DNA of 62,690 bases, filler included, from Stramenopiles sp. TOSAG23-6 (taxonomy: Eukaryota): NCBI GenBank assembly GCA_900128565.1. It is 8 parts of 8 records of this genome, joined end to end, with 100 filler letters (N's around TTAATTAATTAA, not from the genome) between each part and the next. Parts side by side here need not be neighbours in the genome. Positions count along the whole stretch, not along the records: positions 10,029 to 19,934 come from LT636344.1; 7 more parts are not named here. One strand, 5' to 3'. The notes below the pieces were generated by a model. The model saw nothing but the letters and a program-made list of their open reading frames with translations. It searched no databases and was not told where the DNA came from. Position numbers and translations under genes: made by a program. Positions 1 to 62,690 of the stretch are shown one piece after another. How positions within the stretch are numbered: the stretch's first letter is position 1; every line of letters starts with the position of its first letter.

Positions 1-330
1 CAAGACTGTCCAGTTCCTCGGTGTAGAGATCTAAAGGATCACTTACGTCGTGTACAAACTGCGGCTGATATGCGACGTCGTAGAGGTTACCAAGAATTAC
101 AAAATAATAATAGTAGAGCGACATCAGTGTCAAGTGATCCAGGTAGTGGTGTGAATAGTGCTTCTCGTGTTGTTGTGAGAAAAGGTGGACGGTCAGTCAA
201 AGGCAATAATTGTACTGGTCAAAGTCGTGGAGGAGCTAGACGTGGTAGTACTGCTCGTCCAAACCCTAAAGGTTGTGGGCGTAGTAGAACAGCTACAGGT
301 AGAGCTCGTGCTACTACGAAGAGAAAATGA
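1..330 (+). CDS. C-terminal fragment of a CBP/p300-like TAZ2 zinc-finger protein (5' truncated by the window edge)
   Basis: Frame 1 reads QDCPVPRCRDLKDHLRRVQ..., the end of a TAZ finger. Positions 1-55 are identical to 5921-5975 of the downstream TAZ gene. Stop at 330. Confidence 0.75.
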   Translation, partial: QDCPVPRCRDLKDHLRRVQTAADMRRRRGYQELQNNNSRATSVSSDPGSGVNSASRVVVRKGGRSVKGNNCTGQSRGGARRGSTARPNPKGCGRSRTATGRARATTKRK

Positions 331-686
331 GTAAATTTGAGACTTAATTTTCCACATTTTTAACATAAAAAAAAGTAATAGTACATTCTTTTTGAAATTT
401 TGTTACATTAAAAATGGATTACTATCTACCACTATATTACAGTACCTGGTGAACTCTACTTCTTTTCAATAAATAATACTGAGAACATGAATTGAAACTA
501 CGACCAAAGAGTAAATTTAAAATTGAAATACTAAATTATTTTAAATTTTGTTGTGTTTCAATTTCAAATTTATTTGCGGTGGTCAATTGCAATCCCAATG
601 CGGTCATTTTGAAAAGCAGCGATAAGAAGGTGTCACGTAGTTAATAGTTAGTTGTATTAATAGTAACAAATTAAGGTTGCAAAACA

Positions 687-2332
687 ATGTCGTTGTTTGA
701 GAATCATTCTGCCGCCCTGGCAGCAATCTGTACAGCGGGAGTCGCAGCAGCCGCAGCTACGGTTTATTTGAAAGAGAATAATCCTGAAAGTGGTGTGCGA
801 TGCAAGAAGTTTCCAAAAGTTGAAGCTGCAACTGATACTTTGGGAATTTCGTTGAATGAAGAGCGTTTTCTCGGTCTAATGGAGAAATTGATTCCCTGCG
901 CAGAATTTGTACAAAACCATCCTCCAGATTTAGTACCACAGGAGGGTAAAGTTGTTGCAATTTTGATGGAAAAGTTATCAAAGTTTGAAAAAGAAGGAAT
1001 TCTCAAAATTGAAGAAGTGAGCTACGCGCCAGGTCGTAGTAACCTAATCATTACGTATCCAGGGACAGAACCAGATCAGATTGTTTCATTTGTGGGATCC
1101 CATCTCGATGTTGTCCCTGTCAATAAAGACGAATGGACAAAAGAACCATTCATAATGACGAGAGAGGGTGATTTGATCTACGGCAGGGGTACGACTGATT
1201 GTCTAGGACATGTTGCCGTCATTACGGATTTCTTTTGCCAACTCGCCGAAAAGCGTCCTATAATTGGCCCTTCAATAGTTGCTGTCTTTATTGCCAGTGA
1301 GGAAAACTCAAGTATTCCTGGTATTGGCGTGGATGCATTGATGAAAGATGGCCGTTTAGAACATTTGAAGAACGGATTGATTCTGCTGACTCACAGCCTT
1401 GTATGGGTACTGCTGGTGCATTAACGTGGCATTTAACAGTAGAAGGTAAAAAGTGTCACAGTGGTATGCCTAATCAAGGTATTAATCCATTAGAATTAGG
1501 TCCAGATGCATTATTTAAAATTCAGCAAGGGTTTTACAAACATTTTCCATCGCACCCGGAAGAAGTTAGATATAAGTACAATGGACCTTCGACAATGAAG
1601 CCAACTCAAATCCGTTGTCCTCCTGGTGGACTTAACCAAATTCCAAGTAAAATGACTATCAGTGGTGATATTCGATTAACACCATTCTATGATATGAATG
1701 ATGTTGTGGATAAAATACGTAAAAAAAGTAAATGAAGATATCAAGAATGAAAAGATACGTTCACATCATTCTTCTTCTCGCTATGTTTTAGAAAATGATG
1801 GAGGTATTGGAAGTGTCAGTATCGAATTGGAAGACCCAAAATCAGCTCCAATTGGTGTAGCATGTGATATTGATTCTCGTGGTTTTGCTGCTCTTTGCTC
1901 TTCAATCAAATGCGTGAAGGGTGAGTCTAAACCATGTACGTTTTCATCATTCATTTCAAATTTATTTTTTTTTCATACGAAATTTTGTACCTAAACAAAA
2001 ACGATTTTTTTTTGAGTTTTTATTTGATACGTTTTCATCATTCATTTCAAATGTTTTGTTCAAATATTTTGTTCATTTTTAACCAAATCCAATGATTTTT
2101 TGTACCTAACAATTTTCAAAATTGATATTTTTTTCGCTATGCATATTCTTTAACTGGAAGTCTTCCTCTTGTCAGAGAGATGCGTGACAATGGATTTGAT
2201 ATTCAGATTACTGGATTTGGTTTAATGCAGTATTATCATAAAGCAGATGAAGCATGTTCATTTAAAGATATGAAAGAAGCAACAAAAATTTTGTCTTTAT
2301 TCGTTTCAAAAGTTGTGGCAGATATGAAATAA
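687..2332 (+). CDS. M20-family acetylornithine deacetylase-like peptidase; one intron (1936-2144) and two apparent frameshifts (~1375, ~1725)
   Basis: Motifs GSHLDVVP, YGRGTTDCLGH, ASEEN, HSG, GDIRLTPFY. Splicing restores KPYSLTGSLPLVRE, followed by GFG..YYHKADE. Confidence 0.85.
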
Positions 2333-2422
2333 AGAAATTATACATATTTCAATTTTTACACTAAGTTTATATTTCAACAATTCAATGAAATTTGAAGTTT
2401 TATTTTTAAGAGTGTAGCTGTG

Positions 2423-3512
2423 TTACGTATCTGACGACTTACTACTATCTCTTTTTTCGATTCTCCAGGCTTTTGCGGCATCATCGTGATGCTTCTTGAT
2501 GTAAGGGTTAGGGTCGTGACCCTTCATGTCAGCGAGTGTGTGATTGACATCACGATGGTTTGTTTCATCTGCAGCAATACACCGAAGTACATCTGGCCAA
2601 AGAGCATTATCATTTAGATTATAATAAGAACATGCAATTGCAGGTGCTGGGAGGGATTTCCAAGCTGCATTGAGTTTTGTTCCAGGGGTATCAAGAGTTT
2701 CCAACATGCTAGTGTATGTTTTTTGGAAAAATATTTCAAAAAAAAAAACTAATTTTTCTGTAAAAAAAAAAATAAAACATACATGTGTCAACAGCAGTTT
2801 CTTCAAGATACCCTACAAATCGATGCAATGCTTTAGGTTTCACAATATAAGTCAAAGTGGCAACAGGTAAAGCAACAACCTGAATGCCGATTACCGCTGC
2901 TCGAACTAAACGCCCAGGTTGAAACATTTTAAGACAGATAAGAAGGTGCATACGTTCATTCTCTGCCTCTTCCAGTAAAGTATGTATCCAGCCGTGATCT
3001 CTTTCAAGTGTGCGGAGAGACTTAAAATGTCGAACGGAGCCGGCAACCATTCCTGGGACGCCTGCAATGGACTCGAGAATAATCAATCGGTACTCGCATG
3101 AACTTGGCGAAGGGTCTTTTCTGCTATATCCAGTTAAAAAGTTGAAACCATGATATGCAAATCGTACGGTGAACCTTAAGAAGTTGTCCACAAAACCCTT
3201 CGGTTTATGCTTTGGTGTATCACTTAGGACATTATCAAGCTCTTCATCAGTCCAAACATGATTTTGTGTAGGATTCTTCCATTCAGGTTCTCCATCTTTA
3301 CCAAGTTCTTTTATCTCTCTTCTCTCTAAATTCAGCGGATGTTTTCTGTTAGATAAACGGAAGTGATGAGGTTGATTCTCATCACTGGTGGAGTCTTCCA
3401 TATCGCGCGACTCTTTTTTCCCCACATAATTACTAAAACTGGGCATAGCAGTAGAGGATCTAAACAATACAGATCGTCGTAAAGCGACGCGGCGCATTAA
3501 GATGGAGAGCAT
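2423..3512 (-). CDS. AOX: Mitochondrial alternative oxidase; one intron (2716-2782)
   Basis: LESIAGVPGMVAG, LLEEAENERMHL, HRFVGYLEETAVDT|YT, IAADETNHRDVNH di-iron motifs; N-terminal transit-like peptide. Confidence 0.95.
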
Positions 3513-3733
3513 TGGTGCTTAGATTCTTATATTTTAACCGTACGTAGTTTTTCCTACTTCTCAAGAAGTTCCAAAGAAAATCTCGAAAATCTCCGTATAT
3601 CTTAAGGGAATCTTATTGGGACAAACCTGTTTAGGAAAGAGTCAGCGCCGGGAGAGAGATTACCGGTTCCTGAGTCAGGAACCCATGATACCATTTCTAC
3701 ATTATTCTATTTGATTAATCTTTGTCAACAAAA

Positions 3734-6103
3734 ATGCAGCAGTGCCAGGATCAGCGACGATTGCAGGCGCCACAACAACAGCAACAGAGACATACAAGTC
3801 GTACTTCAGTACTATGGCAGAGTTCAAAGGATAAAACTGAACGAGTCTGGGTGGTAAACCGAATCAACAGTTTATTGAGAGCAAAGAAACCAGACGCTCT
3901 GAAAGAATTGCTTAAAAAGTTACCAGATATGGCTCGCCGTCTTGAAGATCTTTTATACCATTCTGCGCAAAGCAAAGAAGAGTATATTAATTTTGAAACC
4001 CTGGAGCAAAGACTTCAAGAAGTAGCGATAAAAATGGGGGCTCATGTTAGTCAGAAAAAAGGTAGAACTTCATCTATTGGAAATCATTCTCATCGTAATT
4101 CTTTAGTTGGTGGTGTCGTAGATGTCGCTCATGCTAATTCACATCAATATAATCAGGAACATAAGCATTCCGATTCTTCTAATGGTAGTTCTGGATCATC
4201 AGGTGGTACAAAGTTTGTTAATTTGAATGAAGTTAATCCTAATCTTGCAAATAGTTGTTCCAGTGGAAGCCATGGAAGTGCTTCTAGAAAAAGAGCTCTA
4301 GATAGTAAATCAAAGTCTAGTGATTCATCTGCGAAACGACCTATAAAAAAAGCATCCTGTAAAATGTTTGATTCTAGCGTACTTCTGGGTGACTTGAATG
4401 ATCTTTTTGCACCCTCTCAAGCATGTGTAAATAAAAAAGATATACAGGAGAAACATGCACATAAGATAAGGCAACAACAACAACGGCTATTGTTACTTCG
4501 TCATGCTAGCAAGTGTTGCAATGGACCAGATTGTCAAGCCACTTCACTTTGTTCACAAATGAAGAAACTTTGGGCACATATTGCCAAATGTAAGGATCAA
4601 AATTGTACAGTTTCACATTGTGTATCTTCTAGGTATATTTTATCTCATTATAAGCAGTGCAAAGATAGACAATGTCAGGTTTGTGGACCGGTTCGTCATG
4701 CTATTTCTAATCAACATGATGGTGCGAAGCAGAAACTAACTTCTTCTACTTTCCTTCATAATTTAGATGTTAAAAATCTTAAAACACCTGAAGCCTCATT
4801 TACCTGGAAAAATCACAATTCTTCTGAGTATCAAAAAATAATACAAAATTTATCTAAATGTGTTAAAGGACAAAATTTATCTAAATGTGTTCAAGGGACT
4901 GATTTCTCTATCCCAAGTAGTAGCAATTTATTAAAACAATCTCGTCAAGAGTCGGGCAACTTTTTCCCAGTGCTGATTGGTGGTGATTCTGCTAAAACAG
5001 CGACCACTGCCATCGAAGCATACCTCGATAGTGGAGCTACCCACACATTTATAAATGAACCTGCGGTCGAACAAATTTTGAAATATCAAGACCCAAATAA
5101 TCCTGCACTAATACTACATGACCCCCCAGAGAAAAAATCTTGTCGCCTCAGTGCTGATGGAAGCTTAGGTACTCCAATTAAAAAAATTGGAATCCTCCAT
5201 GCTCGTTGCTTATGGCAGGAAGGTCACTTCCTTATGTTACATCAACGGGTAGTAGTGATTCCAGGAAAAACTCCGATTATTGTCCTTGGTCAAGATGCCC
5301 AACGAAGTTGGGGAATCCCTTGCCCTGGCGCACAACTAGCGAAAATAATCAATGATAAAGTTAATGGTCCATCTGATACTTGTACTAGGGAACATGAATT
5401 AAAATCGATGTTACCAAAAACTAAGCAAAATTCCACAACTACTGTAAATACTCATGGGGCAGAGACAACTACTTTGAAAAAAGTACGATTTAAAAATATC
5501 TCATCGAAGAGTGTAAGTCCTCATGGGGCAGTAACCAATGATGAAAATTCAAACCTAAAATACAATGACGGCGTCACAATGTTTGGTGAGTGCCTTCCCA
5601 ATACTCACTCAAGCATCAATATGGCGGAAAAAAACTCTGCAGCTGATGCGGCAAAATACATATATCAATCTAAATATTCTAAACAAAAAATTAGAATAAT
5701 TTCAACACAAAAAGCTAGACAACGGGCTATTCATTTACACATGAAACTTCTAGTACATGCAAGTGGTTGTCGTAACTCTGATTGTGGTTCCTCTAATTGT
5801 ACTAAGATGAAGTCATTTCTGAAACATGGTGCATCATGTAAAGTTAGAGCCACTGGTGGTTGTAATAGATGTCGTCGTATATGGGCATTATTGCAAATTC
5901 ATGCAAGGCAATGTAAAACACAAGACTGTCCAGTTCCTCGGTGTAGAGATCTAAAGGATCACTTACGTCGTGTACGTAGAGGTCACCAACAATTACAAAA
6001 TAATAATAGTAGAGCGACATCAGTGTCACAAAAGATTGTACCGCTAATTACTTCTATCATGCCTGGATCTCTTGCGATGTATGCAAAAGCAGCGTATCAC
6101 TAA
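3734..6103 (+). CDS. CBP/p300-like protein with KIX-like N-terminus, TAZ1 and TAZ2, and a retropepsin-like segment where the HAT core would be
   Basis: ARRLEDLLYHSAQSKEEY (KIX-like), QQRLLLLRHASKC...C...HC (TAZ1), AYLDSGATHTFI (aspartic protease motif), LLVHASGC...C..MK...H...C (TAZ2). Intronless ORF. Confidence 0.8.
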   Translation: MQQCQDQRRLQAPQQQQQRHTSRTSVLWQSSKDKTERVWVVNRINSLLRAKKPDALKELLKKLPDMARRLEDLLYHSAQSKEEYINFETLEQRLQEVAIKMGAHVSQKKGRTSSIGNHSHRNSLVGGVVDVAHANSHQYNQEHKHSDSSNGSSGSSGGTKFVNLNEVNPNLANSCSSGSHGSASRKRALDSKSKSSDSSAKRPIKKASCKMFDSSVLLGDLNDLFAPSQACVNKKDIQEKHAHKIRQQQQRLLLLRHASKCCNGPDCQATSLCSQMKKLWAHIAKCKDQNCTVSHCVSSRYILSHYKQCKDRQCQVCGPVRHAISNQHDGAKQKLTSSTFLHNLDVKNLKTPEASFTWKNHNSSEYQKIIQNLSKCVKGQNLSKCVQGTDFSIPSSSNLLKQSRQESGNFFPVLIGGDSAKTATTAIEAYLDSGATHTFINEPAVEQILKYQDPNNPALILHDPPEKKSCRLSADGSLGTPIKKIGILHARCLWQEGHFLMLHQRVVVIPGKTPIIVLGQDAQRSWGIPCPGAQLAKIINDKVNGPSDTCTREHELKSMLPKTKQNSTTTVNTHGAETTTLKKVRFKNISSKSVSPHGAVTNDENSNLKYNDGVTMFGECLPNTHSSINMAEKNSAADAAKYIYQSKYSKQKIRIISTQKARQRAIHLHMKLLVHASGCRNSDCGSSNCTKMKSFLKHGASCKVRATGGCNRCRRIWALLQIHARQCKTQDCPVPRCRDLKDHLRRVRRGHQQLQNNNSRATSVSQKIVPLITSIMPGSLAMYAKAAYH

Positions 6104-6279
6104 TACGGGGTTAGTCATAGAGTTTAGGTAAAAGTATAATAATAAAAGAATAGTTGTGGTTATTATTTTATATTTAGAAGAAAAATATCCAAATTAAATA
6201 CAATTAGTACGAATATTGTTACATTTTAAAAGCATAGTATATCTGACAACAAAAGCAGGGACTAGATCTAGTAGAATCG

Positions 6280-8514
6280 CTACTTCATCTTTTTCCTCTT
6301 TTGTGCCTTCACTAATCGTAGAATTGCTGCATCTGCTTTTTTCACTGATTTTCTTCTGAAAAAAAGTTGTATTTTCTCTTTTTGTCGCTTAGAAATTAGT
6401 TTCAGCTTATACGATGAGCTTTTATCTATTCTTTTTTCAGGTGTTATTTTTTGAGAAACAACACTTGTACCATTGCATTTTCTATTGATTTTATAGTTAT
6501 GATTATTTTTATCCATGATACTGTTACGCAATCTCTTAGAAGAGCCGAGAGTAATTCCTATTTTCATTAATTCTTCCTCGGTGACTTCTTTCAATAAATC
6601 AACATTTATATCATTTTTTACTAATATTTGAAATACTTTATGTGGAATTAAATTGCTTCTTATGAATTTGTCTAATACTACGATTTCATCGATATTCATA
6701 CCCTTGCTGCCCCATTCCTGAAGTAGTTTTTGCCGGTTGGCTCTATCTTTTAACTTAGAAAGTGTTTTACGACAAAAGTAACATCGTACTAATAACTGTA
6801 TAGTAGTTGCAGCCTTATTTAGCTGCGCTTTATATTGTTGTTTCGCTCTTCTAGCTCTTCTAGCTAAAAATATACGAGAATTTCGCTGAACAATGATAGA
6901 GGCAGCGTCTTGCACTTTTGCTCTTCTAAGTAAAAATGTACGAGAATTTCGCTGAACAATGACAGATGCAGCCTCTTGTATTTTTCTTTCTTTGCGCAAT
7001 TTTTGAACTACTCCAACACTTTTCTTGGATCGAAATGTACATTGTAAAATTATAGCTGCCCTATCCAACCTTTCTTTATCCTTTAATAAACGATTTTGAA
7101 GTTTTTCTATCGCTTTTCCGCGGCGCTCTCGCTCGGAACGTAACGAAATTCGAATCAAGCGATCTGAAGGCTTTTTAAACTTTAATAAAGTTTGACTAAT
7201 CTCAGTTAAACGTCTTTGGTGTACTTTTATAACCGCTAAAGTTATACATCGACGCACAAGCCAACCACGACATATACTTTGTACTTTCAGTGCTACCTTT
7301 TGTTTCTTTTTTATATTTTGTCGGACATGTATGCTACGTTGTTGAGCTTGTAAACACTTTGCTGCATTTTCATTCCTTTTCATATTTTGACGGACCCGTC
7401 TGCCACGCTGCTGGGCTTGTAAACACTTTGCTGCATTTTGATTTCTTTTCATATTTTGACGGACCCGTCTACCACGTTGCTGAGCTTGTAAATACCTTGC
7501 TGTATTTTGATTTCTTTTCATATTTTGACGAACACATCTGCCACGTTGCTGAGCTTGTAAATACATTGCTGCATTTTGATTCCTTTTTATATTTCGACGA
7601 ACACATCTGCCACGTTGTTGAGCTTGTAAGCGTCTCGCAGCATAATTATTTTGAGCATGTTTTTTTCTATATGCTCTGACAACTTCGAGAGGTCTCAGGG
7701 GAACGTCACAAAATTTATCACTTAAATCTTCAAACTCGTGCATAGTGTTATCAAGATGAGCAGGAAATGTAAAGAAGCATGAATAACAAAAGAATAAATT
7801 GCAGGCTATACACTTTACTTGAATCCTGGAATCATTGCAGTTCTGACAGACCCAATACTGTTTACATTTTCGTCTGAAATAAGTTCGAAACTGATGTTGT
7901 ATTAATATAACACTACTGTGTTTTTTAAACATTTTCTTCTCAGTTAGCCATCTACGGGGTAACCGTTGAATCTTTTTTATTGCGTCACGGAGTATCTGAG
8001 TGTGTTTTCTCGCAAGATATCCTCGATATATTCTTTGAATATGAATTGAACCAAGGAGGCTTTTCAATCGATTAAACTCCTTTGCTAATTTTTGTGGATG
8101 GAATTTTTTATCAGTACCTACCTTTGATGGTTTTTGGTAAGAACTGTTCATTTGTAATTGGTATCTTCTAGAAGAAAACATTCTATTCCGTTCACGTCGT
8201 GTTTTCCTACCTCTGGTCGTTTCTTTCTCTGATTGATCTGCTTGACCATTTTTGGGACTCCTTCTTTTGAGACTACTTTTGAGATTGTTATTACTTATTG
8301 TCATACGACTTCTATAAGATTCATGTTTATTTCGTCGTAGCATATCTTTGCGCCGAGAAATTCCTATACTATTGCGATGCGGAATTGCTGCTTCTGCTTC
8401 TTCAATTTCACATTTAGCTTTCTTTTCAGCAGCAAGCCGTTCCATTTTTTCTATGCCGGACTTAAGCCTCCTATTATAAGCCACACTACGCACGTTTTTA
8501 GAACCATAGTGCAT
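6280..8514 (-). CDS. IQ-motif repeat protein with B-box-like zinc finger and C-terminal SAM-like domain
   Basis: Many IQ/LQxxxRGxxxR motifs, CQNC..CIAC..CYSC..H..H, and LVKNDINVDLLKEVTEEELMKIGITLG (SAM-like). Confidence 0.75.
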   Translation of the reverse strand: MHYGSKNVRSVAYNRRLKSGIEKMERLAAEKKAKCEIEEAEAAIPHRNSIGISRRKDMLRRNKHESYRSRMTISNNNLKSSLKRRSPKNGQADQSEKETTRGRKTRRERNRMFSSRRYQLQMNSSYQKPSKVGTDKKFHPQKLAKEFNRLKSLLGSIHIQRIYRGYLARKHTQILRDAIKKIQRLPRRWLTEKKMFKKHSSVILIQHQFRTYFRRKCKQYWVCQNCNDSRIQVKCIACNLFFCYSCFFTFPAHLDNTMHEFEDLSDKFCDVPLRPLEVVRAYRKKHAQNNYAARRLQAQQRGRCVRRNIKRNQNAAMYLQAQQRGRCVRQNMKRNQNTARYLQAQQRGRRVRQNMKRNQNAAKCLQAQQRGRRVRQNMKRNENAAKCLQAQQRSIHVRQNIKKKQKVALKVQSICRGWLVRRCITLAVIKVHQRRLTEISQTLLKFKKPSDRLIRISLRSERERRGKAIEKLQNRLLKDKERLDRAAIILQCTFRSKKSVGVVQKLRKERKIQEAASVIVQRNSRTFLLRRAKVQDAASIIVQRNSRIFLARRARRAKQQYKAQLNKAATTIQLLVRCYFCRKTLSKLKDRANRQKLLQEWGSKGMNIDEIVVLDKFIRSNLIPHKVFQILVKNDINVDLLKEVTEEELMKIGITLGSSKRLRNSIMDKNNHNYKINRKCNGTSVVSQKITPEKRIDKSSSYKLKLISKRQKEKIQLFFRRKSVKKADAAILRLVKAQKRKKMK
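7325..7630 (-). repeat. Coding tandem repeat of about 69 nt (23-aa IQ units)
   Basis: Repeated ccacgttgctgagcttgtaaa...ctgcattttga units encoding LQAQQRGRxVRQNMKRNQNAA. Confidence 0.85.
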
Positions 8515-8853
8515 TATATTCTTCGTACACTAAGACTAGTTACAAAACATTGTTCATTATCATAATAGAGACTGTAGCGGTTTTCTTCTTTCTCAAAGGT
8601 ACCACTAGATATTGTATATAGCTAGCAAGTAGTAAACAGCTACTAGTAGTTGTATACACGTAGAGAAAAACAGACCGTTTTTCAGCCGTTTTTTTTCTTT
8701 TTTTTTTTCGTAACGGCTACATGCAAAACGAGACCTTTTAATGTGAACAGCAAGCATACCGTATAGAAGAGTGACAACAAAGGGAGTTTGATAACTTCTT
8801 GGTCAGAAAAACGTATAATCAATAGCGATTCCAACGTAACATAAACGCAACTA

Positions 8854-9519
8854 ATGGCTTCTCCAGCAACAACTGTACCGCCGCCAGTAACTGTACCACC
8901 ACCAGCAACCAATGCCAAAGTAACTGCACCACCACCCGTAACGACAACAGCCGCTGATATACTTCAAACCACACCTCAAAATAGAGCAAGTACAGAGAAA
9001 ACTAGTCAAACATTAATTGAGAAAAAAAGTAACTCTACATTAATACCGAAAAGTAAAGCTAATTTTGATGAGGCAACAATGAAGTCATTTCGGGCGTGTT
9101 TTACGGCATTTGACAAGAGTGGAACTGGGAATGTGACGTCCGATGGGCTATTATCAGCTTTGCAGGCATTGCATCCAAACAAAACTGTTACCCATAGTGA
9201 AGTTTTAGGTATAATGAACACAATTGATAAGAACCATAACGGGACGATTGATTTTGACGAGTTCGTTGGTTTTATTGGTTCAAAAATGGTTAGCCTAGAT
9301 TCAGCTCAATATGTGGATTTGATTTTTGAGGACTTTGATTTAGACCAAGATGGGTTAATTGATGTTCATGATTTAATGACATTATATGTAAAAGAAATAG
9401 GCGTCAACGACATAAGCAAAGCAGAATGTGGATCATTTATGAAGCTATTTGCAAAGAATGGCGTATCAATGACAAAAGCTGAGTTTAATAAGTGGATGAA
9501 TAGTAATATTAGCGTATAA
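8854..9519 (+). CDS. Calmodulin-like EF-hand protein with Pro/Thr-rich N-terminal extension
   Basis: EF loops DKSGTGNVT, DKNHNGTIDFDEF and DLDQDGLIDVHDL. Confidence 0.85.
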   Translation: MASPATTVPPPVTVPPPATNAKVTAPPPVTTTAADILQTTPQNRASTEKTSQTLIEKKSNSTLIPKSKANFDEATMKSFRACFTAFDKSGTGNVTSDGLLSALQALHPNKTVTHSEVLGIMNTIDKNHNGTIDFDEFVGFIGSKMVSLDSAQYVDLIFEDFDLDQDGLIDVHDLMTLYVKEIGVNDISKAECGSFMKLFAKNGVSMTKAEFNKWMNSNISV

Positions 9520-9629
9520 TTTACTATCATTACAGAAGAATAAATAATAGTAGCGATGATGTATTTTAAAATAAAACCATGAATAAAAATAGATAGTTTC
9601 TTTTATTATAATGGCTAATCGGTATATAT

Positions 9630-9928
9630 CTATAAAAATCTATTTCGTACACGTGCTCGTCTAGTAGTTTGAAAAGAAGGTGTCTTTGGTTTTGTGAGAG
9701 TTCTACGTTTCCTTCGTCTATTCTTTGTTTTCCCTTTTTTATGGATTTCATGGTATTTCTGTGCTCGTCGTCGTATGACGTCCAAAGCTTGCCTTTCAAG
9801 AAAACTGCTAGCAGCTTTTGTAGTATTGACTCTCTTGGATTCTTTATGAGACCCTCCCTCCTCATTTTCAAGAAGAGTGTTGTCTCTCTCTTTGATTCTC
9901 TTAAGATCTTCTTCCATTTTTATTCGCC
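9630..9928 (-). CDS. C-terminal fragment of a basic hypothetical protein (contig-truncated)
   Basis: Open Lys/Arg-rich frame running from the gap; no recognisable domain; the coding frame is uncertain. Confidence 0.3.
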
Positions 9929-10028
9929 NNNNNNNNNNNNNNNNNNNNNNNNNNNNNNNNNNNNNNNNNNNNTTAATTAATTAANNNNNNNNNNNNNNNN
10001 NNNNNNNNNNNNNNNNNNNNNNNNNNNN
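9929..10028. other. Artificial contig linker (N-TTAATTAATTAA-N); also at 19935-20034, 29910-30009, 39884-39983, 49833-49932, 59753-59852 and 61222-61321
   Basis: Identical 100-nt N/TTAATTAATTAA/N spacers. Contig lengths never increase (9928, 9906, 9875, 9874, 9849, 9820, 1369, 1369), consistent with size-sorted unlinked contigs. Confidence 0.95.
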
Positions 10029-10081
10029 TTGTACCTAACAAATTTAAGTTTTTTTTTTTGAAATATTTTTCCAAAATACAT

Positions 10082-11048
10082 ATTTTGACTATTGAATATA
10101 AAGGTCAGACGTTCACTGGTTCTTTATCAACTTCTGGAGAAATTACTGATGATATTACAAAAGAAAAATTTCGAACCCCTTCAGGTTGGGCAATCACTGC
10201 AAAGCGGAGATTATGTACGTTTTAGATTTTTTTCGTACGAAATTTCGTACCTAACAAATTTAAGTTTTTTTTTTTGAAATTTTTTTTTTCAATGAATTTC
10301 TAATTTAATTTATTTTTCATACGAAATATTGTACCTAACGATTTTTTTTAGATTTTTTTTGAAATATTTTTTCATAATCCATGTCCAACAAAGAAAGCTG
10401 ATGCTGGATGGTCCAGTGTAAAATATAAAGGTAGACCACTTGGCTTATTAAAAAGAAAATTTTTCAAAACGTTTCCAAATTATATGAAATCTGTTGATAC
10501 ATCATCAAAAAATGAACAACGAAAGAAAAAACAGGCGAAAGCAGTCGTTGTATCGAAAGATTCCTCTGTTGCAAAATTCATCACTTCAATACAAACATTT
10601 CAAAAAAAATACGAAAATGACTTCAAAAATTCGAATTCTGTATCAAAAAAAACAAAATCAGTCTGAAAAAAAAGTTTCTACTGGTACAAATTCTACTCTG
10701 ATGCGTAATCTAAATAATGGAAGAAGACGCGGAAGAAAACGAAAACCAAATTTTTTATTCAAAAAACCTAATCTTTCCACTTCTCCATTGTATAAAACTC
10801 GATCTCATAAAAGACGCAAAATATCGAATGATACTTCAATACAAAATAATGACGAAACCCGAACGTCACCCGGTAACCCTCAAAACGAATCAGTTGAATC
10901 AGCACTATTAGCAATGGCACATGCAGTAGAAGGCATTATCTCCTTATCCGAACATTCAAGCAGTAGCGATTCTCAAGAAAGACAAGAAAAAGTTGAGGTT
11001 TTATCTAAAGGTAGTAAACCATTTGTACATCGACTTCTTAGACTATAA
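10082..11048 (+). CDS. RAMA-domain protein fragment (5' truncated); intron 10215-10382; possible frameshift near 10650
   Basis: Spliced frame ILTIEYKGQTFTGSLSTSGEI...FRTPSGWAITAKRRL|CPTKKADAGWSSVKYKGRPL resembles the RAMA domain of MPND-type proteins. Confidence 0.7.
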
Positions 11049-11266
11049 AAAAAAGTATCATGGTTTTTTCTAGTAAACCATTTGTACATTGACTTCTTAG
11101 ACTATAAAAAAGAGTATCATGGTTTTTTCGGTTTCTTTTAATTTTATATATATACGTATATATATATATATATAAAATATCACCTCGTCGTGTTTTCAAG
11201 GCAACGTTTTGCCTCATAAAAATTGTTTCCTCAAAAAGTCAAGACATTCGATTGTGCTTCAAAAAG

Positions 11267-14200
11267 TCAAGACATTCGATTGTGCTTCAAAAAGTCAAGA
11301 CATTCGATTGTACCACAAGCTTCAAGGCAGGTTTTTGCTTCATGAAAATTATTTTGTACATATAACAATCTTCCTAATTGTGCATAAATCGATTCTTGTA
11401 AACGTGCATGGAATCTATTACTTTGTTTTTGTTTGGATACTAATGCCGCTGCAATGCGTAAAGAATTTTCTGCTTCAGAAAACCGAGTTGTTTCATATCC
11501 ATTACTTTGTATTAATGCATATGCAAATTGATAATGCCATGTTGGTTCATTGGGGGAAATGACTGATGCTTTTTTAAAATAAGTCGCGGCTTTAGTGTAT
11601 TCTTTATGCTTTTGCATTAGAGTACCTAATTTTCCATACGTTGGTGCGACTAATGGATCTGTTTTTGGTCCTACATTTATAGCTTTCAAATATGCTTCTT
11701 CAGCAAGATCATCTCGTCCTTCCAATATTTTATTTTCGGCTTCGAACATTTGGCGTGCTGTCCATTTCGAATGTAAACATTCTTTATTGGTGATTCCCCA
11801 TTTAATGTCACAAAGCTGAAGTTTTTGCCAAACATTTATCATCAAAGAGGGTGAGTGGTTCACTACAAAATGAAACCAATGGTTTGGCATAAATAATAAA
11901 TCACCTTCCAAAACATTAATTTCGATTGCTTGTTGTTTCACGCGCTTTGTAAAAAATTTAAATGTTGTAGTATTCACAGACCGTGGGTCGTTTATCGAAG
12001 AAAACCAAACCTGATTTTTTTGTTGAACATATAAGGAATCCTTTGTAGCTGGTGGAAAGACAATCCACGTTTTGTTGCCAATATATTGATGTGCAAAGTT
12101 ACCATGATGAGCATGATCAGCATGCATTGTTGATATAGTTCCTTTGCTTCCAATCCACAGACGGGGCATCTGAAAACCAGTATTCGTAGAATTAAATACC
12201 ACATGTTTATATCCCATTCTCTCTAATATACGTGGGGATATTTTATTATTTCCTATATAGTCAGGTAATGATTCTGTATAGGGATCTAAATTGAAAGGCA
12301 ATGTTATCCTATCAATGTACTCGCCAAGTGTAACATTATGATAATCTCGAATATGATACCCATCCGGAGCTATTGTTATATTTCGACCTCTCATAATTTC
12401 TGAACCAAAGGTTTCTTTCAATAATTGCCAAGACCATGGCCATGTATTCTTTAAAAGTCCGCGTACGATGAATGGAGAAGATTCTTGTGAAGGATGACTA
12501 TTGTAGTGTGATACAACTGCTGCACTCATCCGAATCCTTGAAATTTCTGGTACCCTCCGTGCACATGTTGTGTCTTCGGTATCTTTGTTACTATTATTAC
12601 TATTTGAATGTAAAGTATCAATTATATGAGTGCTACAAAGAACATTCAAAATTACTGTTACAGCAGCGTCATAAACATAATCGGGATATACATATTCTAC
12701 TGTAGAATCGTAATCATTATCAATGGTACTTTTAGCACCATCAAAAATAGGAATCACTTCCGATGCTAGGGATAAATCATATAAATCTGCTACTATCATT
12801 CCATTATCCATTGCGAACGCCACTGCTTTTCTCTCTACTGCAGCGACGCGCTGGGCTTCCAAAAGAGCTGACTTCTCTGAGGCAGTATTAGCAAAAATAC
12901 CTTTCACGCGATTATATGTACCAGTATATGACGAAGGAGCAAAATCCGTCCAGAGAGTAATACCAACAACTTCTTTTCTTTGGTTTCTCATTTTCGTATT
13001 AAATATAATATCATTCAATGCTGGAATTACGGCATCTACAAAATATGCAGAACTTGATACTAATGTGCCAGTTCCGCTCGATGCATCAATAATTCGCTGT
13101 GCCTTCAGAACTTGTTTAGTTGCATCCGACGGTGAAATTGGTATGTTCCAAAAGTGGATATTTACTCCATCCACTGACACAGTGTCTAGATTATTTAAAT
13201 TTTTCACCACTATACCTAAATGTTTCAATAATGATAAGAATACTAACCGTTGAGATAAACTCCCAGAAAGAAATATAGAATGCACACTACAACTAGTAGC
13301 GTTGGTGTTGCTTTTATTTCGTGAATTTATGATACATTCCCGTGCAGAAGAACTGCTCAAGAAACGTCTATGCCAGCATCCATTTCTGAAAAATTCTTCA
13401 CCGCACCATTTACCACCGATACCAAACCCCCCACTTGGTAGTTGTGGGCAGTGATTATTTGTTGTGCAAGGCAAATTATACAAATTAGATAACTGCTTAC
13501 CGTGTTCAAATCTTATTTCATTGGAACATTCTACCAAGGAGTTTTTATTTTGTCTGTGATTAAGATGATTGCAAGGCCCTCGCTTTAGCTTTGCGTGATT
13601 GGTATCATGAGTATCCCTTGCAACATCGTTTGTTTGAGCACTGCATAGATTTGTTGGGTATAACAAATCCTGAACTATTTCATTCAATGGTTTGTTCAAT
13701 GATATTACATTAAGCAAATGCTGCATAACAATACGACGACCATGATCCAATAAATGTACACCCCCTATAGATTGCGGGCCCCATTCATTACCTTGTTCAA
13801 AACAAGAAGAAAAACGAGTGCGTAAGAGAGATAGAGTCGGTGTAAAATTATCAACAGTGATTAAGCCAGCGTTTCTTGCCGCTACTATTGATGCTACGCT
13901 AAATTTTGATAGTTCAGATTGTACACTCTGATTCTGCCAACGAGAGTGTGAAGGATCGACCATACTAGGGGAACGCCAGATCCACATGTTACTATTAGAG
14001 AAAGTTTCCTTGGAAGAAATAAACTTGAATATACCATGAAGTTTCTCTAATGTTTCAGGAGTATTCAAAAGTCCTTTCATCAATGGATAAGCACCAAAAG
14101 ATAAAACTATAATGCGGTTATTATCAGCAAATCGTTTTTGTTTGTTTTTACCACCCTGAGTTACGATAGAAAAAACTTGTGATTCAAATTCTTCAAGAGA

Positions 14201-14674
14201 CATAGCACGAAAGTAACGTACCTTTTCAATATCGCAACGTCCAGGCTCGTATTCTTCCAATTTCTCTGTATTCCCTAATGTACGCATATTTTCTGCAGGC
14301 AACCAGCGTTTAGATTCCTTAAAGTCTGGTAGTCGTTGATTAACGGTACAGTCTGCTTCCGCACATGGCGTTCGAGAAGAAGCGGAAGGCCAACCATCTA
14401 ACAAAGCCTGAATAGTAAAAGATAATCTACGGCTAGTAGAGTCTCCCACAATATACACCGAACGATTTTTGAGTAGTTTACACGCAGACTTGGTGTTGAA
14501 CCACTTGAAATTACAAGAACTCTCTGCATCAGATGGCCACTCCCATTCACCAAATTCATTCCATTTTCCATCAGTAACAGAGCTGGTACAGTTGAAATAT
14601 CGTTTCGTAGATAACCCTACATGAATTAATACAACCAAATACAAAAGTCGCAGATAATTGGAACGAACCATCAT
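11267..14674 (-). CDS. Secretory multidomain protein: SGNH/PC-esterase-like domains, JmjC (cupin-8) and TPR
   Basis: Signal-like N-terminus; YIVGDSTSR (GDS motif) and a degenerate second copy; LWIGSKGTISTMHAD...GDLLFMPNHWFH (JmjC HxD...H); C-terminal TPRs. Intronless. Confidence 0.8.
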   Translation of the reverse strand: MMVRSNYLRLLYLVVLIHVGLSTKRYFNCTSSVTDGKWNEFGEWEWPSDAESSCNFKWFNTKSACKLLKNRSVYIVGDSTSRRLSFTIQALLDGWPSASSRTPCAEADCTVNQRLPDFKESKRWLPAENMRTLGNTEKLEEYEPGRCDIEKVRYFRAMSLEEFESQVFSIVTQGGKNKQKRFADNNRIIVLSFGAYPLMKGLLNTPETLEKLHGIFKFISSKETFSNSNMWIWRSPSMVDPSHSRWQNQSVQSELSKFSVASIVAARNAGLITVDNFTPTLSLLRTRFSSCFEQGNEWGPQSIGGVHLLDHGRRIVMQHLLNVISLNKPLNEIVQDLLYPTNLCSAQTNDVARDTHDTNHAKLKRGPCNHLNHRQNKNSLVECSNEIRFEHGKQLSNLYNLPCTTNNHCPQLPSGGFGIGGKWCGEEFFRNGCWHRRFLSSSSARECIINSRNKSNTNATSCSVHSIFLSGSLSQRLVFLSLLKHLGIVVKNLNNLDTVSVDGVNIHFWNIPISPSDATKQVLKAQRIIDASSGTGTLVSSSAYFVDAVIPALNDIIFNTKMRNQRKEVVGITLWTDFAPSSYTGTYNRVKGIFANTASEKSALLEAQRVAAVERKAVAFAMDNGMIVADLYDLSLASEVIPIFDGAKSTIDNDYDSTVEYVYPDYVYDAAVTVILNVLCSTHIIDTLHSNSNNSNKDTEDTTCARRVPEISRIRMSAAVVSHYNSHPSQESSPFIVRGLLKNTWPWSWQLLKETFGSEIMRGRNITIAPDGYHIRDYHNVTLGEYIDRITLPFNLDPYTESLPDYIGNNKISPRILERMGYKHVVFNSTNTGFQMPRLWIGSKGTISTMHADHAHHGNFAHQYIGNKTWIVFPPATKDSLYVQQKNQVWFSSINDPRSVNTTTFKFFTKRVKQQAIEINVLEGDLLFMPNHWFHFVVNHSPSLMINVWQKLQLCDIKWGITNKECLHSKWTARQMFEAENKILEGRDDLAEEAYLKAINVGPKTDPLVAPTYGKLGTLMQKHKEYTKAATYFKKASVISPNEPTWHYQFAYALIQSNGYETTRFSEAENSLRIAAALVSKQKQSNRFHARLQESIYAQLGRLLYVQNNFHEAKTCLEACGTIECLDFLKHNRMS

Positions 14675-14991
14675 CTCAAACCCCAACTTTTATAATTACG
14701 TACCGGATTCCCTTGCCGCTGTTGCACGTATCTAGTGCTCGTCTAATCCAGTCAAGATAATTTAGCCTTGATCCTCTTATTATTGAAATATTGAAATATA
14801 TAGATAAGCATCAGAGTAAGCCTACTTTATAAATTAACGCGATGGAATCTTTTTTATTAGGATACCGTAATACAACAACGGTATAAAGATACGACCGTTC
14901 TTTTCCGCATTCGCATTCGGCATTTCTGTTGTGACTTTCGGACTTTTGTGACCCGCAAGTACCTACACTACTCTACTGGACGTAGTAAAAT

Positions 14992-16205
14992 ATGTCATTA
15001 ACATACTCCCGCAAACTCGTTGATGTTCTTCGGCCTCATTTCAAGCCCGCAAAGGTTGCACGTCTCGAAGAAGTATTGTCGAATCGTCGAAATTCACGTC
15101 GAATAATTCTAGAAAATGTAGGAGATATACACAATGCAGTAGCGTGTTTGCGATCGGCTGATTCCTTCGGGATACAACACGTGCACTTAATTGAAAGTTA
15201 CGATAATTTTCCAATTTCAAAACAGCGAAATATTAAGGGTTTACCAGCGAGTACTGATACAGGTGCTCAAAAATGGTTGACAATTCATCACCATAAAAAT
15301 GTTGAAGACTGTGTTGATCATTTAAAGGCTGAAGGCTTTCAAGTTCTTGTAAGTTCCGTGGATGACGAAGAAGACCCAGATTTTGCGGATATGCAAGCCA
15401 AGCCAACACTTCCATTAGTTACCGCTCTACAGACAGCTTCATGCAATGCAATTAACACATGTGATCTATCTAATAATACAGGGGAAGACGACGGACCTTC
15501 TGACATTGTGGAAGGAAAAGCAAGTTGTCACGGTTTAGGTGCTGGAAATGCGCGAATAGCTTTGGCGTTTGGCAATGAAACACGTGGTGTATCTAGAACC
15601 TTGTGTATGCATGCTGATATAAGATTTTGGATACCAACTTCTGGATTCACTCGATCGCTCAATTTATCTGTTGCCACAGGTGCGAGTCTTGCTGTGATGG
15701 ATTCACTAGATAGAATGTACGTTTTATTTTTTTTTCAAATTCGAATTTTTTTTTCGTACGAAAATTTGTACCTAACGATTTTTTTTGAAATATTTTTCCA
15801 AAATACATGGACTTTGAGATACTTGCTAGAAAGAGTTCTACTTGTACGTCTAAAAAGAGTTCTACAAGTAAATCTCCGACAATGGAAGACATAGCTAACA
15901 ATCTTTGTAGTACTAAAATGAAATCCGGAGGTCCAGACTGGGGGGGATATTGGGCTTTAGCAGAGAGTCGTGGAATAGACGTCTTGTCTGAAACTTCTGT
16001 TGCACAATTGGGTGAGGAAAAGTCACAATTGAAAAAGGAAAAGGATAATAATACAAAAATATCCAAAGTAGAAAGAAAATTTAATGGCTTATTGTCCAAA
16101 GAAGAGCAGGTTGGATTAATGTCAATCTGGATGCTTCGTGACTTTGGACGTGGTGTTGACGCATTCTTGAAAAGACATGGTTTGCGTCGTCCAGATGACT
16201 TTTAA
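14992..16205 (+). CDS. SpoU/TrmH-family RNA 2'-O-methyltransferase; intron 15717-15808
   Basis: ILENVGDIHNAVACLRSADSFG, AFGNETRGVS, IPTSGFTRSLNLSVA (SPOUT motifs). Confidence 0.9.
15717..15808 (+). mobile_element. Representative introner-like intron (GT...AT), close to the family consensus
   Basis: gtacgtttt-T-run-ttcgtacgaaaatttgtacctaac-T-run-gaaatatttttccaaaatacat. About 50 related copies lie in unrelated genes, in the host's sense orientation. Mobility is inferred from the dispersed similarity. Confidence 0.75.
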
Positions 16206-16395
16206 CAAAATTAATGATCAAAAAATTTGAGAATTTAAAAAAAAAAAGTGGCCCGGGTATACAAAATTTTAGTACAAAATTTAGCAAAAATATCGCTATA
16301 GGAACGAACATAGGAACGCCGAAAACAAAGATCAAAAAGAAGAGGATTTAGATTACGGGTACCACCTACTATAATTAATAATTCCGTCAAAATTA

Positions 16396-16947
16396 ATGAA
16401 AAATACAATGTCAACAACTTTACCCATCGATGTTAATGATTCATCAAGTTCTACTTATTACACTTTAAATCCATCGACCTTTTCAGTTCCATCCCTGTGG
16501 TCATATCGTCAAATTCAAAAACTCTGTAAGCAACTTGGTTTAAATGCCAGTGGGACACGTGAAAAGTTGGTGTCTAGATTACAAGAGTGGCACATTGAAG
16601 GCCGACATGGTGACAAAGCAGAGTGTGGGAAGTTTGGTTTGATTGGTATAAAGTTACATAGTCCAAAAAGAAAACATTGTAGTGTATCTCCATCGTTATT
16701 AAGTCCACTGCGTAAGACATCTAGAAAAAAACGTGAAGATGGTTCTGTCGTTTCACCAAGGTCAATTCTGAAACGAAAGTTTCAAACTAAAAATGGCGCT
16801 TCAGTAAAAGATAATTTCACAACAAATTTGGACACTGAAACTCCATCAAATAAAACAAGAAAACTACTATTCTCACCGTATAATATGGTACGTGTCATAA
16901 GCCCAGTATTTAGAAACTCTCCAGGGGAGATCGATGAGAGGCTGTAG
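16396..16947 (+). CDS. SAP-domain protein
   Basis: SYRQIQKLCKQLGLNASGTREKLVSRL matches the SAP motif. Confidence 0.75.
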   Translation: MKNTMSTTLPIDVNDSSSSTYYTLNPSTFSVPSLWSYRQIQKLCKQLGLNASGTREKLVSRLQEWHIEGRHGDKAECGKFGLIGIKLHSPKRKHCSVSPSLLSPLRKTSRKKREDGSVVSPRSILKRKFQTKNGASVKDNFTTNLDTETPSNKTRKLLFSPYNMVRVISPVFRNSPGEIDERL

Positions 16948-17053
16948 CAAACACTAAAAAAATTTCAGGACTTAAAAATATAAATTTTGTACTATATATA
17001 TATATATTATATTCATCATGCCAAATATCTAAGAATATTGACTTGAATCTTAA

Positions 17054-18139
17054 TTATAAAATAATGTCTCCTTCACCTTCATCACTATACCCATCAACTG
17101 AAGCTGTATCTTCGAAATCCTCGTCATCTTCGTCCGGAATTACTTCGACACAAAGTCTTCCATCACCACCAACTACACCTTTACAAACTCGACCACCAAT
17201 TGTTTCCGTGATTGAAATTGTCGAGGGAACTTTTTGCCTCTGAGTTGAATTTCGATGAAGTAAATTCAGACCCTCTTTACTGAGATTTTTTATTCTATCA
17301 CTATTCATACACTGGCGATTTTGTCGGCGCCGCCCTTTTAACAATTGTTGTGATGTTTTATGAATGTAAGATGAAACACGGGCACCCACTTTATTATGTC
17401 TATTGATGGGCTTTAACACGCCTAAGTCTTCTTCAATGTCATCTTGATTTGTAGTGGTTGTGCAGCTGAGAACAGTAGCATGAACACTGCCACCATCGCT
17501 TTCGTCCATATTCTCATCGGTAAAATCGCCCAGATTCACATTATTGTTTTTACTACTTCTTTTGAAAGGTGATGGTGTATTCACACCATTACTTACAAAA
17601 GAAAATAAGGAAGGTAAAGGTGACGTGAGACCCTCAAATGCATCATCTTGGTGCCCCGCTTCAACCTCTTCAAGCTTTTGGCGCAATTGCTCTGATCGTT
17701 TATGAGTTCCCTTGCCTGCTAGTCGAGTATACGATATTTTCTTCACTAGATTAGATTGTTGAGATGAGTTCGGTTTTGGTTTTCGTATTTTTTTCCCAAT
17801 CTCATTTAAAGGATTTGACTTTGAAGAAGAAAGTTGTTTTGTTAGTGTGGATGTATCCTTTGAATCTAGACATTCTGATTTCTTTCTTTCACAACGGCTT
17901 TGAAAACGTTTTGAACAATCATTTCTTGTTTTCGAAGACTTACTCCGTTTTGGCTTCGGAGATCTAAAACCACTAAACCATCGCTCTTGACAATCTTTGC
18001 CTGTTTTATTTCCAGGAACGAATTTCGCAATTTTTGACCAGTACTTTGAAGATCGTGGATCAACAAGTCCTCGAGTAACCGCTTTCCTCAAAGCTGCCAA
18101 TTGACTACCTCTCCAACCATCATCATCTTCTTCATCATC

Positions 18140-18172
<33 letters not shown>

Positions 18173-19934
18173 TACTTCATCAACTTCAACATCAACTTCA
18201 TCATCATCTTTGTCGTCGTCATTATAGTCAGAATCGGCATCACTATCATCAGAATTATCACTTGTCACTACCATTTTTTTATCATCACTAGTATGTGAAG
18301 TATTTGAATTTGATCTTGATCTTGATCTAGTTGATCGGCGTAGTGGTAATACTTTTTTTGTTTTTGAATTTTTCAAAGAAGCAGTCCGCTGATTTCGTGT
18401 TGAGGTGCATTTAATTTCTGTTGTGCTTTTTTGAGCTGATACCTTTTTACTACCCGAGCTTTGATTGACAGGAGCATTTGCTCTTCCTGAATATCCAATG
18501 ATAGGATCAACTAGTACATTAATAGGCAACAAAATAGCAGTGCCTTTTAGAAGCTTTGCTTTCGCTGTAAACCCTTTGTATCTATCTTTGTTTAAAGCTA
18601 TAAGTGTACCAAGTTTTGCACCTAATAATGCACAAATAGAATTTGGAGTTTCATTCTCTTTTTGAGTATAATAAATTCGTACTAATTCATTTCCACTGTC
18701 ATCTTCTTCATCACTTTCAGACTCACTTTTCTTTTTTTTTTTAACTTTATTCGTTTTAACAATTTTTTTGACAGGGTTCTTTGCTTTTTGAACGTGTTTC
18801 GTGTCGTTTTTAGAAATATTTCGTTTACAATGTTTCTTTGCTTTTTGAATGTTTTTCGTGTCTTTTTTAGGACGCCCGCGTTTTTTATTTTTTCTTTGAT
18901 TCATTGATTTGCTAGTTGATGTTTTTGAGTTTTTATCATTTTTATGTTTTTTGGTTTTTCTTTTATTCTTTTCTGTTGAGACAGGTTGTAGTGCCTGTTC
19001 CTTTTTGATTGCATCCATTTTAGAAGCCATTTCATTAAGACTTTTTTCAGCAATATCTCGTTTTCTCCTTGCTTCTGCTTCTCTTTTTTCTTCATCCAAG
19101 CCATATTTAAACCTGTCCGATGATGCTTTTTGGAAAAATATTTGAAAAAAAAATCGTCAGGTACAAAATTTCGTATGAAAAAAAAATCGAATTTGAAAAA
19201 AAATAAAACATACATGATAAGGCGGTCCTTTCTGCATTTCCTATAGCGAGTGAACAACATCCTACTAAACTACCATATTTTCTCGATTGAACAGGTACTG
19301 TGAAAAATATTTTACATTCATTTTTTTTGTTAGGTACAAATTTTGGTACAAAAAGAAAATTTGATTTTGAAAACGTACAACTCTCTGATTTCTCCAAAAT
19401 GCTAGAGGTGGTAAAGATCGTCGACCACTTTTAGTCCGTGCTGTGCCCACTTCCAACACACCGGCTAGAGAATCTAATGGAACTTCTGGTGTTTTTGACT
19501 CAACTGTCGGAGTTGGCATTGGTTTTCGAGGCACTGGTAAAAGATCGGTTGTTGTATTCGTAAACATCTCAGGGGTAACGGTATGTAACAAAGATGAATG
19601 ATTTTTAGACTTTGGTGTATTTGTTTCATCAATGCGATTTCTCGAGTGTTGTGCTGTTTTTATCTTCGATGCTGAATTTGATTGAGTTTTTGTTTTTTTC
19701 TTTGATAGAGATTTTGTTTCTGGTTTTGATGTTTGTTTTCGTTTTGATGCTGAATTTGATTGAGTTTTTATTTTTTTCTTTGGTACAGATTTTGTTTCTG
19801 GTTTTGATGTTTGTTTTCGTTTTGGTGCTGAATTTGATTGAGTTTTTATTTTTTTCTTTGCTACAGATTTTGCTTCTGGTTTTGGTGTTTGTTTTCGTTT
19901 TGATGCTGAATTTGATTGAGTTTTTATTTTTTTC
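17054..19934 (-). CDS. KNL2/M18BP1-like centromere licensing protein (5' truncated); introns 19293-19378 and 19123-19213
   Basis: CENP-C-like motif RTKSGRRSLPPLAFWRNQR, SANT/Myb domain (W...YWSKIAKFVPGNKTGKDCQERW), and C-terminal GTHKRSEQLRQKLEEVEAGHQDDAF resembling the M18BP1 tail. Also a LysM-like segment. Confidence 0.7.
19668..19934 (-). repeat. Coding tandem repeat, 78-nt unit (26 aa), at least 3.5 copies, broken by the contig end
   Basis: The unit start g(a/g)tgctgaatttgattgagttttt recurs at 19668, 19746, 19824 and 19902. Confidence 0.9.
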
Positions 19935-20104
19935 NNNNNNNNNNNNNNNNNNNNNNNNNNNNNNNNNNNNNNNNNNNNTTAATTAATTAANNNNNNNNNN
20001 NNNNNNNNNNNNNNNNNNNNNNNNNNNNNNNNNNAAAAAAATAAAAAAAAAAAAAAAAATTTAAATTTTTTTTTTTTTTTTTTTTAAATGAAATGTAAAC
20101 GTAC

Positions 20105-22063
20105 ATGCCAAAGGTCTATCGGTTGTATCTCCAAGGCCAAGTCTGCCGTTACTTCCATCACCCCATGCATACATTTCACTATTTGTAAGTAGAACTAAAG
20201 TGTGCCCAAGCCCACATGCTACATCTTTTACCGGTGCTTTCAAATGTAGGGCATTTACAATACGAGGTAATATGTATTGTGAAAAAAAAAAAAAAAAAAA
20301 ATTGTTTTTTTGTTAGGTACAAAATTTCCTACGAAAAAAAAAATAAAATAATAAAAACATACATTTCTTCAGTTGTATCTCCATGGCCTAATCGGTACTT
20401 ATCTCCATTACCCCATGTAAACAGGTCACCAGCGGCATTTACCGCGACGGAATGTGTAGAAAACGATGCAACTTGTATCATCGTTGTATTTGCAATTGAA
20501 TCAACAATAGATGGAACAAATCGATTAGAAAGATGATTTTCTCTAGGGTTAGGGTTAGGGTTAGGGTTTCCTATTTTTGAATTTCTAGGGTTATGGTGTA
20601 GGGTATATATACCATTTTCACTTCCAGATATTTCATTATTTCTCGTACCAATTGGATTTCGTGGGTGATAAGGGTTAGGGCTATCATTCATTCTACTATT
20701 CATAGTACGATTTCCATATATCTCAGTTTGGGAAGAATTCGACATTTTTATAGAAAGATTAGGGTTAGGGTTTTTTACTTTGTTTCCTATATTGTTTGTC
20801 AAATTCGTATTATTTATTTTTTCATAACCATGACCTAATTTCCCATAGTCACCTCTTCCAAATGTAAAAAGAACACCTTGTAGCATAGGGTTAGGGTTAG
20901 CACTATTATTAAAATGACAAACATTTCCATCCTCTCTGTGATCAACAAAAAGATTTCCTTGAGATTCTTCTTCAATTTTTGTTTTTTTTGNTTTTTTTGN
21001 TTTTTTTTNTTTTTTTTNTTTTTTTTGTTGTACTAGACATTTTCATACCTAGTGTATCATGACTATTTTGACTATTATGAAATGCCTTTGCAGACGATAT
21101 CTCTTCAAGATACTGTTTAATACTAAAAATATTCATTTTATCAAGCTTATATTTGTTAGGGTTAGGGTTACTAGGGTTAGGGTCACATCTATTCATGACA
21201 GTTAAAATTGTTTGGACGGCTGATAATATATGACGAAGATGTCCTCGTTTGATTGAAATACCGATAATACTAGAGAGAGCTTCGACATTTGCAATATTAT
21301 GTTTATTATGTTGTTTTTTTTGTGTAATGGTTGTTGTAGAGTTAGGGTTAGGGTTAGACTCTACACTGTCTGTGAGATAGTTTTCCAGTGTTTCAACTAG
21401 GGACTGCACTACTCCTCTTTTATCATTATTATCATTATTATCATTATTATCATTATTATCATCAAATGAGGACAAGTATAAACTGTTTCTAGAAAGGGAT
21501 AAAGCTGGAAATCCGGATAAAATAACCGGTAACTGTTTAACAATCTGAGTCAACAACCTATCGCTATTCGAATGCCTAATTGTTTGAAGTAATCTGAAAA
21601 AAAGTTTTACGCCAATTTTCGCATGTAAAGGTAATTGAGAAAATGAAGTATCTGTTCCTCCCTCTATCAATGAGATATCAGAAAAACATTTCGTGTTTGT
21701 AGAGTCATTTGATTGTTTGTCTTCCATAGAGAAAGGAGTCAAGGTGTTATCCATAACCAACTTAATGGAAGAGTTTTTACCATTACTAAGAGAAAACTTT
21801 AGTTTTTGTCGCGCACATATCAATTGAAAGTCTACACACCTTGCAAGATATATTCTATGATTGATTTCACGCGAATGTTTGTCTCCACTTTGGACGAGAA
21901 TCTTTGCTTCACTGTCTAACCACATTGTATCACGAAATGCAGCGTAATCTAGAGCTGGAAAGCCAAGTAGTACGTCTGCTTCAAGAGCATCTGTGGCTTG
22001 TGTATCAACAACGTCTCCTGGGATTGTATCAGGTTGTGATTCAGTATGTATTTGCTGCACCAT
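20105..22063 (-). CDS. RCC1-repeat protein, HERC-like N-terminal part (3' truncated); intron 20272-20362; low-quality stretch near 20990
   Basis: [20 protein letters not shown]...[27 protein letters not shown]...[13 protein letters not shown]. Confidence 0.8.
20544..21358. repeat. Cluster of short interstitial (TTAGGG)n tracts inside coding sequence (encoding NPNP)
   Basis: Tracts near 20544, 20671, 20760, 20887, 21156 and 21341. Confidence 0.85.
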
Positions 22064-22635
22064 TCTTCCCCAGCTACATTAACTATTCGTGTAAAGAACT
22101 CATATCTATCTATGCAAGGGAATTCTCTTTTTCGTGATATTATTAAAATTCAATAATTTCAATCATTTCAATCGATCAAATCAACGAGCATTTGAAGAGC
22201 ACAGCGCGGCATAATCGTGTTTTTTATGCCAAAAGTGGAAAATCGTAAAAATGCTCTAATTTCTAAAGTAGGCAGAGTTTTTTGTACAGATTGAAATGGT
22301 ATGCTCCAAATACTAAACTCCGAACATCTACAAAGTTACATGAAGAAACTCTACGCCTAACATTGTTTAATTAGACATTGNCATTTTTTNAAGNANGNAC
22401 CCTTTTCCATAAAAAAAAAAAATTAACTACGAAATTTCGTACCAAAATTCCAAAAAAAAATTAACTACGAAAATTCCTACTTAAATTGTGAAATTCTGAA
22501 TTTGGCATAAAAAAAAAATTTCAAATTTCAAATTTCAAAATTTCAAATTTTTTCGATCCAGTACTCCCTCTAATAATAATACATCTACATACTTATATAT
22601 ATTCAAAATATTGTATAGTAATAAAACTAGACAGA

Positions 22636-23502
22636 ATGAGAGAAATGACATATATTGTTGTATGGTTTGTTCTAGTCCTTTCAATGTGCAAGCTAGAAAT
22701 TTCCATCGGAGCGGATATCAAAATCTTGGCTGCTCGAGTTGAGCCTTCGGAAGGGATATTAGGTGTCAATGGAGTAGTTAATGCAGTAGTCACTGCTTCC
22801 GAAGAAGGTTTATCTGTCGAAGCAGGTGGATGTTCAATAAATGATGTGGATGTTTCTCAAACATTAGTCGATATGGGATCAGGAGAATACAAATTAACGT
22901 ACATAATTAAAGAAGGCGATCATGACCGTTCAACGGGAACTCTACCCTTCTCCTGTGAATTTGTTAAGAAAAAAAAGGGCGAAGCATCTATTATTAGAAT
23001 TTTCAAGTTTACAGAGACATTCACTCTTTCCGTAGATGCACATGCACCCGAACTAATTGGAGCTTCTGTAATTCGTGTCACTGGAGTCGATGGAAAACCA
23101 CAACCTGCACATAAACCTTTAGGTGTCGGTGGCATGTATGTTTTCTTTTTTTTTTTCGAAAATTAAATTTTTCTTTTCGTACGAAATTTTGTACCTAACA
23201 GTTTTTTTTTTTTTTTTTTGAAATATTTTTCCAAAATACATTGTTTCTATAGAAGTTGAAGCGAGTTCCCTTGATTCAAATCTAACTTTAGGTGATTGTT
23301 TCATAAATTTCCCAAAAGGTAAAGTAAAGCAAGGTAAACGAGTGTCTGATGTGCTTATCCTTGGCCGTGGATTATATGTTGTAAACTATTTAGTCGAGGA
23401 AGGAGATGTACGTTTTTTGTAGTAATGATTAGAATTTTTTTTTTTTTTTTGGTTTTTTTTTCATACGAAATTTTGTACCTAACGATATTTTTTTTTTTTT
23501 AC

Positions 23503-23534
<32 letters not shown>

Positions 23535-23567
23535 TTTAAAAAAAAAAAAATTTTTTTTTAAAAATTT

Positions 23568-23608
<41 letters not shown>

Positions 23609-26368
23609 TTTTCACAATATATGTGAATCAGCTTTCTGGACAACTTCCTTTTTTATGTTCTTTAGTGGATGAAGCAAAAAATGTATCGACTTTAGGACCT
23701 ATGAATATTTATGATCCAGAGTTAAGTATTGATGCTAACTCTCCAGAACTTAAAGCAGTCACTTTACTATCCGATCATGTATATTTTCACCATGAATTTT
23801 TTTTTTGGTAAAATTTTTTTTTTTTTGTTTTTTTTGGTTTTCGTACGAAATTATATACCTAACGAATTTCAATTTTTTTTTTTTTTTTTTTTTCACAAAA
23901 TATACACCTGCAATGATGGGGACTAATATTACTGTTGGGCTACGTACTGAGGAAGTAGGATTGCGACCAGGTTTGTGTTTACTTGATGGGTTTAATGCTA
24001 CAGATAGTTTCAACTCTGCAAGAAATGTAAAACTTGATCCTTCTGGTTTTACTTATTTTTTTAGTTTTACATTACAAGCTGGGCAAGGGGACTGGGCAGC
24101 TGGCAAAATGCCAATTGATTGCTCTGTACTTGATGCGGCGGATAACAAAAGTACTGCCTCAAAATTCACTGATAAAAATACTCTTCGTGGAAATACACAT
24201 ACGCCATCATTACGCGATTATATTCCATCACTTGCAGTTGCAGTTCGTTTTGCCATGGTCTGTGTTGCGAGCCAAAGTGTTGGGGCGGCATTTCCTAGCA
24301 TGTATATTTTATTTTTTTTTTGTTTTTTTTGTTTTTTTTGGTTTTCATACGAAATTTTCATAGAAAACAAATTTTAAACTTTTTTTTTTAAATATTTTTC
24401 CAAAATACATGGGTTTACCGAGAATAACAGGTTTTCTTCTAATGGGTATCTTGACCGGTCCACAAGCTCTACAACTAATACCAGAGGCAGACATTCGATC
24501 GCTACGTTTCATTGATGAAACTGCCCTTGCATTTATATCCTATGCATCAGGAAGTAAACTGATATTAAGCCGAATGAAAGGTCGCATGAAAGCTATTATG
24601 TATGTTACTTTAGGACTGGTACTGTTTGAATATTTAGTAGGTACATTTCTTGTCGTTTGTCTTTCAAATCAAATTGTGTTTATGAAAGGAATGAGCCAGA
24701 ACCAAGTTCTTGCAGTGGCTTTGATGGCTGGAGCTCTTATTGTAGCTAGATCTCCTGCATCTGCCATTGCAATAGTTAGAGAAACTGGCACGGAAAATTT
24801 ATCTTTTTCTAGATTGGTTCTTGGAGTCACTGTTGTCATGGATTTAGTTGTCATTGGAATTTTTGCTGCAGCTTCGTTATTTGCTAATGCATTGCTTGCT
24901 AATGAAGTTCGTTCTATTTATGTAACTGCTGTATTTTTTGCACAGTTAGGCATGTCGGCATTACTTGGAATTGTTTGGGGTTTGTTTTTTTTACCCGCGA
25001 TAGTATCATTATCACCTGAGTCACCATGTTCTTGTTGTCATAAATTATACGAATTTCTATTCAACACAAAACATTCAAAATTTCATCACCCGTTGCTCAA
25101 CCCTAAAAATTCTAAAAAATCTAAAAAATCTGAAAAAACTGAAAAATCTGAANAATCTGAAAAATCTGAAGTATATAAAATTATTGAACCTTATAGAACC
25201 AAACATGTATGTTTTATTTTTATTTTTTTTTCTTTACCAAAAAAAAAAAAAAAAAAAAAATCGAATTTATTTTTCATACGAAATTTTGTACCTAACGGAT
25301 TTAATTTTGAAATATTTTTCCAAAATACATAAAGGAAGATTGGAAACACGAGATGTTGAGAGTTCCATTAATGAATCATCTACTACAACAAGGCTTATTG
25401 ACCCTAACCCTAAACAAAATAAGTTTTCAAATGAAGACAGATTTGATAGCTCTACTCGGTCACTCAATATCCCTCAAAGTTTTCAAAAGATCATATCAAG
25501 AATTTTAGACACATGTATGTTTTATTTTTTGGTTTTTTTTCAAATTCGATTTTTTTTTTTTTTTTTGGTTTTTTATAAAAATTTTGTACCTAACAAATTG
25601 AAATTTTTTTTTTTCAAATATTTTTCCAAAATACATGTTTACTTCTTAGTGGATTTCTTGCCTTTGCTGTGGGTCATAGAGTTCAACCATACCTTCAACC
25701 ACTTATTATTTGCACTGTTGCAGGTTTTGTGTGTGTCAACTTTAGCAATGGAAACAAACACTTTCTCACCATGTAGGTTTTTTTTTTAAATTTTTTTTTT
25801 TTAATTTTCGTAGGAAATTTTGTACCTAAGAAAAAAAATAAATTCGAAATTACAAAAAAAAATATTTTTCACAATACAAGGAGGATCGGATTGCTCCATA
25901 TGTACACGTGAGTTTTTTTACATTATGCGGCGCAGCACTTAATTTAAAAGTCATGACTGAGAATTTATACATTGCATCTATGTATGTTTTAATTTTTTTT
26001 TTTTTTTTTTTTGTAAAAAAATTTTGTACCTAACAAGTTTTTTTAGATTTTTTTTTTTTTGAAATATTTTTCCAAAATATAGTATAGTTGTTGGTCGTAT
26101 ATTAGGAATTATGGTTGGAGCTTATTTGGGTGGATATGCGTCCGGAGAGCCTGATGATGAGAACAAATCATCTTGGATGGCATACATCACACAAGCTGGA
26201 GTAGCATTAGGACTTGCTAAAAAAGTACATTTAGAATACAGTGGCTGGGGAGGTGCATTTGCAACAACGATGATATCAGTCGTTGTTATAAATCAAATCA
26301 TTGGACCTCCATTTTTTCGTTATATTGTTGAAAAAGTCAAGAGAAAAGCAACAAGAGTAAAACAATAA
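22636..26368 (+). CDS. Cation/H+ antiporter (Na_H_Exchanger-like) with signal peptide and repeated extracellular beta-rich modules; 8 introns
   Basis: Spliced MGLPRITGFLLMGILTGP, ARSPASAIAIVRE, GVTVVMD, FFTLCGAALN, TQAGVALGLA, NQIIGPP. Introns 23136-23241, 23408-23622, 23779-23903, 24302-24410, 25207-25330, 25515-25636, 25773-25879, 25982-26082. Confidence 0.85.
25773..25879 (+). other. Family intron with a GT-AA boundary
   Basis: Only ...aatacaa|g gag keeps the frame (M-EDRIAPYVHVSFFTLCG). Using the AG one base downstream leads to a TGA. Confidence 0.75.
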
Positions 26369-26628
26369 CCCTAAAAGCTAAAAATGCTAAAAAAACTAAA
26401 AAGCTAAAAAAACTAAAAAAAAAAAATCTAAAAATAAACAAAAAATATATTTTTTTCATACAAAATGTTGTACGTAATGTTTACCTTTTTTAAAAATGTT
26501 TTTATTGTAATGACTTGAAAATATTCTACAGCCCTTGCGAATAATTAGTAATTAATATAGTGATACACATACAAACATGTCAGTCTTGGATTGGATATGC
26601 AATAAATATTTTTACATATTTTTTTAAA

Positions 26629-27372
26629 CTAATCGTAAAATCGTAAAACTAACCCCAATACTAATCCGCTCAATGCTAAAATTGCCATTGAGTATAAGAA
26701 AGAACTATATCTGCCAATTTCTGTATCAACTTCTTCCGTATTAGTTTCTTCTACAGTAGCAACAGCACGAAATTTACCGGGTTTGGATTTTTCAACTAAC
26801 TGCTGTCCATCAACATCCACATGAAAAGCACCGGATTGACCAAGAAAACGGAGTTTTGTTAGTTGATAAATTTGCGTTGGAATCGAACCAGATAGTTGGT
26901 TGTTATCCAAGTTCAAATATTCAAGATTTGTTAGCTGCCCAATTTCTTTTGGTACTAAACCAGTTAGTTTGTTGTTGTTCAACCACAAAAATTCGAGGTT
27001 TCTTAGTCGACCAAATTGTTTTAGTATTGGACCAGATAGCTTGTTATAACTGAAGTTCAAATATTCAAGATTTGTTAGATGACCAATTTCCGTTGGTATT
27101 GAACCAGATAGGTTTTGGTTACGCAGGTCTAACGCAATTACAGTGGTTTGATCACGATTGCACTCTACGCCTAACCAACCGCAAACAGACCCACTAAACC
27201 TCCAAGGTCCATTTGGCCAAGGGGTGGTACTTTGCCTTGGCCTCCACTTCCAAATATCTCCATTAGTTGCGAAATACAAACTGTTTAAAGCATCCCTTTC
27301 GTGTTTAGCTACTACACCCTCAGTGCAATAAATGTTAGATACCATCAATAGTACAAGTAATTTCATCATCAT
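26629..27372 (-). CDS. Leucine-rich-repeat membrane protein (signal peptide, plant-type LRRs, C-terminal TM)
   Basis: ALNSLYFATNG..W, CGWLGVEC cap, repeated LxxNxLSGxIPxEIGxLTNL. Confidence 0.9.
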   Translation of the reverse strand: MMMKLLVLLMVSNIYCTEGVVAKHERDALNSLYFATNGDIWKWRPRQSTTPWPNGPWRFSGSVCGWLGVECNRDQTTVIALDLRNQNLSGSIPTEIGHLTNLEYLNFSYNKLSGPILKQFGRLRNLEFLWLNNNKLTGLVPKEIGQLTNLEYLNLDNNQLSGSIPTQIYQLTKLRFLGQSGAFHVDVDGQQLVEKSKPGKFRAVATVEETNTEEVDTEIGRYSSFLYSMAILALSGLVLGLVLRFYD

Positions 27373-27599
27373 CTTTTATGTATACCATGTAAAAATTGTT
27401 GCGCTCTCTTCAATGACGATTAAAAAAACAATTAAAAAAAAAATAGCAAATCGAAAAAAGGCGACAATTATAAAATATAATTTTTCATTTGAATTTTATT
27501 ATGTTACCCGGTACAGTGTTATACGTCTCTACGTTGAACTAATTACATCTACATTAATGTTTATACTATTGAGTAAAAAAGTAAATCTGTACTGTCCGA

Positions 27600-28136
27600 C
27601 TATACATGAAGGAGAAATAAAAAGTAATACACCATAAATATCGATCCAACAGTCGTTATTGTCGCAGGAATTTTCCGATATGGTATAGGAAGTATCAACC
27701 AGATTGTTAAAATCATTGGCGTCAAAATTAAAGTGAGCCAAATTAGGAACAAACAAGACCTTTTTATAACCATTCCAATTTGTGTAGGGAATGCTTCACC
27801 ATCGTAATCTTGCCAGGAATACCCATGAAACGCTGGTATAGTTTTATAATTACCCACTGAATCAGGATTTGTTACAGTGTGTGAACTTTCTAATGTGGCT
27901 ATTTCTCTTTGTTGGTCAGCAACAGTCTTTTGAAGATCTTTAACCTGCCTCTTCAAAAGTTCTATACCTTGTGAATGAAGGTTTTCTTCATAAATTTGCC
28001 TTGATGAGCCCACAGCTGAGGATACCATGAAGAATACGCATAATAAAAACAATATACCTAGTACTAGGATACCAAGTTTCCACTTTGTTGTTAGAAGGTT
28101 GTGTTTCCGTGCAAGAGAATTTGCGTTGAAAAGCAT
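27600..28136 (-). CDS. Hypothetical membrane protein (TM, coiled coil, two C-terminal hydrophobic helices)
   Basis: 178-aa ORF with hydrophobic segments; no family recognised. Confidence 0.5.
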   Translation of the reverse strand: MLFNANSLARKHNLLTTKWKLGILVLGILFLLCVFFMVSSAVGSSRQIYEENLHSQGIELLKRQVKDLQKTVADQQREIATLESSHTVTNPDSVGNYKTIPAFHGYSWQDYDGEAFPTQIGMVIKRSCLFLIWLTLILTPMILTIWLILPIPYRKIPATITTVGSIFMVYYFLFLLHV

Positions 28137-28592
28137 ACTCGCTGTCCACTAGTAAAATAATTTAATACTATATAATGAAAATGTGCTACACAATACACTG
28201 AACCAGATATTGTACGACACGTTGTATGTAACCTGTCCAGATAATCACAAGGGTAGCTTATTGAATAAAATAAATAATATAGTATGATGGTAAGTAAATA
28301 TAGGGGCTGAGCCTGAGAGAGCAGCAGCAGCAGACTTTTTCAGATTGGACCTTTTTGCTGACTGGTTTCACAAAAAAATTAATTCATTTTTAAGGATACC
28401 CGGTTCCCCGACAAATCTCATGTTATGACAGAAAAAAGAGTCTCTCTCTCTCTGTGACATTATTTACTATTAAATGATTATCCTACTAGTCCTACAACTA
28501 ACTGTAGGTAATATTAGTAGTAGTGTGACACATATAATACTTTGAAATACACCAAAAAAACAGTACAACTTTATTACGAGTAATATAGTACC

Positions 28593-29758
28593 ATGTTATC
28601 CCCAAGTAAATGTAGATCAATATTTATGAAGCTTCACTCAAATGCTTTTATTACAACTCGAGCACATCAAACTGCTGCTGCGTTTACTCCAATGCGGGAA
28701 ATACTGCAAGCAGAACTCGAAGAAATAAAAGAGGCTGGAACGTTCAAAAATGAACGTGTGATCACCTCGTCCCAAAATTCTGAAATTTCCGTACAAGGTT
28801 CGAAGCAGCCAGTATTAAATTTCTGTGCAAACAATTACTTAGGGTTGGCGGATCACCCTGAACTTGTACAAGCAGCTAAAAATACTTTAGAGACACATGG
28901 ACTCGGTTGTGCATCGGTGCGATTTATTTGTGGTACTCAGGATATCCATAAAGATTTAGAGACTGCCATTTCTAAGTTTCACGGAACCGAAGATACAATT
29001 CTTTTCCCGAGTTGTTTTGATGCTAATGCTGGTCTTTTTGAAACCATTCTAACGGCAGATGATGCAGTGATTAGTGACTCTTTAAATCACGCCTCCATGT
29101 ATGTTTTATTTTTTTTTTTTAACAAAAAATTGATTTTTTTTTTCGTACGAAATTTTGTACCTAACGATTTTTTTTACGGAATTTTTTTTTTTTGAAATAT
29201 TTTTCCAAAATGTAGTATTGATGGAATTCGTCTTTGTAAAGCGAAACGATATCGTTTTGAACATATGTGTATGGATGACTTGGAACACAAATTAAAAGAA
29301 GCTGATGCAGCTGGAGCTCGATTAAAATTAATAGCTACTGATGGCGTTTTTTCAATGGATGGGGATGTAGCGCCACTAAGTGACATTTGTGATTTAGCAG
29401 ATAAATGTACCATTTCACAATTTCACAATTTCACAATTTAATTTTTTTTTTGAAAATTTTGTACCCAACTATTTTTTACAACACAATATATTTCACAATA
29501 CATATCAAGCACAAGTTATGATTGATGAGTGTCACGCTTCAGGCTTCTTTGGTAAAACAGGCCGTGGAACAGATGTATGTTGTATTTTTTTTTTTTTTTG
29601 TTTTTGTACGAAATTTTGTACCTAACAATTTTTTTTTTACGGAAATTTTTTTTTTGAAATAATTTTCCAAAATACATGAACATTGTGGTGTTCAGGGAAG
29701 AATTGATGTGATTACATCTACTCTAGGTAAGGCATTAGGCGGTGCCACCGGAGGATAC
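28593..29758 (+). CDS. GCAT: 2-amino-3-ketobutyrate CoA ligase (glycine C-acetyltransferase), 3' truncated; introns 29099-29215, 29407-29503, 29575-29677, and one starting at 29759
   Basis: [76 protein letters not shown]. Confidence 0.95.
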
Positions 29759-29809
29759 GTATGTTTTGTTTTGTACAATTTTTTTTTTTTTTTCAACAAC
29801 TTTTTAGAA

Positions 29810-29843
<34 letters not shown>

Positions 29844-29852
29844 AATTTTTTC

Positions 29853-29896
<44 letters not shown>

Positions 29897-30088
29897 TTTT
29901 TTTTTTTTTNNNNNNNNNNNNNNNNNNNNNNNNNNNNNNNNNNNNNNNNNNNNTTAATTAATTAANNNNNNNNNNNNNNNNNNNNNNNNNNNNNNNNNNN
30001 NNNNNNNNNTCAAATTCGATTTTTTTTTCGTACGAAATTTTGTACCTAACAAAAAAAAACAATTTTGAAATATTTTTCCAAAATACAT

Positions 30089-31143
30089 GGTTTAAATATG
30101 AATTCGACGCAGCAATTGCATTTGATGCTGCTTCCAGGGAAAGACACGGAATCAATGCAAATGTAAATTTTGCTTATAATGGAACAATTTTAAAGCCTCG
30201 ATGTAATGCAAAGAAAGAAGAGAATATACTAAAAGAATCTTTGACTGTCCCCGCCAATGGTAATAAAGATTCACAAAGTAATGCGATTGTCGCCAAGAGT
30301 AACAAAGATTTACAAAGTGATACAAACGTAAATTCTACGATAGACACAAATGAAACAAAGACTGATACAAACGTAAATTCTACGATAGAAACAAATGAAA
30401 CAAAGACTGATACAAACGTAAATTCTACGATAGAAACAAATGTAGTTGATTCTATCATGACAGATGTAAAAATAGAAGATACAATACAAAATGAAGCAAC
30501 TAATAATGCGAAGGTAGATGTTGTCATGACGGATGCAAATAGTAGTGCAAAGATGGATACTATAATAGAGAATACAGAAAAAACAGAAAATGATGTTGTC
30601 ATGACGGATGCAAATAGTAGTGCAAAGATGGATACTATAATAAAGAATACAGAAAAAACAGAAAATGAAGACACGGCATCAAGTCTTGTCAATAATGAAA
30701 TCTCAGATACGTCAAAGATAAAAGAATATTCTTCGTCAACTTCAAATGATGAATTAGTTAAATCAATTGGGGATTTCGTGTCATTTCCCGAACATATTTT
30801 CACAGTGAGTAACTCACTCGCATTGCTTTGTGCTCGGTACAAAAGTAGACAACGAAAAATACGCGATCTACATGACGAGGGTGAAGCTTTTCGAGAAGAT
30901 TGGGAAGGGGAAGAACAACAATTGGAACGTGAACGGGTAAGGAAACAAGAAAAAAAACAAAAAATAGTTAATCCACCAGAAATTAGGGTTAACCCTAGTA
31001 AGTCTATTCCGGAAAGAAAACCTGTCGTTTGTGTAAATACTCCAACGTTTGGTCTTAGTAGTGCCAATACAACTACAGATTCTGGTGATGATATTACTAC
31101 TAGTGGACAAGATAGAAGAAGATCTAGACGAGCCAAGAATTAA
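30089..31143 (+). CDS. AP2/ERF-domain protein, last exon (5' truncated)
   Basis: FKYEFDAAIAFDAASRERHGINANVNF matches the AP2 C-terminal helix and LNF motif; followed by repeat-rich low-complexity sequence. Confidence 0.7.
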
Positions 31144-31238
31144 TTTTTATAATATAATATAATAAGTAATTATTTACCGTGAGGAGTTTTTTTCAATTCA
31201 TCGGTTCTTACACCGTGTCTTTGAGGGATTGAAGTTTT

Positions 31239-31757
31239 CTATTCTTTTGAAGTTTTTCGAAGTACTTTCGCTTTGACTGATAGGGTTTTGACAAATTCTA
31301 TCATATCATCTGCAGATTGGAATTCAGGCTTTTCTTTTTTTTGTAAAAGTTCGAATTTCCTTTGAGTGTTCCACTGATCAATAGAAAGTGGCTGAATAGT
31401 TTTATGCACTAAAAACCTAGAATTTATGTCAAGAGAACCATCAATAGCTTCCATTTTCAGCAGTTGTTCTGGAGTTTGTTCTTTCATTCTTTCAGAACGA
31501 ACGATAGGATCAAACATAGACTCTACATCGGTAACAGCGCGAGAACGCGGATCCAATACTTTGTGAACAAGTGCTTTTAGAATATTCATACTTCTCGGCT
31601 GCTTCTTTTTAAGAGAGTCTAGGAGCTCAAAAGTTTGATCTTTTGGACGATCTTTTGAATCTACAAACTCAAAACGTTGATCAGCTGCGTGGACTCCAAT
31701 ATTTGTCGTAAGAAATAAAGCCAAGTATATTATTAAAAAACTCATTTTAAGTTTCAT
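31239..31757 (-). CDS. Hypothetical secreted protein
   Basis: ORF with a signal-peptide-like start (MKLKMSFLIIYLALFLTTNIGVHA); no family recognised. Confidence 0.55.
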   Translation of the reverse strand: MKLKMSFLIIYLALFLTTNIGVHAADQRFEFVDSKDRPKDQTFELLDSLKKKQPRSMNILKALVHKVLDPRSRAVTDVESMFDPIVRSERMKEQTPEQLLKMEAIDGSLDINSRFLVHKTIQPLSIDQWNTQRKFELLQKKEKPEFQSADDMIEFVKTLSVKAKVLRKTSKE

Positions 31758-32066
31758 GCTTACAATGGGAAAATGGGGGTGGAGGTGGAGTAATACGTAA
31801 GAGATTCGCACTGAACTTTTAGAATATTTATTATTTGCTGCTGACTATGATTGACTATTATGATTCGTTGACACGACACACGTCAGCTGCAAATCAAAAT
31901 GACAAACGGTACCGGGTTACGTATATGATCATAAAATAATATCGGATTGAAGTCGGTCAAAATCAAATTTGTGTTTTATCATATAGGACTATATGGCCAT
32001 TCATTTGAACACTACTCCAGGTCACAAAGTTTGAGTCAACGAAATCACATTCGCCCAGATATTGGG

Positions 32067-34214
32067 ATGGCATCTACAAGTTTCCCGACATTGGCAGGAG
32101 CCCCCATTAATCTATCACTATTGCGTGAGACTGGGAAAAAGGAGCTTAATTTATTGTTATCGTCTCATACTGGTGCAAAATGTTGTGTGTTGGATCCTCA
32201 GTTGACACGTCCTTTAAATTTGATCACTGAAGGAGTGAGCGTATTTAAAGAGAATGATGTTAAAGAGTTTAAAGAATTAAGTTGGGAAAAATTGACAACA
32301 GAGCATCCGACAGTCATATATATTGTGAGGCCAGACTTGTTGATGATGAAACAAATTGCGAAACAGATTCAGGACGATATGGAAAATGATAACAACCGCC
32401 GCTATGCTTTGTATTTTGTCCCACGCCGGACATTTATTTGCATTCAGATCCTAAAAGAAGAGGGTGTCTTTCATGATATTCAACTAGGTGATTTCCCCAT
32501 TGATTTGATTCCATTTGAAAGTGATATATTATCCATGGAGTTGCACTCAAGTTACAAAGATTGTTTCCTATTAAACGATACTACGTCGTTATTTTATATT
32601 GCTCGGTCTTTGATGAAACTTCAAGCCTTATACGGTGTTATTCCTTCACTAAAGGCGAAGGGAGTATACTCTACTCGTATAGTCGATATGATATTGCGTA
32701 TGCGAAAAGAGCAGAATGCAAAAGGAGGATCTAGCAGAGTTCGCCGATCTGAAATTGACGTTTGTATTGTTCTCGATAGACAGGTTGATGTGTTAACTCC
32801 AATGGTAATGCCTTTGACATATGAAGGACTGATTGACGAGATTGTTGGTATTGAGAATGGTTTAGTATATGTAGATCAGGTACGTTTTTATCATGAATTT
32901 CAAATTTATTTTTTTATTTTCATACGAAATTTTGTACCTAACAAAAAAAAACAAAATTGTTTTTTGTTTTTATCATGAATTTAAATTTTTATTTTTTTAT
33001 AGAAAAAATTTTGTCCCAACGATTTTTTTTACTAAAAACAAATATTGTTTCACAATACACGGAGTCTTAGACGATGATTCGAGATCTAATAACGCCAATG
33101 CTGGAGGAAAGACAGCACAGAATTATCTTAGACTTAATAATAATTCTACTTTATATGCGGAAGCTCGTGATGCTAATATTTCAGCAATTGGTCCTCTCTT
33201 ACAAGAAAAATCTCGTGAAATACGTACGTTTTCATTATGAATTTCAATTTTTTTTTTTTTTTTTGAAAATTTTTTACCTAACAAATTTTAACAAATTTCG
33301 AATTTAATTTTTTTTACAATACATGTGCGCTATATAATGCTCGTCCAGATGCTGGCAACTCTGTACAAGATCTGAAGGCTTTTGTCAAACAAATTCCAGC
33401 ATTGAAAGAAAGTTTTGCTGCTCTCACGGCTCATACACATCTCGCTGAGAGTATTTTCAAGGTGACAAATAGTCGAGAATTTCGGCAACAGTGGCAAGTT
33501 GAACGTGTCATGATGGAAGGTGGCAGTGGTCTAGAATTTATTGAGGAGTCAATATCTGATCAGAGACCTCTAGCTGCAGTACTTAGATTACTTTGTTTAC
33601 ATTCACTAACTCAAGGAGGTGTAAAATTAAAAGAATATCATTATTTGCGTACTGAAGTGCTACAAACTTATGGATACGAAGTCATTTTAACGTTAAATAA
33701 TTTAGATAAACTTGGTCTGTTTTGTAAACGCGGTAGTTCTTCTCTTGGGATTGGTACAAATTGGGCCACTTTACGGAATAAATTGAAACTTATTTTTAAT
33801 GACGTTAAATGTGATAATGAACCAGATGATATTGCTTACGTTACTTCGGGATATGCGCCTCTTTCCGTTCGTTTGACACAATTAGCTATAGCAGGACAAT
33901 GGCAAAAAAAACATAGTACTCTAAAATTACTTCCAGGTCCTCAAATTGAAGTTCAGCAAGAAACTTCAGAAAATAATAATGGTAATGCCGGAGATTCTGC
34001 CGAGAGAAAAAACCGTAGAAAAGTAGTGCTCGTATTTGTTGTAGGAGGGATTACATTTTTGGAAATAGCTGCGCTCCGGCATATTGCGAGACCTCAAGGC
34101 CAGAAAGAAAGTCAATTTGATATAATTGTTGCAAGCACAAAATTAATCAGTGGTAAATCATTCATGAACTCAATTGTAGAAGACATGCAAAGTCGCTTAA
34201 ATACTGAAATGTGA
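32067..34214 (+). CDS. VPS33: Sec1/Munc18-family protein VPS33; introns 32880-33060 (GT-AC) and 33224-33324 (GT-AT)
   Basis: YFVPRRTFIC, IPFESDILSMEL, LDRQVDVLTPMVMPLTYEGLIDE, DDIAYVTSGYAPLSVRL, VFVVGGITFLEIAALR. Confidence 0.93.
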
Positions 34215-34400
34215 GACATTTTTGAAATAGTTTCTACTTTTTTGAATTATAGAATAAATAGAATATCCAAATATTATTTTTTGTTATTTCAGTTATCTCT
34301 TACATCATTCCATCAACAGGTTTGATAGGTTTTATGATATTATTTTACACATTTTCTTTTTTTAATTTTAAAATTTGAATTTCAACATATCTTAAAAGTA

Positions 34401-36572
34401 TCACTGAATTTTTGGAGACTTGAGGAAAACTTTCCACATAAAAGCTAACGCGCCAGCAGTACCTCCTGAAACTACCAAAGTACCAACCCAACCTATTAGA
34501 ATTCTCTTTAAAGTTGAATAATTTACCCCCTTTTGGCCTTCAGCCCATGCGACACCACAAGTTGCCCCGACTTGACAATGAGTTGTTGATAAAATGTCAT
34601 GTGAAAAATATTTCAAAATTTTTAAAATTATTGTTAGGTACTATCTTTTCTATGAAAAAACAATTCGAAATTCAATTTGAAAACGTACGGAAGTCCGAAT
34701 TGAGTTCCAAAAATAATAACAGATACCGATCCAAGTTCAATTGCAAATCCTCTAGAAGGAGATGTATTTAGGTAAAATATGTTTCAANTGTGAAATTTGT
34801 TAGTTTTTGTGAAAAAAAATAATTTGAAATTGAAATTTGAAATTGAAATGAATGATGAAAACGTAGATACTTTAAAAAAAATATTTTTTTGTTTACGTAC
34901 AAAAGTTCGTATGAAAAAAAAAAAAAATTAAATAAATGATGAAAACGTACATACTTTCAACATTTCTGTTCCTAATACATCCATAATTTTATACCCCCAG
35001 CTATAAAGACCTAAAACCAATCCCACAGCTCCGATAGATAAAATCCAATAAGCATCACTCCCTATTTGTTGATCACTAGCAATCATATTACTCTTATATA
35101 TCATATAGATTGACGCAAAGGGCCCTATCGAATTTGAAATGTCATTCGCCCCATGTATTGTGAAAAAATATTTCTTTTTTTTTGTTAGGTACAAAATTTG
35201 GTACGAAAAAAAAATAAATTCGAGATTCAAAAAAATAAAACAAACATGTATTGTGAAAAACTTCTTTTTTTTTTACAAAAAACAAAATTCGTTTGGTAAA
35301 GAACTTCATACCCAAAAACAAAATTGAAAATTGAAAACGTACATGTGAAAAGGACCCACAACAACAAGTGAATACTTGCACGTATTTAAAAAAGGCTTCT
35401 GTTTTTTCATCAAATATTTCTGCATTTTTATGAACTGCCATTGTTTCTTCATTATCAAAAATTTCAACGTCTAAATCGTCTTTTATTAACTCAAACACTT
35501 GTTTCTCTTTATTCTTTTCAATATCAATATCAAAAAAAACAGACCCTTGCTCCCCTTGAGCCTTTAACCCTAACCCTAATTCATTCCCCTTTGCTTGAGC
35601 GTCTGTTTTATGGGTTTTATGGTACGCCATTGCAGTTCTTGTAGTTGTATTTACATCTGATGATGAACCGACAGGATTACTTGTTCGTTTTGTATTAGTT
35701 TTCTTTAATTCTATTTCACAAAATGTTTCATCAGGTTTCTCAATTTGCTTTCGTATCCAGGGAAAAGCCAAAGGAATGTATTTTGGAAAAATATTTCAAA
35801 AAAAAAAACTAAAATTTGTTAGGTACAATTAAACATACACCATTAAAAGTGACAGAATTAAGGCGAGACCCGCAGAAATGCTCAGTGCAACAAAGAAATT
35901 TAAATTTTTCACAATTTCAGAACCAGTCTTCAAAATTATAAATAAAAAGCAGATCGTAAAGGTACTAAAAACAACAACGGGATAAAATGAATAGGCTCGT
36001 TCATATGAATTGTTTGACCGGAGAATAAAAGTGCGAACAATTAGAAATAATGCATTAGCAAATATAGTTGATAACACAGGAGCCACAAACCAACTGACTA
36101 AAATACCAGAAATCCCAGAGATATAGGGAAAGGTATCTATTCGTTCATACCATTTAACGCAATTTATATCAGCGAGTACCATTGTCATACCCACGATACT
36201 TCCCACACAAGAATGCGTTGTCGAAACTGGCATTTTTAGAAAGGTTGCAAAACCTAACCATATTGCGATAGAAATCTGGACGCAAAGCATACCATACATC
36301 AATAGCACAGGGTTACTTTCAAAACACTGCTCATTGGCGATGCCTTTGCGTATTGTTTCGGTGACGCCTGATCCAAATAATACAGCGCCTACAAACTCAA
36401 AGAATGAAGCAAGCAGCATCCCTTGCTTTTGAGTGATAGACTTTGCACCTACAGCTGTCGCGATACAATTAGCAACATCGTTAGCTCCAATTCCTAAAGA
36501 TGCCACAAAAGTTGCTATTCCACCAACAATAACAATCCAAATATAACTATGAGTATCATAAGTATTGGCCAT
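34401..36572 (-). CDS. PiT/PHO4-family inorganic phosphate transporter; introns 35776-35838, 35153-35342, 34762-34950, 34594-34688
   Basis: GIGANDVAN, PVSTTH, spliced SFSH|GANDISN, KV|SPSRGFAIELG and GL|PLSTTHCQVGA. Confidence 0.95.
34594..34688 (-). other. Family intron with an unambiguous GT-AT boundary
   Basis: ctt cc|gtacgt...gacat|t tta tca restores GLPLSTTH of PiT; no flanking repeat allows the junction to slide. Confidence 0.9.
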
Positions 36573-36790
36573 TTTAAAATTTTATGATTTTCTTGCTGAA
36601 AAATGCATAATACTGGGAATAACACGTAGTATCCTAGTCAGTCAGTCGTACACTGTCATAAAATTGCAACACGAAATTTAAATTTCTTTTTTATTTGATC
36701 AACAAAAAACTTGAAAAAGTGACTTTTCAATCAAAGTTTAAACTTTCTTTAATTTGAAGGGCAACTATATTTCCTATACTAGTATATTTA

Positions 36791-37834
36791 TTATTCTGGG
36801 CCAAAAATCAACGCATACAATGCAAACAACATAAAAAGTGTTCCACCAAAGAAAGCAATTGTTCTTTCTGAAATTCTTGAAGCGAGTAATTTCCCTCCTA
36901 AAACAGCCAGTCCAGTGCACAACGAATGCCCAATAATCCCCCCGAAAATTACACCAAAAGGATCCTTCGCAGCAGCTAGTGCAATCGTTGCAATTTGACT
37001 TCTGTCTCCCCACTCTGCGAGAAAGGTCAGAGTAAACGCCTGTAACAAAGTTCTTAAAAATTTACTTTTTGGTTTACTAAATGCTCCAAATGTTGATTTT
37101 TTCCCGCCATTTTCCATGCCAGCGATATCATCTTGATTTTTATGCACTTGTTCGTATTGATTATCATCATGTTCTTTGAGCTCCATCTCAGCTTCTTCCA
37201 TCTCTTCAGAAACACCAAGGCCTGTGCCTTCTGCCTGCATTCTAAAAGCATCCTTCAACATTTTATATCCGAATAAAACAAACAATGCCACGGACAAATA
37301 ATGAGTATATTGACGAGGAATTAAACTAGGTAAGACAAATCCCATTGCAACTGAAAGTATTGTCATGACAGCAAGTGCACCAATTGCACCAGCAAAGACG
37401 GTGAGGCGGGGTTGACGCATGGCCATAATGGCTGCAATGAAGAAAGTTTTGTCTCCAATCTCTGTCGCTATAATCATCCCAAGGCTATTTAACAATCCAG
37501 ACCAGAAAGAAAGAACCTCTTTCTGATGTTTACTATTAGAATCCTTCAAATGCTCCCGATGAGAACTACCGTTCATAACACCATCATGGAAATCGATGAA
37601 GCGCTCAGCAAACTGTCGCTGTGACTGAAGCTGCCCCTTACGAAATTTTGAAAATTCGATTCGATCGAGGCTATCATTTTTATTTGTATCCGCCGCCAGA
37701 AATTCTTTGGATACAATTGTCACAAAATTTTCCTCATTTCTAGGTTCACTAAGCTCTGTTGTGAGAGACGCTACTGAGAGGAACAAATTCCCAGAGAAGA
37801 CCAAAAAGGAAGCAAAAACTGGAATAGCCTTCAT
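36791..37834 (-). CDS. GDT1: GDT1/TMEM165-family Ca2+/Mn2+ transporter with an N-terminal EF-hand
   Basis: Two UPF0016 motifs, EIGDKT and EWGDRSQ; DTNKNDSLDRIEF loop. Intronless. Confidence 0.93.
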   Translation of the reverse strand: MKAIPVFASFLVFSGNLFLSVASLTTELSEPRNEENFVTIVSKEFLAADTNKNDSLDRIEFSKFRKGQLQSQRQFAERFIDFHDGVMNGSSHREHLKDSNSKHQKEVLSFWSGLLNSLGMIIATEIGDKTFFIAAIMAMRQPRLTVFAGAIGALAVMTILSVAMGFVLPSLIPRQYTHYLSVALFVLFGYKMLKDAFRMQAEGTGLGVSEEMEEAEMELKEHDDNQYEQVHKNQDDIAGMENGGKKSTFGAFSKPKSKFLRTLLQAFTLTFLAEWGDRSQIATIALAAAKDPFGVIFGGIIGHSLCTGLAVLGGKLLASRISERTIAFFGGTLFMLFALYALIFGPE

Positions 37835-38200
37835 TATATTCTATAAATCGTACAACACACTTGTGGAAGGAAGGTCACCGCAATTGAGTAAATACGAAAG
37901 GGGTATCTATTTGCTAAATGAATAGCAAGCTATGGCAAATAGTGAGGTTTCACTTTGACTCTGCCACGACTTTATTCGTAGGCTCTAGTAAGAGTAAGGC
38001 TACTACAGGTATCAAATTCAACGATGTCCAGTTCGAGTTTTTGTGACCCGTCACACGAAATCTCGAATATTTTTGTAATAACCCTAACCCTAACAACCTT
38101 TCTNNGCGCGGGTTGTAACACGTAATACTATTAATACGAAATTTCGACGAAGTTAGTGTGCATTTACCCATTGGTTGCATTAGACGAGACTCGTTCAACC

Positions 38201-39736
38201 ATGGCGTCGGATCAGATAAAGAAGCTTCAGGCGACATTAGAATCTATTCTTGATTCAGCAAATTCAATTGATGTGCGTGTAAGCCATGTCGTTCGTCTTC
38301 GAGATAGTCTCGACAGAATAAGTTCTAGTGATTACGGTGACTTTTTGACCATGTTATTTCCAGCAACTCGCTCAGTATTAGTAGGAGCAAGTAATATGAG
38401 CCCATTCCCATCCCCATCTTTTGTCGAATGTCCAGAGAATGATTTACGCCATGGTTTACTCGAAATTTTGAGTCGTTTACGGAAGAATGATCATCTTAAG
38501 TTGCATGTAAAAAGTCTCTTCAACATTTCTCTCAGGGTTCTCGAGGCAGATAATGAAAAAAACGCACTAATAGCGCTACACATCATATTTGATCTCCACA
38601 AGAAATTTAGACCAACGCTTGGATCGGAAGTTCAACCATTTCTAGACTTCGTTCAGCATATGTATAACAGTCTTGGTACGTCTGTTGCTAAAGTGTTTTA
38701 TAAACAAAATGCTGTTTCACAGAAAATAGAAGAAACCAGTGGGGACACTACCAATATGGTAATAGAACAAGTAGGAGTACAACCAGAACATCTAAATCAA
38801 ACTCAATCAGTAAATAGTGTCTCCGTTAGTGTGGAACCAAATTCATCACAGGTTCAAGAAACTGCGAAAACTAACGCAAATGTACGTTTTCAAAATTGAA
38901 TTTTTTACCTACATTTTTTTCTTAGAAAATTTTGTACCTAACAAAAAAAATATCTAAAATTATTTTTGCACAATACATGTTACAACTAAAGAAAAGCCCA
39001 ATGTTGCTAAAACTCGACCAAAAATTCCTCGCGGCCTTGAATCTTTCAAGGTTCTTACTGAGTGTCCATTGATAGTAATGCTTGTCTTCCAAGTTTATCC
39101 AAGATTTATACAAAAAAATATACGTGCTCTTATTCCAAAGATGGTGGCAGCTTTGGAACTTCACCCGCATCAGAGGCAAGCATCCACAACAAGTATTACT
39201 GAAAATTCTACACAACAAAATGTTGTTAGTCAAACTTTGAAGTCTCCAGAAATTCGCCGCCGTTACGCGGAATTTATTTCGTGCCAAGTAAAAACATTGT
39301 CGTTCCTTACATACTTGCTTCGAGGGTTTTCTAAATTTATGAAACCGTATGAATGTACAATTGCTGAGTGTGTAGTAGCGCTCTTAAAGTCTTGTCCTTC
39401 AGGAGCTGCAGTAACACGAAAAGAACTTTTAGTTGCAAGTCGACATATTTTAGCTACTGATTTCCGTGTGGGATTTTATCCTTTAGTAAAAGGACCATCT
39501 CATCTAAGTATGAAATCATTACAACCATTAGCTTATTCAACTTTGGCGGATCTAGTGCATCATATGCGTTCTCAGCTTACAATGGAACAACATGAGCAAG
39601 TGATATTCGTATTTTCACGAAATATAAATGATCCATCTTTGCCATTAACGATACAAGTCACATCTGTGAGACTTCTACTAAACTTAGTTGACCACATATT
39701 TCATAATAAGGTGCCCGATAAAAAAATAGGTAGAGT
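38201..39736 (+). CDS. TRRAP: TRRAP/Tra1 N-terminal fragment (3' truncated); intron 38882-38978, next intron starts at 39737
   Basis: DNEKNALIALHIIFDLHKKFRP, SFKVLTECPLIV, QVKTLSFLTYLLR, RKELLVASRHILATDFR, LAYSTLADLVHH. Confidence 0.93.
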
Positions 39737-39983
39737 GTACGTTTTTATCATGCATTTTAAATTTATTTATTTTTTATATCTCGCGCAAAATATCGTACCT
39801 GCCATTTTTTTTGACTCCTTCTATGTTGTCCTCTTACATTTCACTTTCATTTCTTATTTTGGTAGAAAAATGTATACCTAACANNNNNNNNNNNNNNNNN
39901 NNNNNNNNNNNNNNNNNNNNNNNNNNNTTAATTAATTAANNNNNNNNNNNNNNNNNNNNNNNNNNNNNNNNNNNNNNNNNNNN

Positions 39984-40246
39984 AAGAGGCAGCTTGGGCA
40001 AATGACTTAGAAGTATTGAAATGGTTAAGAAGTCAAAATCCACCTTGTCCATGGCATGGAGGTACATGTGATATGGCAGCTCGAAATGGTAACTTAGAAG
40101 TATTGAAATGGGTAAGAAGTCAAAATCCACCTTGTTCATGGGATGAAGATATATGTCAATGTGCAGCTGAAAATGGTCAATTAGAAGTATTAGAATGGTT
40201 AAAAGAGGTAAAAGCACCAGGATATGAAGAATATGAAAATTACTAA
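39984..40246 (+). CDS. C-terminal fragment of a CPW-type ankyrin-like repeat protein
   Basis: LEVLKWxRSQNPPCPW units, the same family as the genes at 53100 and 54345. Confidence 0.8.
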
Positions 40247-40413
40247 TAAAAATGTAGATTGAATTTCAATTTAATTTCCATATTAAGAAATTCAAGACTC
40301 AAAAGAGTCTACTACTAATCAAGACAACAGCTTATTAGCTACAACAACAACTACCGTAATTATTTTTTTAAAATACAAATTTGAGATTTAAAAGTTTTTA
40401 TTAAAGATTAAGG

Positions 40414-41757
40414 TTAATCCACCATAGTAGTATCCGGTGTATTTTGACATAAAAAATTATTATTCACAATAAAGTTGATACACTGAAGAAGAAGATTATG
40501 ATCAGAATGAATTTCTTTAACTAATAATTTTTGTAGTAAAGTTTTGCGTTTCGGTTGAATCGATGTTCCATTGCACAACTTTCTTTTTTTATTACGCCGT
40601 TTTTTTATCTTTTTATTTGATTTTGATGTCTCGGTCGTAGGGTTTTCATTATCCTTTGATATCTTTGATGTAGATTCCGAGGGTATAACAAATGCTCCAA
40701 GTTCTTTAGCCTTCTTTGCAGCATTTTCTTTGCGTGTACTATATTTTGGAAAAATATTTCAAAAAAAATCTAAAAAAAAAATGTTAGGTACAAAATTTCC
40801 TATAAAAAAAAAAAAAATTCGATTTTTTTGTAAAAAAAAAAATAAAACATACATATTTTTTGTACTTGGCCAATTACGGCGTCTAGCTTCCCTCCATTTT
40901 TCCATCTCAGCTGCTGTCTCATCCATTTTATGAACATTTTTATATTTTTCAGGAATGCACTCCAACATTGTGCGTGACATTTTTGGTTTTTGGTTCGTGT
41001 GTGCTTTCCGGTAATGTTCCTGGACTATTTTTTTGCTAGCACTAAATGTACAATCCTTATGCTTACAAGAAATATGACTTTTTTTATGGAGAACAAAACT
41101 CTTTTCAGTTTTGAATTCACGATTGCAGGGTTCACACTTGAATGTCTTCGTTATTCTATCTATTGCCGCGGTACCTTTCGCATCACCTTTTGTACATTTA
41201 TTTGATAGAATTCTACTTTTGTCTACTTCATTTATTTTTCCATGAAAACAAATTTGACTTTTGGTATTATTTGATCTATTGAAAGTAGAGTTATGTGTTG
41301 AATAGTTGCCTTGTATCATATGTTGTGGATGAAAATTGGGTGGGTGATGGATAGCATATGGTACAAAGTGTCTATTAGGCATGGTATGGGGTTGTAATGA
41401 GTGTTGGGGAGCATGTGGTACGAAGTGTCTATTTGGGTGACCACTGGGTAGGATATGATTCTGTGATGGGTAAGGGTTTCTTTGTAAAAAATGTTGCCCA
41501 ATATGTTGCTGAGGAGGAGGCATTATCGAACCATATGAAGCAACTCCATATGTATGCGGTACATGTGGTATATGGTGGACGTTTGCCGCACCTTTATTAC
41601 AATTCCACTGGTGTTGTTGTGGAGGGTACACAAGGAGTGGTTGGGTTGGATTATGAGGGTTAGGATTACCTTGCCGACTATTTGTAAAACCTGGAGGAAG
41701 TGTGCCTTGTGGTGGTACATACGGGTTATAAGGCGAACCTCGATGTCTTGAGGCCAT
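40414..41757 (-). CDS. NUFIP1: NUFIP1/Rsa1-like snoRNP assembly factor; intron 40739-40852 (GT-AG)
   Basis: C2H2 fingers, EMEKWREARRRNWPS, and C-terminal LLQKLLVKEIHSDHNLLLQCINFIVNNNF. Confidence 0.85.
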
Positions 41758-42011
41758 GCTTATCAATACTAACTAGACTTTCTATCAGTTTGAAGTCCCT
41801 TAAACGATTGTTATGTGAAGAACCAGTAGCAAGGTAGTGTCAAGATTTCACTGACTTCCAAGATCAATCAAAACGATGTTACCCGGTAATGGATGTCGTC
41901 CGAAAAATTCGCTCCTCCTGAGAACTCCTTCTTGTAAAAGGTAATCTTGTTCTTGTCTCCTCCTCTTTTTTATAGTTTCTCTACATTCTTTGAAAAATTA
42001 TAAATTCAGCA

Positions 42012-43595
42012 ATGCTAAAGTTGACAATAAACACATTAATAGAAGCTTGGAATAAGTGCGAACGAGGATCATTCAACCCAAAATTATTTTTTAAATTGTT
42101 CTTTTTATTCCCAGTACTTTTCTCTTTCTTCATCTCACGAAAGTTACATTTGGTTACAAACATAAACGAGGAAACAAATACATTACTTTCAGCTACAAAA
42201 CCATTTTTAAAGCTCTATGCCGAACAATTAAAACGCACTAGTTCAAATTCTACTATCCCTCATCCTTCTGGCAAGTTTTGGAATCGATGGGCTGAGGATT
42301 CTGACTGGAAGCCACCGACGAAGGAAGACATTGATTCTCGCCCTCTTCTTGAGCTTATTATGATTATTAAAGATGAAGCGGATAATATTGTTCAAACTAT
42401 TGAAGCTGCAAAACCATACATTGATCATTGGACTATCGTTGACACTGGCTCAACAGATGGCACTGAAATATTGGCAGAAAAGGCCCTGGAAGGGATCGAA
42501 GGTACCCTCTACAAAGAGCCATTTATAGACTTTTCTACCACACGAAATCGAGTGATGGAGCTTGCAGGAACTCGCTGTGTATTTGCTTTAATGCTTGGTG
42601 GTGCAGAGTTTCTTCAAGATGGGGAAGGATTACGGGAATTTCTTGAAGAACAGCGCCATTTACCCCACAAATTTGGTGATGTGCTTGATGGGAAAACATA
42701 CGAATCTTTTTTGATACGAATCTTATATGGGAAGAATACAGTCTTTAATTTGGCACGCATTACTCGTACTGATGCTCAGTGGTATTATACTGGAGTGACT
42801 CATGAAGTGACTACAGATGGCAATGGTCGTTACCCATCTGTACACATAGTAACAAAGAATATCGAGTATCCTGCAATTTTCCATGATTTATCGTTTAATA
42901 CGGCTGAGGGGAACAAAAGGCGATGGGAATTGGATGTTGCATTGTTGTTAAAAGAATGGAACGAGAGGCCTTCAACAAGGGGTGCTTTTTACATAGCACA
43001 GTCATTTCAGTGTCTCGATCGTCATGCGGAAGCATATGTATGGTTTCAAAAGCGTGCTCGCATGGNAGGTTGGTTTGAAGAGGTATACGAAGCAAAATTT
43101 CGTATGGCAAAAATGGCTTCATATATGTACGTTTTTTACCCTACTTTTCAATGTAGTAATTTTTTTTTTCATACGAAATTTTGTACCTAACAAATTTTGA
43201 ATTTTTTTTAATTTTCATACTATATGGGAGTTGAGTGGCCGACAGTACAACAACTGTATCTCGACTCTTATGATTATTCACCATCGAGAGCTGAACCATT
43301 GTATGAAATCGCAAATCATTATTTTAAATTGAAACAATATAATTTGGCATATATATTTGCTATTCGAGCAAATCAAATTCCATTTCCAAAACATTTAAAT
43401 CTATTTGTTGACAAAACTTTGTATGACTTTGAAAGACATGATTTGCTAGGTATTGTGGCTTACTATGTAAAAGAATTCAAAATAGGCGAAANGCATGCTC
43501 GTATTGCTTTAGAGTATAAACCTCATAGTAAACGACTGAGAAAAAATNTGCAGTACTATACAGATAGAAAAGACAAGAATGAAGATTCCTCCTAA
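42012..43595 (+). CDS. GT2-type glycosyltransferase with TPR C-terminus; intron 43127-43225
   Basis: MIIKDEA, IVDTGSTDGT, FIDFSTTRN, YTGVTHE, FYIAQS, PSRAEPLY. Confidence 0.85.
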
Positions 43596-43847
43596 GAGAT
43601 TTGTAAAAAGTACAAAAAAACAAAAAAATAGTAAAAGATCATTAATGGCAAGTTTTTGTAATCTTAAGAAATAAAATTAAGTTTTCTGACATGTTTCCAC
43701 TCGTCTCATGAGAATAGACCATACAATCATACATATCCTGAATATTATACAATTGTACAGTGGAGATTTTCAATACAATACGGGAGAACCACTTCGATTA
43801 AAAACTTAAAAGTTGTTTCAATTAAGTGTGAAATTTCACTATTTCAT

Positions 43848-44728
43848 TTAAGCAGATTTCTCAGTAGATTCGGTGCGTTCGCGGATAGCAGCACGCTCCA
43901 TTTTACGAGCACGTTGGTTCTTAGCACGGAGCTTACGAGACTCAGCAATAGCATCAGCAGCCTTCTTTGCTTGCTGTTCAGCTTTGCGTTTGTGGATTGC
44001 CTAGAATGTGTTAGAATAGACAAAGTTAATAAAGGTTAGTAAAACAGTAAAAGAGGTACCACCCCCATCACTACAAGCTTCCCACTGTATTCTCGTTATA
44101 TGGAGACAGATGGATAGTTTGAAGGACAGGGGCTAAGCCTCGATCACCGAAAGCGTTCAAAGTAAGTTGAAGAGAGGGTCCATTCTATTAGGGTTAGGGT
44201 TAGGGCCTAACCCAATTAGAGTAATGCCTCGCTTATCGTAGAAAAAGAAGAAGTCTTATATAATTACAATACAAAACAAAAACAAAAATATTAAGAGATG
44301 AAACGTACTTCCATGAGGACCTTCTTAGTCTTGAAGCGATTACCTTTAGCGAGCATATAAAGTTCGTGGTACAAGTGCTTGTCAATCTTTTTGGAGTCAC
44401 GGTACTTGCGAAGCATTCTACGAAGGACGCGCATACGGCGCATCCACATTACCTTTTCAGGCATGCGAGCACCAGCAGCACCACGACGTTTACCTGTGCC
44501 GCAATGACGACCGAGGTCCTTTTCTGCTTTGCGTTGACGAGCGCGGTTGCGAGAGTGAACAACGGTTGGTTTACGGAATACGAAACCATCCTTGATCAAC
44601 TTGCGGACGTTCTGACGAGAGTTCGCCATTGAGATCTCAGTAGCTTCATTTGGATCAAGCCAGATCTTGCGCTGACCACACTTGAGTAAGGAAGCAGCGA
44701 GACGCTTTTGGAGTTTAAGAGATACCAT
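43848..44728 (-). CDS. RPL19: 60S ribosomal protein L19 (eL19); conventional GT-AG intron 44001-44308
   Basis: [13 protein letters not shown]...WLDPNE...[21 protein letters not shown]; the intron ends ctaacacattctag. Confidence 0.97.
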
Positions 44729-44922
44729 TTTGAGGAGAGTTTGCAACGATTACACTTGCTGCGAAGGGAAAAAGAGGGCAAAGCAGAGGCAACGCAACCA
44801 CACGCCAAATTCTTCGAGTGAACTGAACTAATGAAACGTCTTGAAAAAGCAGGTTTGTTCCAAAAATCTACCTAAGAAGTCAAATCATTACCTAAGAAGA
44901 GCAAAATAAGTTCAAGGTTTTT

Positions 44923-47900
44923 TTATTCATTTATAGAAATTTTTTTCAGATGTGGTTTTCCTGCCAATATTTCATGCATTACTTCAAACTCTTCTATCGT
45001 CATGATTCCTTCCTTATACATGTATTGTGAAAAAAAAAATGTAGTCAAAATTTGTTAGGTACGGAATTTCGTACGAAAAAAAGATAAATTTGAAATTCAA
45101 TTTTGAAAACGTACATGTCAAGAGCCGAGTTCAAAAGGCTAACCGTTTCTTCGTTTTCATACTCGCTGTTTGGATGTAGTGAATGTTCTATACAAACTTT
45201 ATTTTCATTTGTAATGTTTGGATCTAATGAATCCTCTACACAAACTTTATTTTCATTTGTAATGTTTGGATCTAATGAATGTTCTACACAAACTTTATTT
45301 TCATTTGTAATGTTTGGATCTAATGAATCTTCTATATCTTTGAGCTCGTCTAATTTTGCTAAAGTATATATTTCATCCTTTTTTTCTTGCTCTTTCATTG
45401 TCTTATTTGTTTGATTTTTAGTCATCTCAATATCATCATGAGGAATACTATTTGAATCTTTTACATGTCCCCCCATTATTTGTTGAATAGACATAAGAGT
45501 CGTCTCAATGTTATCATGTGTGATAATATCTGATTTATTGACATTTGCAACCAATATTTGCTGAATAGAGGATAGGGTAGTCTTGATATCATCATGAGTG
45601 ATCATATCTAATTGGTCATCATTTTCNTCCAGTATTTGCTGAATAGATGTTAGAGATGTCTCAATATTACTTTTATGAATGAGATTATCTTCTTGTACTG
45701 GAGATTCGGCTGGAATTCCTTCGTGAGAATCCCATTCAATTTCACCCGTGTCATTATTGTGAAAGTATGAAATACCAGTAGCATGGACTCGTCTTACCCA
45801 ACCAGATACAATATTATGAGGTTTTTCTGTTGATGTTTGATCAGTGCGACTATTATAATAATATGCAACTCCTGTGGCGCTATCTCTATGCATTTCCCAA
45901 GCTTCATCTTTTTCGATCTTGTCTTCTGTCGAACCGTCTCCTCGCACTTTCCAATTATTATATTTATTGATGTTTTCAGAATGATTTGTTTGGATGTTTT
46001 CAGAATGATTTGTTTGGATGTGTTCAGAATGATTTGTTTGGACGTTGATACTGGTAGTTGAAACAGGAATTTTAGTCAAACCTACAGTCTTGTCATTTGT
46101 ATTACTGCTAATAGATAAGTGAATAGGTGAAAGATCAGTTTTCTCATTGTTTACATTGGTAGTATGATTTATCTTTTCTNTCGCCAACTCCTGCACAATT
46201 TTCGAAATATTTGATGATTTTTCATGTTTTTGTTCTACATCTGCGTTGAAATTATTTGTCGGACTTTGAGGTTGATTTCTTTCATGCCGCAGCTGTTGAA
46301 GTAGATTAGATGCATTACTTGCTTCTTTTCTATTTTTTCTTGTCTCTTGAGCTACACCAATATCAGTATCATTTTCATCAAGATCACTGTCATTTGTTAC
46401 ACTAAACAAACTTGTTACTGTTTTATTACTTGTATCACTTTGAAAAAACATACCATGAAGATAAGCAAAAGTTGAATCAGTCAAAGATGGTTGAATCTCT
46501 TCCTTGCTTGTCATTATGGGTGTTTGTATTTCATCATCAGATTCAAATAATTTCATATTTGTAGAATTTTCGATATCTTTAAGTTTTCTTAACTTTTCTG
46601 TAGTAAGTATTTCATCTTTTTTTTCTCGTTCTTTTATTGCACTATTTGATTCCTTTGTCTTCAATATATCGGACTTATTGATAGATTTACTGATAAAACT
46701 ACTTAGTATACTAGTACCAATACCCCCATACTCAATCANATCATCAAAGAATGTTGATGAATTGGATGAAGTTGTTGTGTTCCCTGATGTTGAAGATTTA
46801 CTTTCTGTAATATTAATTTCACCGACTTTTGTGTTTGTTTGAAAATCTGATGACTCATGTGTTAAATTATCAAATGTTGTTGGAGTTGTGCTGATGGCGG
46901 CAACATATGCTAATGTATCTTTTGGTGTACAAGGTAATGCTTCTGATATTGCTATACTATCTACTTTTGAACTATTTGTTTCTTCTTCAATCATTTCTTC
47001 TTCAATCATATCTTTTCCCTCTTCTTTTGTTTTCATTGTGGTAGAAAAAGACATTATTTCGTAACTATCTGAATGATACCCTGTATCAATACATGCGTTT
47101 TCAAGACTCTCATCTAATGGAATTGTTAGACTTTCGGCTTCAATGTGTGAAAAACTACCATCACACTCATCACTTTCATCACTTGAGGACAACGAATTCT
47201 CAATTTCATTAAATAGTTTATATATACAAGAGACTGCGTGAAGAATCCGCGATTGCCATAATGGATTATCAATACCGATATCAATCAATATCTCCCTATC
47301 AAGTTGAACGAGTAAAGTTCCATCAATTTCTTCCAACACAAATAAACGAGCCAATTGTTTAGGAATTTCAACTGATTGCTCAAGCCATCGACATACACGA
47401 TTTGGTGTCCATTTTAGTAAAGTTTTACAGAGTCCTATAGATGATGTACGGATACATGCTTCTTCAATTCTTTTTTTTGCCGATAATTCTCGCAATGAAA
47501 ATTTTTGAATTGCATTAAAAATTATTTGAGCAGAGCTTTCTCTCTGGCTTAATTTTCGACGTGTCCATATCAAACGTTGTTTCGATTGAATAATAAGAGC
47601 AGCCTCTGTATATCTTTTATGCTCCATTAAATGTACATTTGCGATTTCTCTACCCTTTTTTCCTCTAAAGAATCTCTGAAGATGTAATACACAATCTCGG
47701 CGCTCTGATGCTCCTGTTCTTCCTGTTCGTTTCAATGCCACAACGAAGTTTCTAATCAGAGACATATGCTCTGGTGTTACTTCACGCAAACCGTAGAGTA
47801 ATGTATCATTTGTTGCAATAAGATTATCTAAACGGAGAAGCATTGGACCATCAATTTGTAATTTCTGGAAAACTTTACAATATTGAGGTAAAGCAATCAC

Positions 47901-49802
47901 ATTAGAGAGCCAATATACTACACAAGCATTATCCCAAGAATCCAAAAGAGGCTCGGGACCATATCGAGCTTCTAATTCACTCATTAATGTATGTTCATTT
48001 CTATGAAATTGGCGTAATAAATGTCGAACAAAACTACTCAATTCCTCATCACTTTTTGAGGGTTGATAGTGTTTATAATAGCATATAAATCTCTGATACC
48101 AATCACTACGCCCTCCTTTTCTATTCTTTGATGGTTCCTGGCCATATTTGACTTTGAGCTTTCGAAGCAGAGAATCTTCATGCCCTTCAAATTTTTGCAT
48201 GACATTATCTAAAAAATTTGGACTTGTTAAATGTTCCGGTGAGTATTGATGGTAAAACGCTCCAATACGACGTCTCCACTCAAGTAAATTCTTTTTCTTT
48301 CTATACTTGTTTGAAAAATAGAATCTTTGTAGTGTTCTTACTGCAATATCTCTCTTCTGTGTTTCGTATATTTTGTGTTTTGTCCAAGCAAGTACATTTT
48401 TTTGAATTGTATTTGCTGCCTTATATTTTCTAGTATATGTTTCATCCAACGTTTTATTATCTTTATGATTCGATTTTAAATTTTCTTCTGGACTCCAAAG
48501 TAATGATGAAATCATTTGATCAGTTTCCGATCCTAATTCTGTATTTAAAATTGAGTCAGCAATATTTGATACAAATGAAATGAAATTATCTGGTTTTGCG
48601 GTATTTCCATTTTTTTCCATCAACGTAATTGGCGTTTTATCATTATCACAGTCTATTGAATGATTCCTAGTGAGCTCTGCATTACTTTTACGTTTTCTAT
48701 CTATAGTTTTCTCTTTTGTTTTCTCTTTTGTTTTCTCTTTTGTTTTCTCTTTTGTTTTCTCTTTTGTTTTATCTAGTTTTACATTTATAATTTTTTTACT
48801 AGTTGTATTTGTAGCTATATTAATTTGTTTTTCCTTTTCTTCAATTACATTGTTATTCCTTCTTCCTTTCATTGTTAAAACATATTGCTTATACTTAAAC
48901 TCTTCCCAGGAATGTTTCCAAAAATGTGGTTTTTGTTTACAATCTATATTATCTAACAATAACTGTCTTGTTATTCTTGTCACTTCTCATGTATTTTGGA
49001 AAATATTTCAAAAAAAAAACTTAAAAAAAATGTTAGGTACAAAATTTCGTATGAAAAATAAATTCGATTTTTTTTTTACCGAAAAAAAAAAAAAAATAAA
49101 ACATACGCCGCCATCGTTCCACAAATGAACGTGCTATAATACCTCTGATGCGTTTTTGGATGATCAATACTTGAAGATTACGTTGTAAGTTAAGCTTATA
49201 CTGTTTTGCAAGTAAAACACGAATTTGTTTTTGAATTTTTATCACTGCAATATTCTCTATCTTGATTTTATATCGTCGATGTAACACTTTTTTTTTGGAT
49301 TGCTTTTGACGAACTTTGGACTGTATGTATTTTGGAAAAATATTTCAAAAAAAAAAAAACTTAAATTTGTTAGGTACAANNNNNNNNNNNNNNNNNNNNN
49401 NNNNNNNNNNNNNNNNNNNNNNNNNNNNNNNNNNNNNNNNNNNNNNNNNNNNNNNNNNNNNNNNNNNNNNNNNNNNNNNNNNNNNNNNNNNNNNNNNNNN
49501 NNNNNNNNNNNNNNNNNNNNNNNNNNNNNNNNNNNNNNNNNNNNATGTAATGCATTTGCTGCTGATATAATGAGTGAACGATGAAAACTATCCGTTACTT
49601 CTAGATCACATAGCATTTCATCATCTAATTGTAAAAGCATGCAATGTGAAAAAATATTTTAAAACTTTTTTTTTGTTAAGTATACAATTTTCTTTGTAAA
49701 AAGAATAAACAAACATTCTACAAATCATTAATTTTTGATAACGTACATGGGACCATCTATTCCCTCTTCAACAAATGTTGGTGAATAAATAGGCAAACGT
49801 AG
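44923..49802 (-). CDS. Large SAM/IQ/WW-domain protein (5' truncated); introns 49639-49746, one ending at 49325, 48989-49106, 45020-45114
   Basis: Three SAM-like units (IDGPMLL / IDGTLLV), IQ motifs, and WW domains (WEMHRDSATGVAYYYN, WVRRVHATGISYFHN). Confidence 0.8.
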
Positions 49803-50097
49803 ATGTATTTTGGAAAAATATTTAAAAAAAAANNNNNNNNNNNNNNNNNNNNNNNNNNNNNNNNNNNNNNNNNNNNTTAATTAATTAANNNNNNNNNNNN
49901 NNNNNNNNNNNNNNNNNNNNNNNNNNNNNNNNAATCTTCGTAAATATCACGTATTTTTTAATTTTTCAAATTTTTTTTTTGAATTTTTTTTTTTAAATTT
50001 TTTAAATTTTAAAAATTTTTTTTTTTTTTTTTTTTTGTATGAAATTTTGTACCTAACGATTTTTTTTTACCGAAAAAAAAAAAAATTCACAATACAT

Positions 50098-52677
50098 GCG
50101 CTAGTTAGCACAATTTCAGGTACTATTTCTGCTGCTGCTTCAACATGTGGCCGTAACCCTAACCCTAGCAGAAGCAATTTTCGTTCTTTATCTCATTTAA
50201 CAGGACTTCTGTCATGTACATTTTCAAAATCGAAAAATTGATTTTTTTTTTCATATTTTTTTTTCATACGAAATTTCGTACCTAACAAATATTTTTACAA
50301 AAAAAAAAAAAATTTTCACAAAATATGTTTGCTACATTCGGAAACTTTATTTAAAAGCATTTCAAAATCAACTTCTTTGAGTGTTTCACCAACATCAAAT
50401 GTCTCTTCAAGCGTTGTTCATTCAACTTCTGGTAGTCTATGTACGTTTTTCAATTTTTTTTTTTTCAATTTAAAATTTAAAATTTTTTTTTAGTACATTT
50501 CATACCTAACAAAAAAAAAATATTTTTTTTCTAATGTTTTTTTGTACTACATTTCATAACAAAAAAAAAATATTTTTTTTCCAATTTTTTTTTGTAGTAC
50601 ATTTCATACCTAACAAAAAAAAAATTAAATTTTTAAAATATTGTCCAAAAATAAATTTTCAGCAAAAATAATAAAACCTCTTTTTGCAAAATTAAATGGA
50701 AGTCGTCATACAAATGAAATACCATTACTTGTGTATTCTCCAATATCACTTGTATTACAATTATTTTCATGTGTAAAAAAAACACCATCAAATTTCAAAA
50801 ATTGTATAGGGATTTCGTATACTGTAGCATTGGTCCAATCTTTAATTGTCTCTACAAACCCTAACCCTACAAACCCTAACCCTAACACAAAAAAAACAGA
50901 TGAAATGGATCCATTACATAAAAATTTAGGTAATGAATTAAGTACACTAAAATCATATATTCTTGATCATACTAATGTGGTACCCGGTCTCCCATTATAC
51001 ATGTTTGTTTTATTTATTTTCAATTTTTTTTTTCGAAAATTAATTTTTTTTTTTATAGTAAATTTCGTACCTAACAAATTGTACAAAAAAAAAATATTTT
51101 CCAAAAATATATGAAAGAAGTCAATAATAACAAATTAACTCGACTTGTGAATCAACACTGTTCACACTTTCTTTCAAGTATCAAAATTTTACTACAAATA
51201 TTTAAAAATTCAAAAATAATGAATAATGATAGCTCTATATGGGATATTGATATTCTTAATGAATTGACACCAACAGCTGTACTACATGCTGGAAAAGATA
51301 TTTGGAATATGTACATAGTAATTACAAAAATCTTTTTTTTTTTTTTTTTTTGTAGTACATTTTGTACCTAACAAAAAAAAATTTAATTTTTTTTTTTTTT
51401 TTTGTAGTAAATTTTGTACCTAACAAAAAAAAATTTAATTTTTTTTTTTCACATTTCAGTATGAAATCTTGGGTTATTGCGTATAAAAGTAGATGCTTAC
51501 AAGATAATAATACTATTCCTAAAGCTATTTCAAATAAGGAAATTACAAAATTAACTACACAAAATAATATATATAATTGTAAAAACGAATATTTAAAATT
51601 ACGTTTAAAATTTTGTGTTGATAATTCAACGCCAATTCGGTTGGTGTCATTACCTAAAAAATGTAAGTTTTTTTTTTGAAAGATATTTTCAAATTTTTTT
51701 TTTTTTTTTTTTTTTTAGTAGATAATTTTGTATCAAAATCGAAATCTTAAAAAAAAAAAAATTAAATATTTTTTCACAAAACATATTCAACATTATTTCG
51801 TTCAGTTGCACACGAAATCTGTCCTACATCGGGTGAAATGCAAGAAAATCCTTCCATTTGTCTTCTTTGTGGTGTAACGCTTTGTATGTTTTTATTTTTT
51901 TTTTTTACAAAAAAAATCGAATTTTTTTTTCGTACGAAATTTTGTACCTAACAAATTTTACATTTTTTTTTTTTTTTCACGATACATGCGCTGGTTGGGA
52001 CTGTTGCCGGCCAAAATCGTCACTGTGGTATGAAAATGATTCTCCTATTGGCCATAGACGAGAAAAAGTACCTGGTGCGGCTACAAGGCATATGAATGCT
52101 ATGCATGGAGGCGTGTAATTTTTAATTTTTTTTTTCATACGAAATTTTGTACCTAACGAGTTTTTTTTTTAACGAATAATTTTTTTTCATACGAAATTTT
52201 GTACCTAATGTTTTTTTTTTCGAAAACCAAAAATACATATATATATATTCACAATAAAGTGGTGCGATATTATTAGTTAGATCATGTACTGTCATTTTAA
52301 TCCGGGGGAAATACTCATGTGAACACTCTTCACCTTATGTTGATCAATATGTATGTTTTTTTTTTTTTTTTTGGTTTCGTACGAAATTTTGACCTAACAA
52401 AAAAAAATTTAATTTTTTTTTTTTTTGAAATTTTTTTTTGAAATTTTTTTTTTTTACAAATAAAAATTGTACTGTACCTAACAAAATTTTGAACTTTTTC
52501 AAAAATATGTTTTCATCAATGTATGGAGAATCCAAAATGAAACAAAGTCGTCCACTACTCTTAAATGAGGAAAGATACTCTGATCTTGAAACATTATTTC
52601 AAACATACTCAATATCATCTCTAGTTACACGAAATCGAAATTCTTCAGAACGATTTTATGTCCCAAATCAATGGTAA
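50098..52677 (+). CDS. UBR1/PRT6-type N-degron E3 ligase, C-terminal region (5' truncated), about 8 introns
   Basis: Spliced LVSLPKK|YSTLF...PSICLLCGVTL|CAG...GAATRHM...GG|VGAILLV...SPYVDQY|GE...RPLLLNEERY. Confidence 0.8.
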
Positions 52678-53099
52678 ATTATAAATTCAAAAAAAAAAAC
52701 GTTAGGTACAAAATTTCGTACGAAAACTAAAAAAAAAACGAAATTCTTCAGAACGATTTTATGTCCAAATCAATGGTAAATTATAAATTCAATTCATTTT
52801 TCTATTTATAATAAATATATATTTTCAATCTTGAAATGAATATTGACTTCAAACTTGACTTACATTGTGAAAACTAAAACAAATAGAGTAGGTCAATTTT
52901 TTTAAATAAAAATAAAAACTTGATTTTTCACATTTAAAATGAATTTTTCCACATTTTATAATTTAAATTTTCTCCGAGAACAGTTTTGTTCGGGATCGAT
53001 CGATCGGTCAATTTTGAATTTTTGATGTTTTTCACTAGCACGCGAAAAAAAAAGGAAACAACAACAAAGGAAAGAATAGGTTTCGATTACAAACACAAA

Positions 53100-53972
53100 A
53101 TGGCCACTAAACGAACAGAGTATGAAGAGGAGGTCATGCAAAAAGTGCTTAGCGGGTTAGGTCCTGCTATTGTGATTACTAGCTATCTATGTCTCCGAGA
53201 TAGACTCTCATGGAGAGCTGTATCAAATGATGAGCAACGACCTTGGATGGTTGGTGTTAATTGGGGTAAGGTCACTTGTACTGAAACAGCGAAGCACAAT
53301 GGCTTTAAATTTTTGCGGTGGTTAAGAAACCAAAATCCACCTTGTCCGTGGAATGGAATGACGTGTAGTGGGGCAGCTCAAAATGGTCACTTGGAAGTAC
53401 TGAAATGGGTAAGATATCAAAATCCACCTTGTCCTTGGGATGAAACTACGTGTAGATTCGCAGCTGCAAGTGGTAACTTGGAAGTACTGAAATGGGTAAG
53501 AAGTCAAAATCCACCTTGTCCGTGGGATGAAAGGACGTGTTGTGATGCAGCTAAAAATGGTCACTTGGAAGTATTGAAATGGGTAAGAAGTCAAGATCCA
53601 CCTTGTCCGTGGGATGAATGGACGTGTCGTGATGCAGCTGCAAATGGTAACTTAGAAGTATTACAATGGTTAAGAAGTCAAAATCCACCTTGTCCGTGGG
53701 ATGAATGGACGTGTCTTAATGCAGCTAAAAATGGTCACTTAGAAGTATTGAAATGGGTAAGAAATCAAAATCCACCTTGTCCTTGGGATGAAAATACATG
53801 TGAAGCAGCAGCTGGAAATGGTCACTTAGAAGTATTGAAATGGATTAGAAGTCAAAATCCACCTTGTCCGTGGAGTGAATTTACATGTCGATTTGCAGCT
53901 GAAAATGGTCACTTGGAAGTATTGAAATGGTTAATAGAGGTAAAAGCACCAGGCTATGAACGATATTTGTGA
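53100..53972 (+). CDS. CPW-type ankyrin-like repeat protein, copy 1
   Basis: About 8 near-perfect 25-aa repeats WxxxTCxxAAxNGHLEVLKWxRSQNPPCP. Intronless. Confidence 0.9.
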   Translation: MATKRTEYEEEVMQKVLSGLGPAIVITSYLCLRDRLSWRAVSNDEQRPWMVGVNWGKVTCTETAKHNGFKFLRWLRNQNPPCPWNGMTCSGAAQNGHLEVLKWVRYQNPPCPWDETTCRFAAASGNLEVLKWVRSQNPPCPWDERTCCDAAKNGHLEVLKWVRSQDPPCPWDEWTCRDAAANGNLEVLQWLRSQNPPCPWDEWTCLNAAKNGHLEVLKWVRNQNPPCPWDENTCEAAAGNGHLEVLKWIRSQNPPCPWSEFTCRFAAENGHLEVLKWLIEVKAPGYERYL

Positions 53973-54344
53973 ATAAAAATGACTAATTTAATATTCTTTT
54001 AATTTATGATTTAACTTATCTCAAAAGTTAAAAGTATTTTTTTAATCAAATTAGTGATGTCACCTTATATGCATATGATTTCATTGTAAAAACTAAAACA
54101 AATAGAGTAGGTCATTTTTTTGTAAATAAAAATAAAAACTTGATTTGCACATTTAAAATATTTTTTTCCACATAAATAGAATCGTGAGATTTTATAATTT
54201 GAATTTCCTACAAGGACAGTTTTATCGGTCAATTTTGAATTTTGAATTTTTGATGTTTTTCACTAGCCTATTACGATTAGCACGCGAAAAAAAAACGACA
54301 ACAACAAAGCAAAGAATAGTGTTTCGATTAAGTACAAACATAAA

Positions 54345-55499
54345 ATGATCACTAAACGAACAAAGGATGAAGAAGAGGTCATGCAAAAAGTGCTTAGCGG
54401 GTTAGGGCCTGCTATTGTAATTACCAGCTATCTATGTCTCCGAGATAGACTCTCATGGAGAGCTGTATCAAATGATGAGCACCGACCTTGGATGGTTGGT
54501 GTTAATTGGGGTAAGGTCACTTGTACTAAAACAGTGAAGCATAATGGCTTTGAATTTTTGCGGTGGTTAAGAAACCAAAATCCACCTTGTCCGTGGGATG
54601 ATTGGACGTGTTGGCAGGCAGCTCGAAATGGTAACTTAGAAGTATTGAAATGGATAAGAAGTCAAAATCCACCTTGTCCTTGGGATAAAAGGACGTGTAA
54701 TGCTGCAGCTGGATTTGGTCACTTAGAAGTATTGAAATGGGTAAGAAGTCAGAAACCACCTGGTCCATGGAATCATTTGGCATGTGCTTGGGCAGCTGAA
54801 AATGGTCACTTGGAAGTATTGAAGTGGTTAAGAAGTCAAAATCCACCTTGTCCATGGAATGAAGAAACGTGTAGTCGTGCAGCTAGAAATGGTCACTTGG
54901 AAGTATTGAAATGGGTAAGCAATCAAAATCCACCTTGTCCATGGGATGAAGAAACGTGTAATGAAGCAGCTAAAAATGGTCACTTGGATGTATTGAAATG
55001 GGTAAGAAATCAAAATCCACCTTGTCCGTGGGATGAATGGACGTGTAATGTTGCATCTAAAAATGGTCACTTGGAAGTATTGAAATGGATAAGAAGTCAA
55101 AATCCACCTTGTCCGTGGAATAAATGGACGTGTGGTTGGGCAGCTGGAAATGGTCACTTAGAAGTATTGAAATGGGTAAGAAGTCAAAATCCACCTTGTC
55201 CTTGGGATGAATATACATGTCATGATGCAGCTGAAAATGGTCACTTAGAAGTATTGAAGTGGTTAAGAAATCAAAATCCACCTTGTCCGTGGGATGATAA
55301 TACGTGTCTTAATGCAGCTAGAAATGGTCACTTGGAAGTATTGAAATGGATAAGAAGTCAAAACCCACCTTGTCCGTGGGATGAATGGACGTGTTATAGA
55401 GCAGCTAAAAATGGTCACTTGGAAGTATTGAAATGGTTAATAGAGGTAAAAGCACCAGACTATGAACGATATTTGCGAAGAAAAATGTTCCTAATTTAA
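54345..55499 (+). CDS. CPW-type ankyrin-like repeat protein, copy 2 (tandem paralogue)
   Basis: About 12 repeats; N-terminus and flanking DNA nearly identical to copy 1. Confidence 0.9.
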   Translation: MITKRTKDEEEVMQKVLSGLGPAIVITSYLCLRDRLSWRAVSNDEHRPWMVGVNWGKVTCTKTVKHNGFEFLRWLRNQNPPCPWDDWTCWQAARNGNLEVLKWIRSQNPPCPWDKRTCNAAAGFGHLEVLKWVRSQKPPGPWNHLACAWAAENGHLEVLKWLRSQNPPCPWNEETCSRAARNGHLEVLKWVSNQNPPCPWDEETCNEAAKNGHLDVLKWVRNQNPPCPWDEWTCNVASKNGHLEVLKWIRSQNPPCPWNKWTCGWAAGNGHLEVLKWVRSQNPPCPWDEYTCHDAAENGHLEVLKWLRNQNPPCPWDDNTCLNAARNGHLEVLKWIRSQNPPCPWDEWTCYRAAKNGHLEVLKWLIEVKAPDYERYLRRKMFLI

Positions 55500-55816
55500 A
55501 AATTCTTTTTAATTTATGATTAAACTTATCTTAAAAGTTAAAAGTATTTTTTTTATCAAATTAGTGATGTCACCTAACATGCATATGATTTCAATCTATC
55601 TTATTTTGGTCTACTTTTCTTTATTTGTAGAGTTTTTTAATGTCTCTTTTTTCAAAAAACAATATTTAGGTACAAAATGTCGTACGAAAAAATAAAAAGA
55701 TGAAATTAGGCGTACAATACAATAGTTATTTTTTGATTTTTTTTTCCATAGTAAATTGAATACCCTACCTACAAAAACATTAAAAAAAATGTAACAAACA
55801 CTAACATGTATACATT

Positions 55817-58053
55817 TTATCGGCAACACAACAAAATGACACCGAGAATCATACAAATTAAAGCAAATGAAATAATTAATCTGTTGCGTAGTCCTGGAGT
55901 TTCTCGAAAATATATATATTGTGAAAAAATATTTTTTTTTTTTTTTNTAAAAAAAAAGTTGTTAGGTACGGGATTTCGTATGAAAAAAAAAAACACGTGA
56001 CATTTAATTTTTTAAAAGTACACCAGTGACATGGCTGTTGAAACCATAATTGCTCCAATATTCATCACGGGGTATGCAGGAACCAATCCTAATTTACTTA
56101 TTGCCCAAAACTGATTAAAAGTACCAAAATTCCAAATTGATCCTGAAACGATGTATTGTGAAAAAATATGTTTTTTTTGTTTGTGTCTATATAAAATTCA
56201 TTAGCGATAAAATGTTCAACGAAAAAAAAAAAAAAAAAAAGTTAAATGGGGAGAAAATAATTTATAAAAACATACAGAGCTGGTATGATAAAATCAACGT
56301 CCAATTTTAGTGGAGTTGAACCTTTTGGTTTTACAAAATACCTATAACATGAGTATAATGCTAAAGCACCCGTAGCCATCAACCATACCCCAAGAATTGT
56401 GAAAAATATATTTGTATTTATGTAAAACCAATTGTTAGATACAAAATTTCGTGTGAAAAGTGTTTTTTTTTAATTTAGAAAAGAAAAGAAAACGTTCAAG
56501 TGTATGAGAAAAGAGAAATGGTAATGATGTTGGGTTGCCATGATTCATTGTTAAATGTCTTGTTTTGTTGTCTTGCTCCCAAATGGTCATTGGAACCATA
56601 GCAAGGCCATTTGTGATTCCAAAAACAGCACCTGCAAGTAAACCAATAGGAATATTTGCTTCCTTCTTTCGACTCTTTTTTTTACTGATTTTCTTTGGTG
56701 TTTTTCTTTTCGTTGATTTAATTTTAGTCGTTGTTTGAGTTCTATTTGATATATTTCTACTCAATTGCCTACACTGTACAATTTCTACTTCATTCAAGTC
56801 TGAATTATTATTATGAGAGTCATCGACCTCATCTTGTTCATTTACATCTACATTGTCGATTGTATTATCTACCGTCAAATACGAGTATTCTGTGTCATTT
56901 TCTTCGTCAGACTGTTCCTCATTTTCATCACAAGGTCCAATCATTGACATCAAATACGCAGAAGAACTAGGTAATAGTGGACCTCCATTACACGGAAATG
57001 GATGAGTAAGCTGAGATTTAAAATTTTTCATTACATTTCGTCTAAGTGGTGATGAATAACCTATTTCTGCTAAGACTTCCCTTGAAAATATGTTTCCATT
57101 GAAATCTCCGTTATAATCATGATTTTCAGATTTACCCTCTTGTATGTGTAAATTCTCTATCCAGGTGCTATTTGGATTAGCAATTTTATTATCAACACGA
57201 GAATAATGACGCGTTTTTTTTTTATGTATATGTTCTTCATGTGCTTGGTTGTTACTATTAGCACCATTTGTTGTAAGTGAAAGACAATGATCGTTTTCAC
57301 TACGATGTGAGAGATTAGGAGAGGAGAGCAAAGGGGTACTAAGAGTATTGCTTATCGTCGTTGTAGCCATTTGAGGTTCTTTATCATTTATCCTTTCAAT
57401 ATCAGAAGATTGCGAATTCGAAGGTACAAGTCCTTCTTCCATGTCCAACGTTTCAAAAACAACCACAGTTTTTTCACGTTTAAGAAATGTATAAGACACA
57501 ATAGCCATAAGCAAAAATATCATTCCTGAATCACTCACTATGGTTCCTGATTTTGCGAGACTAAAAAGGCCAAAACGAGCACAAACATAACTAACCATAT
57601 TATTGCCCGCAGTCATTATAGTAAAGCCTCTTCCAAATCCTAAGTTCTTTACAATTATTCCAGCTGTAAGTAAATGACTTATAGTCCATAAACCACCACC
57701 CAACAGACCTGCGTGAAAGAATTGTTGTGCTACGATGTTCCCACTGGCTGACCTTACGGTACCATCACCTTGAAAGAACGGATTATCGACCGACAGAGGG
57801 AGTACCCAATAACTCAAGGAGAATAGGAGTGCACCGCTACAGAAGAACCAATTGTAGACGACTCCATCATATACACTGTATTGCTTTACTGGAAGCGTGT
57901 ACTATATTTTGGAAATAGATTTAAAAGGTATAGTGAAGTTTAGATGACTGTTATTGAAAAAATACATATAGGAGATATGAAATAAAAAAATCTTACGATA
58001 CCAAAGATGATTGATCCAAGAATAAGAGGTACATAGTCTTCAGCAATTCCCAT
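55817..58053 (-). CDS. TMEM144-like DMT-superfamily transporter; introns 57902-57996, 56392-56497, 56151-56275, 55914-56021
   Basis: Spliced FGI|YTLPVKQYSVYDGVVYNWFFC, LGGGLW, FSHTL|GVWL, IPA|LVSGSIW, SL|VYFRE. Confidence 0.75.
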
Positions 58054-58407
58054 CAAATAATTTGAATATCAACTTTCTTTAACACTCTTCTTTAGCGAGA
58101 AGGGTAGGCTATGTCAGTCACTGCCACAATGCACATTTTTTAAGGTTCGCGTTTTTGCTATCAAATTATTGGATTTTTTGCGCGATTTTTGCAATTTTGC
58201 TACCCATCATTTTTATTTTTTCAATCAAATCAATTCTTGTTTGATTTGTGAAAATCGAATGTTATCATACATATACTTCGATATAATTCAAAATTGAATA
58301 TTTCTAGTGATTAGCATCATCATTAACAATTAAAACAAATTTCCAAATTCGATCTATCCAGCTATCATACGTTGCCAAATTAAAATATTGAATAATTTAT
58401 TCATACA

Positions 58408-59752
58408 ATGAAGCACTGTCCGCCATGTAAGTTTAGAGTAGCTTGGCTTCGAAACATGGATTTATTAGGATACAATAAAGCAAAGTCTTCTGGACAACCT
58501 CAACATCCTAACATGTCCATTCGTCGACCAACACACAACGATACGGTGAGTAAAAACAAAACACCAAGTAGTTATTGCCCTTGGGATAGCCATAATAGAG
58601 CAACCAAGGAAGCTCTCAAGCCTATACAGCCAACTGTTCAACATAACATTCCAAAGATTCGCCGTTCTACTAAAAATTTTGAGAACACACTTTTGAATGT
58701 TATATTTTCACAAGAAGGTCGAGTAATTGGCGAATTCTCTTCTATGAATGAAATCCGTTCGACACTTTACTTTTTACTTACCAAGTTGATGAAAAGCAAT
58801 ACGAAAGAATTTGACTTATGCTGGCCATGTATCTTTTATTTTTTTCAATTTCGAATTTATTTTTTTTTTCGTACGAAATTCAGTACCTAACAAATTTTAC
58901 AAAAAAAAATTATTTTCACAATACATGTAATAGTCTACCCGCTGAGAAATTTCCTTTACACTTGAATTTTGGTTCGAGATACTTTGGTGGTTTGACGAAA
59001 AAAGAAACTGAAGCAAAGTTAGTTGCAATACTTACCGAAGGTGCGACGGCAGAGAGTGTCCAACGTGATCATCCAAGTGTACGTTATATTTGTTTTCATA
59101 CGAAATTTTGTACCTAATAATTATTTTGTATTTCATCTTTAGCTAAGCTAACATTTTTTCAAAAATTTCAATTTTTTTTACAATACATCGTGAAAGATGT
59201 TCTTATGAATTCCCTCCACCTAATCCTGGCGGTCTTTCTGATTTTGATATGGCTGTAAAGGAGATGGAACAGAGAGCAAGAATACCGAATTACAAGTTTA
59301 AACGGTTTGATACTTCGCCAACAAGCATTATGTACATTTTACTCATGAATGTTTCGGATTTTTTTTTCATACGAAATGTTGTACCTAACAGCTTTCTTTA
59401 GTTTTTATTTCGATACATTTTACACATGAATGTTTCGGATTTTTTTTCATATGAAATGTTGTACCTAAACAATTTTTAATTTTTATATTTTTTATAGTAT
59501 ATGTCAAGTTTGACCAAGCGACGATCTACTTCAAATCGAAGAGGATCATTCAGAGAGGCATTCGATGAAATCATGAATGCTCCAAAGTGTAGCAAATCAT
59601 TGCCATTTCTTGGATCATCATCTGAATCGTCATTTCGAGGGGAAATATCATCAATGAGGAAACAAAACCACTTACAATTTTCTACTGAAAATGGTGTAAT
59701 GTATCGTTCAAATGCTGCTGAAAATGGTGCAATGTATCGTTCAAATGCTGCT
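58408..59752 (+). CDS. Hypothetical protein (3' truncated); introns 58829-58926, 59079-59188, 59332-59502
   Basis: A continuous reading frame appears only after removing three family introns at GT...AT; no domain recognised. Confidence 0.6.
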
Positions 59753-59896
59753 NNNNNNNNNNNNNNNNNNNNNNNNNNNNNNNNNNNNNNNNNNNNTTAA
59801 TTAATTAANNNNNNNNNNNNNNNNNNNNNNNNNNNNNNNNNNNNNNNNNNNNAAAAAATTTAAACTAAAAGTTGAAAAAAAAAAAAAAAACATACA

Positions 59897-61108
59897 TGTG
59901 GAATGCCCAGTTTGAGCATTATAGTAGTATGTATATCCAGTTCCATCTTCCTTTAATTCTTGCCACATTCGTATTATAGCTCTTGCATTTGATTGCATTT
60001 TAGCTGCTGCATTATTTTCATCTTTTTTATCTAAATACATATATTGTAAAAAATACTAAATTCTAAAAAAAAAATTAGGTACAAATTTTTTTGAAAAAAC
60101 TAAAAAAAAAATTAGGTAATAATAATAATGTTTCATAATGAAAATGTACGCTCTTAATTTTAACATATTATCAATAGCATACTTCAAATGGTCTAACACT
60201 TCTTTGGCTTCTTCTTTCATACATGTATTTGGAAAAATATTTCAAAAAAATTCTAAAAAATTTGTTAGGTACAAAATTTCCTATAAAAAAAAAATTCGAT
60301 TTTTTGTTAAAAAAAAAAATAAAACATACACCACTTCTTTTCTAATGCTTCTAGTAAAAAATCTTCTTCCCCAAGATTGGTTTCAATAATTGAATCCACT
60401 TTATCAACGCCTTGAGGTGCAACAGTTGAATAAAATGATACTAAAGCTTGCCTATACTTCTCACGCATTGCATCCATATCTTGTAATCGATCTTTCTCTG
60501 CAGCAATTGCTGTTTCTTCCAATGTCATCTGGTCTAACCAATCTTCATCCACATATTTCATTAGCATCCAAGTGTTTAATTTTGTGTTATAAATTTGAAC
60601 TCGATTTCCGTTATTTTTGAGTGACATCCACTCATGATCACCATCAGCATATTCCACACGATGCTTACGCTTCTTGGCGTTATATTTTAATAAGGTACCT
60701 GGATACCACGTTTCTTCTGCTGGCCAGAATACTTTGACATGGCAATTGAGTAAACTTCGAGGGAAATCGTGTGCATTGGGTGGTTTTTCATATGTTTTTT
60801 CGTTACGAGAGGGAGAAAACCAAAACTCTAAATTCATATAATCATCAAAATGATGTTGCCAATCATTTTCCATTTCATAATCGCTTGCCGATTCTTCAGC
60901 ACTATCATGCTCATCAAGAAATCGATCACGTCGTCTCTTGGCATCAATCAGCCCTTTTTCCCGGTTTAATTTTGCACGATCTTTCGCTAATAAATGTTTC
61001 AAAGAAAACCAAGATGGAGCAGTTAATCGTCTATAAAATGCTTGAATTATTGCAGCAGCAACAGTCTTGCGTTGATGCTCCTTTAGTAACTTCTTGAACT
61101 GTCTCCTT
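59897..61108 (-). CDS. Internal fragment of a WW/Tudor-like/IQ protein (both ends truncated), two complete introns
   Basis: VKVFWPAEETWYPGTLLKY...HRVEYADGDHEW (Tudor-like) and WQELKEDGTGYTYYYN (WW). Confidence 0.7.
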
Positions 61109-61321
61109 CATGTATTTTGGAAAAATATTTTTAAAAAAAAATCATTAGGTACAAAATTTCGTACGAAAAAAAAAATGTTTTTTGCTTTAGGTACGAAATT
61201 TCGTACGAAAACCAAAAAAAANNNNNNNNNNNNNNNNNNNNNNNNNNNNNNNNNNNNNNNNNNNNTTAATTAATTAANNNNNNNNNNNNNNNNNNNNNNN
61301 NNNNNNNNNNNNNNNNNNNNN

Positions 61322-62690
61322 TGTTTATTATTTTGATGTTCAGAAATATGTGCAGATACAACATATGCTGCATACAATTGAACAATTTGTTTCACTCTAT
61401 TTTGACAAAAGTATAATACATTTCGAATTTCTATTGGTAATAAAGCATCTCGTTGTTGTGCATCATTTGAATTGAGACTTTGATTACCTATAACAAAGTT
61501 TGGTGCAATCATTCGAGAATGTTGTTCAATATTTTTTACTTTTTTTGAGTGAAACAATTTGAATAAATTTTGTATACTTTGACTCATTTTTGTACATTTT
61601 CGAGTATTTTGCTGAATATTAATCCTTTGTGTAGATATTTTACGTTCAATTTGATCAACATTTGATTGAAGATCTTTCACAAGGATAGAAGATTTTACCT
61701 TTTTTTGTTTATGTTGCTTTTCATTTTCATTCATATTTGTTTCTAAAGATAAAATGGCCTTTTGAATTTGTATGTTATCCAAATCTAATTTTTGTAATAC
61801 TTCAAATTTAAGCATTTTATTTTGTTCAATTTCTAAAATACTTTGAACCAATTCATCAACAGTTTCAATACCAGTCGATTTGCTGATGTTTATCCACATA
61901 TTTTTATGATGTTCAATCTTATTATCCATTATTGAAGTATCTGTATCTGTATCATATTTTGTAAAAAAATATTTTTTTTTTTTTTTTTGGTTAGGTTAGA
62001 TTAGGTTAGGTATGAAATTTCGTAATAAAAAAAAAATAAAGAAAAATAAATGTTAAAAATGTTGAAAATGTACATTTGGTGCACATTGACTTTTTGTTGA
62101 TTTGAGAGTTTTCACTGAACTTTTTTTTCCTTTCTTATTTTGTTTTGCTAATTTTCTTTTTATATCATTTTTCTCTTTTTCAATTTTTGCCTCATCTAAA
62201 ATTTTCTGATCACGTCGGAGAGAATTTAACTCCATTTCTAATACTTTTTTTTGTGTAACAAAATGTTTCTGAATACTTTCAATTTTTCTCTCCGCAATGT
62301 CACGTGCATTATACATTGAATGAAGAGAATATTTTGCATTTTCTAGAGATTTATTTGCAGCAATGACTTGTTTTTTTGAATCTTCAAAAGCATTATAATA
62401 CAACATTTTTTCTGTTCTGAGGTAATTGATTTGTTTTTTATACTCCTGAATTTTACTGATCATCATTGACAAAGTTTTTTTCTCATTTACTGTTCGACGT
62501 TCACTGACATCTAATAAACGCTGTACATGTATTATGAAAAAATATTTTTTTTGTAATTTTTTTGTTAGGTACAAAATTTCGTACGAAAAAAAAATTTAGA
62601 TAAAAAATTGAAAAAAAATAAAACGTATATGACGTCGTTCTCTTTCCTCTGCCCATGTACCAAGAGCATACCCTTTTTGTTGTACTGCAA
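61322..62690 (-). CDS. Coiled-coil fragment resembling the outer dynein arm docking complex (ODA-DC2/CCDC114-like)
   Basis: Long coiled coil with STGIETVDELVQSILEIEQNKMLKFEVLQKL; two family introns. Confidence 0.55.

Follow-up and report, generated by a model that had tools for sequence, protein, structure and literature searches.

Does an intron that ends in AT rather than AG, and that resembles introns of unrelated genes, descend from an inserted element, and which of its features would be used in splicing? The question is raised by the intron at 15717-15808 (plus strand, 92 nt, GT..AT, phase 2; profile hit of 67.3 bits) in a SpoU-type methyltransferase gene of the AT-rich marine eukaryote Stramenopiles sp. 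TOSAG23-6 (GCA_900128565.1). We analysed it within eight contigs of this genome, joined as 8 parts to a stretch of 62,690 nt including filler (hereafter the window). Removal of the intron joins open frames of 242 and 131 codons. An exonic AT (15715-15716) stands immediately 5' of the donor. The intron itself contains, all on the plus strand, the 5' block GTACGTTTT with the donor (15717-15725), the block AAATTCGAATTT, which is found in subfamily A only and is not a splice signal (15737-15748), the palindromic block TTTCGTACGAAA (15752-15763), the branch-site-like block GTACCTAAC (15768-15776), the subfamily A 3' block GAAATATTTTTCCAAAATAC (15787-15806) and the terminal AT, the putative acceptor dinucleotide (15807-15808). 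The branch A is likely to be that at 15775, 33 nt from the 3' end. An intron in another gene on the opposite strand (19123-19213) has 90% identity to this one; its 3' end is AT, or AG 3 nt upstream, both in frame.

About 55 short introns in the eight contigs of the window were found to be built on one plan, which reads, from 5' to 3', GTAYGTTTT, a T run, (TTTCRTAC)GAAATTTTGTACCTAAC, a T run, and then TTTTTCCAAAATAC-AT or TTTTCACAATAC-AT. Their lengths range from 63 to 215 nt, with a median of about 110. In the window, GTACCTAAC with at most one mismatch gave 62 matches against 7.0 expected (shuffle maximum, 14), the 17-mer GAAATTTTGTACCTAAC gave 17 exact matches against 0 expected, and TTTCRTACGAAA gave 78 sites against 1.7 expected, most of them counted on both strands because this motif is palindromic. 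We built the element profile that had been suggested, seeding it with 16 clear copies aligned over their whole length; at a cut-off of E<=0.01 it returned 65 hits, which merged into 52 places on both strands of the window. The preliminary description had reported shared blocks in introns of unrelated genes, and the motif excess and the profile hits confirm this. The likeness extends over the whole length of the introns in unrelated genes, and the intron borders are the borders of the repeated unit. All introns found in the window, diverged copies included, resemble the family, and all full copies are genic and in sense orientation. Sense, genic full copies are equally predicted by selection, by RNA-level spread and by pure splice-signal constraint; resemblance of all introns to the family is also expected under very strict lineage-wide intron constraints.

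The main counts are based on 46 full-length copies, with those at 2716-2782 and 60039-60149 excluded. GT was found at the 5' end of 44 of the 46. The 3' ends are AT in 37, AG in five and other or unclear in four, in agreement with the initial impression that most copies end in AT. GT..AT introns of the family lie on the plus strand at 23136-23241, 25207-25330 and 25515-25636 (these three by profile and frame), 23408-23622 (with long A/T runs), 23779-23903, 24302-24410, 38882-38978, 43127-43225, 50216-50326, 51003-51112, 52351-52524 and 58829-58926, and on the minus strand at 20272-20362 (by profile and frame), 45020-45114, 49639-49746 and 61954-62073. A 63-nt GT..AT copy (35776-35838, minus) lacks the middle left block, and a diverged copy with GTAAGT..AT (51663-51784, plus) was not caught by the profile. 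GT..AG introns occur at 25982-26082 (plus) and 40739-40852 (minus) and, with two branch blocks each, at 51311-51459 and 52115-52259 (both plus). By frame, the intron at 19293-19378 (minus) is GT..CT and that at 25773-25879 (plus) has a putative AA 3' end; the intron at 62527-62628 (minus), with a putative upstream frame, has A as its first base (ATACG..AT). A degenerate copy at 56392-56497 (minus) is GA..TT by alignment and is possibly unspliced. Each of the 46 copies, placed by profile or by frame, joins long open frames in one phase, and removal of GT..AT restores reading frames. The phase counts are even (14/14/18) and fit random AT sites (p=0.47), in a test of low power.

Genes with introns in the window include KBL, alternative oxidase, Vps33 and the phosphate transporter. 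Junctions in the KBL gene could be compared with a solved homologue. On chain 3tqx_A the four KBL exons cover residues up to 139, 141-203, 205-227 and 228 onwards, and each residue missing from this alignment is a codon split by an intron. With one GT..AG intron (intron 1, 29099-29215) and two GT..AT introns (intron 2, 29407-29503, and intron 3, 29575-29677; all plus) removed, KBL is residue-for-residue collinear with the homologue across the three junctions. The GT..AG copy is cut at AT|GT, and its donor context is the same as that of the AT-ending copies. The junction in the alternative oxidase gene, at a 67-nt subfamily A copy without the branch block (2716-2782, minus; outside the 46), is in frame and not residue-exact, with 4 extra residues implied within an unaligned stretch.

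An exonic AT precedes the donor in 33 of the 46 copies, against an exon background of 9.6% (binomial p=8e-24); the earlier figure of about 33 of 48 is close to this count. T stands at position -1 in 42 of the 46. The flanks have the palindromic consensus ACAT|GT: 20 copies carry A at -4 and 19 carry C at -3, and on the 3' side 26 carry G at +1 and 19 carry T at +2. Thirteen copies have no exonic AT, and nine of these are still GT..AT. GT..AT introns without exonic AT were located at 33224-33324, 51884-51987 and 59079-59188 (plus), at 34594-34688, 48989-49106 (66 bits; profile and frame), 55912-56021, 56151-56275 and 60223-60329 (65 bits; profile and frame) (minus) and, outside the 46, at 60039-60149 (minus).

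GT..AT, TG..CA and AT..AC cuts yield identical mRNA for the 33 AT-flanked copies, where the exact cleavage positions are presumptive. The AT-flanked copies might accordingly have their borders two bases away and be AT..AC introns (/ATGTAYG...AATAC/). Such borders would leave the mRNA of the 33 copies unchanged and would obey the established rule for AT-AC introns that the first A pairs with the last C; the copy at 62527-62628, which starts with A instead of G, also agrees with them. We nevertheless regard this placement as improbable. The AG-ending KBL copy, with the same donor context, must be cut at AT|GT, and the first cleavage in splicing precedes the choice of the 3' site. Moreover, the 13 copies without exonic AT would start with GT, TT, AG, AC, CT, GC or CC, and GTAYGT fits the major-type consensus only if its G comes first.

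Donor, branch block and 3' end are conserved in both subfamilies and behave like splicing signals. Of the 43 copies with a branch block, 39 have it 28-52 nt before the 3' end, with T runs in between; the median distance is 41 nt. This distance and the intervening T runs point to the major-spliceosome type, and the introns are presumably removed by the major spliceosome. U12-type introns were considered and rejected: the donor is GTAYGTTTT, not [AG]TATCCTT, and the branch block is GTACCTAAC, not TTCCTTRAC near the 3' end (U12 motifs as defined in bioRxiv 10.1101/2020.10.12.336362). An internal AG lies at least 10 nt past the branch A in 13 of the 43 copies; these AGs are mostly at 10-14 nt, too close to the branch A, so that skipping cannot be claimed. 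An Rfam search of the window returned no RNA family and no snRNA. Judged by eye, donor position 4 does not covary with the R of TTTCRTAC, and a small GUAC...GUAC hairpin shows no covariation either. An RNA structure joining the ends found no support, as six copies fold no better than shuffles (z from +0.48 to -1.76). Ciliate-like DNA excision, in the manner of internal eliminated sequences, had been brought to mind by the short direct repeat; it was dropped in view of the motifs at donor and branch site and of the members that are GT..AG.

Strict signals can by themselves make introns look alike. Budding yeast introns, with GTATGT...TACTAAC, have strict signals, and the family resembles them in having donor and branch motifs that are long and hardly vary; its GTAYGT and CTAAC are near the yeast motifs. 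The present introns could likewise be old and never mobile, made alike by the exceptional length and strictness of the splicing signals in this lineage, as in yeasts. The donor, a 20-nt branch block and the 3' end are indeed conserved in both subfamilies, the plan fits every intron seen, the copies are all sense and all within genes, and no locus-specific duplication was found (see below). In yeast, however, it is the signals alone that are common, whereas the present introns show whole-length similarity, linked subfamilies and composites. Pairwise identity among the 46 copies reaches 0.90 over the full length, and for 41 of them the identity to the nearest neighbour is higher than in any shuffled pair (at most 0.72). 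There is linkage between independent variants of the 5' and 3' ends, donor position 4 going with the type of 3' block (13/6 versus 1/23; Fisher p=8.5e-6). Blocks that have no signal role and are limited to one subfamily stand beside the signals common to both subfamilies A and B.

The composite copies bear on the same point. The same two-unit architecture, with an inner donor that has lost its G and appears dead, was found in five introns of five genes. A composite two-unit GT..AT intron lies at 1936-2144 (plus), and composites were also found at 32880-33060 (plus; CAG|GT..AC), 34762-34950 (minus; GT..AT) and 59332-59502 (plus; GT..AT), with one truncated by a contig end at 39737-39883 (plus). 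GT..AT introns with two branch blocks (10215-10382, plus) and with repeated branch blocks (50441-50641, plus; 3' end less sure) were also observed. At 35153-35342 (minus) two complete units abut head to tail with one AT in common (…ATACAT|GTTTG…). Self-comparison of the window gave no match of at least 120 nt linking intron-bearing regions, nor any exon similarity among the host genes, and therefore gene duplication is not the cause of the intron similarity; the longest matches listed came from intronless ankyrin-repeat paralogues and from tandem repeats.

Judged by these sequence comparisons, the introns are copies by descent and not merely products of strict splice signals, and they have presumably spread by insertion rather than by homogenisation. 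The earlier suggestion that the shared blocks are extended splicing signals holds for the conservation of the donor, branch block and 3' end, but it leaves the linked subfamily blocks and the composites unexplained. Old, immobile introns would also sit poorly with the abutting complete units, the even phases, the full-length identity of up to 90%, an antisense fragment outside any intron and the enrichment of contig breaks in copies (the last two described below), and we consider such an origin very improbable. The earlier claim of one repeated element family, by contrast, is backed as to common descent by the identity, the linked ends and the composite copies.

Contig or gap ends fall inside copies more often than expected. 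By a strict mask, 5 of 16 internal ends lie within copies against about 1.7 expected (p=0.02); the number is 6 of 16 when the end at 61221, 5 bases from a hit, is counted (p=0.004), and 8 of 16 when two ends read as intronic are added (p=9e-5). The observation that many contigs break inside a copy thus stands, at 5-8 of 16 ends. Among the truncated copies, two stand at contig starts, one reduced to its 3' half (10029-10081, plus; profile and frame) and one to its 3' two-thirds (30010-30088, plus; profile and frame). Another 3' half adjoins an assembly gap (49325-49379, minus). Contig ends hold a copy's 3' end (49803-49832, minus; profile) and the 5' parts of two copies (20035-20104 and 59853-59895, both minus), and one cuts a two-branch-block copy (61110-61221, minus; profile and frame). 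The long T/A runs within copies could also be a cause of these breaks.

On this basis, the spliceosomal introns of the window have probably all descended from one short introner-like element that carries its own splicing signals. Each copy would bring the donor GTAYGTTTT, a T run leading to the extended branch block AAATTTTGTACCTAAC (some 41 nt before the 3' end), another T run and a 3' end of its own, ...CA(A/C)AATAC-AT. The transcript would be cut before GT and after the terminal AT, so that about 80% of copies would have AT as the acceptor and about 11% would have AG. New copies would land sense in genes, with a preference for the point between an exonic (C)AT and a G. Such a preferred site is formed anew by the 3' end of an inserted copy, and this would explain the abutting and composite copies. 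The fuller reading, in which the usual 3' dinucleotide of the major spliceosome in this organism is AU and all its introns come from one small element with its own GU donor, extended branch site and AU acceptor, GU-AG introns being a minority, is offered tentatively, as plausible if a little short of probable.

The preliminary description had proposed that the AT on either side is a 2-nt target-site duplication whose second copy serves as the acceptor. According to a published criterion, matches between positions of the same locus must exceed those between loci (Gozashti et al. 2022). For the 46 copies and the 12 positions from -6 to +6, no locus-specific duplication was detected, the observed matches being equal to the expected ones; the lone exception is position -2 (p=0.02, uncorrected for 12 tests). 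The AT...AT match is therefore one of family-wide consensus only, a pattern classed as ambiguous by Gozashti et al. 2022. Nine of the 13 copies that lack the exonic AT nevertheless have AT at the 3' end. The terminal AT thus behaves like element sequence, and the element seems to carry its own AT acceptor. With no locus-specific match, and with 13 of 46 copies without exonic AT, the proposed duplication is at most putative.

The imperfect inverted repeats noted at the ends proved real but short. GTA...TAC is found at the ends of all copies, and longer inverted ends, ATGTAT(G)TTT / AAA-ATACAT, in one subfamily only. Counting the flanking AT, the inverted ends are about 9-10 nt with one gap in subfamily A and only ATGTA/TACAT in subfamily B, where they are only 3 nt without the flanking AT. 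The transposase envisaged at the outset was not found among the 18 reading frames scanned in the window. Outside introns, the copies comprise one antisense fragment with duplicated flanks and one weak fragment. The former, an antisense branch-block fragment at 52691-52734, is surrounded by a 59-nt direct duplication of a gene's 3' end (52632-52690 and 52735-52792, together 52632-52792); the latter is a degenerate branch-block fragment in 3' UTR or intergenic DNA (26449-26497, plus; profile E=0.004).

These features bear on the route of insertion. Excised introns might reverse-splice into transcripts at junction-like AT|G sites and then be copied back into the genome, as proposed for ascomycete introner-like elements (Gozashti et al. 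2022). Such RNA-level spread agrees with a repeated unit whose borders are exactly those of the GT..AT intron, even where the exonic AT is lacking (13 copies), with the missing locus-specific duplication, with full copies that are only sense and genic, and with weak terminal inverted repeats; families without duplications or inverted repeats are among those described by Gozashti et al. 2022. However, the antisense fragment lies with duplicated flanks in non-intronic DNA, and the palindromic flank consensus ACAT|GT is what symmetric DNA integration would leave. The RNAs are not unusually structured (z from +0.5 to -1.8), and most known families are argued to be DNA-based in the account of Gozashti et al. 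2022. An RNA route appears rather unlikely to us, and we lean slightly towards insertion via DNA over reverse splicing; the DNA route would involve a non-autonomous transposon, possibly of the Micromonas/Aureococcus type, that duplicates a 2-nt AT target.

How does the family relate to known systems? Fungal introner-like elements have AG ends (GT-AG) and are predicted to fold stably, unlike the present family, in which 37 of 46 copies end in AT and the six copies folded are no better than shuffles. The elements described in ascomycetes are alike in that the unit is the intron, is strongly genic, and shows no long inverted repeats or demonstrable duplication (Gozashti et al. 2022). The introners described in Micromonas pusilla and Aureococcus (Gozashti et al. 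2022, 2025) are alike in that many introns in unrelated genes copy one short element, with genic sense copies, an aquatic host and an element that gives at least one splice site; introner families are described there both with and without clear duplications or inverted repeats. Unlike the introners so described, the element here seems to supply all signals, the non-AG acceptor included, no locus-specific duplication was found in the family, and the family appears to make up every intron in 62 kb; at about 110 nt it is also much shorter than most described introner families.

The AT acceptor has its nearest parallels elsewhere. The transposon-derived introns reported from Fritillaria borealis (AG-AC, AG-AT; PMC11282704) are likewise mostly non-canonical, include an AT acceptor, have inverted-repeat-like ends with a short direct repeat, and imply a spliceosome tolerant of new ends. 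Their reported donors are non-canonical AG and diverse, however, whereas here the donor is a textbook GTAYGT, the branch block is strong and only the last base is deviant. In Physarum polycephalum, U12-type introns have inverted ends flanked by a 2-nt direct repeat (TA in Physarum), which were read as a possible sign of transposon origin, and GT-AT is recorded as a real, rare boundary pair (bioRxiv 10.1101/2020.10.12.336362). The donor given there is RTATCTT and the branch site lies 10-12 nt from the end, in contrast to GTAYGT and about 41 nt here, where GT-AT is the rule. The family appears to be a variant of the introner kind, presumably mobile.

Searches beyond the window gave little of the same kind. 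The public collections scanned contained neither the element nor any close relative. A 20-base exact pattern had 0 matches in public metagenome contigs; a gapped whole-intron pattern had five single matches there, none supported by the profile, and these were taken as chance. Six single 17-mer matches in viral contigs, five of them with marginal profile scores (E 0.002-0.004, 12.5-13.9 bits), were also taken as chance. In the protein collection, the best match of the focal exon had 32% identity and that of KBL exon 2 had 84%, no higher than many bacteria, and no transcript-derived protein of this organism was found. The article texts searched contained no report of genome-wide GT-AT introns or of such introns in marine single-cell genomes. 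Unusual splice sites are unmentioned in the main text of PMC5269757, PMC5778133 and PMC9903769, whose supplements could hold intron statistics.

Few signals in eukaryotic genes vary as little as the AG at the intron end. If the proposal is correct, a free-living marine eukaryote in which about four fifths of introns combine a terminal AT with an otherwise textbook donor and branch site would demonstrate the extent to which the major spliceosome can change, and an invading element would have reset a core splicing rule in a lineage. The family would then be a natural system for studying 3' site choice, which might depend, for instance, on the first G pairing with a last U, or on a changed U2AF or U2. 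For the splicing machinery, the questions raised are the complementarity between the branch-binding stretch of U2 and GUACCUAAC, and the pairing of U1 with exonic ...AU. A family that seems to form all introns seen, with composite and abutting copies, also offers a compact test of DNA versus RNA insertion. Gene finders that require AG would mis-annotate such genomes, so that the gene sets of this lineage may contain systematic errors. Public DNA runs contain contig 3 of the window, and RNA runs show small shares, possibly just poly-A/T words.

The sequence given in the preliminary description for the intron at 15717-15808, in the SpoU-type methyltransferase gene, was confirmed, and its blocks recur across the whole window of 62,690 bases. 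At most one mismatch being allowed, GTACCTAAC was matched 62 times against 7.0 expected; TTTCRTACGAAA had 78 matches against 1.7 expected, and a 17-mer spanning the branch block had 17 against 0. A profile of the element, built from 16 clear copies, gave 65 matches at 52 places. Family copies were found on all 8 contigs (1-9928, 10029-19934, 20035-29909, 30010-39883, 39984-49832, 49933-59752, 59853-61221 and 61322-62690) and cover 10.5% of the non-N bases. The contigs are separated by linkers of N44-TTAATTAATTAA-N44 (9929-10028 and six further sites); contig 5 holds one 165-N assembly gap (49380-49544), and single Ns are scattered elsewhere too. G+C content is about 24-39%. The densest cluster, with at least 10 family introns in 2.6 kb, lies in a single gene where G+C is 24% (49933-52700), and branch blocks are doubled in several introns of this gene.

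The ends of 46 copies were placed, either by the profile or by the sole phase joining long open frames; these counts leave out two copies found later, 2716-2782 and 60039-60149, both GT..AT. The 46 introns are 63-215 nt long (median about 110). The first two bases are GT in 44, AT in one and GA in one, and the last two are AT in 37, AG in five, and AA, AC, TT and CT once each. The preceding exon ends in AT in 33 of 46 cases (background 9.6%, p = 8e-24), with T at -1 in 42, A at -2 in 35 and C at -3 in 19; the next exon has G at +1 in 26 and T at +2 in 19. Phases 0, 1 and 2 are represented by 14, 14 and 18 introns, a few being ambiguous. The TACCTAAC block is present with at most one mismatch in 43 of 46, and its last A lies 28-52 nt from the 3' end in 39 of these 43 (median 41). 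Since the branch block is followed by several AT dinucleotides before the 3' end in every copy, the intron end would be set by the context ...AATACAT and not by the first AT.

Taking out the copy unites open frames in 46/46. The best check on intron removal is the KBL gene (28584-29909). Each of its four exons was compared on its own with solved structures, and all aligned to chain 3tqx_A, covering residues up to 139, 141-203, 205-227 and from 228; the codons of residues 140 and 204 are those that introns split. Excision as exactly AT|GT...AT| holds for the introns at 29407-29503 and 29575-29677, and the cut in the GT..AG intron at 29099-29215 is forced at AT|GT. The alternative oxidase junction is consistent by frame, without a residue-exact alignment. 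Frame, homology and uniformity among copies suggest that these introns end in AT, and the acceptor is the point of greatest interest.

For the 33 AT-flanked copies, identical mRNA would result from GT..AT, TG..CA or AT..AC cuts. In splicing, choice of the 3' site comes after the first cleavage. We infer that the GT..AT cut is to be preferred because of this order, because the AG-ending family member with the same donor context is cut at AT|GT, and because 9 of 13 copies without an exonic AT begin with GT and end with AT.

The preliminary description had proposed a 2-nt AT target-site duplication supplying the acceptor. This is unestablished and partly contradicted. Within-locus and between-locus position matches were compared by the published criterion of Gozashti et al. 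2022; observed matches equalled expected ones at six exon/intron-end and six intron-start/exon positions, the sole departure being position -2 (p = 0.02, uncorrected). Because within-locus matches equal the expected, the AT...AT match is family-wide only, a class treated as ambiguous in the same paper. Copies without an exonic AT are undecayed, those at 48989-49106 (66.0 bits) and 60223-60329 (65.3 bits) being among the best profile matches; therefore the terminal AT appears to act like a component of the element, and the exonic AT to mark a strongly preferred site. Inverted ends are present but short. ACAT|GT, the consensus of the flanks, forms a palindrome, which fits symmetric DNA integration without being proof of it. 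An inserted copy followed by G would recreate ACAT|GT, which would favour abutting and composite copies. A look-up of 18 reading frames in the window found no transposase, and RNA folding of copies was no better than that of shuffles.

The shared blocks could alternatively be extended splicing signals. The two variant classes, subfamilies A and B, indeed have a constant donor, 3' end and 20-nt branch block, and all introns met, diverged ones included, fit the plan. Columns common to both consensuses are ATGTA-GTTTT, a T run, AAATTTTGTACCTAACAA and TTTTT-CA-AAT--AT. Such signals would hold only part of the truth, since linked variants, private columns and composites favour descent. GTAT is linked to ...TCCAAAATAC and GTAC to ...TCACAATAC (13/6 vs 1/23, p = 8.5e-6), and the AAATTCGAA block and GAAATATTTTTCC are private to subfamily A. 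Five introns in five genes have a two-unit architecture, in which a second 5'-region copy (TACGTTTTCATCAT...) without its first G is followed by a second branch block. At 35153-35342 two complete units adjoin with one AT in common. The intron at 15717-15808 is 0.90 identical over its whole length, the maximum, to that at 19123-19213 in another gene on the opposite strand, and the nearest neighbour exceeds the best shuffled pair (0.72) in 41 of 46 copies. An antisense branch block (52691-52734) is flanked on either side by a copy of a 59-nt stretch containing a gene's last codons and stop; this fragment is outside any intron because it stands between two plus-strand genes. Contig breaks inside copies, pointed out previously, exceed expectation: among 16 internal ends of contigs or gaps, 5 lie in copies by a strict mask against 1.7 expected, 6 with 61221 (5 bases from a match) and 8 with two more judged intronic. 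Long homopolymer runs could contribute to these breaks. In the self-comparison of the window, none of the matches listed (at least 40 of at least 120 nt) joins two intron-bearing regions, and the longest among them are intronless ankyrin paralogues and tandem repeats. Together these facts point to descent, and the sequence by itself gives good support to a single repeated family of introner-like kind.

In published accounts, introners of Micromonas, Aureococcus and many aquatic protists provide one splice site and a duplication the other; further families are described that have neither duplications nor inverted repeats. Published descriptions also cover transposon-like introns with non-AG ends in Fritillaria (AG-AC, AG-AT) and Amoebophrya, and Physarum U12-type introns with inverted ends and a TA direct repeat, GT-AT making up 17% of those U12-type introns there that are non-canonical. 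A U12-type identity of the window introns was ruled out by donor, branch motif and spacing. In the literature searched, we found no genome with GT..AT as the common intron type, nor any single-cell genome of marine origin described as having such introns. Neither the element nor close relatives turned up in the public collections of contigs and proteins that were scanned.

The window genes are eukaryotic. Predicted proteins include a TAZ/KIX protein, SAM, WW, ankyrin and JmjC proteins, SpoU methyltransferase, KBL, alternative oxidase, a Sec1/Vps33-like protein, a PHO4 phosphate transporter, GDT1 and ribosomal protein L19e. The DNA was also matched in two small DNA runs of one organism and in seawater metagenomes. 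An M20-peptidase-like gene shifts frame without an intron near 1400 (1380-1440) and at an A run (about 1715-1730), either through homopolymer indel errors of assembly or through real frameshifts; T- and A-run lengths in the introns may be similarly unreliable. Two adjacent intronless ankyrin-repeat genes (52856-53934 and 54076-55593) share 84-88% identity and contain internal repeats with an 87-nt period. Tandem duplications were seen at 19648-19934 (212 nt, 93% identity, running into the contig end) and, within an IQ-motif gene, at 7291-7629 (270 nt, 88%).

A telomere-like dimer, AACCCTAACCCT, for which 0 occurrences were expected, is present 13 times, at 20545-21355 (minus strand), 35566, 38080, 44190, 50155 and 50857-50883, and several copies lie within reading frames, encoding Asn-Pro repeats. 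This repeat is one base away from the intron branch block (A)CCTAAC, and CCTAA-like repeats directly follow the branch block of one intron in the 62003-62038 region.

Follow-up and report, generated by a model that had tools for sequence, protein, structure and literature searches.

We wanted to know what sets the 3' end of an intron that seems to close on AA although an AG lies one base downstream. The intron belongs to a gene in what we call the window, which is the whole stretch of DNA analysed (62,690 nt), a string of contigs of about 10 kb joined by N spacers. The parent assembly comprises 21.1 Mb in 6236 contigs; some contigs are duplicated, others look chimeric, and Ns are scattered through it.

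The gene codes for a cation/H+ antiporter (22636..26370, + strand, like all window features below) and has nine exons, with PF00999 in exon 5, and 907 codons plus stop. With the eight introns removed it forms one frame, whose alignment to P0001 covers residues 26-902, with 44.5% in the main HSP. Introns 1-6 (23136-23241, 23408-23622, 23779-23903, 24302-24410, 25207-25330 and 25515-25636) are all GT-AT. Intron 7 (25773..25879, 107 nt) begins at the donor CAT|GTAGGTTTT (25770..25781). It contains a branch-point-like box, TACCTAAG, recognised by sequence match (25823..25830; family consensus TACCTAAC), and closes with a terminal block, TTTTTCACAATAC, followed by AA (25865..25879; in the family, TTTTYCAMAATAY plus any two bases). 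Judged from the box, the presumed branch A would be 25829, 50 nt from the intron end. Intron 8 (25982..26082) is a GT-AG intron of the same family, and its AG occupies the same position after the block.

Intron 7 ends with ...TTTTTCACAATACAA and the next exon begins with GGAG; the adjacent AG is located at 25879..25880. When the intron was ended at AA (25879) the translation continued as FLTMEDRIAPYVHVSFFTLCGAALN, while ending it at AG (25880) shifted the frame and gave FLTMRIGLLHMYT and a stop, with a protein of 788 aa. The original prediction had described this early stop and proposed a GT-AA intron in spite of the AG one base on. The stop was reproduced, and only the AA end yields an intact antiporter (908 aa including the stop). 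We observed no gap within -6..+8 residues of the 25772/25880 junction in 112 of the 114 homologue HSPs that cover it. With an in-frame shift by -3, 85 of the 120 homologues scored lower and 7 higher; with +3 these counts were 108 and 1. The nearest in-frame AG is 33 nt away, and its use costs 18-23 bits. The best match among the antiporter homologues was 64%, and they included no spliced protein from this organism. At the DNA level we regard the GT-AA end as confirmed.

The prediction also relied on a GT-AT intron with an internal duplication (59332..59502). Here, as claimed, the AG at 59496-59497 leads to a stop (SIIICQV-stop) and the AT at 59502 holds the frame. However, a second AG at 59507-59508 is equally in frame, and the (C/A)AATAC motif on which the first reading relied is absent; therefore this site is consistent with the claim but not decisive.

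Further, we called introns in 845,193 bases, which were the window and 80 other stretches, about 4% of the assembly; the 80 stretches came mostly from the longest contigs, which are intron-poorer. From 348 branch-box groups, 219 family introns were left after score filters and duplicate removal. In 131 of them the flanking frame was open and unique on both sides, and 191 could be phased, 60 of these by a weaker rule (one compatible frame). A 22-mer around the branch box had 3446 exact copies in the genome and 0 in the control. The copies lie in the sense of their host genes. The phased introns started with GT (171), AT (9), GA (5), GC (5) or GG (1) and ended with AT (152), GT (10), TT (9), AG (7), AC (6), AA (3), CT (2) or GA (2). 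Genome-wide, TTTTYCAMAATAY was followed by AT 4344 times, by C, G or T plus T 630 times and by any base plus A, C or G 506 times (total 5480, some of them internal matches). Among the first 100 of these 506 non-T ends about 37 were AG (eye count).

Of the 131 unique-frame junctions, 126 were in frame at the positional end; on inspection none of the 5 others pointed to an AG, and none was fully explained. The end is not blind to sequence, since in the 126 frame-verified introns the last two bases were biased to A at -2 (87%) and T at -1 (91%), and -3 was always C or T. Exon and intron had identical last dinucleotides in 127/191 phased introns. Among the 71 non-AT cases this was so in 19 (shuffle mean 2.5, maximum 9 in 10000 shuffles), without excess beyond 2 nt, and 44 of the 71 ended in AT instead. 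To judge by sequence, the 2-nt repeat looks like a target-site duplication.

For a set of 147 introns, selected solely on donor and branch box, we compared rules for the 3' end. Counting from 12 nt past the presumed branch A, the first AG was in frame in 53/147 (p = 0.27 against one third). This is chance level, which supports the claim that the cut is not found by scanning for AG. An AG at least 12 nt past the branch A preceded the intron end in 43/191 introns, and 32 of these 43, if used, would throw the reading out of frame or bring in a stop. AG was depleted past the branch box (67 vs 149 expected) and also ahead of it (19 vs 65). We rejected an AG exclusion zone, because depletion that is also seen before the branch box mirrors the make-up of the repeat.

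The genome has 22 sites with the arrangement of intron 7, in which AAG follows the block. We fetched 12 of these loci, one of which duplicated the 25879 site and one of which had no donor. In 9 of the 10 evaluable cases the frame or domain was kept only at AA, and 1 was uninformative; the open frame was longer at AA in 8/10. The cases favouring AA included a myosin I exon that starts just before the P-loop. At locus L138 the frame lengths were tied, and only the AA frame continued a GH31 Pfam domain (model 148 to 152). At L131 the longer frame was that of AG (52 vs 15 codons), and neither frame continued the kinase domain, which is broken off at model 135 of 241 near the contig end. For L125 the intron would have to end one base further upstream, or a G would have to be missing. 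AA|G made up 4/17 where 55% G was expected (p = 0.009; eye count, and up to four matches may not be intron ends). AA|G thus seems rarer than expected, which suggests that an adjacent AG does compete.

Among rules that rest on the terminal sequence, TTTTYCA+8 was in frame in 93/109 introns, AATAY+2 in 94/122 and a trained weight matrix in 125/137, which is partly circular because the matrix was trained on in-frame cases. The predicted rule, a cut two bases after (C/A)AATAC, held where the motif was present (74/81); the motif was absent in 66/147, and the whole block fits better. Of the introns without AATAY, 20/24 were still in frame by TTTTYCA+8. In 6 introns the two sub-motifs disagreed, and since 2 of them followed TTTTYCA and 4 did not, neither sub-motif alone is the ruler. 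On this comparison the end appears best described by the whole 13-nt block TTTTYCAMAATAY. The distance from branch box to intron end had quartiles of 34/38/43 and a range of 31-119 nt (homopolymer lengths are uncertain); given this spread, the end is not at a fixed distance from the branch box. Conservation of the block could reflect function or common descent of a young repeat.

The register of the cut is ambiguous, because the last dinucleotide of the intron so often recurs at the exon end. Therefore we counted the stops that arise at informative junctions when both ends are shifted. The -1 register gave stops in 2/31 junctions (0 under GT), +1 in 8/83 (0 under GT), +2 in 10/150 (1 under GT) and +3 in 22/174 (1 under GT). 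For -3 there was 1 stop against 1 under GT in 139 junctions, and stops do not separate these two. A test by synonymous changes had too few cases to be of use (10/44 vs 6.4 and 3/12 vs 2.0). Two GT-AG introns of the family were informative singly. At 25982-26082 the upstream exon ends in AT, hence the register can be read, and it gave Ile, not Ser. For the intron at 29099..29215 the GT register gave HASIIDG and the -2 register HASSIDG; the gene is presumably glycine C-acetyltransferase-like, and we take the HASIIDG-type motif to be conserved in it.

We further looked for the splicing machinery in the assembly. U5, U2, U1 and U4 were found in tandem on contig C1146 (duplicate C6122), and U6 on C3740. 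U2, U4, U5 and U6 scored above the Rfam gathering cut-off, and their branch-pairing, loop and ACAGAGA boxes were unchanged, including the GUAGUA of U2. U1 matched over the full model length with an Sm site (54.1 bits, E 7.5e-12), and did not reach the Rfam cut-off of 69.5. Its 5' end, AAAACGUACAUGG (L004 348-360), is the complement of CCAT|GTACGTTTT. The donor of intron 7 pairs with it at all of -3..+9 except +4. Over the 191 donors the Watson-Crick fraction was 0.91-1.00 at +1..+3 and +5..+9. At +4 it was 0.44, with a further 0.53 of G-U (0.97 together), and on the exon side -1 was paired in 0.86 and -2 in 0.70 plus 0.15. With the same donors, the consensus U1 end from Rfam would pair in 0.03 at +4, 0.00 at +7 and 0.05 at -1. 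The median duplex energy was -11.1 kcal/mol for the local U1 and -2.0 kcal/mol for the consensus end. G stood at +5, the base for U6, in 0.91 of donors. We observed no compensation between exonic and intronic U1 pairing (2.31 vs 2.28 pairs). The variant is present as two identical copies on the duplicate contigs, and no other U1 was found in the assembly. The canonical U1 start occurred 7 times (10 in the control), never within a U1, and the 120 loci from a U1-like pattern scan were attributed to chance, as none resembled the snRNA cluster or U1 motifs.

Of the proteins, Prp8 and Slu7 were found. Prp8 is the same as the human protein over residues 1518-1592, which we take to be the stretch touching the 3' splice site. 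At sites where 120 homologues show at least 95% conservation it carries 19 substitutions, three of them beside Ns, and the unusual substitutions Q1246N, S1251A and T1254A cluster; they made no case for a changed acceptor pocket. U2AF35 was absent among 17 CCCH matches and in two motif searches of this incomplete assembly. Canonical U2AF65 and SF1 were not found in the assembly, and the U2AF65 search gave only a stramenopile U2AF65-like paralogue. These absences are not evidence of loss, because U1-70K was likewise not found.

Ordinary GT-AG splicing at another in-frame AG near each predicted end would remove the puzzle, and we consider it very improbable. Such an AG does exist within 30 nt for 77/184 introns, some GT/GC..AG pair holds the frame for 112/184, and 59508 would serve at the second site. 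Yet out-of-frame controls were equally common: the counts for the in-frame AG and the two controls were 23/28/23 within 9 nt, 40/42/41 within 15 nt, 77/72/78 within 30 nt and 107/99/106 within 45 nt, so that 107/184 introns have no in-frame AG within 30 nt. In the antiporter gene, seven introns do not end in AG, and the closest AG in frame with each of them is 9-48 nt away. Its use lowered the P0001 score in 6/7, and in the one intron where it raised the score P0013 dropped by 21 bits; the loss of 18-23 bits at 25879 was given above. It is also improbable, if a little less so, that 25773-25879 is a special case, with a misassembled T at 25879, a TA...AG intron in shifted register, or AG used together with a compensating error. 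The flaws of the assembly speak for this, and a +1 shift of both ends (TA...AG) would leave the mRNA at this site unchanged. Against it, eight other AA|G introns behave alike, four of them with AA also at the exon end, the downstream exon aligned without gaps, and the +1 register brings the 8 stops in 83 junctions counted above. The nearest rival to a cut positioned by the block, unlikely as it is in our view, is a relaxed scan that starts at the branch point and looks for a triplet of the YAT/YAN kind, in which the block merely makes that triplet the first good one. It explains a part of the data, because the first YAT past the branch A was in frame in 97/147 introns (the first CAT in 88/147), and the bias at -3 to -1 fits it. 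Introns starting with A also more often end in a base other than T (12/65 vs 506/5480, or 9.2%, overall; p = 0.015, duplicates not removed), as if the first and last base still interacted. But TTTTYCA+8 performs better, ends in GT, TT, CT and GA also hold the frame, and an earlier ATAT inside GAAATATTTTT is skipped in many introns.

Two further explanations move away from this kind of intron altogether, and we give hardly any credence to either. If the introns sat two bases upstream at both ends (AT...AC, U12-like), the free dinucleotide would be exon; the mRNA would be the same in the 127/191 introns with equal exon and intron ends, and AC or AT does precede the free dinucleotide in nearly all copies. 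However, this -2 register gains a stop at 6/64 informative junctions (0 under GT). At 25773 it places Lys in a position taken by I, L, A or V in 92/114 homologues and by K in none, and it lowered the score for 86/120 homologues and raised it for 8. Non-AT bases before GT are also far more variable than those after AC, and the pairing of U1 with GT is in its ordinary register. U12 and U6atac were not found in the genome, in a search where the assembly was incomplete, the controls were prokaryotic and no positive control gave a signal. As for the inserts not being spliced at all, they could leave by end-to-end pairing and another nuclease or by DNA excision, or could lie in dead genes. In favour of this, the termini are inverted repeats, GTAT...ATAC; they span 3-4 nt, GTA(T)...(A)TAC, and show no covariation. 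The end-to-end pairing is not kept, since +4 is C in 44% and its would-be partner is A in 94%. Moreover, donor, branch box and U1 fit each other, genes with eight copies are intact, and the copies follow the sense of the genes.

The cut points which intact proteins need are, as read from DNA, a GT donor and an end 2 nt after TTTTYCAMAATAY, with a free but biased pair of last bases that often copies the exon end, and the 5' end of the U1 gene is the complement of the donor. The reading that we prefer, with a probability of roughly 0.6, is removal by a major spliceosome in which a retuned U1 selects the donor, branching takes place at CCTAAC, and a factor bound to the block delivers the acceptor to a tolerant, AU-preferring active site. 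In such splicing the retuned U1 would bind CAT|GTAYGTTTT, its G opposite +4 taking C or U and its A opposite exon -1 taking T instead of G. An ordinary U2 would pair with the CCTAAC box, and ordinary U6, U5 and Prp8 would perform step 1. At step 2 the factor on the terminal block would deliver the acceptor about 8 nt downstream of TTTTYCA. The bond cut would then be set by the block, not by the first AG or by the distance from the branch, and the active site would prefer A at -2 and U at -1 and tolerate other bases. These other bases may stem from a target-site duplication of 2 nt or from mutation at a later time, as in a change from AT to AA at 25878-79. A changed U2AF as the block-binding factor would be a guess by analogy with Fritillaria.

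A broader version is more tentative, and we would rather doubt it than accept it. According to it, the invasion of a single intron family has led to a retuning of the major spliceosome as a whole, and the AG rule is gone at the exon end, at the intron end and in the exon-reading bases of U1. U1 would have co-evolved base for base with CAT|GTAYGTTTT, a block with a protein on it would be the reference point for the 3' cut, U2AF35 would perhaps have been lost or replaced, and Prp8 and the catalytic snRNAs would have stayed ordinary. As any duplicated dinucleotide could then serve as acceptor, insertion almost anywhere in a gene would be harmless.

We compared the family with known intron types. 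With U2-type introns it shares a GT donor complementary to U1 with G at +5 and a CTRAC-type box that can pair with U2; it lacks the 3' AG, which was present in 7/191. U12-type introns have AT-AC, AT-AA and GT-AT ends, tolerate unusual terminal dinucleotides and have a position-dependent 3' end. Unlike them, the family has neither the U12 donor and branch consensus nor a branch close to the 3' end, as the box lies 31-119 nt away, and U12 and U6atac were missing from the assembly as described. In Trichomonas and others the branch point is fused to the acceptor at a fixed distance, whereas here the distance is not constant.

The closest system is that of Fritillaria borealis and F. pellucida, where, according to the accessible parts of the reports, the major spliceosome removes introns that mostly have no 3' AG (PMC13326754, PMC11282704). 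AT is the commonest 3' end there, with 44% in F. pellucida and 34% in F. borealis. The donors are mainly AG and vary greatly, and copies of a YAY triplet stand both ahead of the donor and at the intron's 3' end. No complementarity links the 5' ends of U1 with these new donors, and a role is attributed to U2AF subunits that have been duplicated (PMC13326754, PMC11282704). As far as these accounts go, both systems have introns that mostly lack a 3' AG, AT as the commonest 3' end, an end repeat upstream of the donor and, here probably, removal by the major spliceosome and a transposon-like origin. In contrast to Fritillaria, we observed here one family with GT donors (171/191), a 2-nt repeat, a long fixed terminal block and a U1 whose 5' end matches the donors, in a stramenopile host. 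The diverse non-GT donors with unchanged U1 were not seen. Of the YAY pattern, the 3' end here is mostly YAT and exon -3 is C or T in 80/120 AT-ending exons, but the repeat stops short of -3.

Introners are described as thousands of similar short introns with short inverted termini, one splice site of which comes from a target-site duplication (PMC11282704, PMC12130899), and the accessible text of a 2025 survey gives AG and AC as 3' sites (PMC12130899). The family resembles them in its many similar copies in unrelated genes and in the 2-nt identity, which corresponds to such a duplication. It probably spread as an introner-like element, a single family of about 100 nt with thousands of copies. 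The introners in these accounts take a canonical site from the duplication, while here any duplicated dinucleotide seems to serve. The introns work like a major-class introner, but without the AG of U2-type introns and without the donors of Fritillaria. In Amoebophrya A25 and A120, in the part of the report that was accessible, the majority of introns are non-canonical, with an introner subset that has direct and inverted repeats (PMC7789003). That part describes no terminal signature, inverted repeats of 8-20 nt and a U1 that was not found (PMC7789003); compared with it, the present family has a strict donor, branch box and terminal block. Co-evolved U1 arms are given in the accessible account as ACAAAC for Entamoeba and ACGUAC for Mastigamoeba balamuthi (bioRxiv 10.1101/2022.06.08.495308). 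The U1 described here has the ACGUAC hexamer as in Mastigamoeba and extended A pairing as in Entamoeba. It differs from what that text reports in that the base opposite exon -1 is changed from C to A, matching exon AT and not AG, and in that the change accompanies loss of the 3' AG; neither is reported there for these two organisms. The literature that we searched, with most subscription papers and supplements outside the search, contained no account of this intron system.

If the preferred reading is true, ordinary-looking U2, U5, U6 and Prp8 join exons after AT, GT, TT, AA or AC in a free-living protist. Normally U2AF35 recognises the 3' AG first, and the active site reads it a second time. 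Step 2 could then be positioned without AG, even with an AG one base away, and the matching U1 would be a direct case of snRNA-intron co-evolution after intron invasion. The family offers a natural set of thousands of variants for mapping the acceptor rule, and AG-based gene models in this genome are all suspect. There may be a minority of ordinary introns beside the family. A strict scan for canonical introns yielded a single candidate, which was a family copy read in antisense (the same flank test was passed by 129/219 family introns), and a relaxed scan gave 386 matches, too noisy for use.

Words of 22000-28000 were shared at 5-9% by 7 seawater metatranscriptome runs, which is no sign of expression, junction or habitat. 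The family 22-mer had 0 matches in metagenome_contigs, a search from which near records may be left out. By its sequences the host is a stramenopile, with no closer placement. In a Prp8 tree of 53 rows it was grouped with oomycetes and Tribonema in a 26-row set (SH-aLRT 97), and the named homologue that has the N-terminal domains of the antiporter comes from Incisomonas marina.

At positions 51664-51785 of the window we identified a family intron whose donor is GTAAGT and whose decayed branch box includes a long run of T and, after it, an AG. The open frame requires that this intron end at the terminal block, the conserved 3' motif of the family, and not at the AG after the T run. Several introns (59332-59502, 1934-2141, 50440-50650 and 51310-51460) contained two branch boxes and an internal duplication.

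Approximately 5% of family introns have A as the first base. We observed three introns in succession starting with AT in an EGF-repeat gene (stretch L140 of the same assembly), with the ends CT, CC and AA, which suggests that they were copied together with the exon repeats of this gene. On the minus strand of stretch L017, near 'TACCTAACATTTCTAG', we found a family-like intron of 67 nt that lacks the terminal block. Its end may be an AG located 8 nt past the branch box, which is compatible with the frame; a chimeric join at this site is a possible alternative reading.

Genes for U5, U2, U1 and U4 form a head-to-tail array within 640 bases (L004 9-645, contig C1146 of G000), separated by spacers of 2-23 nt, and are possibly expressed as a single polycistronic transcript. 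The U6 gene is located outside this array. The 5' end of U1 (L004 348-360) is complementary to the donor of this intron family, and the complementarity covers the exonic AT as well.

The Prp8 gene (L042 7085-10000, minus strand) is a 2021-codon open frame that contains no family introns. Its substitutions Q1246N, S1251A and T1254A (human numbers) are clustered, at sites almost invariant among 120 homologues. We also detected a U2AF65-like protein with two RRM1-like domains (L106 664-2628, minus strand), a type that brown algae also have. Searches of this incomplete assembly gave no match to canonical U2AF65.

Contigs C2, C4 and C27 contain long inverted duplicates (stretches L009-L011, L055-L057 and L016-L017), and many contigs are present twice; therefore counts from genome searches are inflated.

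The antiporter gene is adjoined by a short, intronless leucine-rich-repeat gene (window 26670-27370, minus strand), the start of which resembles a signal peptide.
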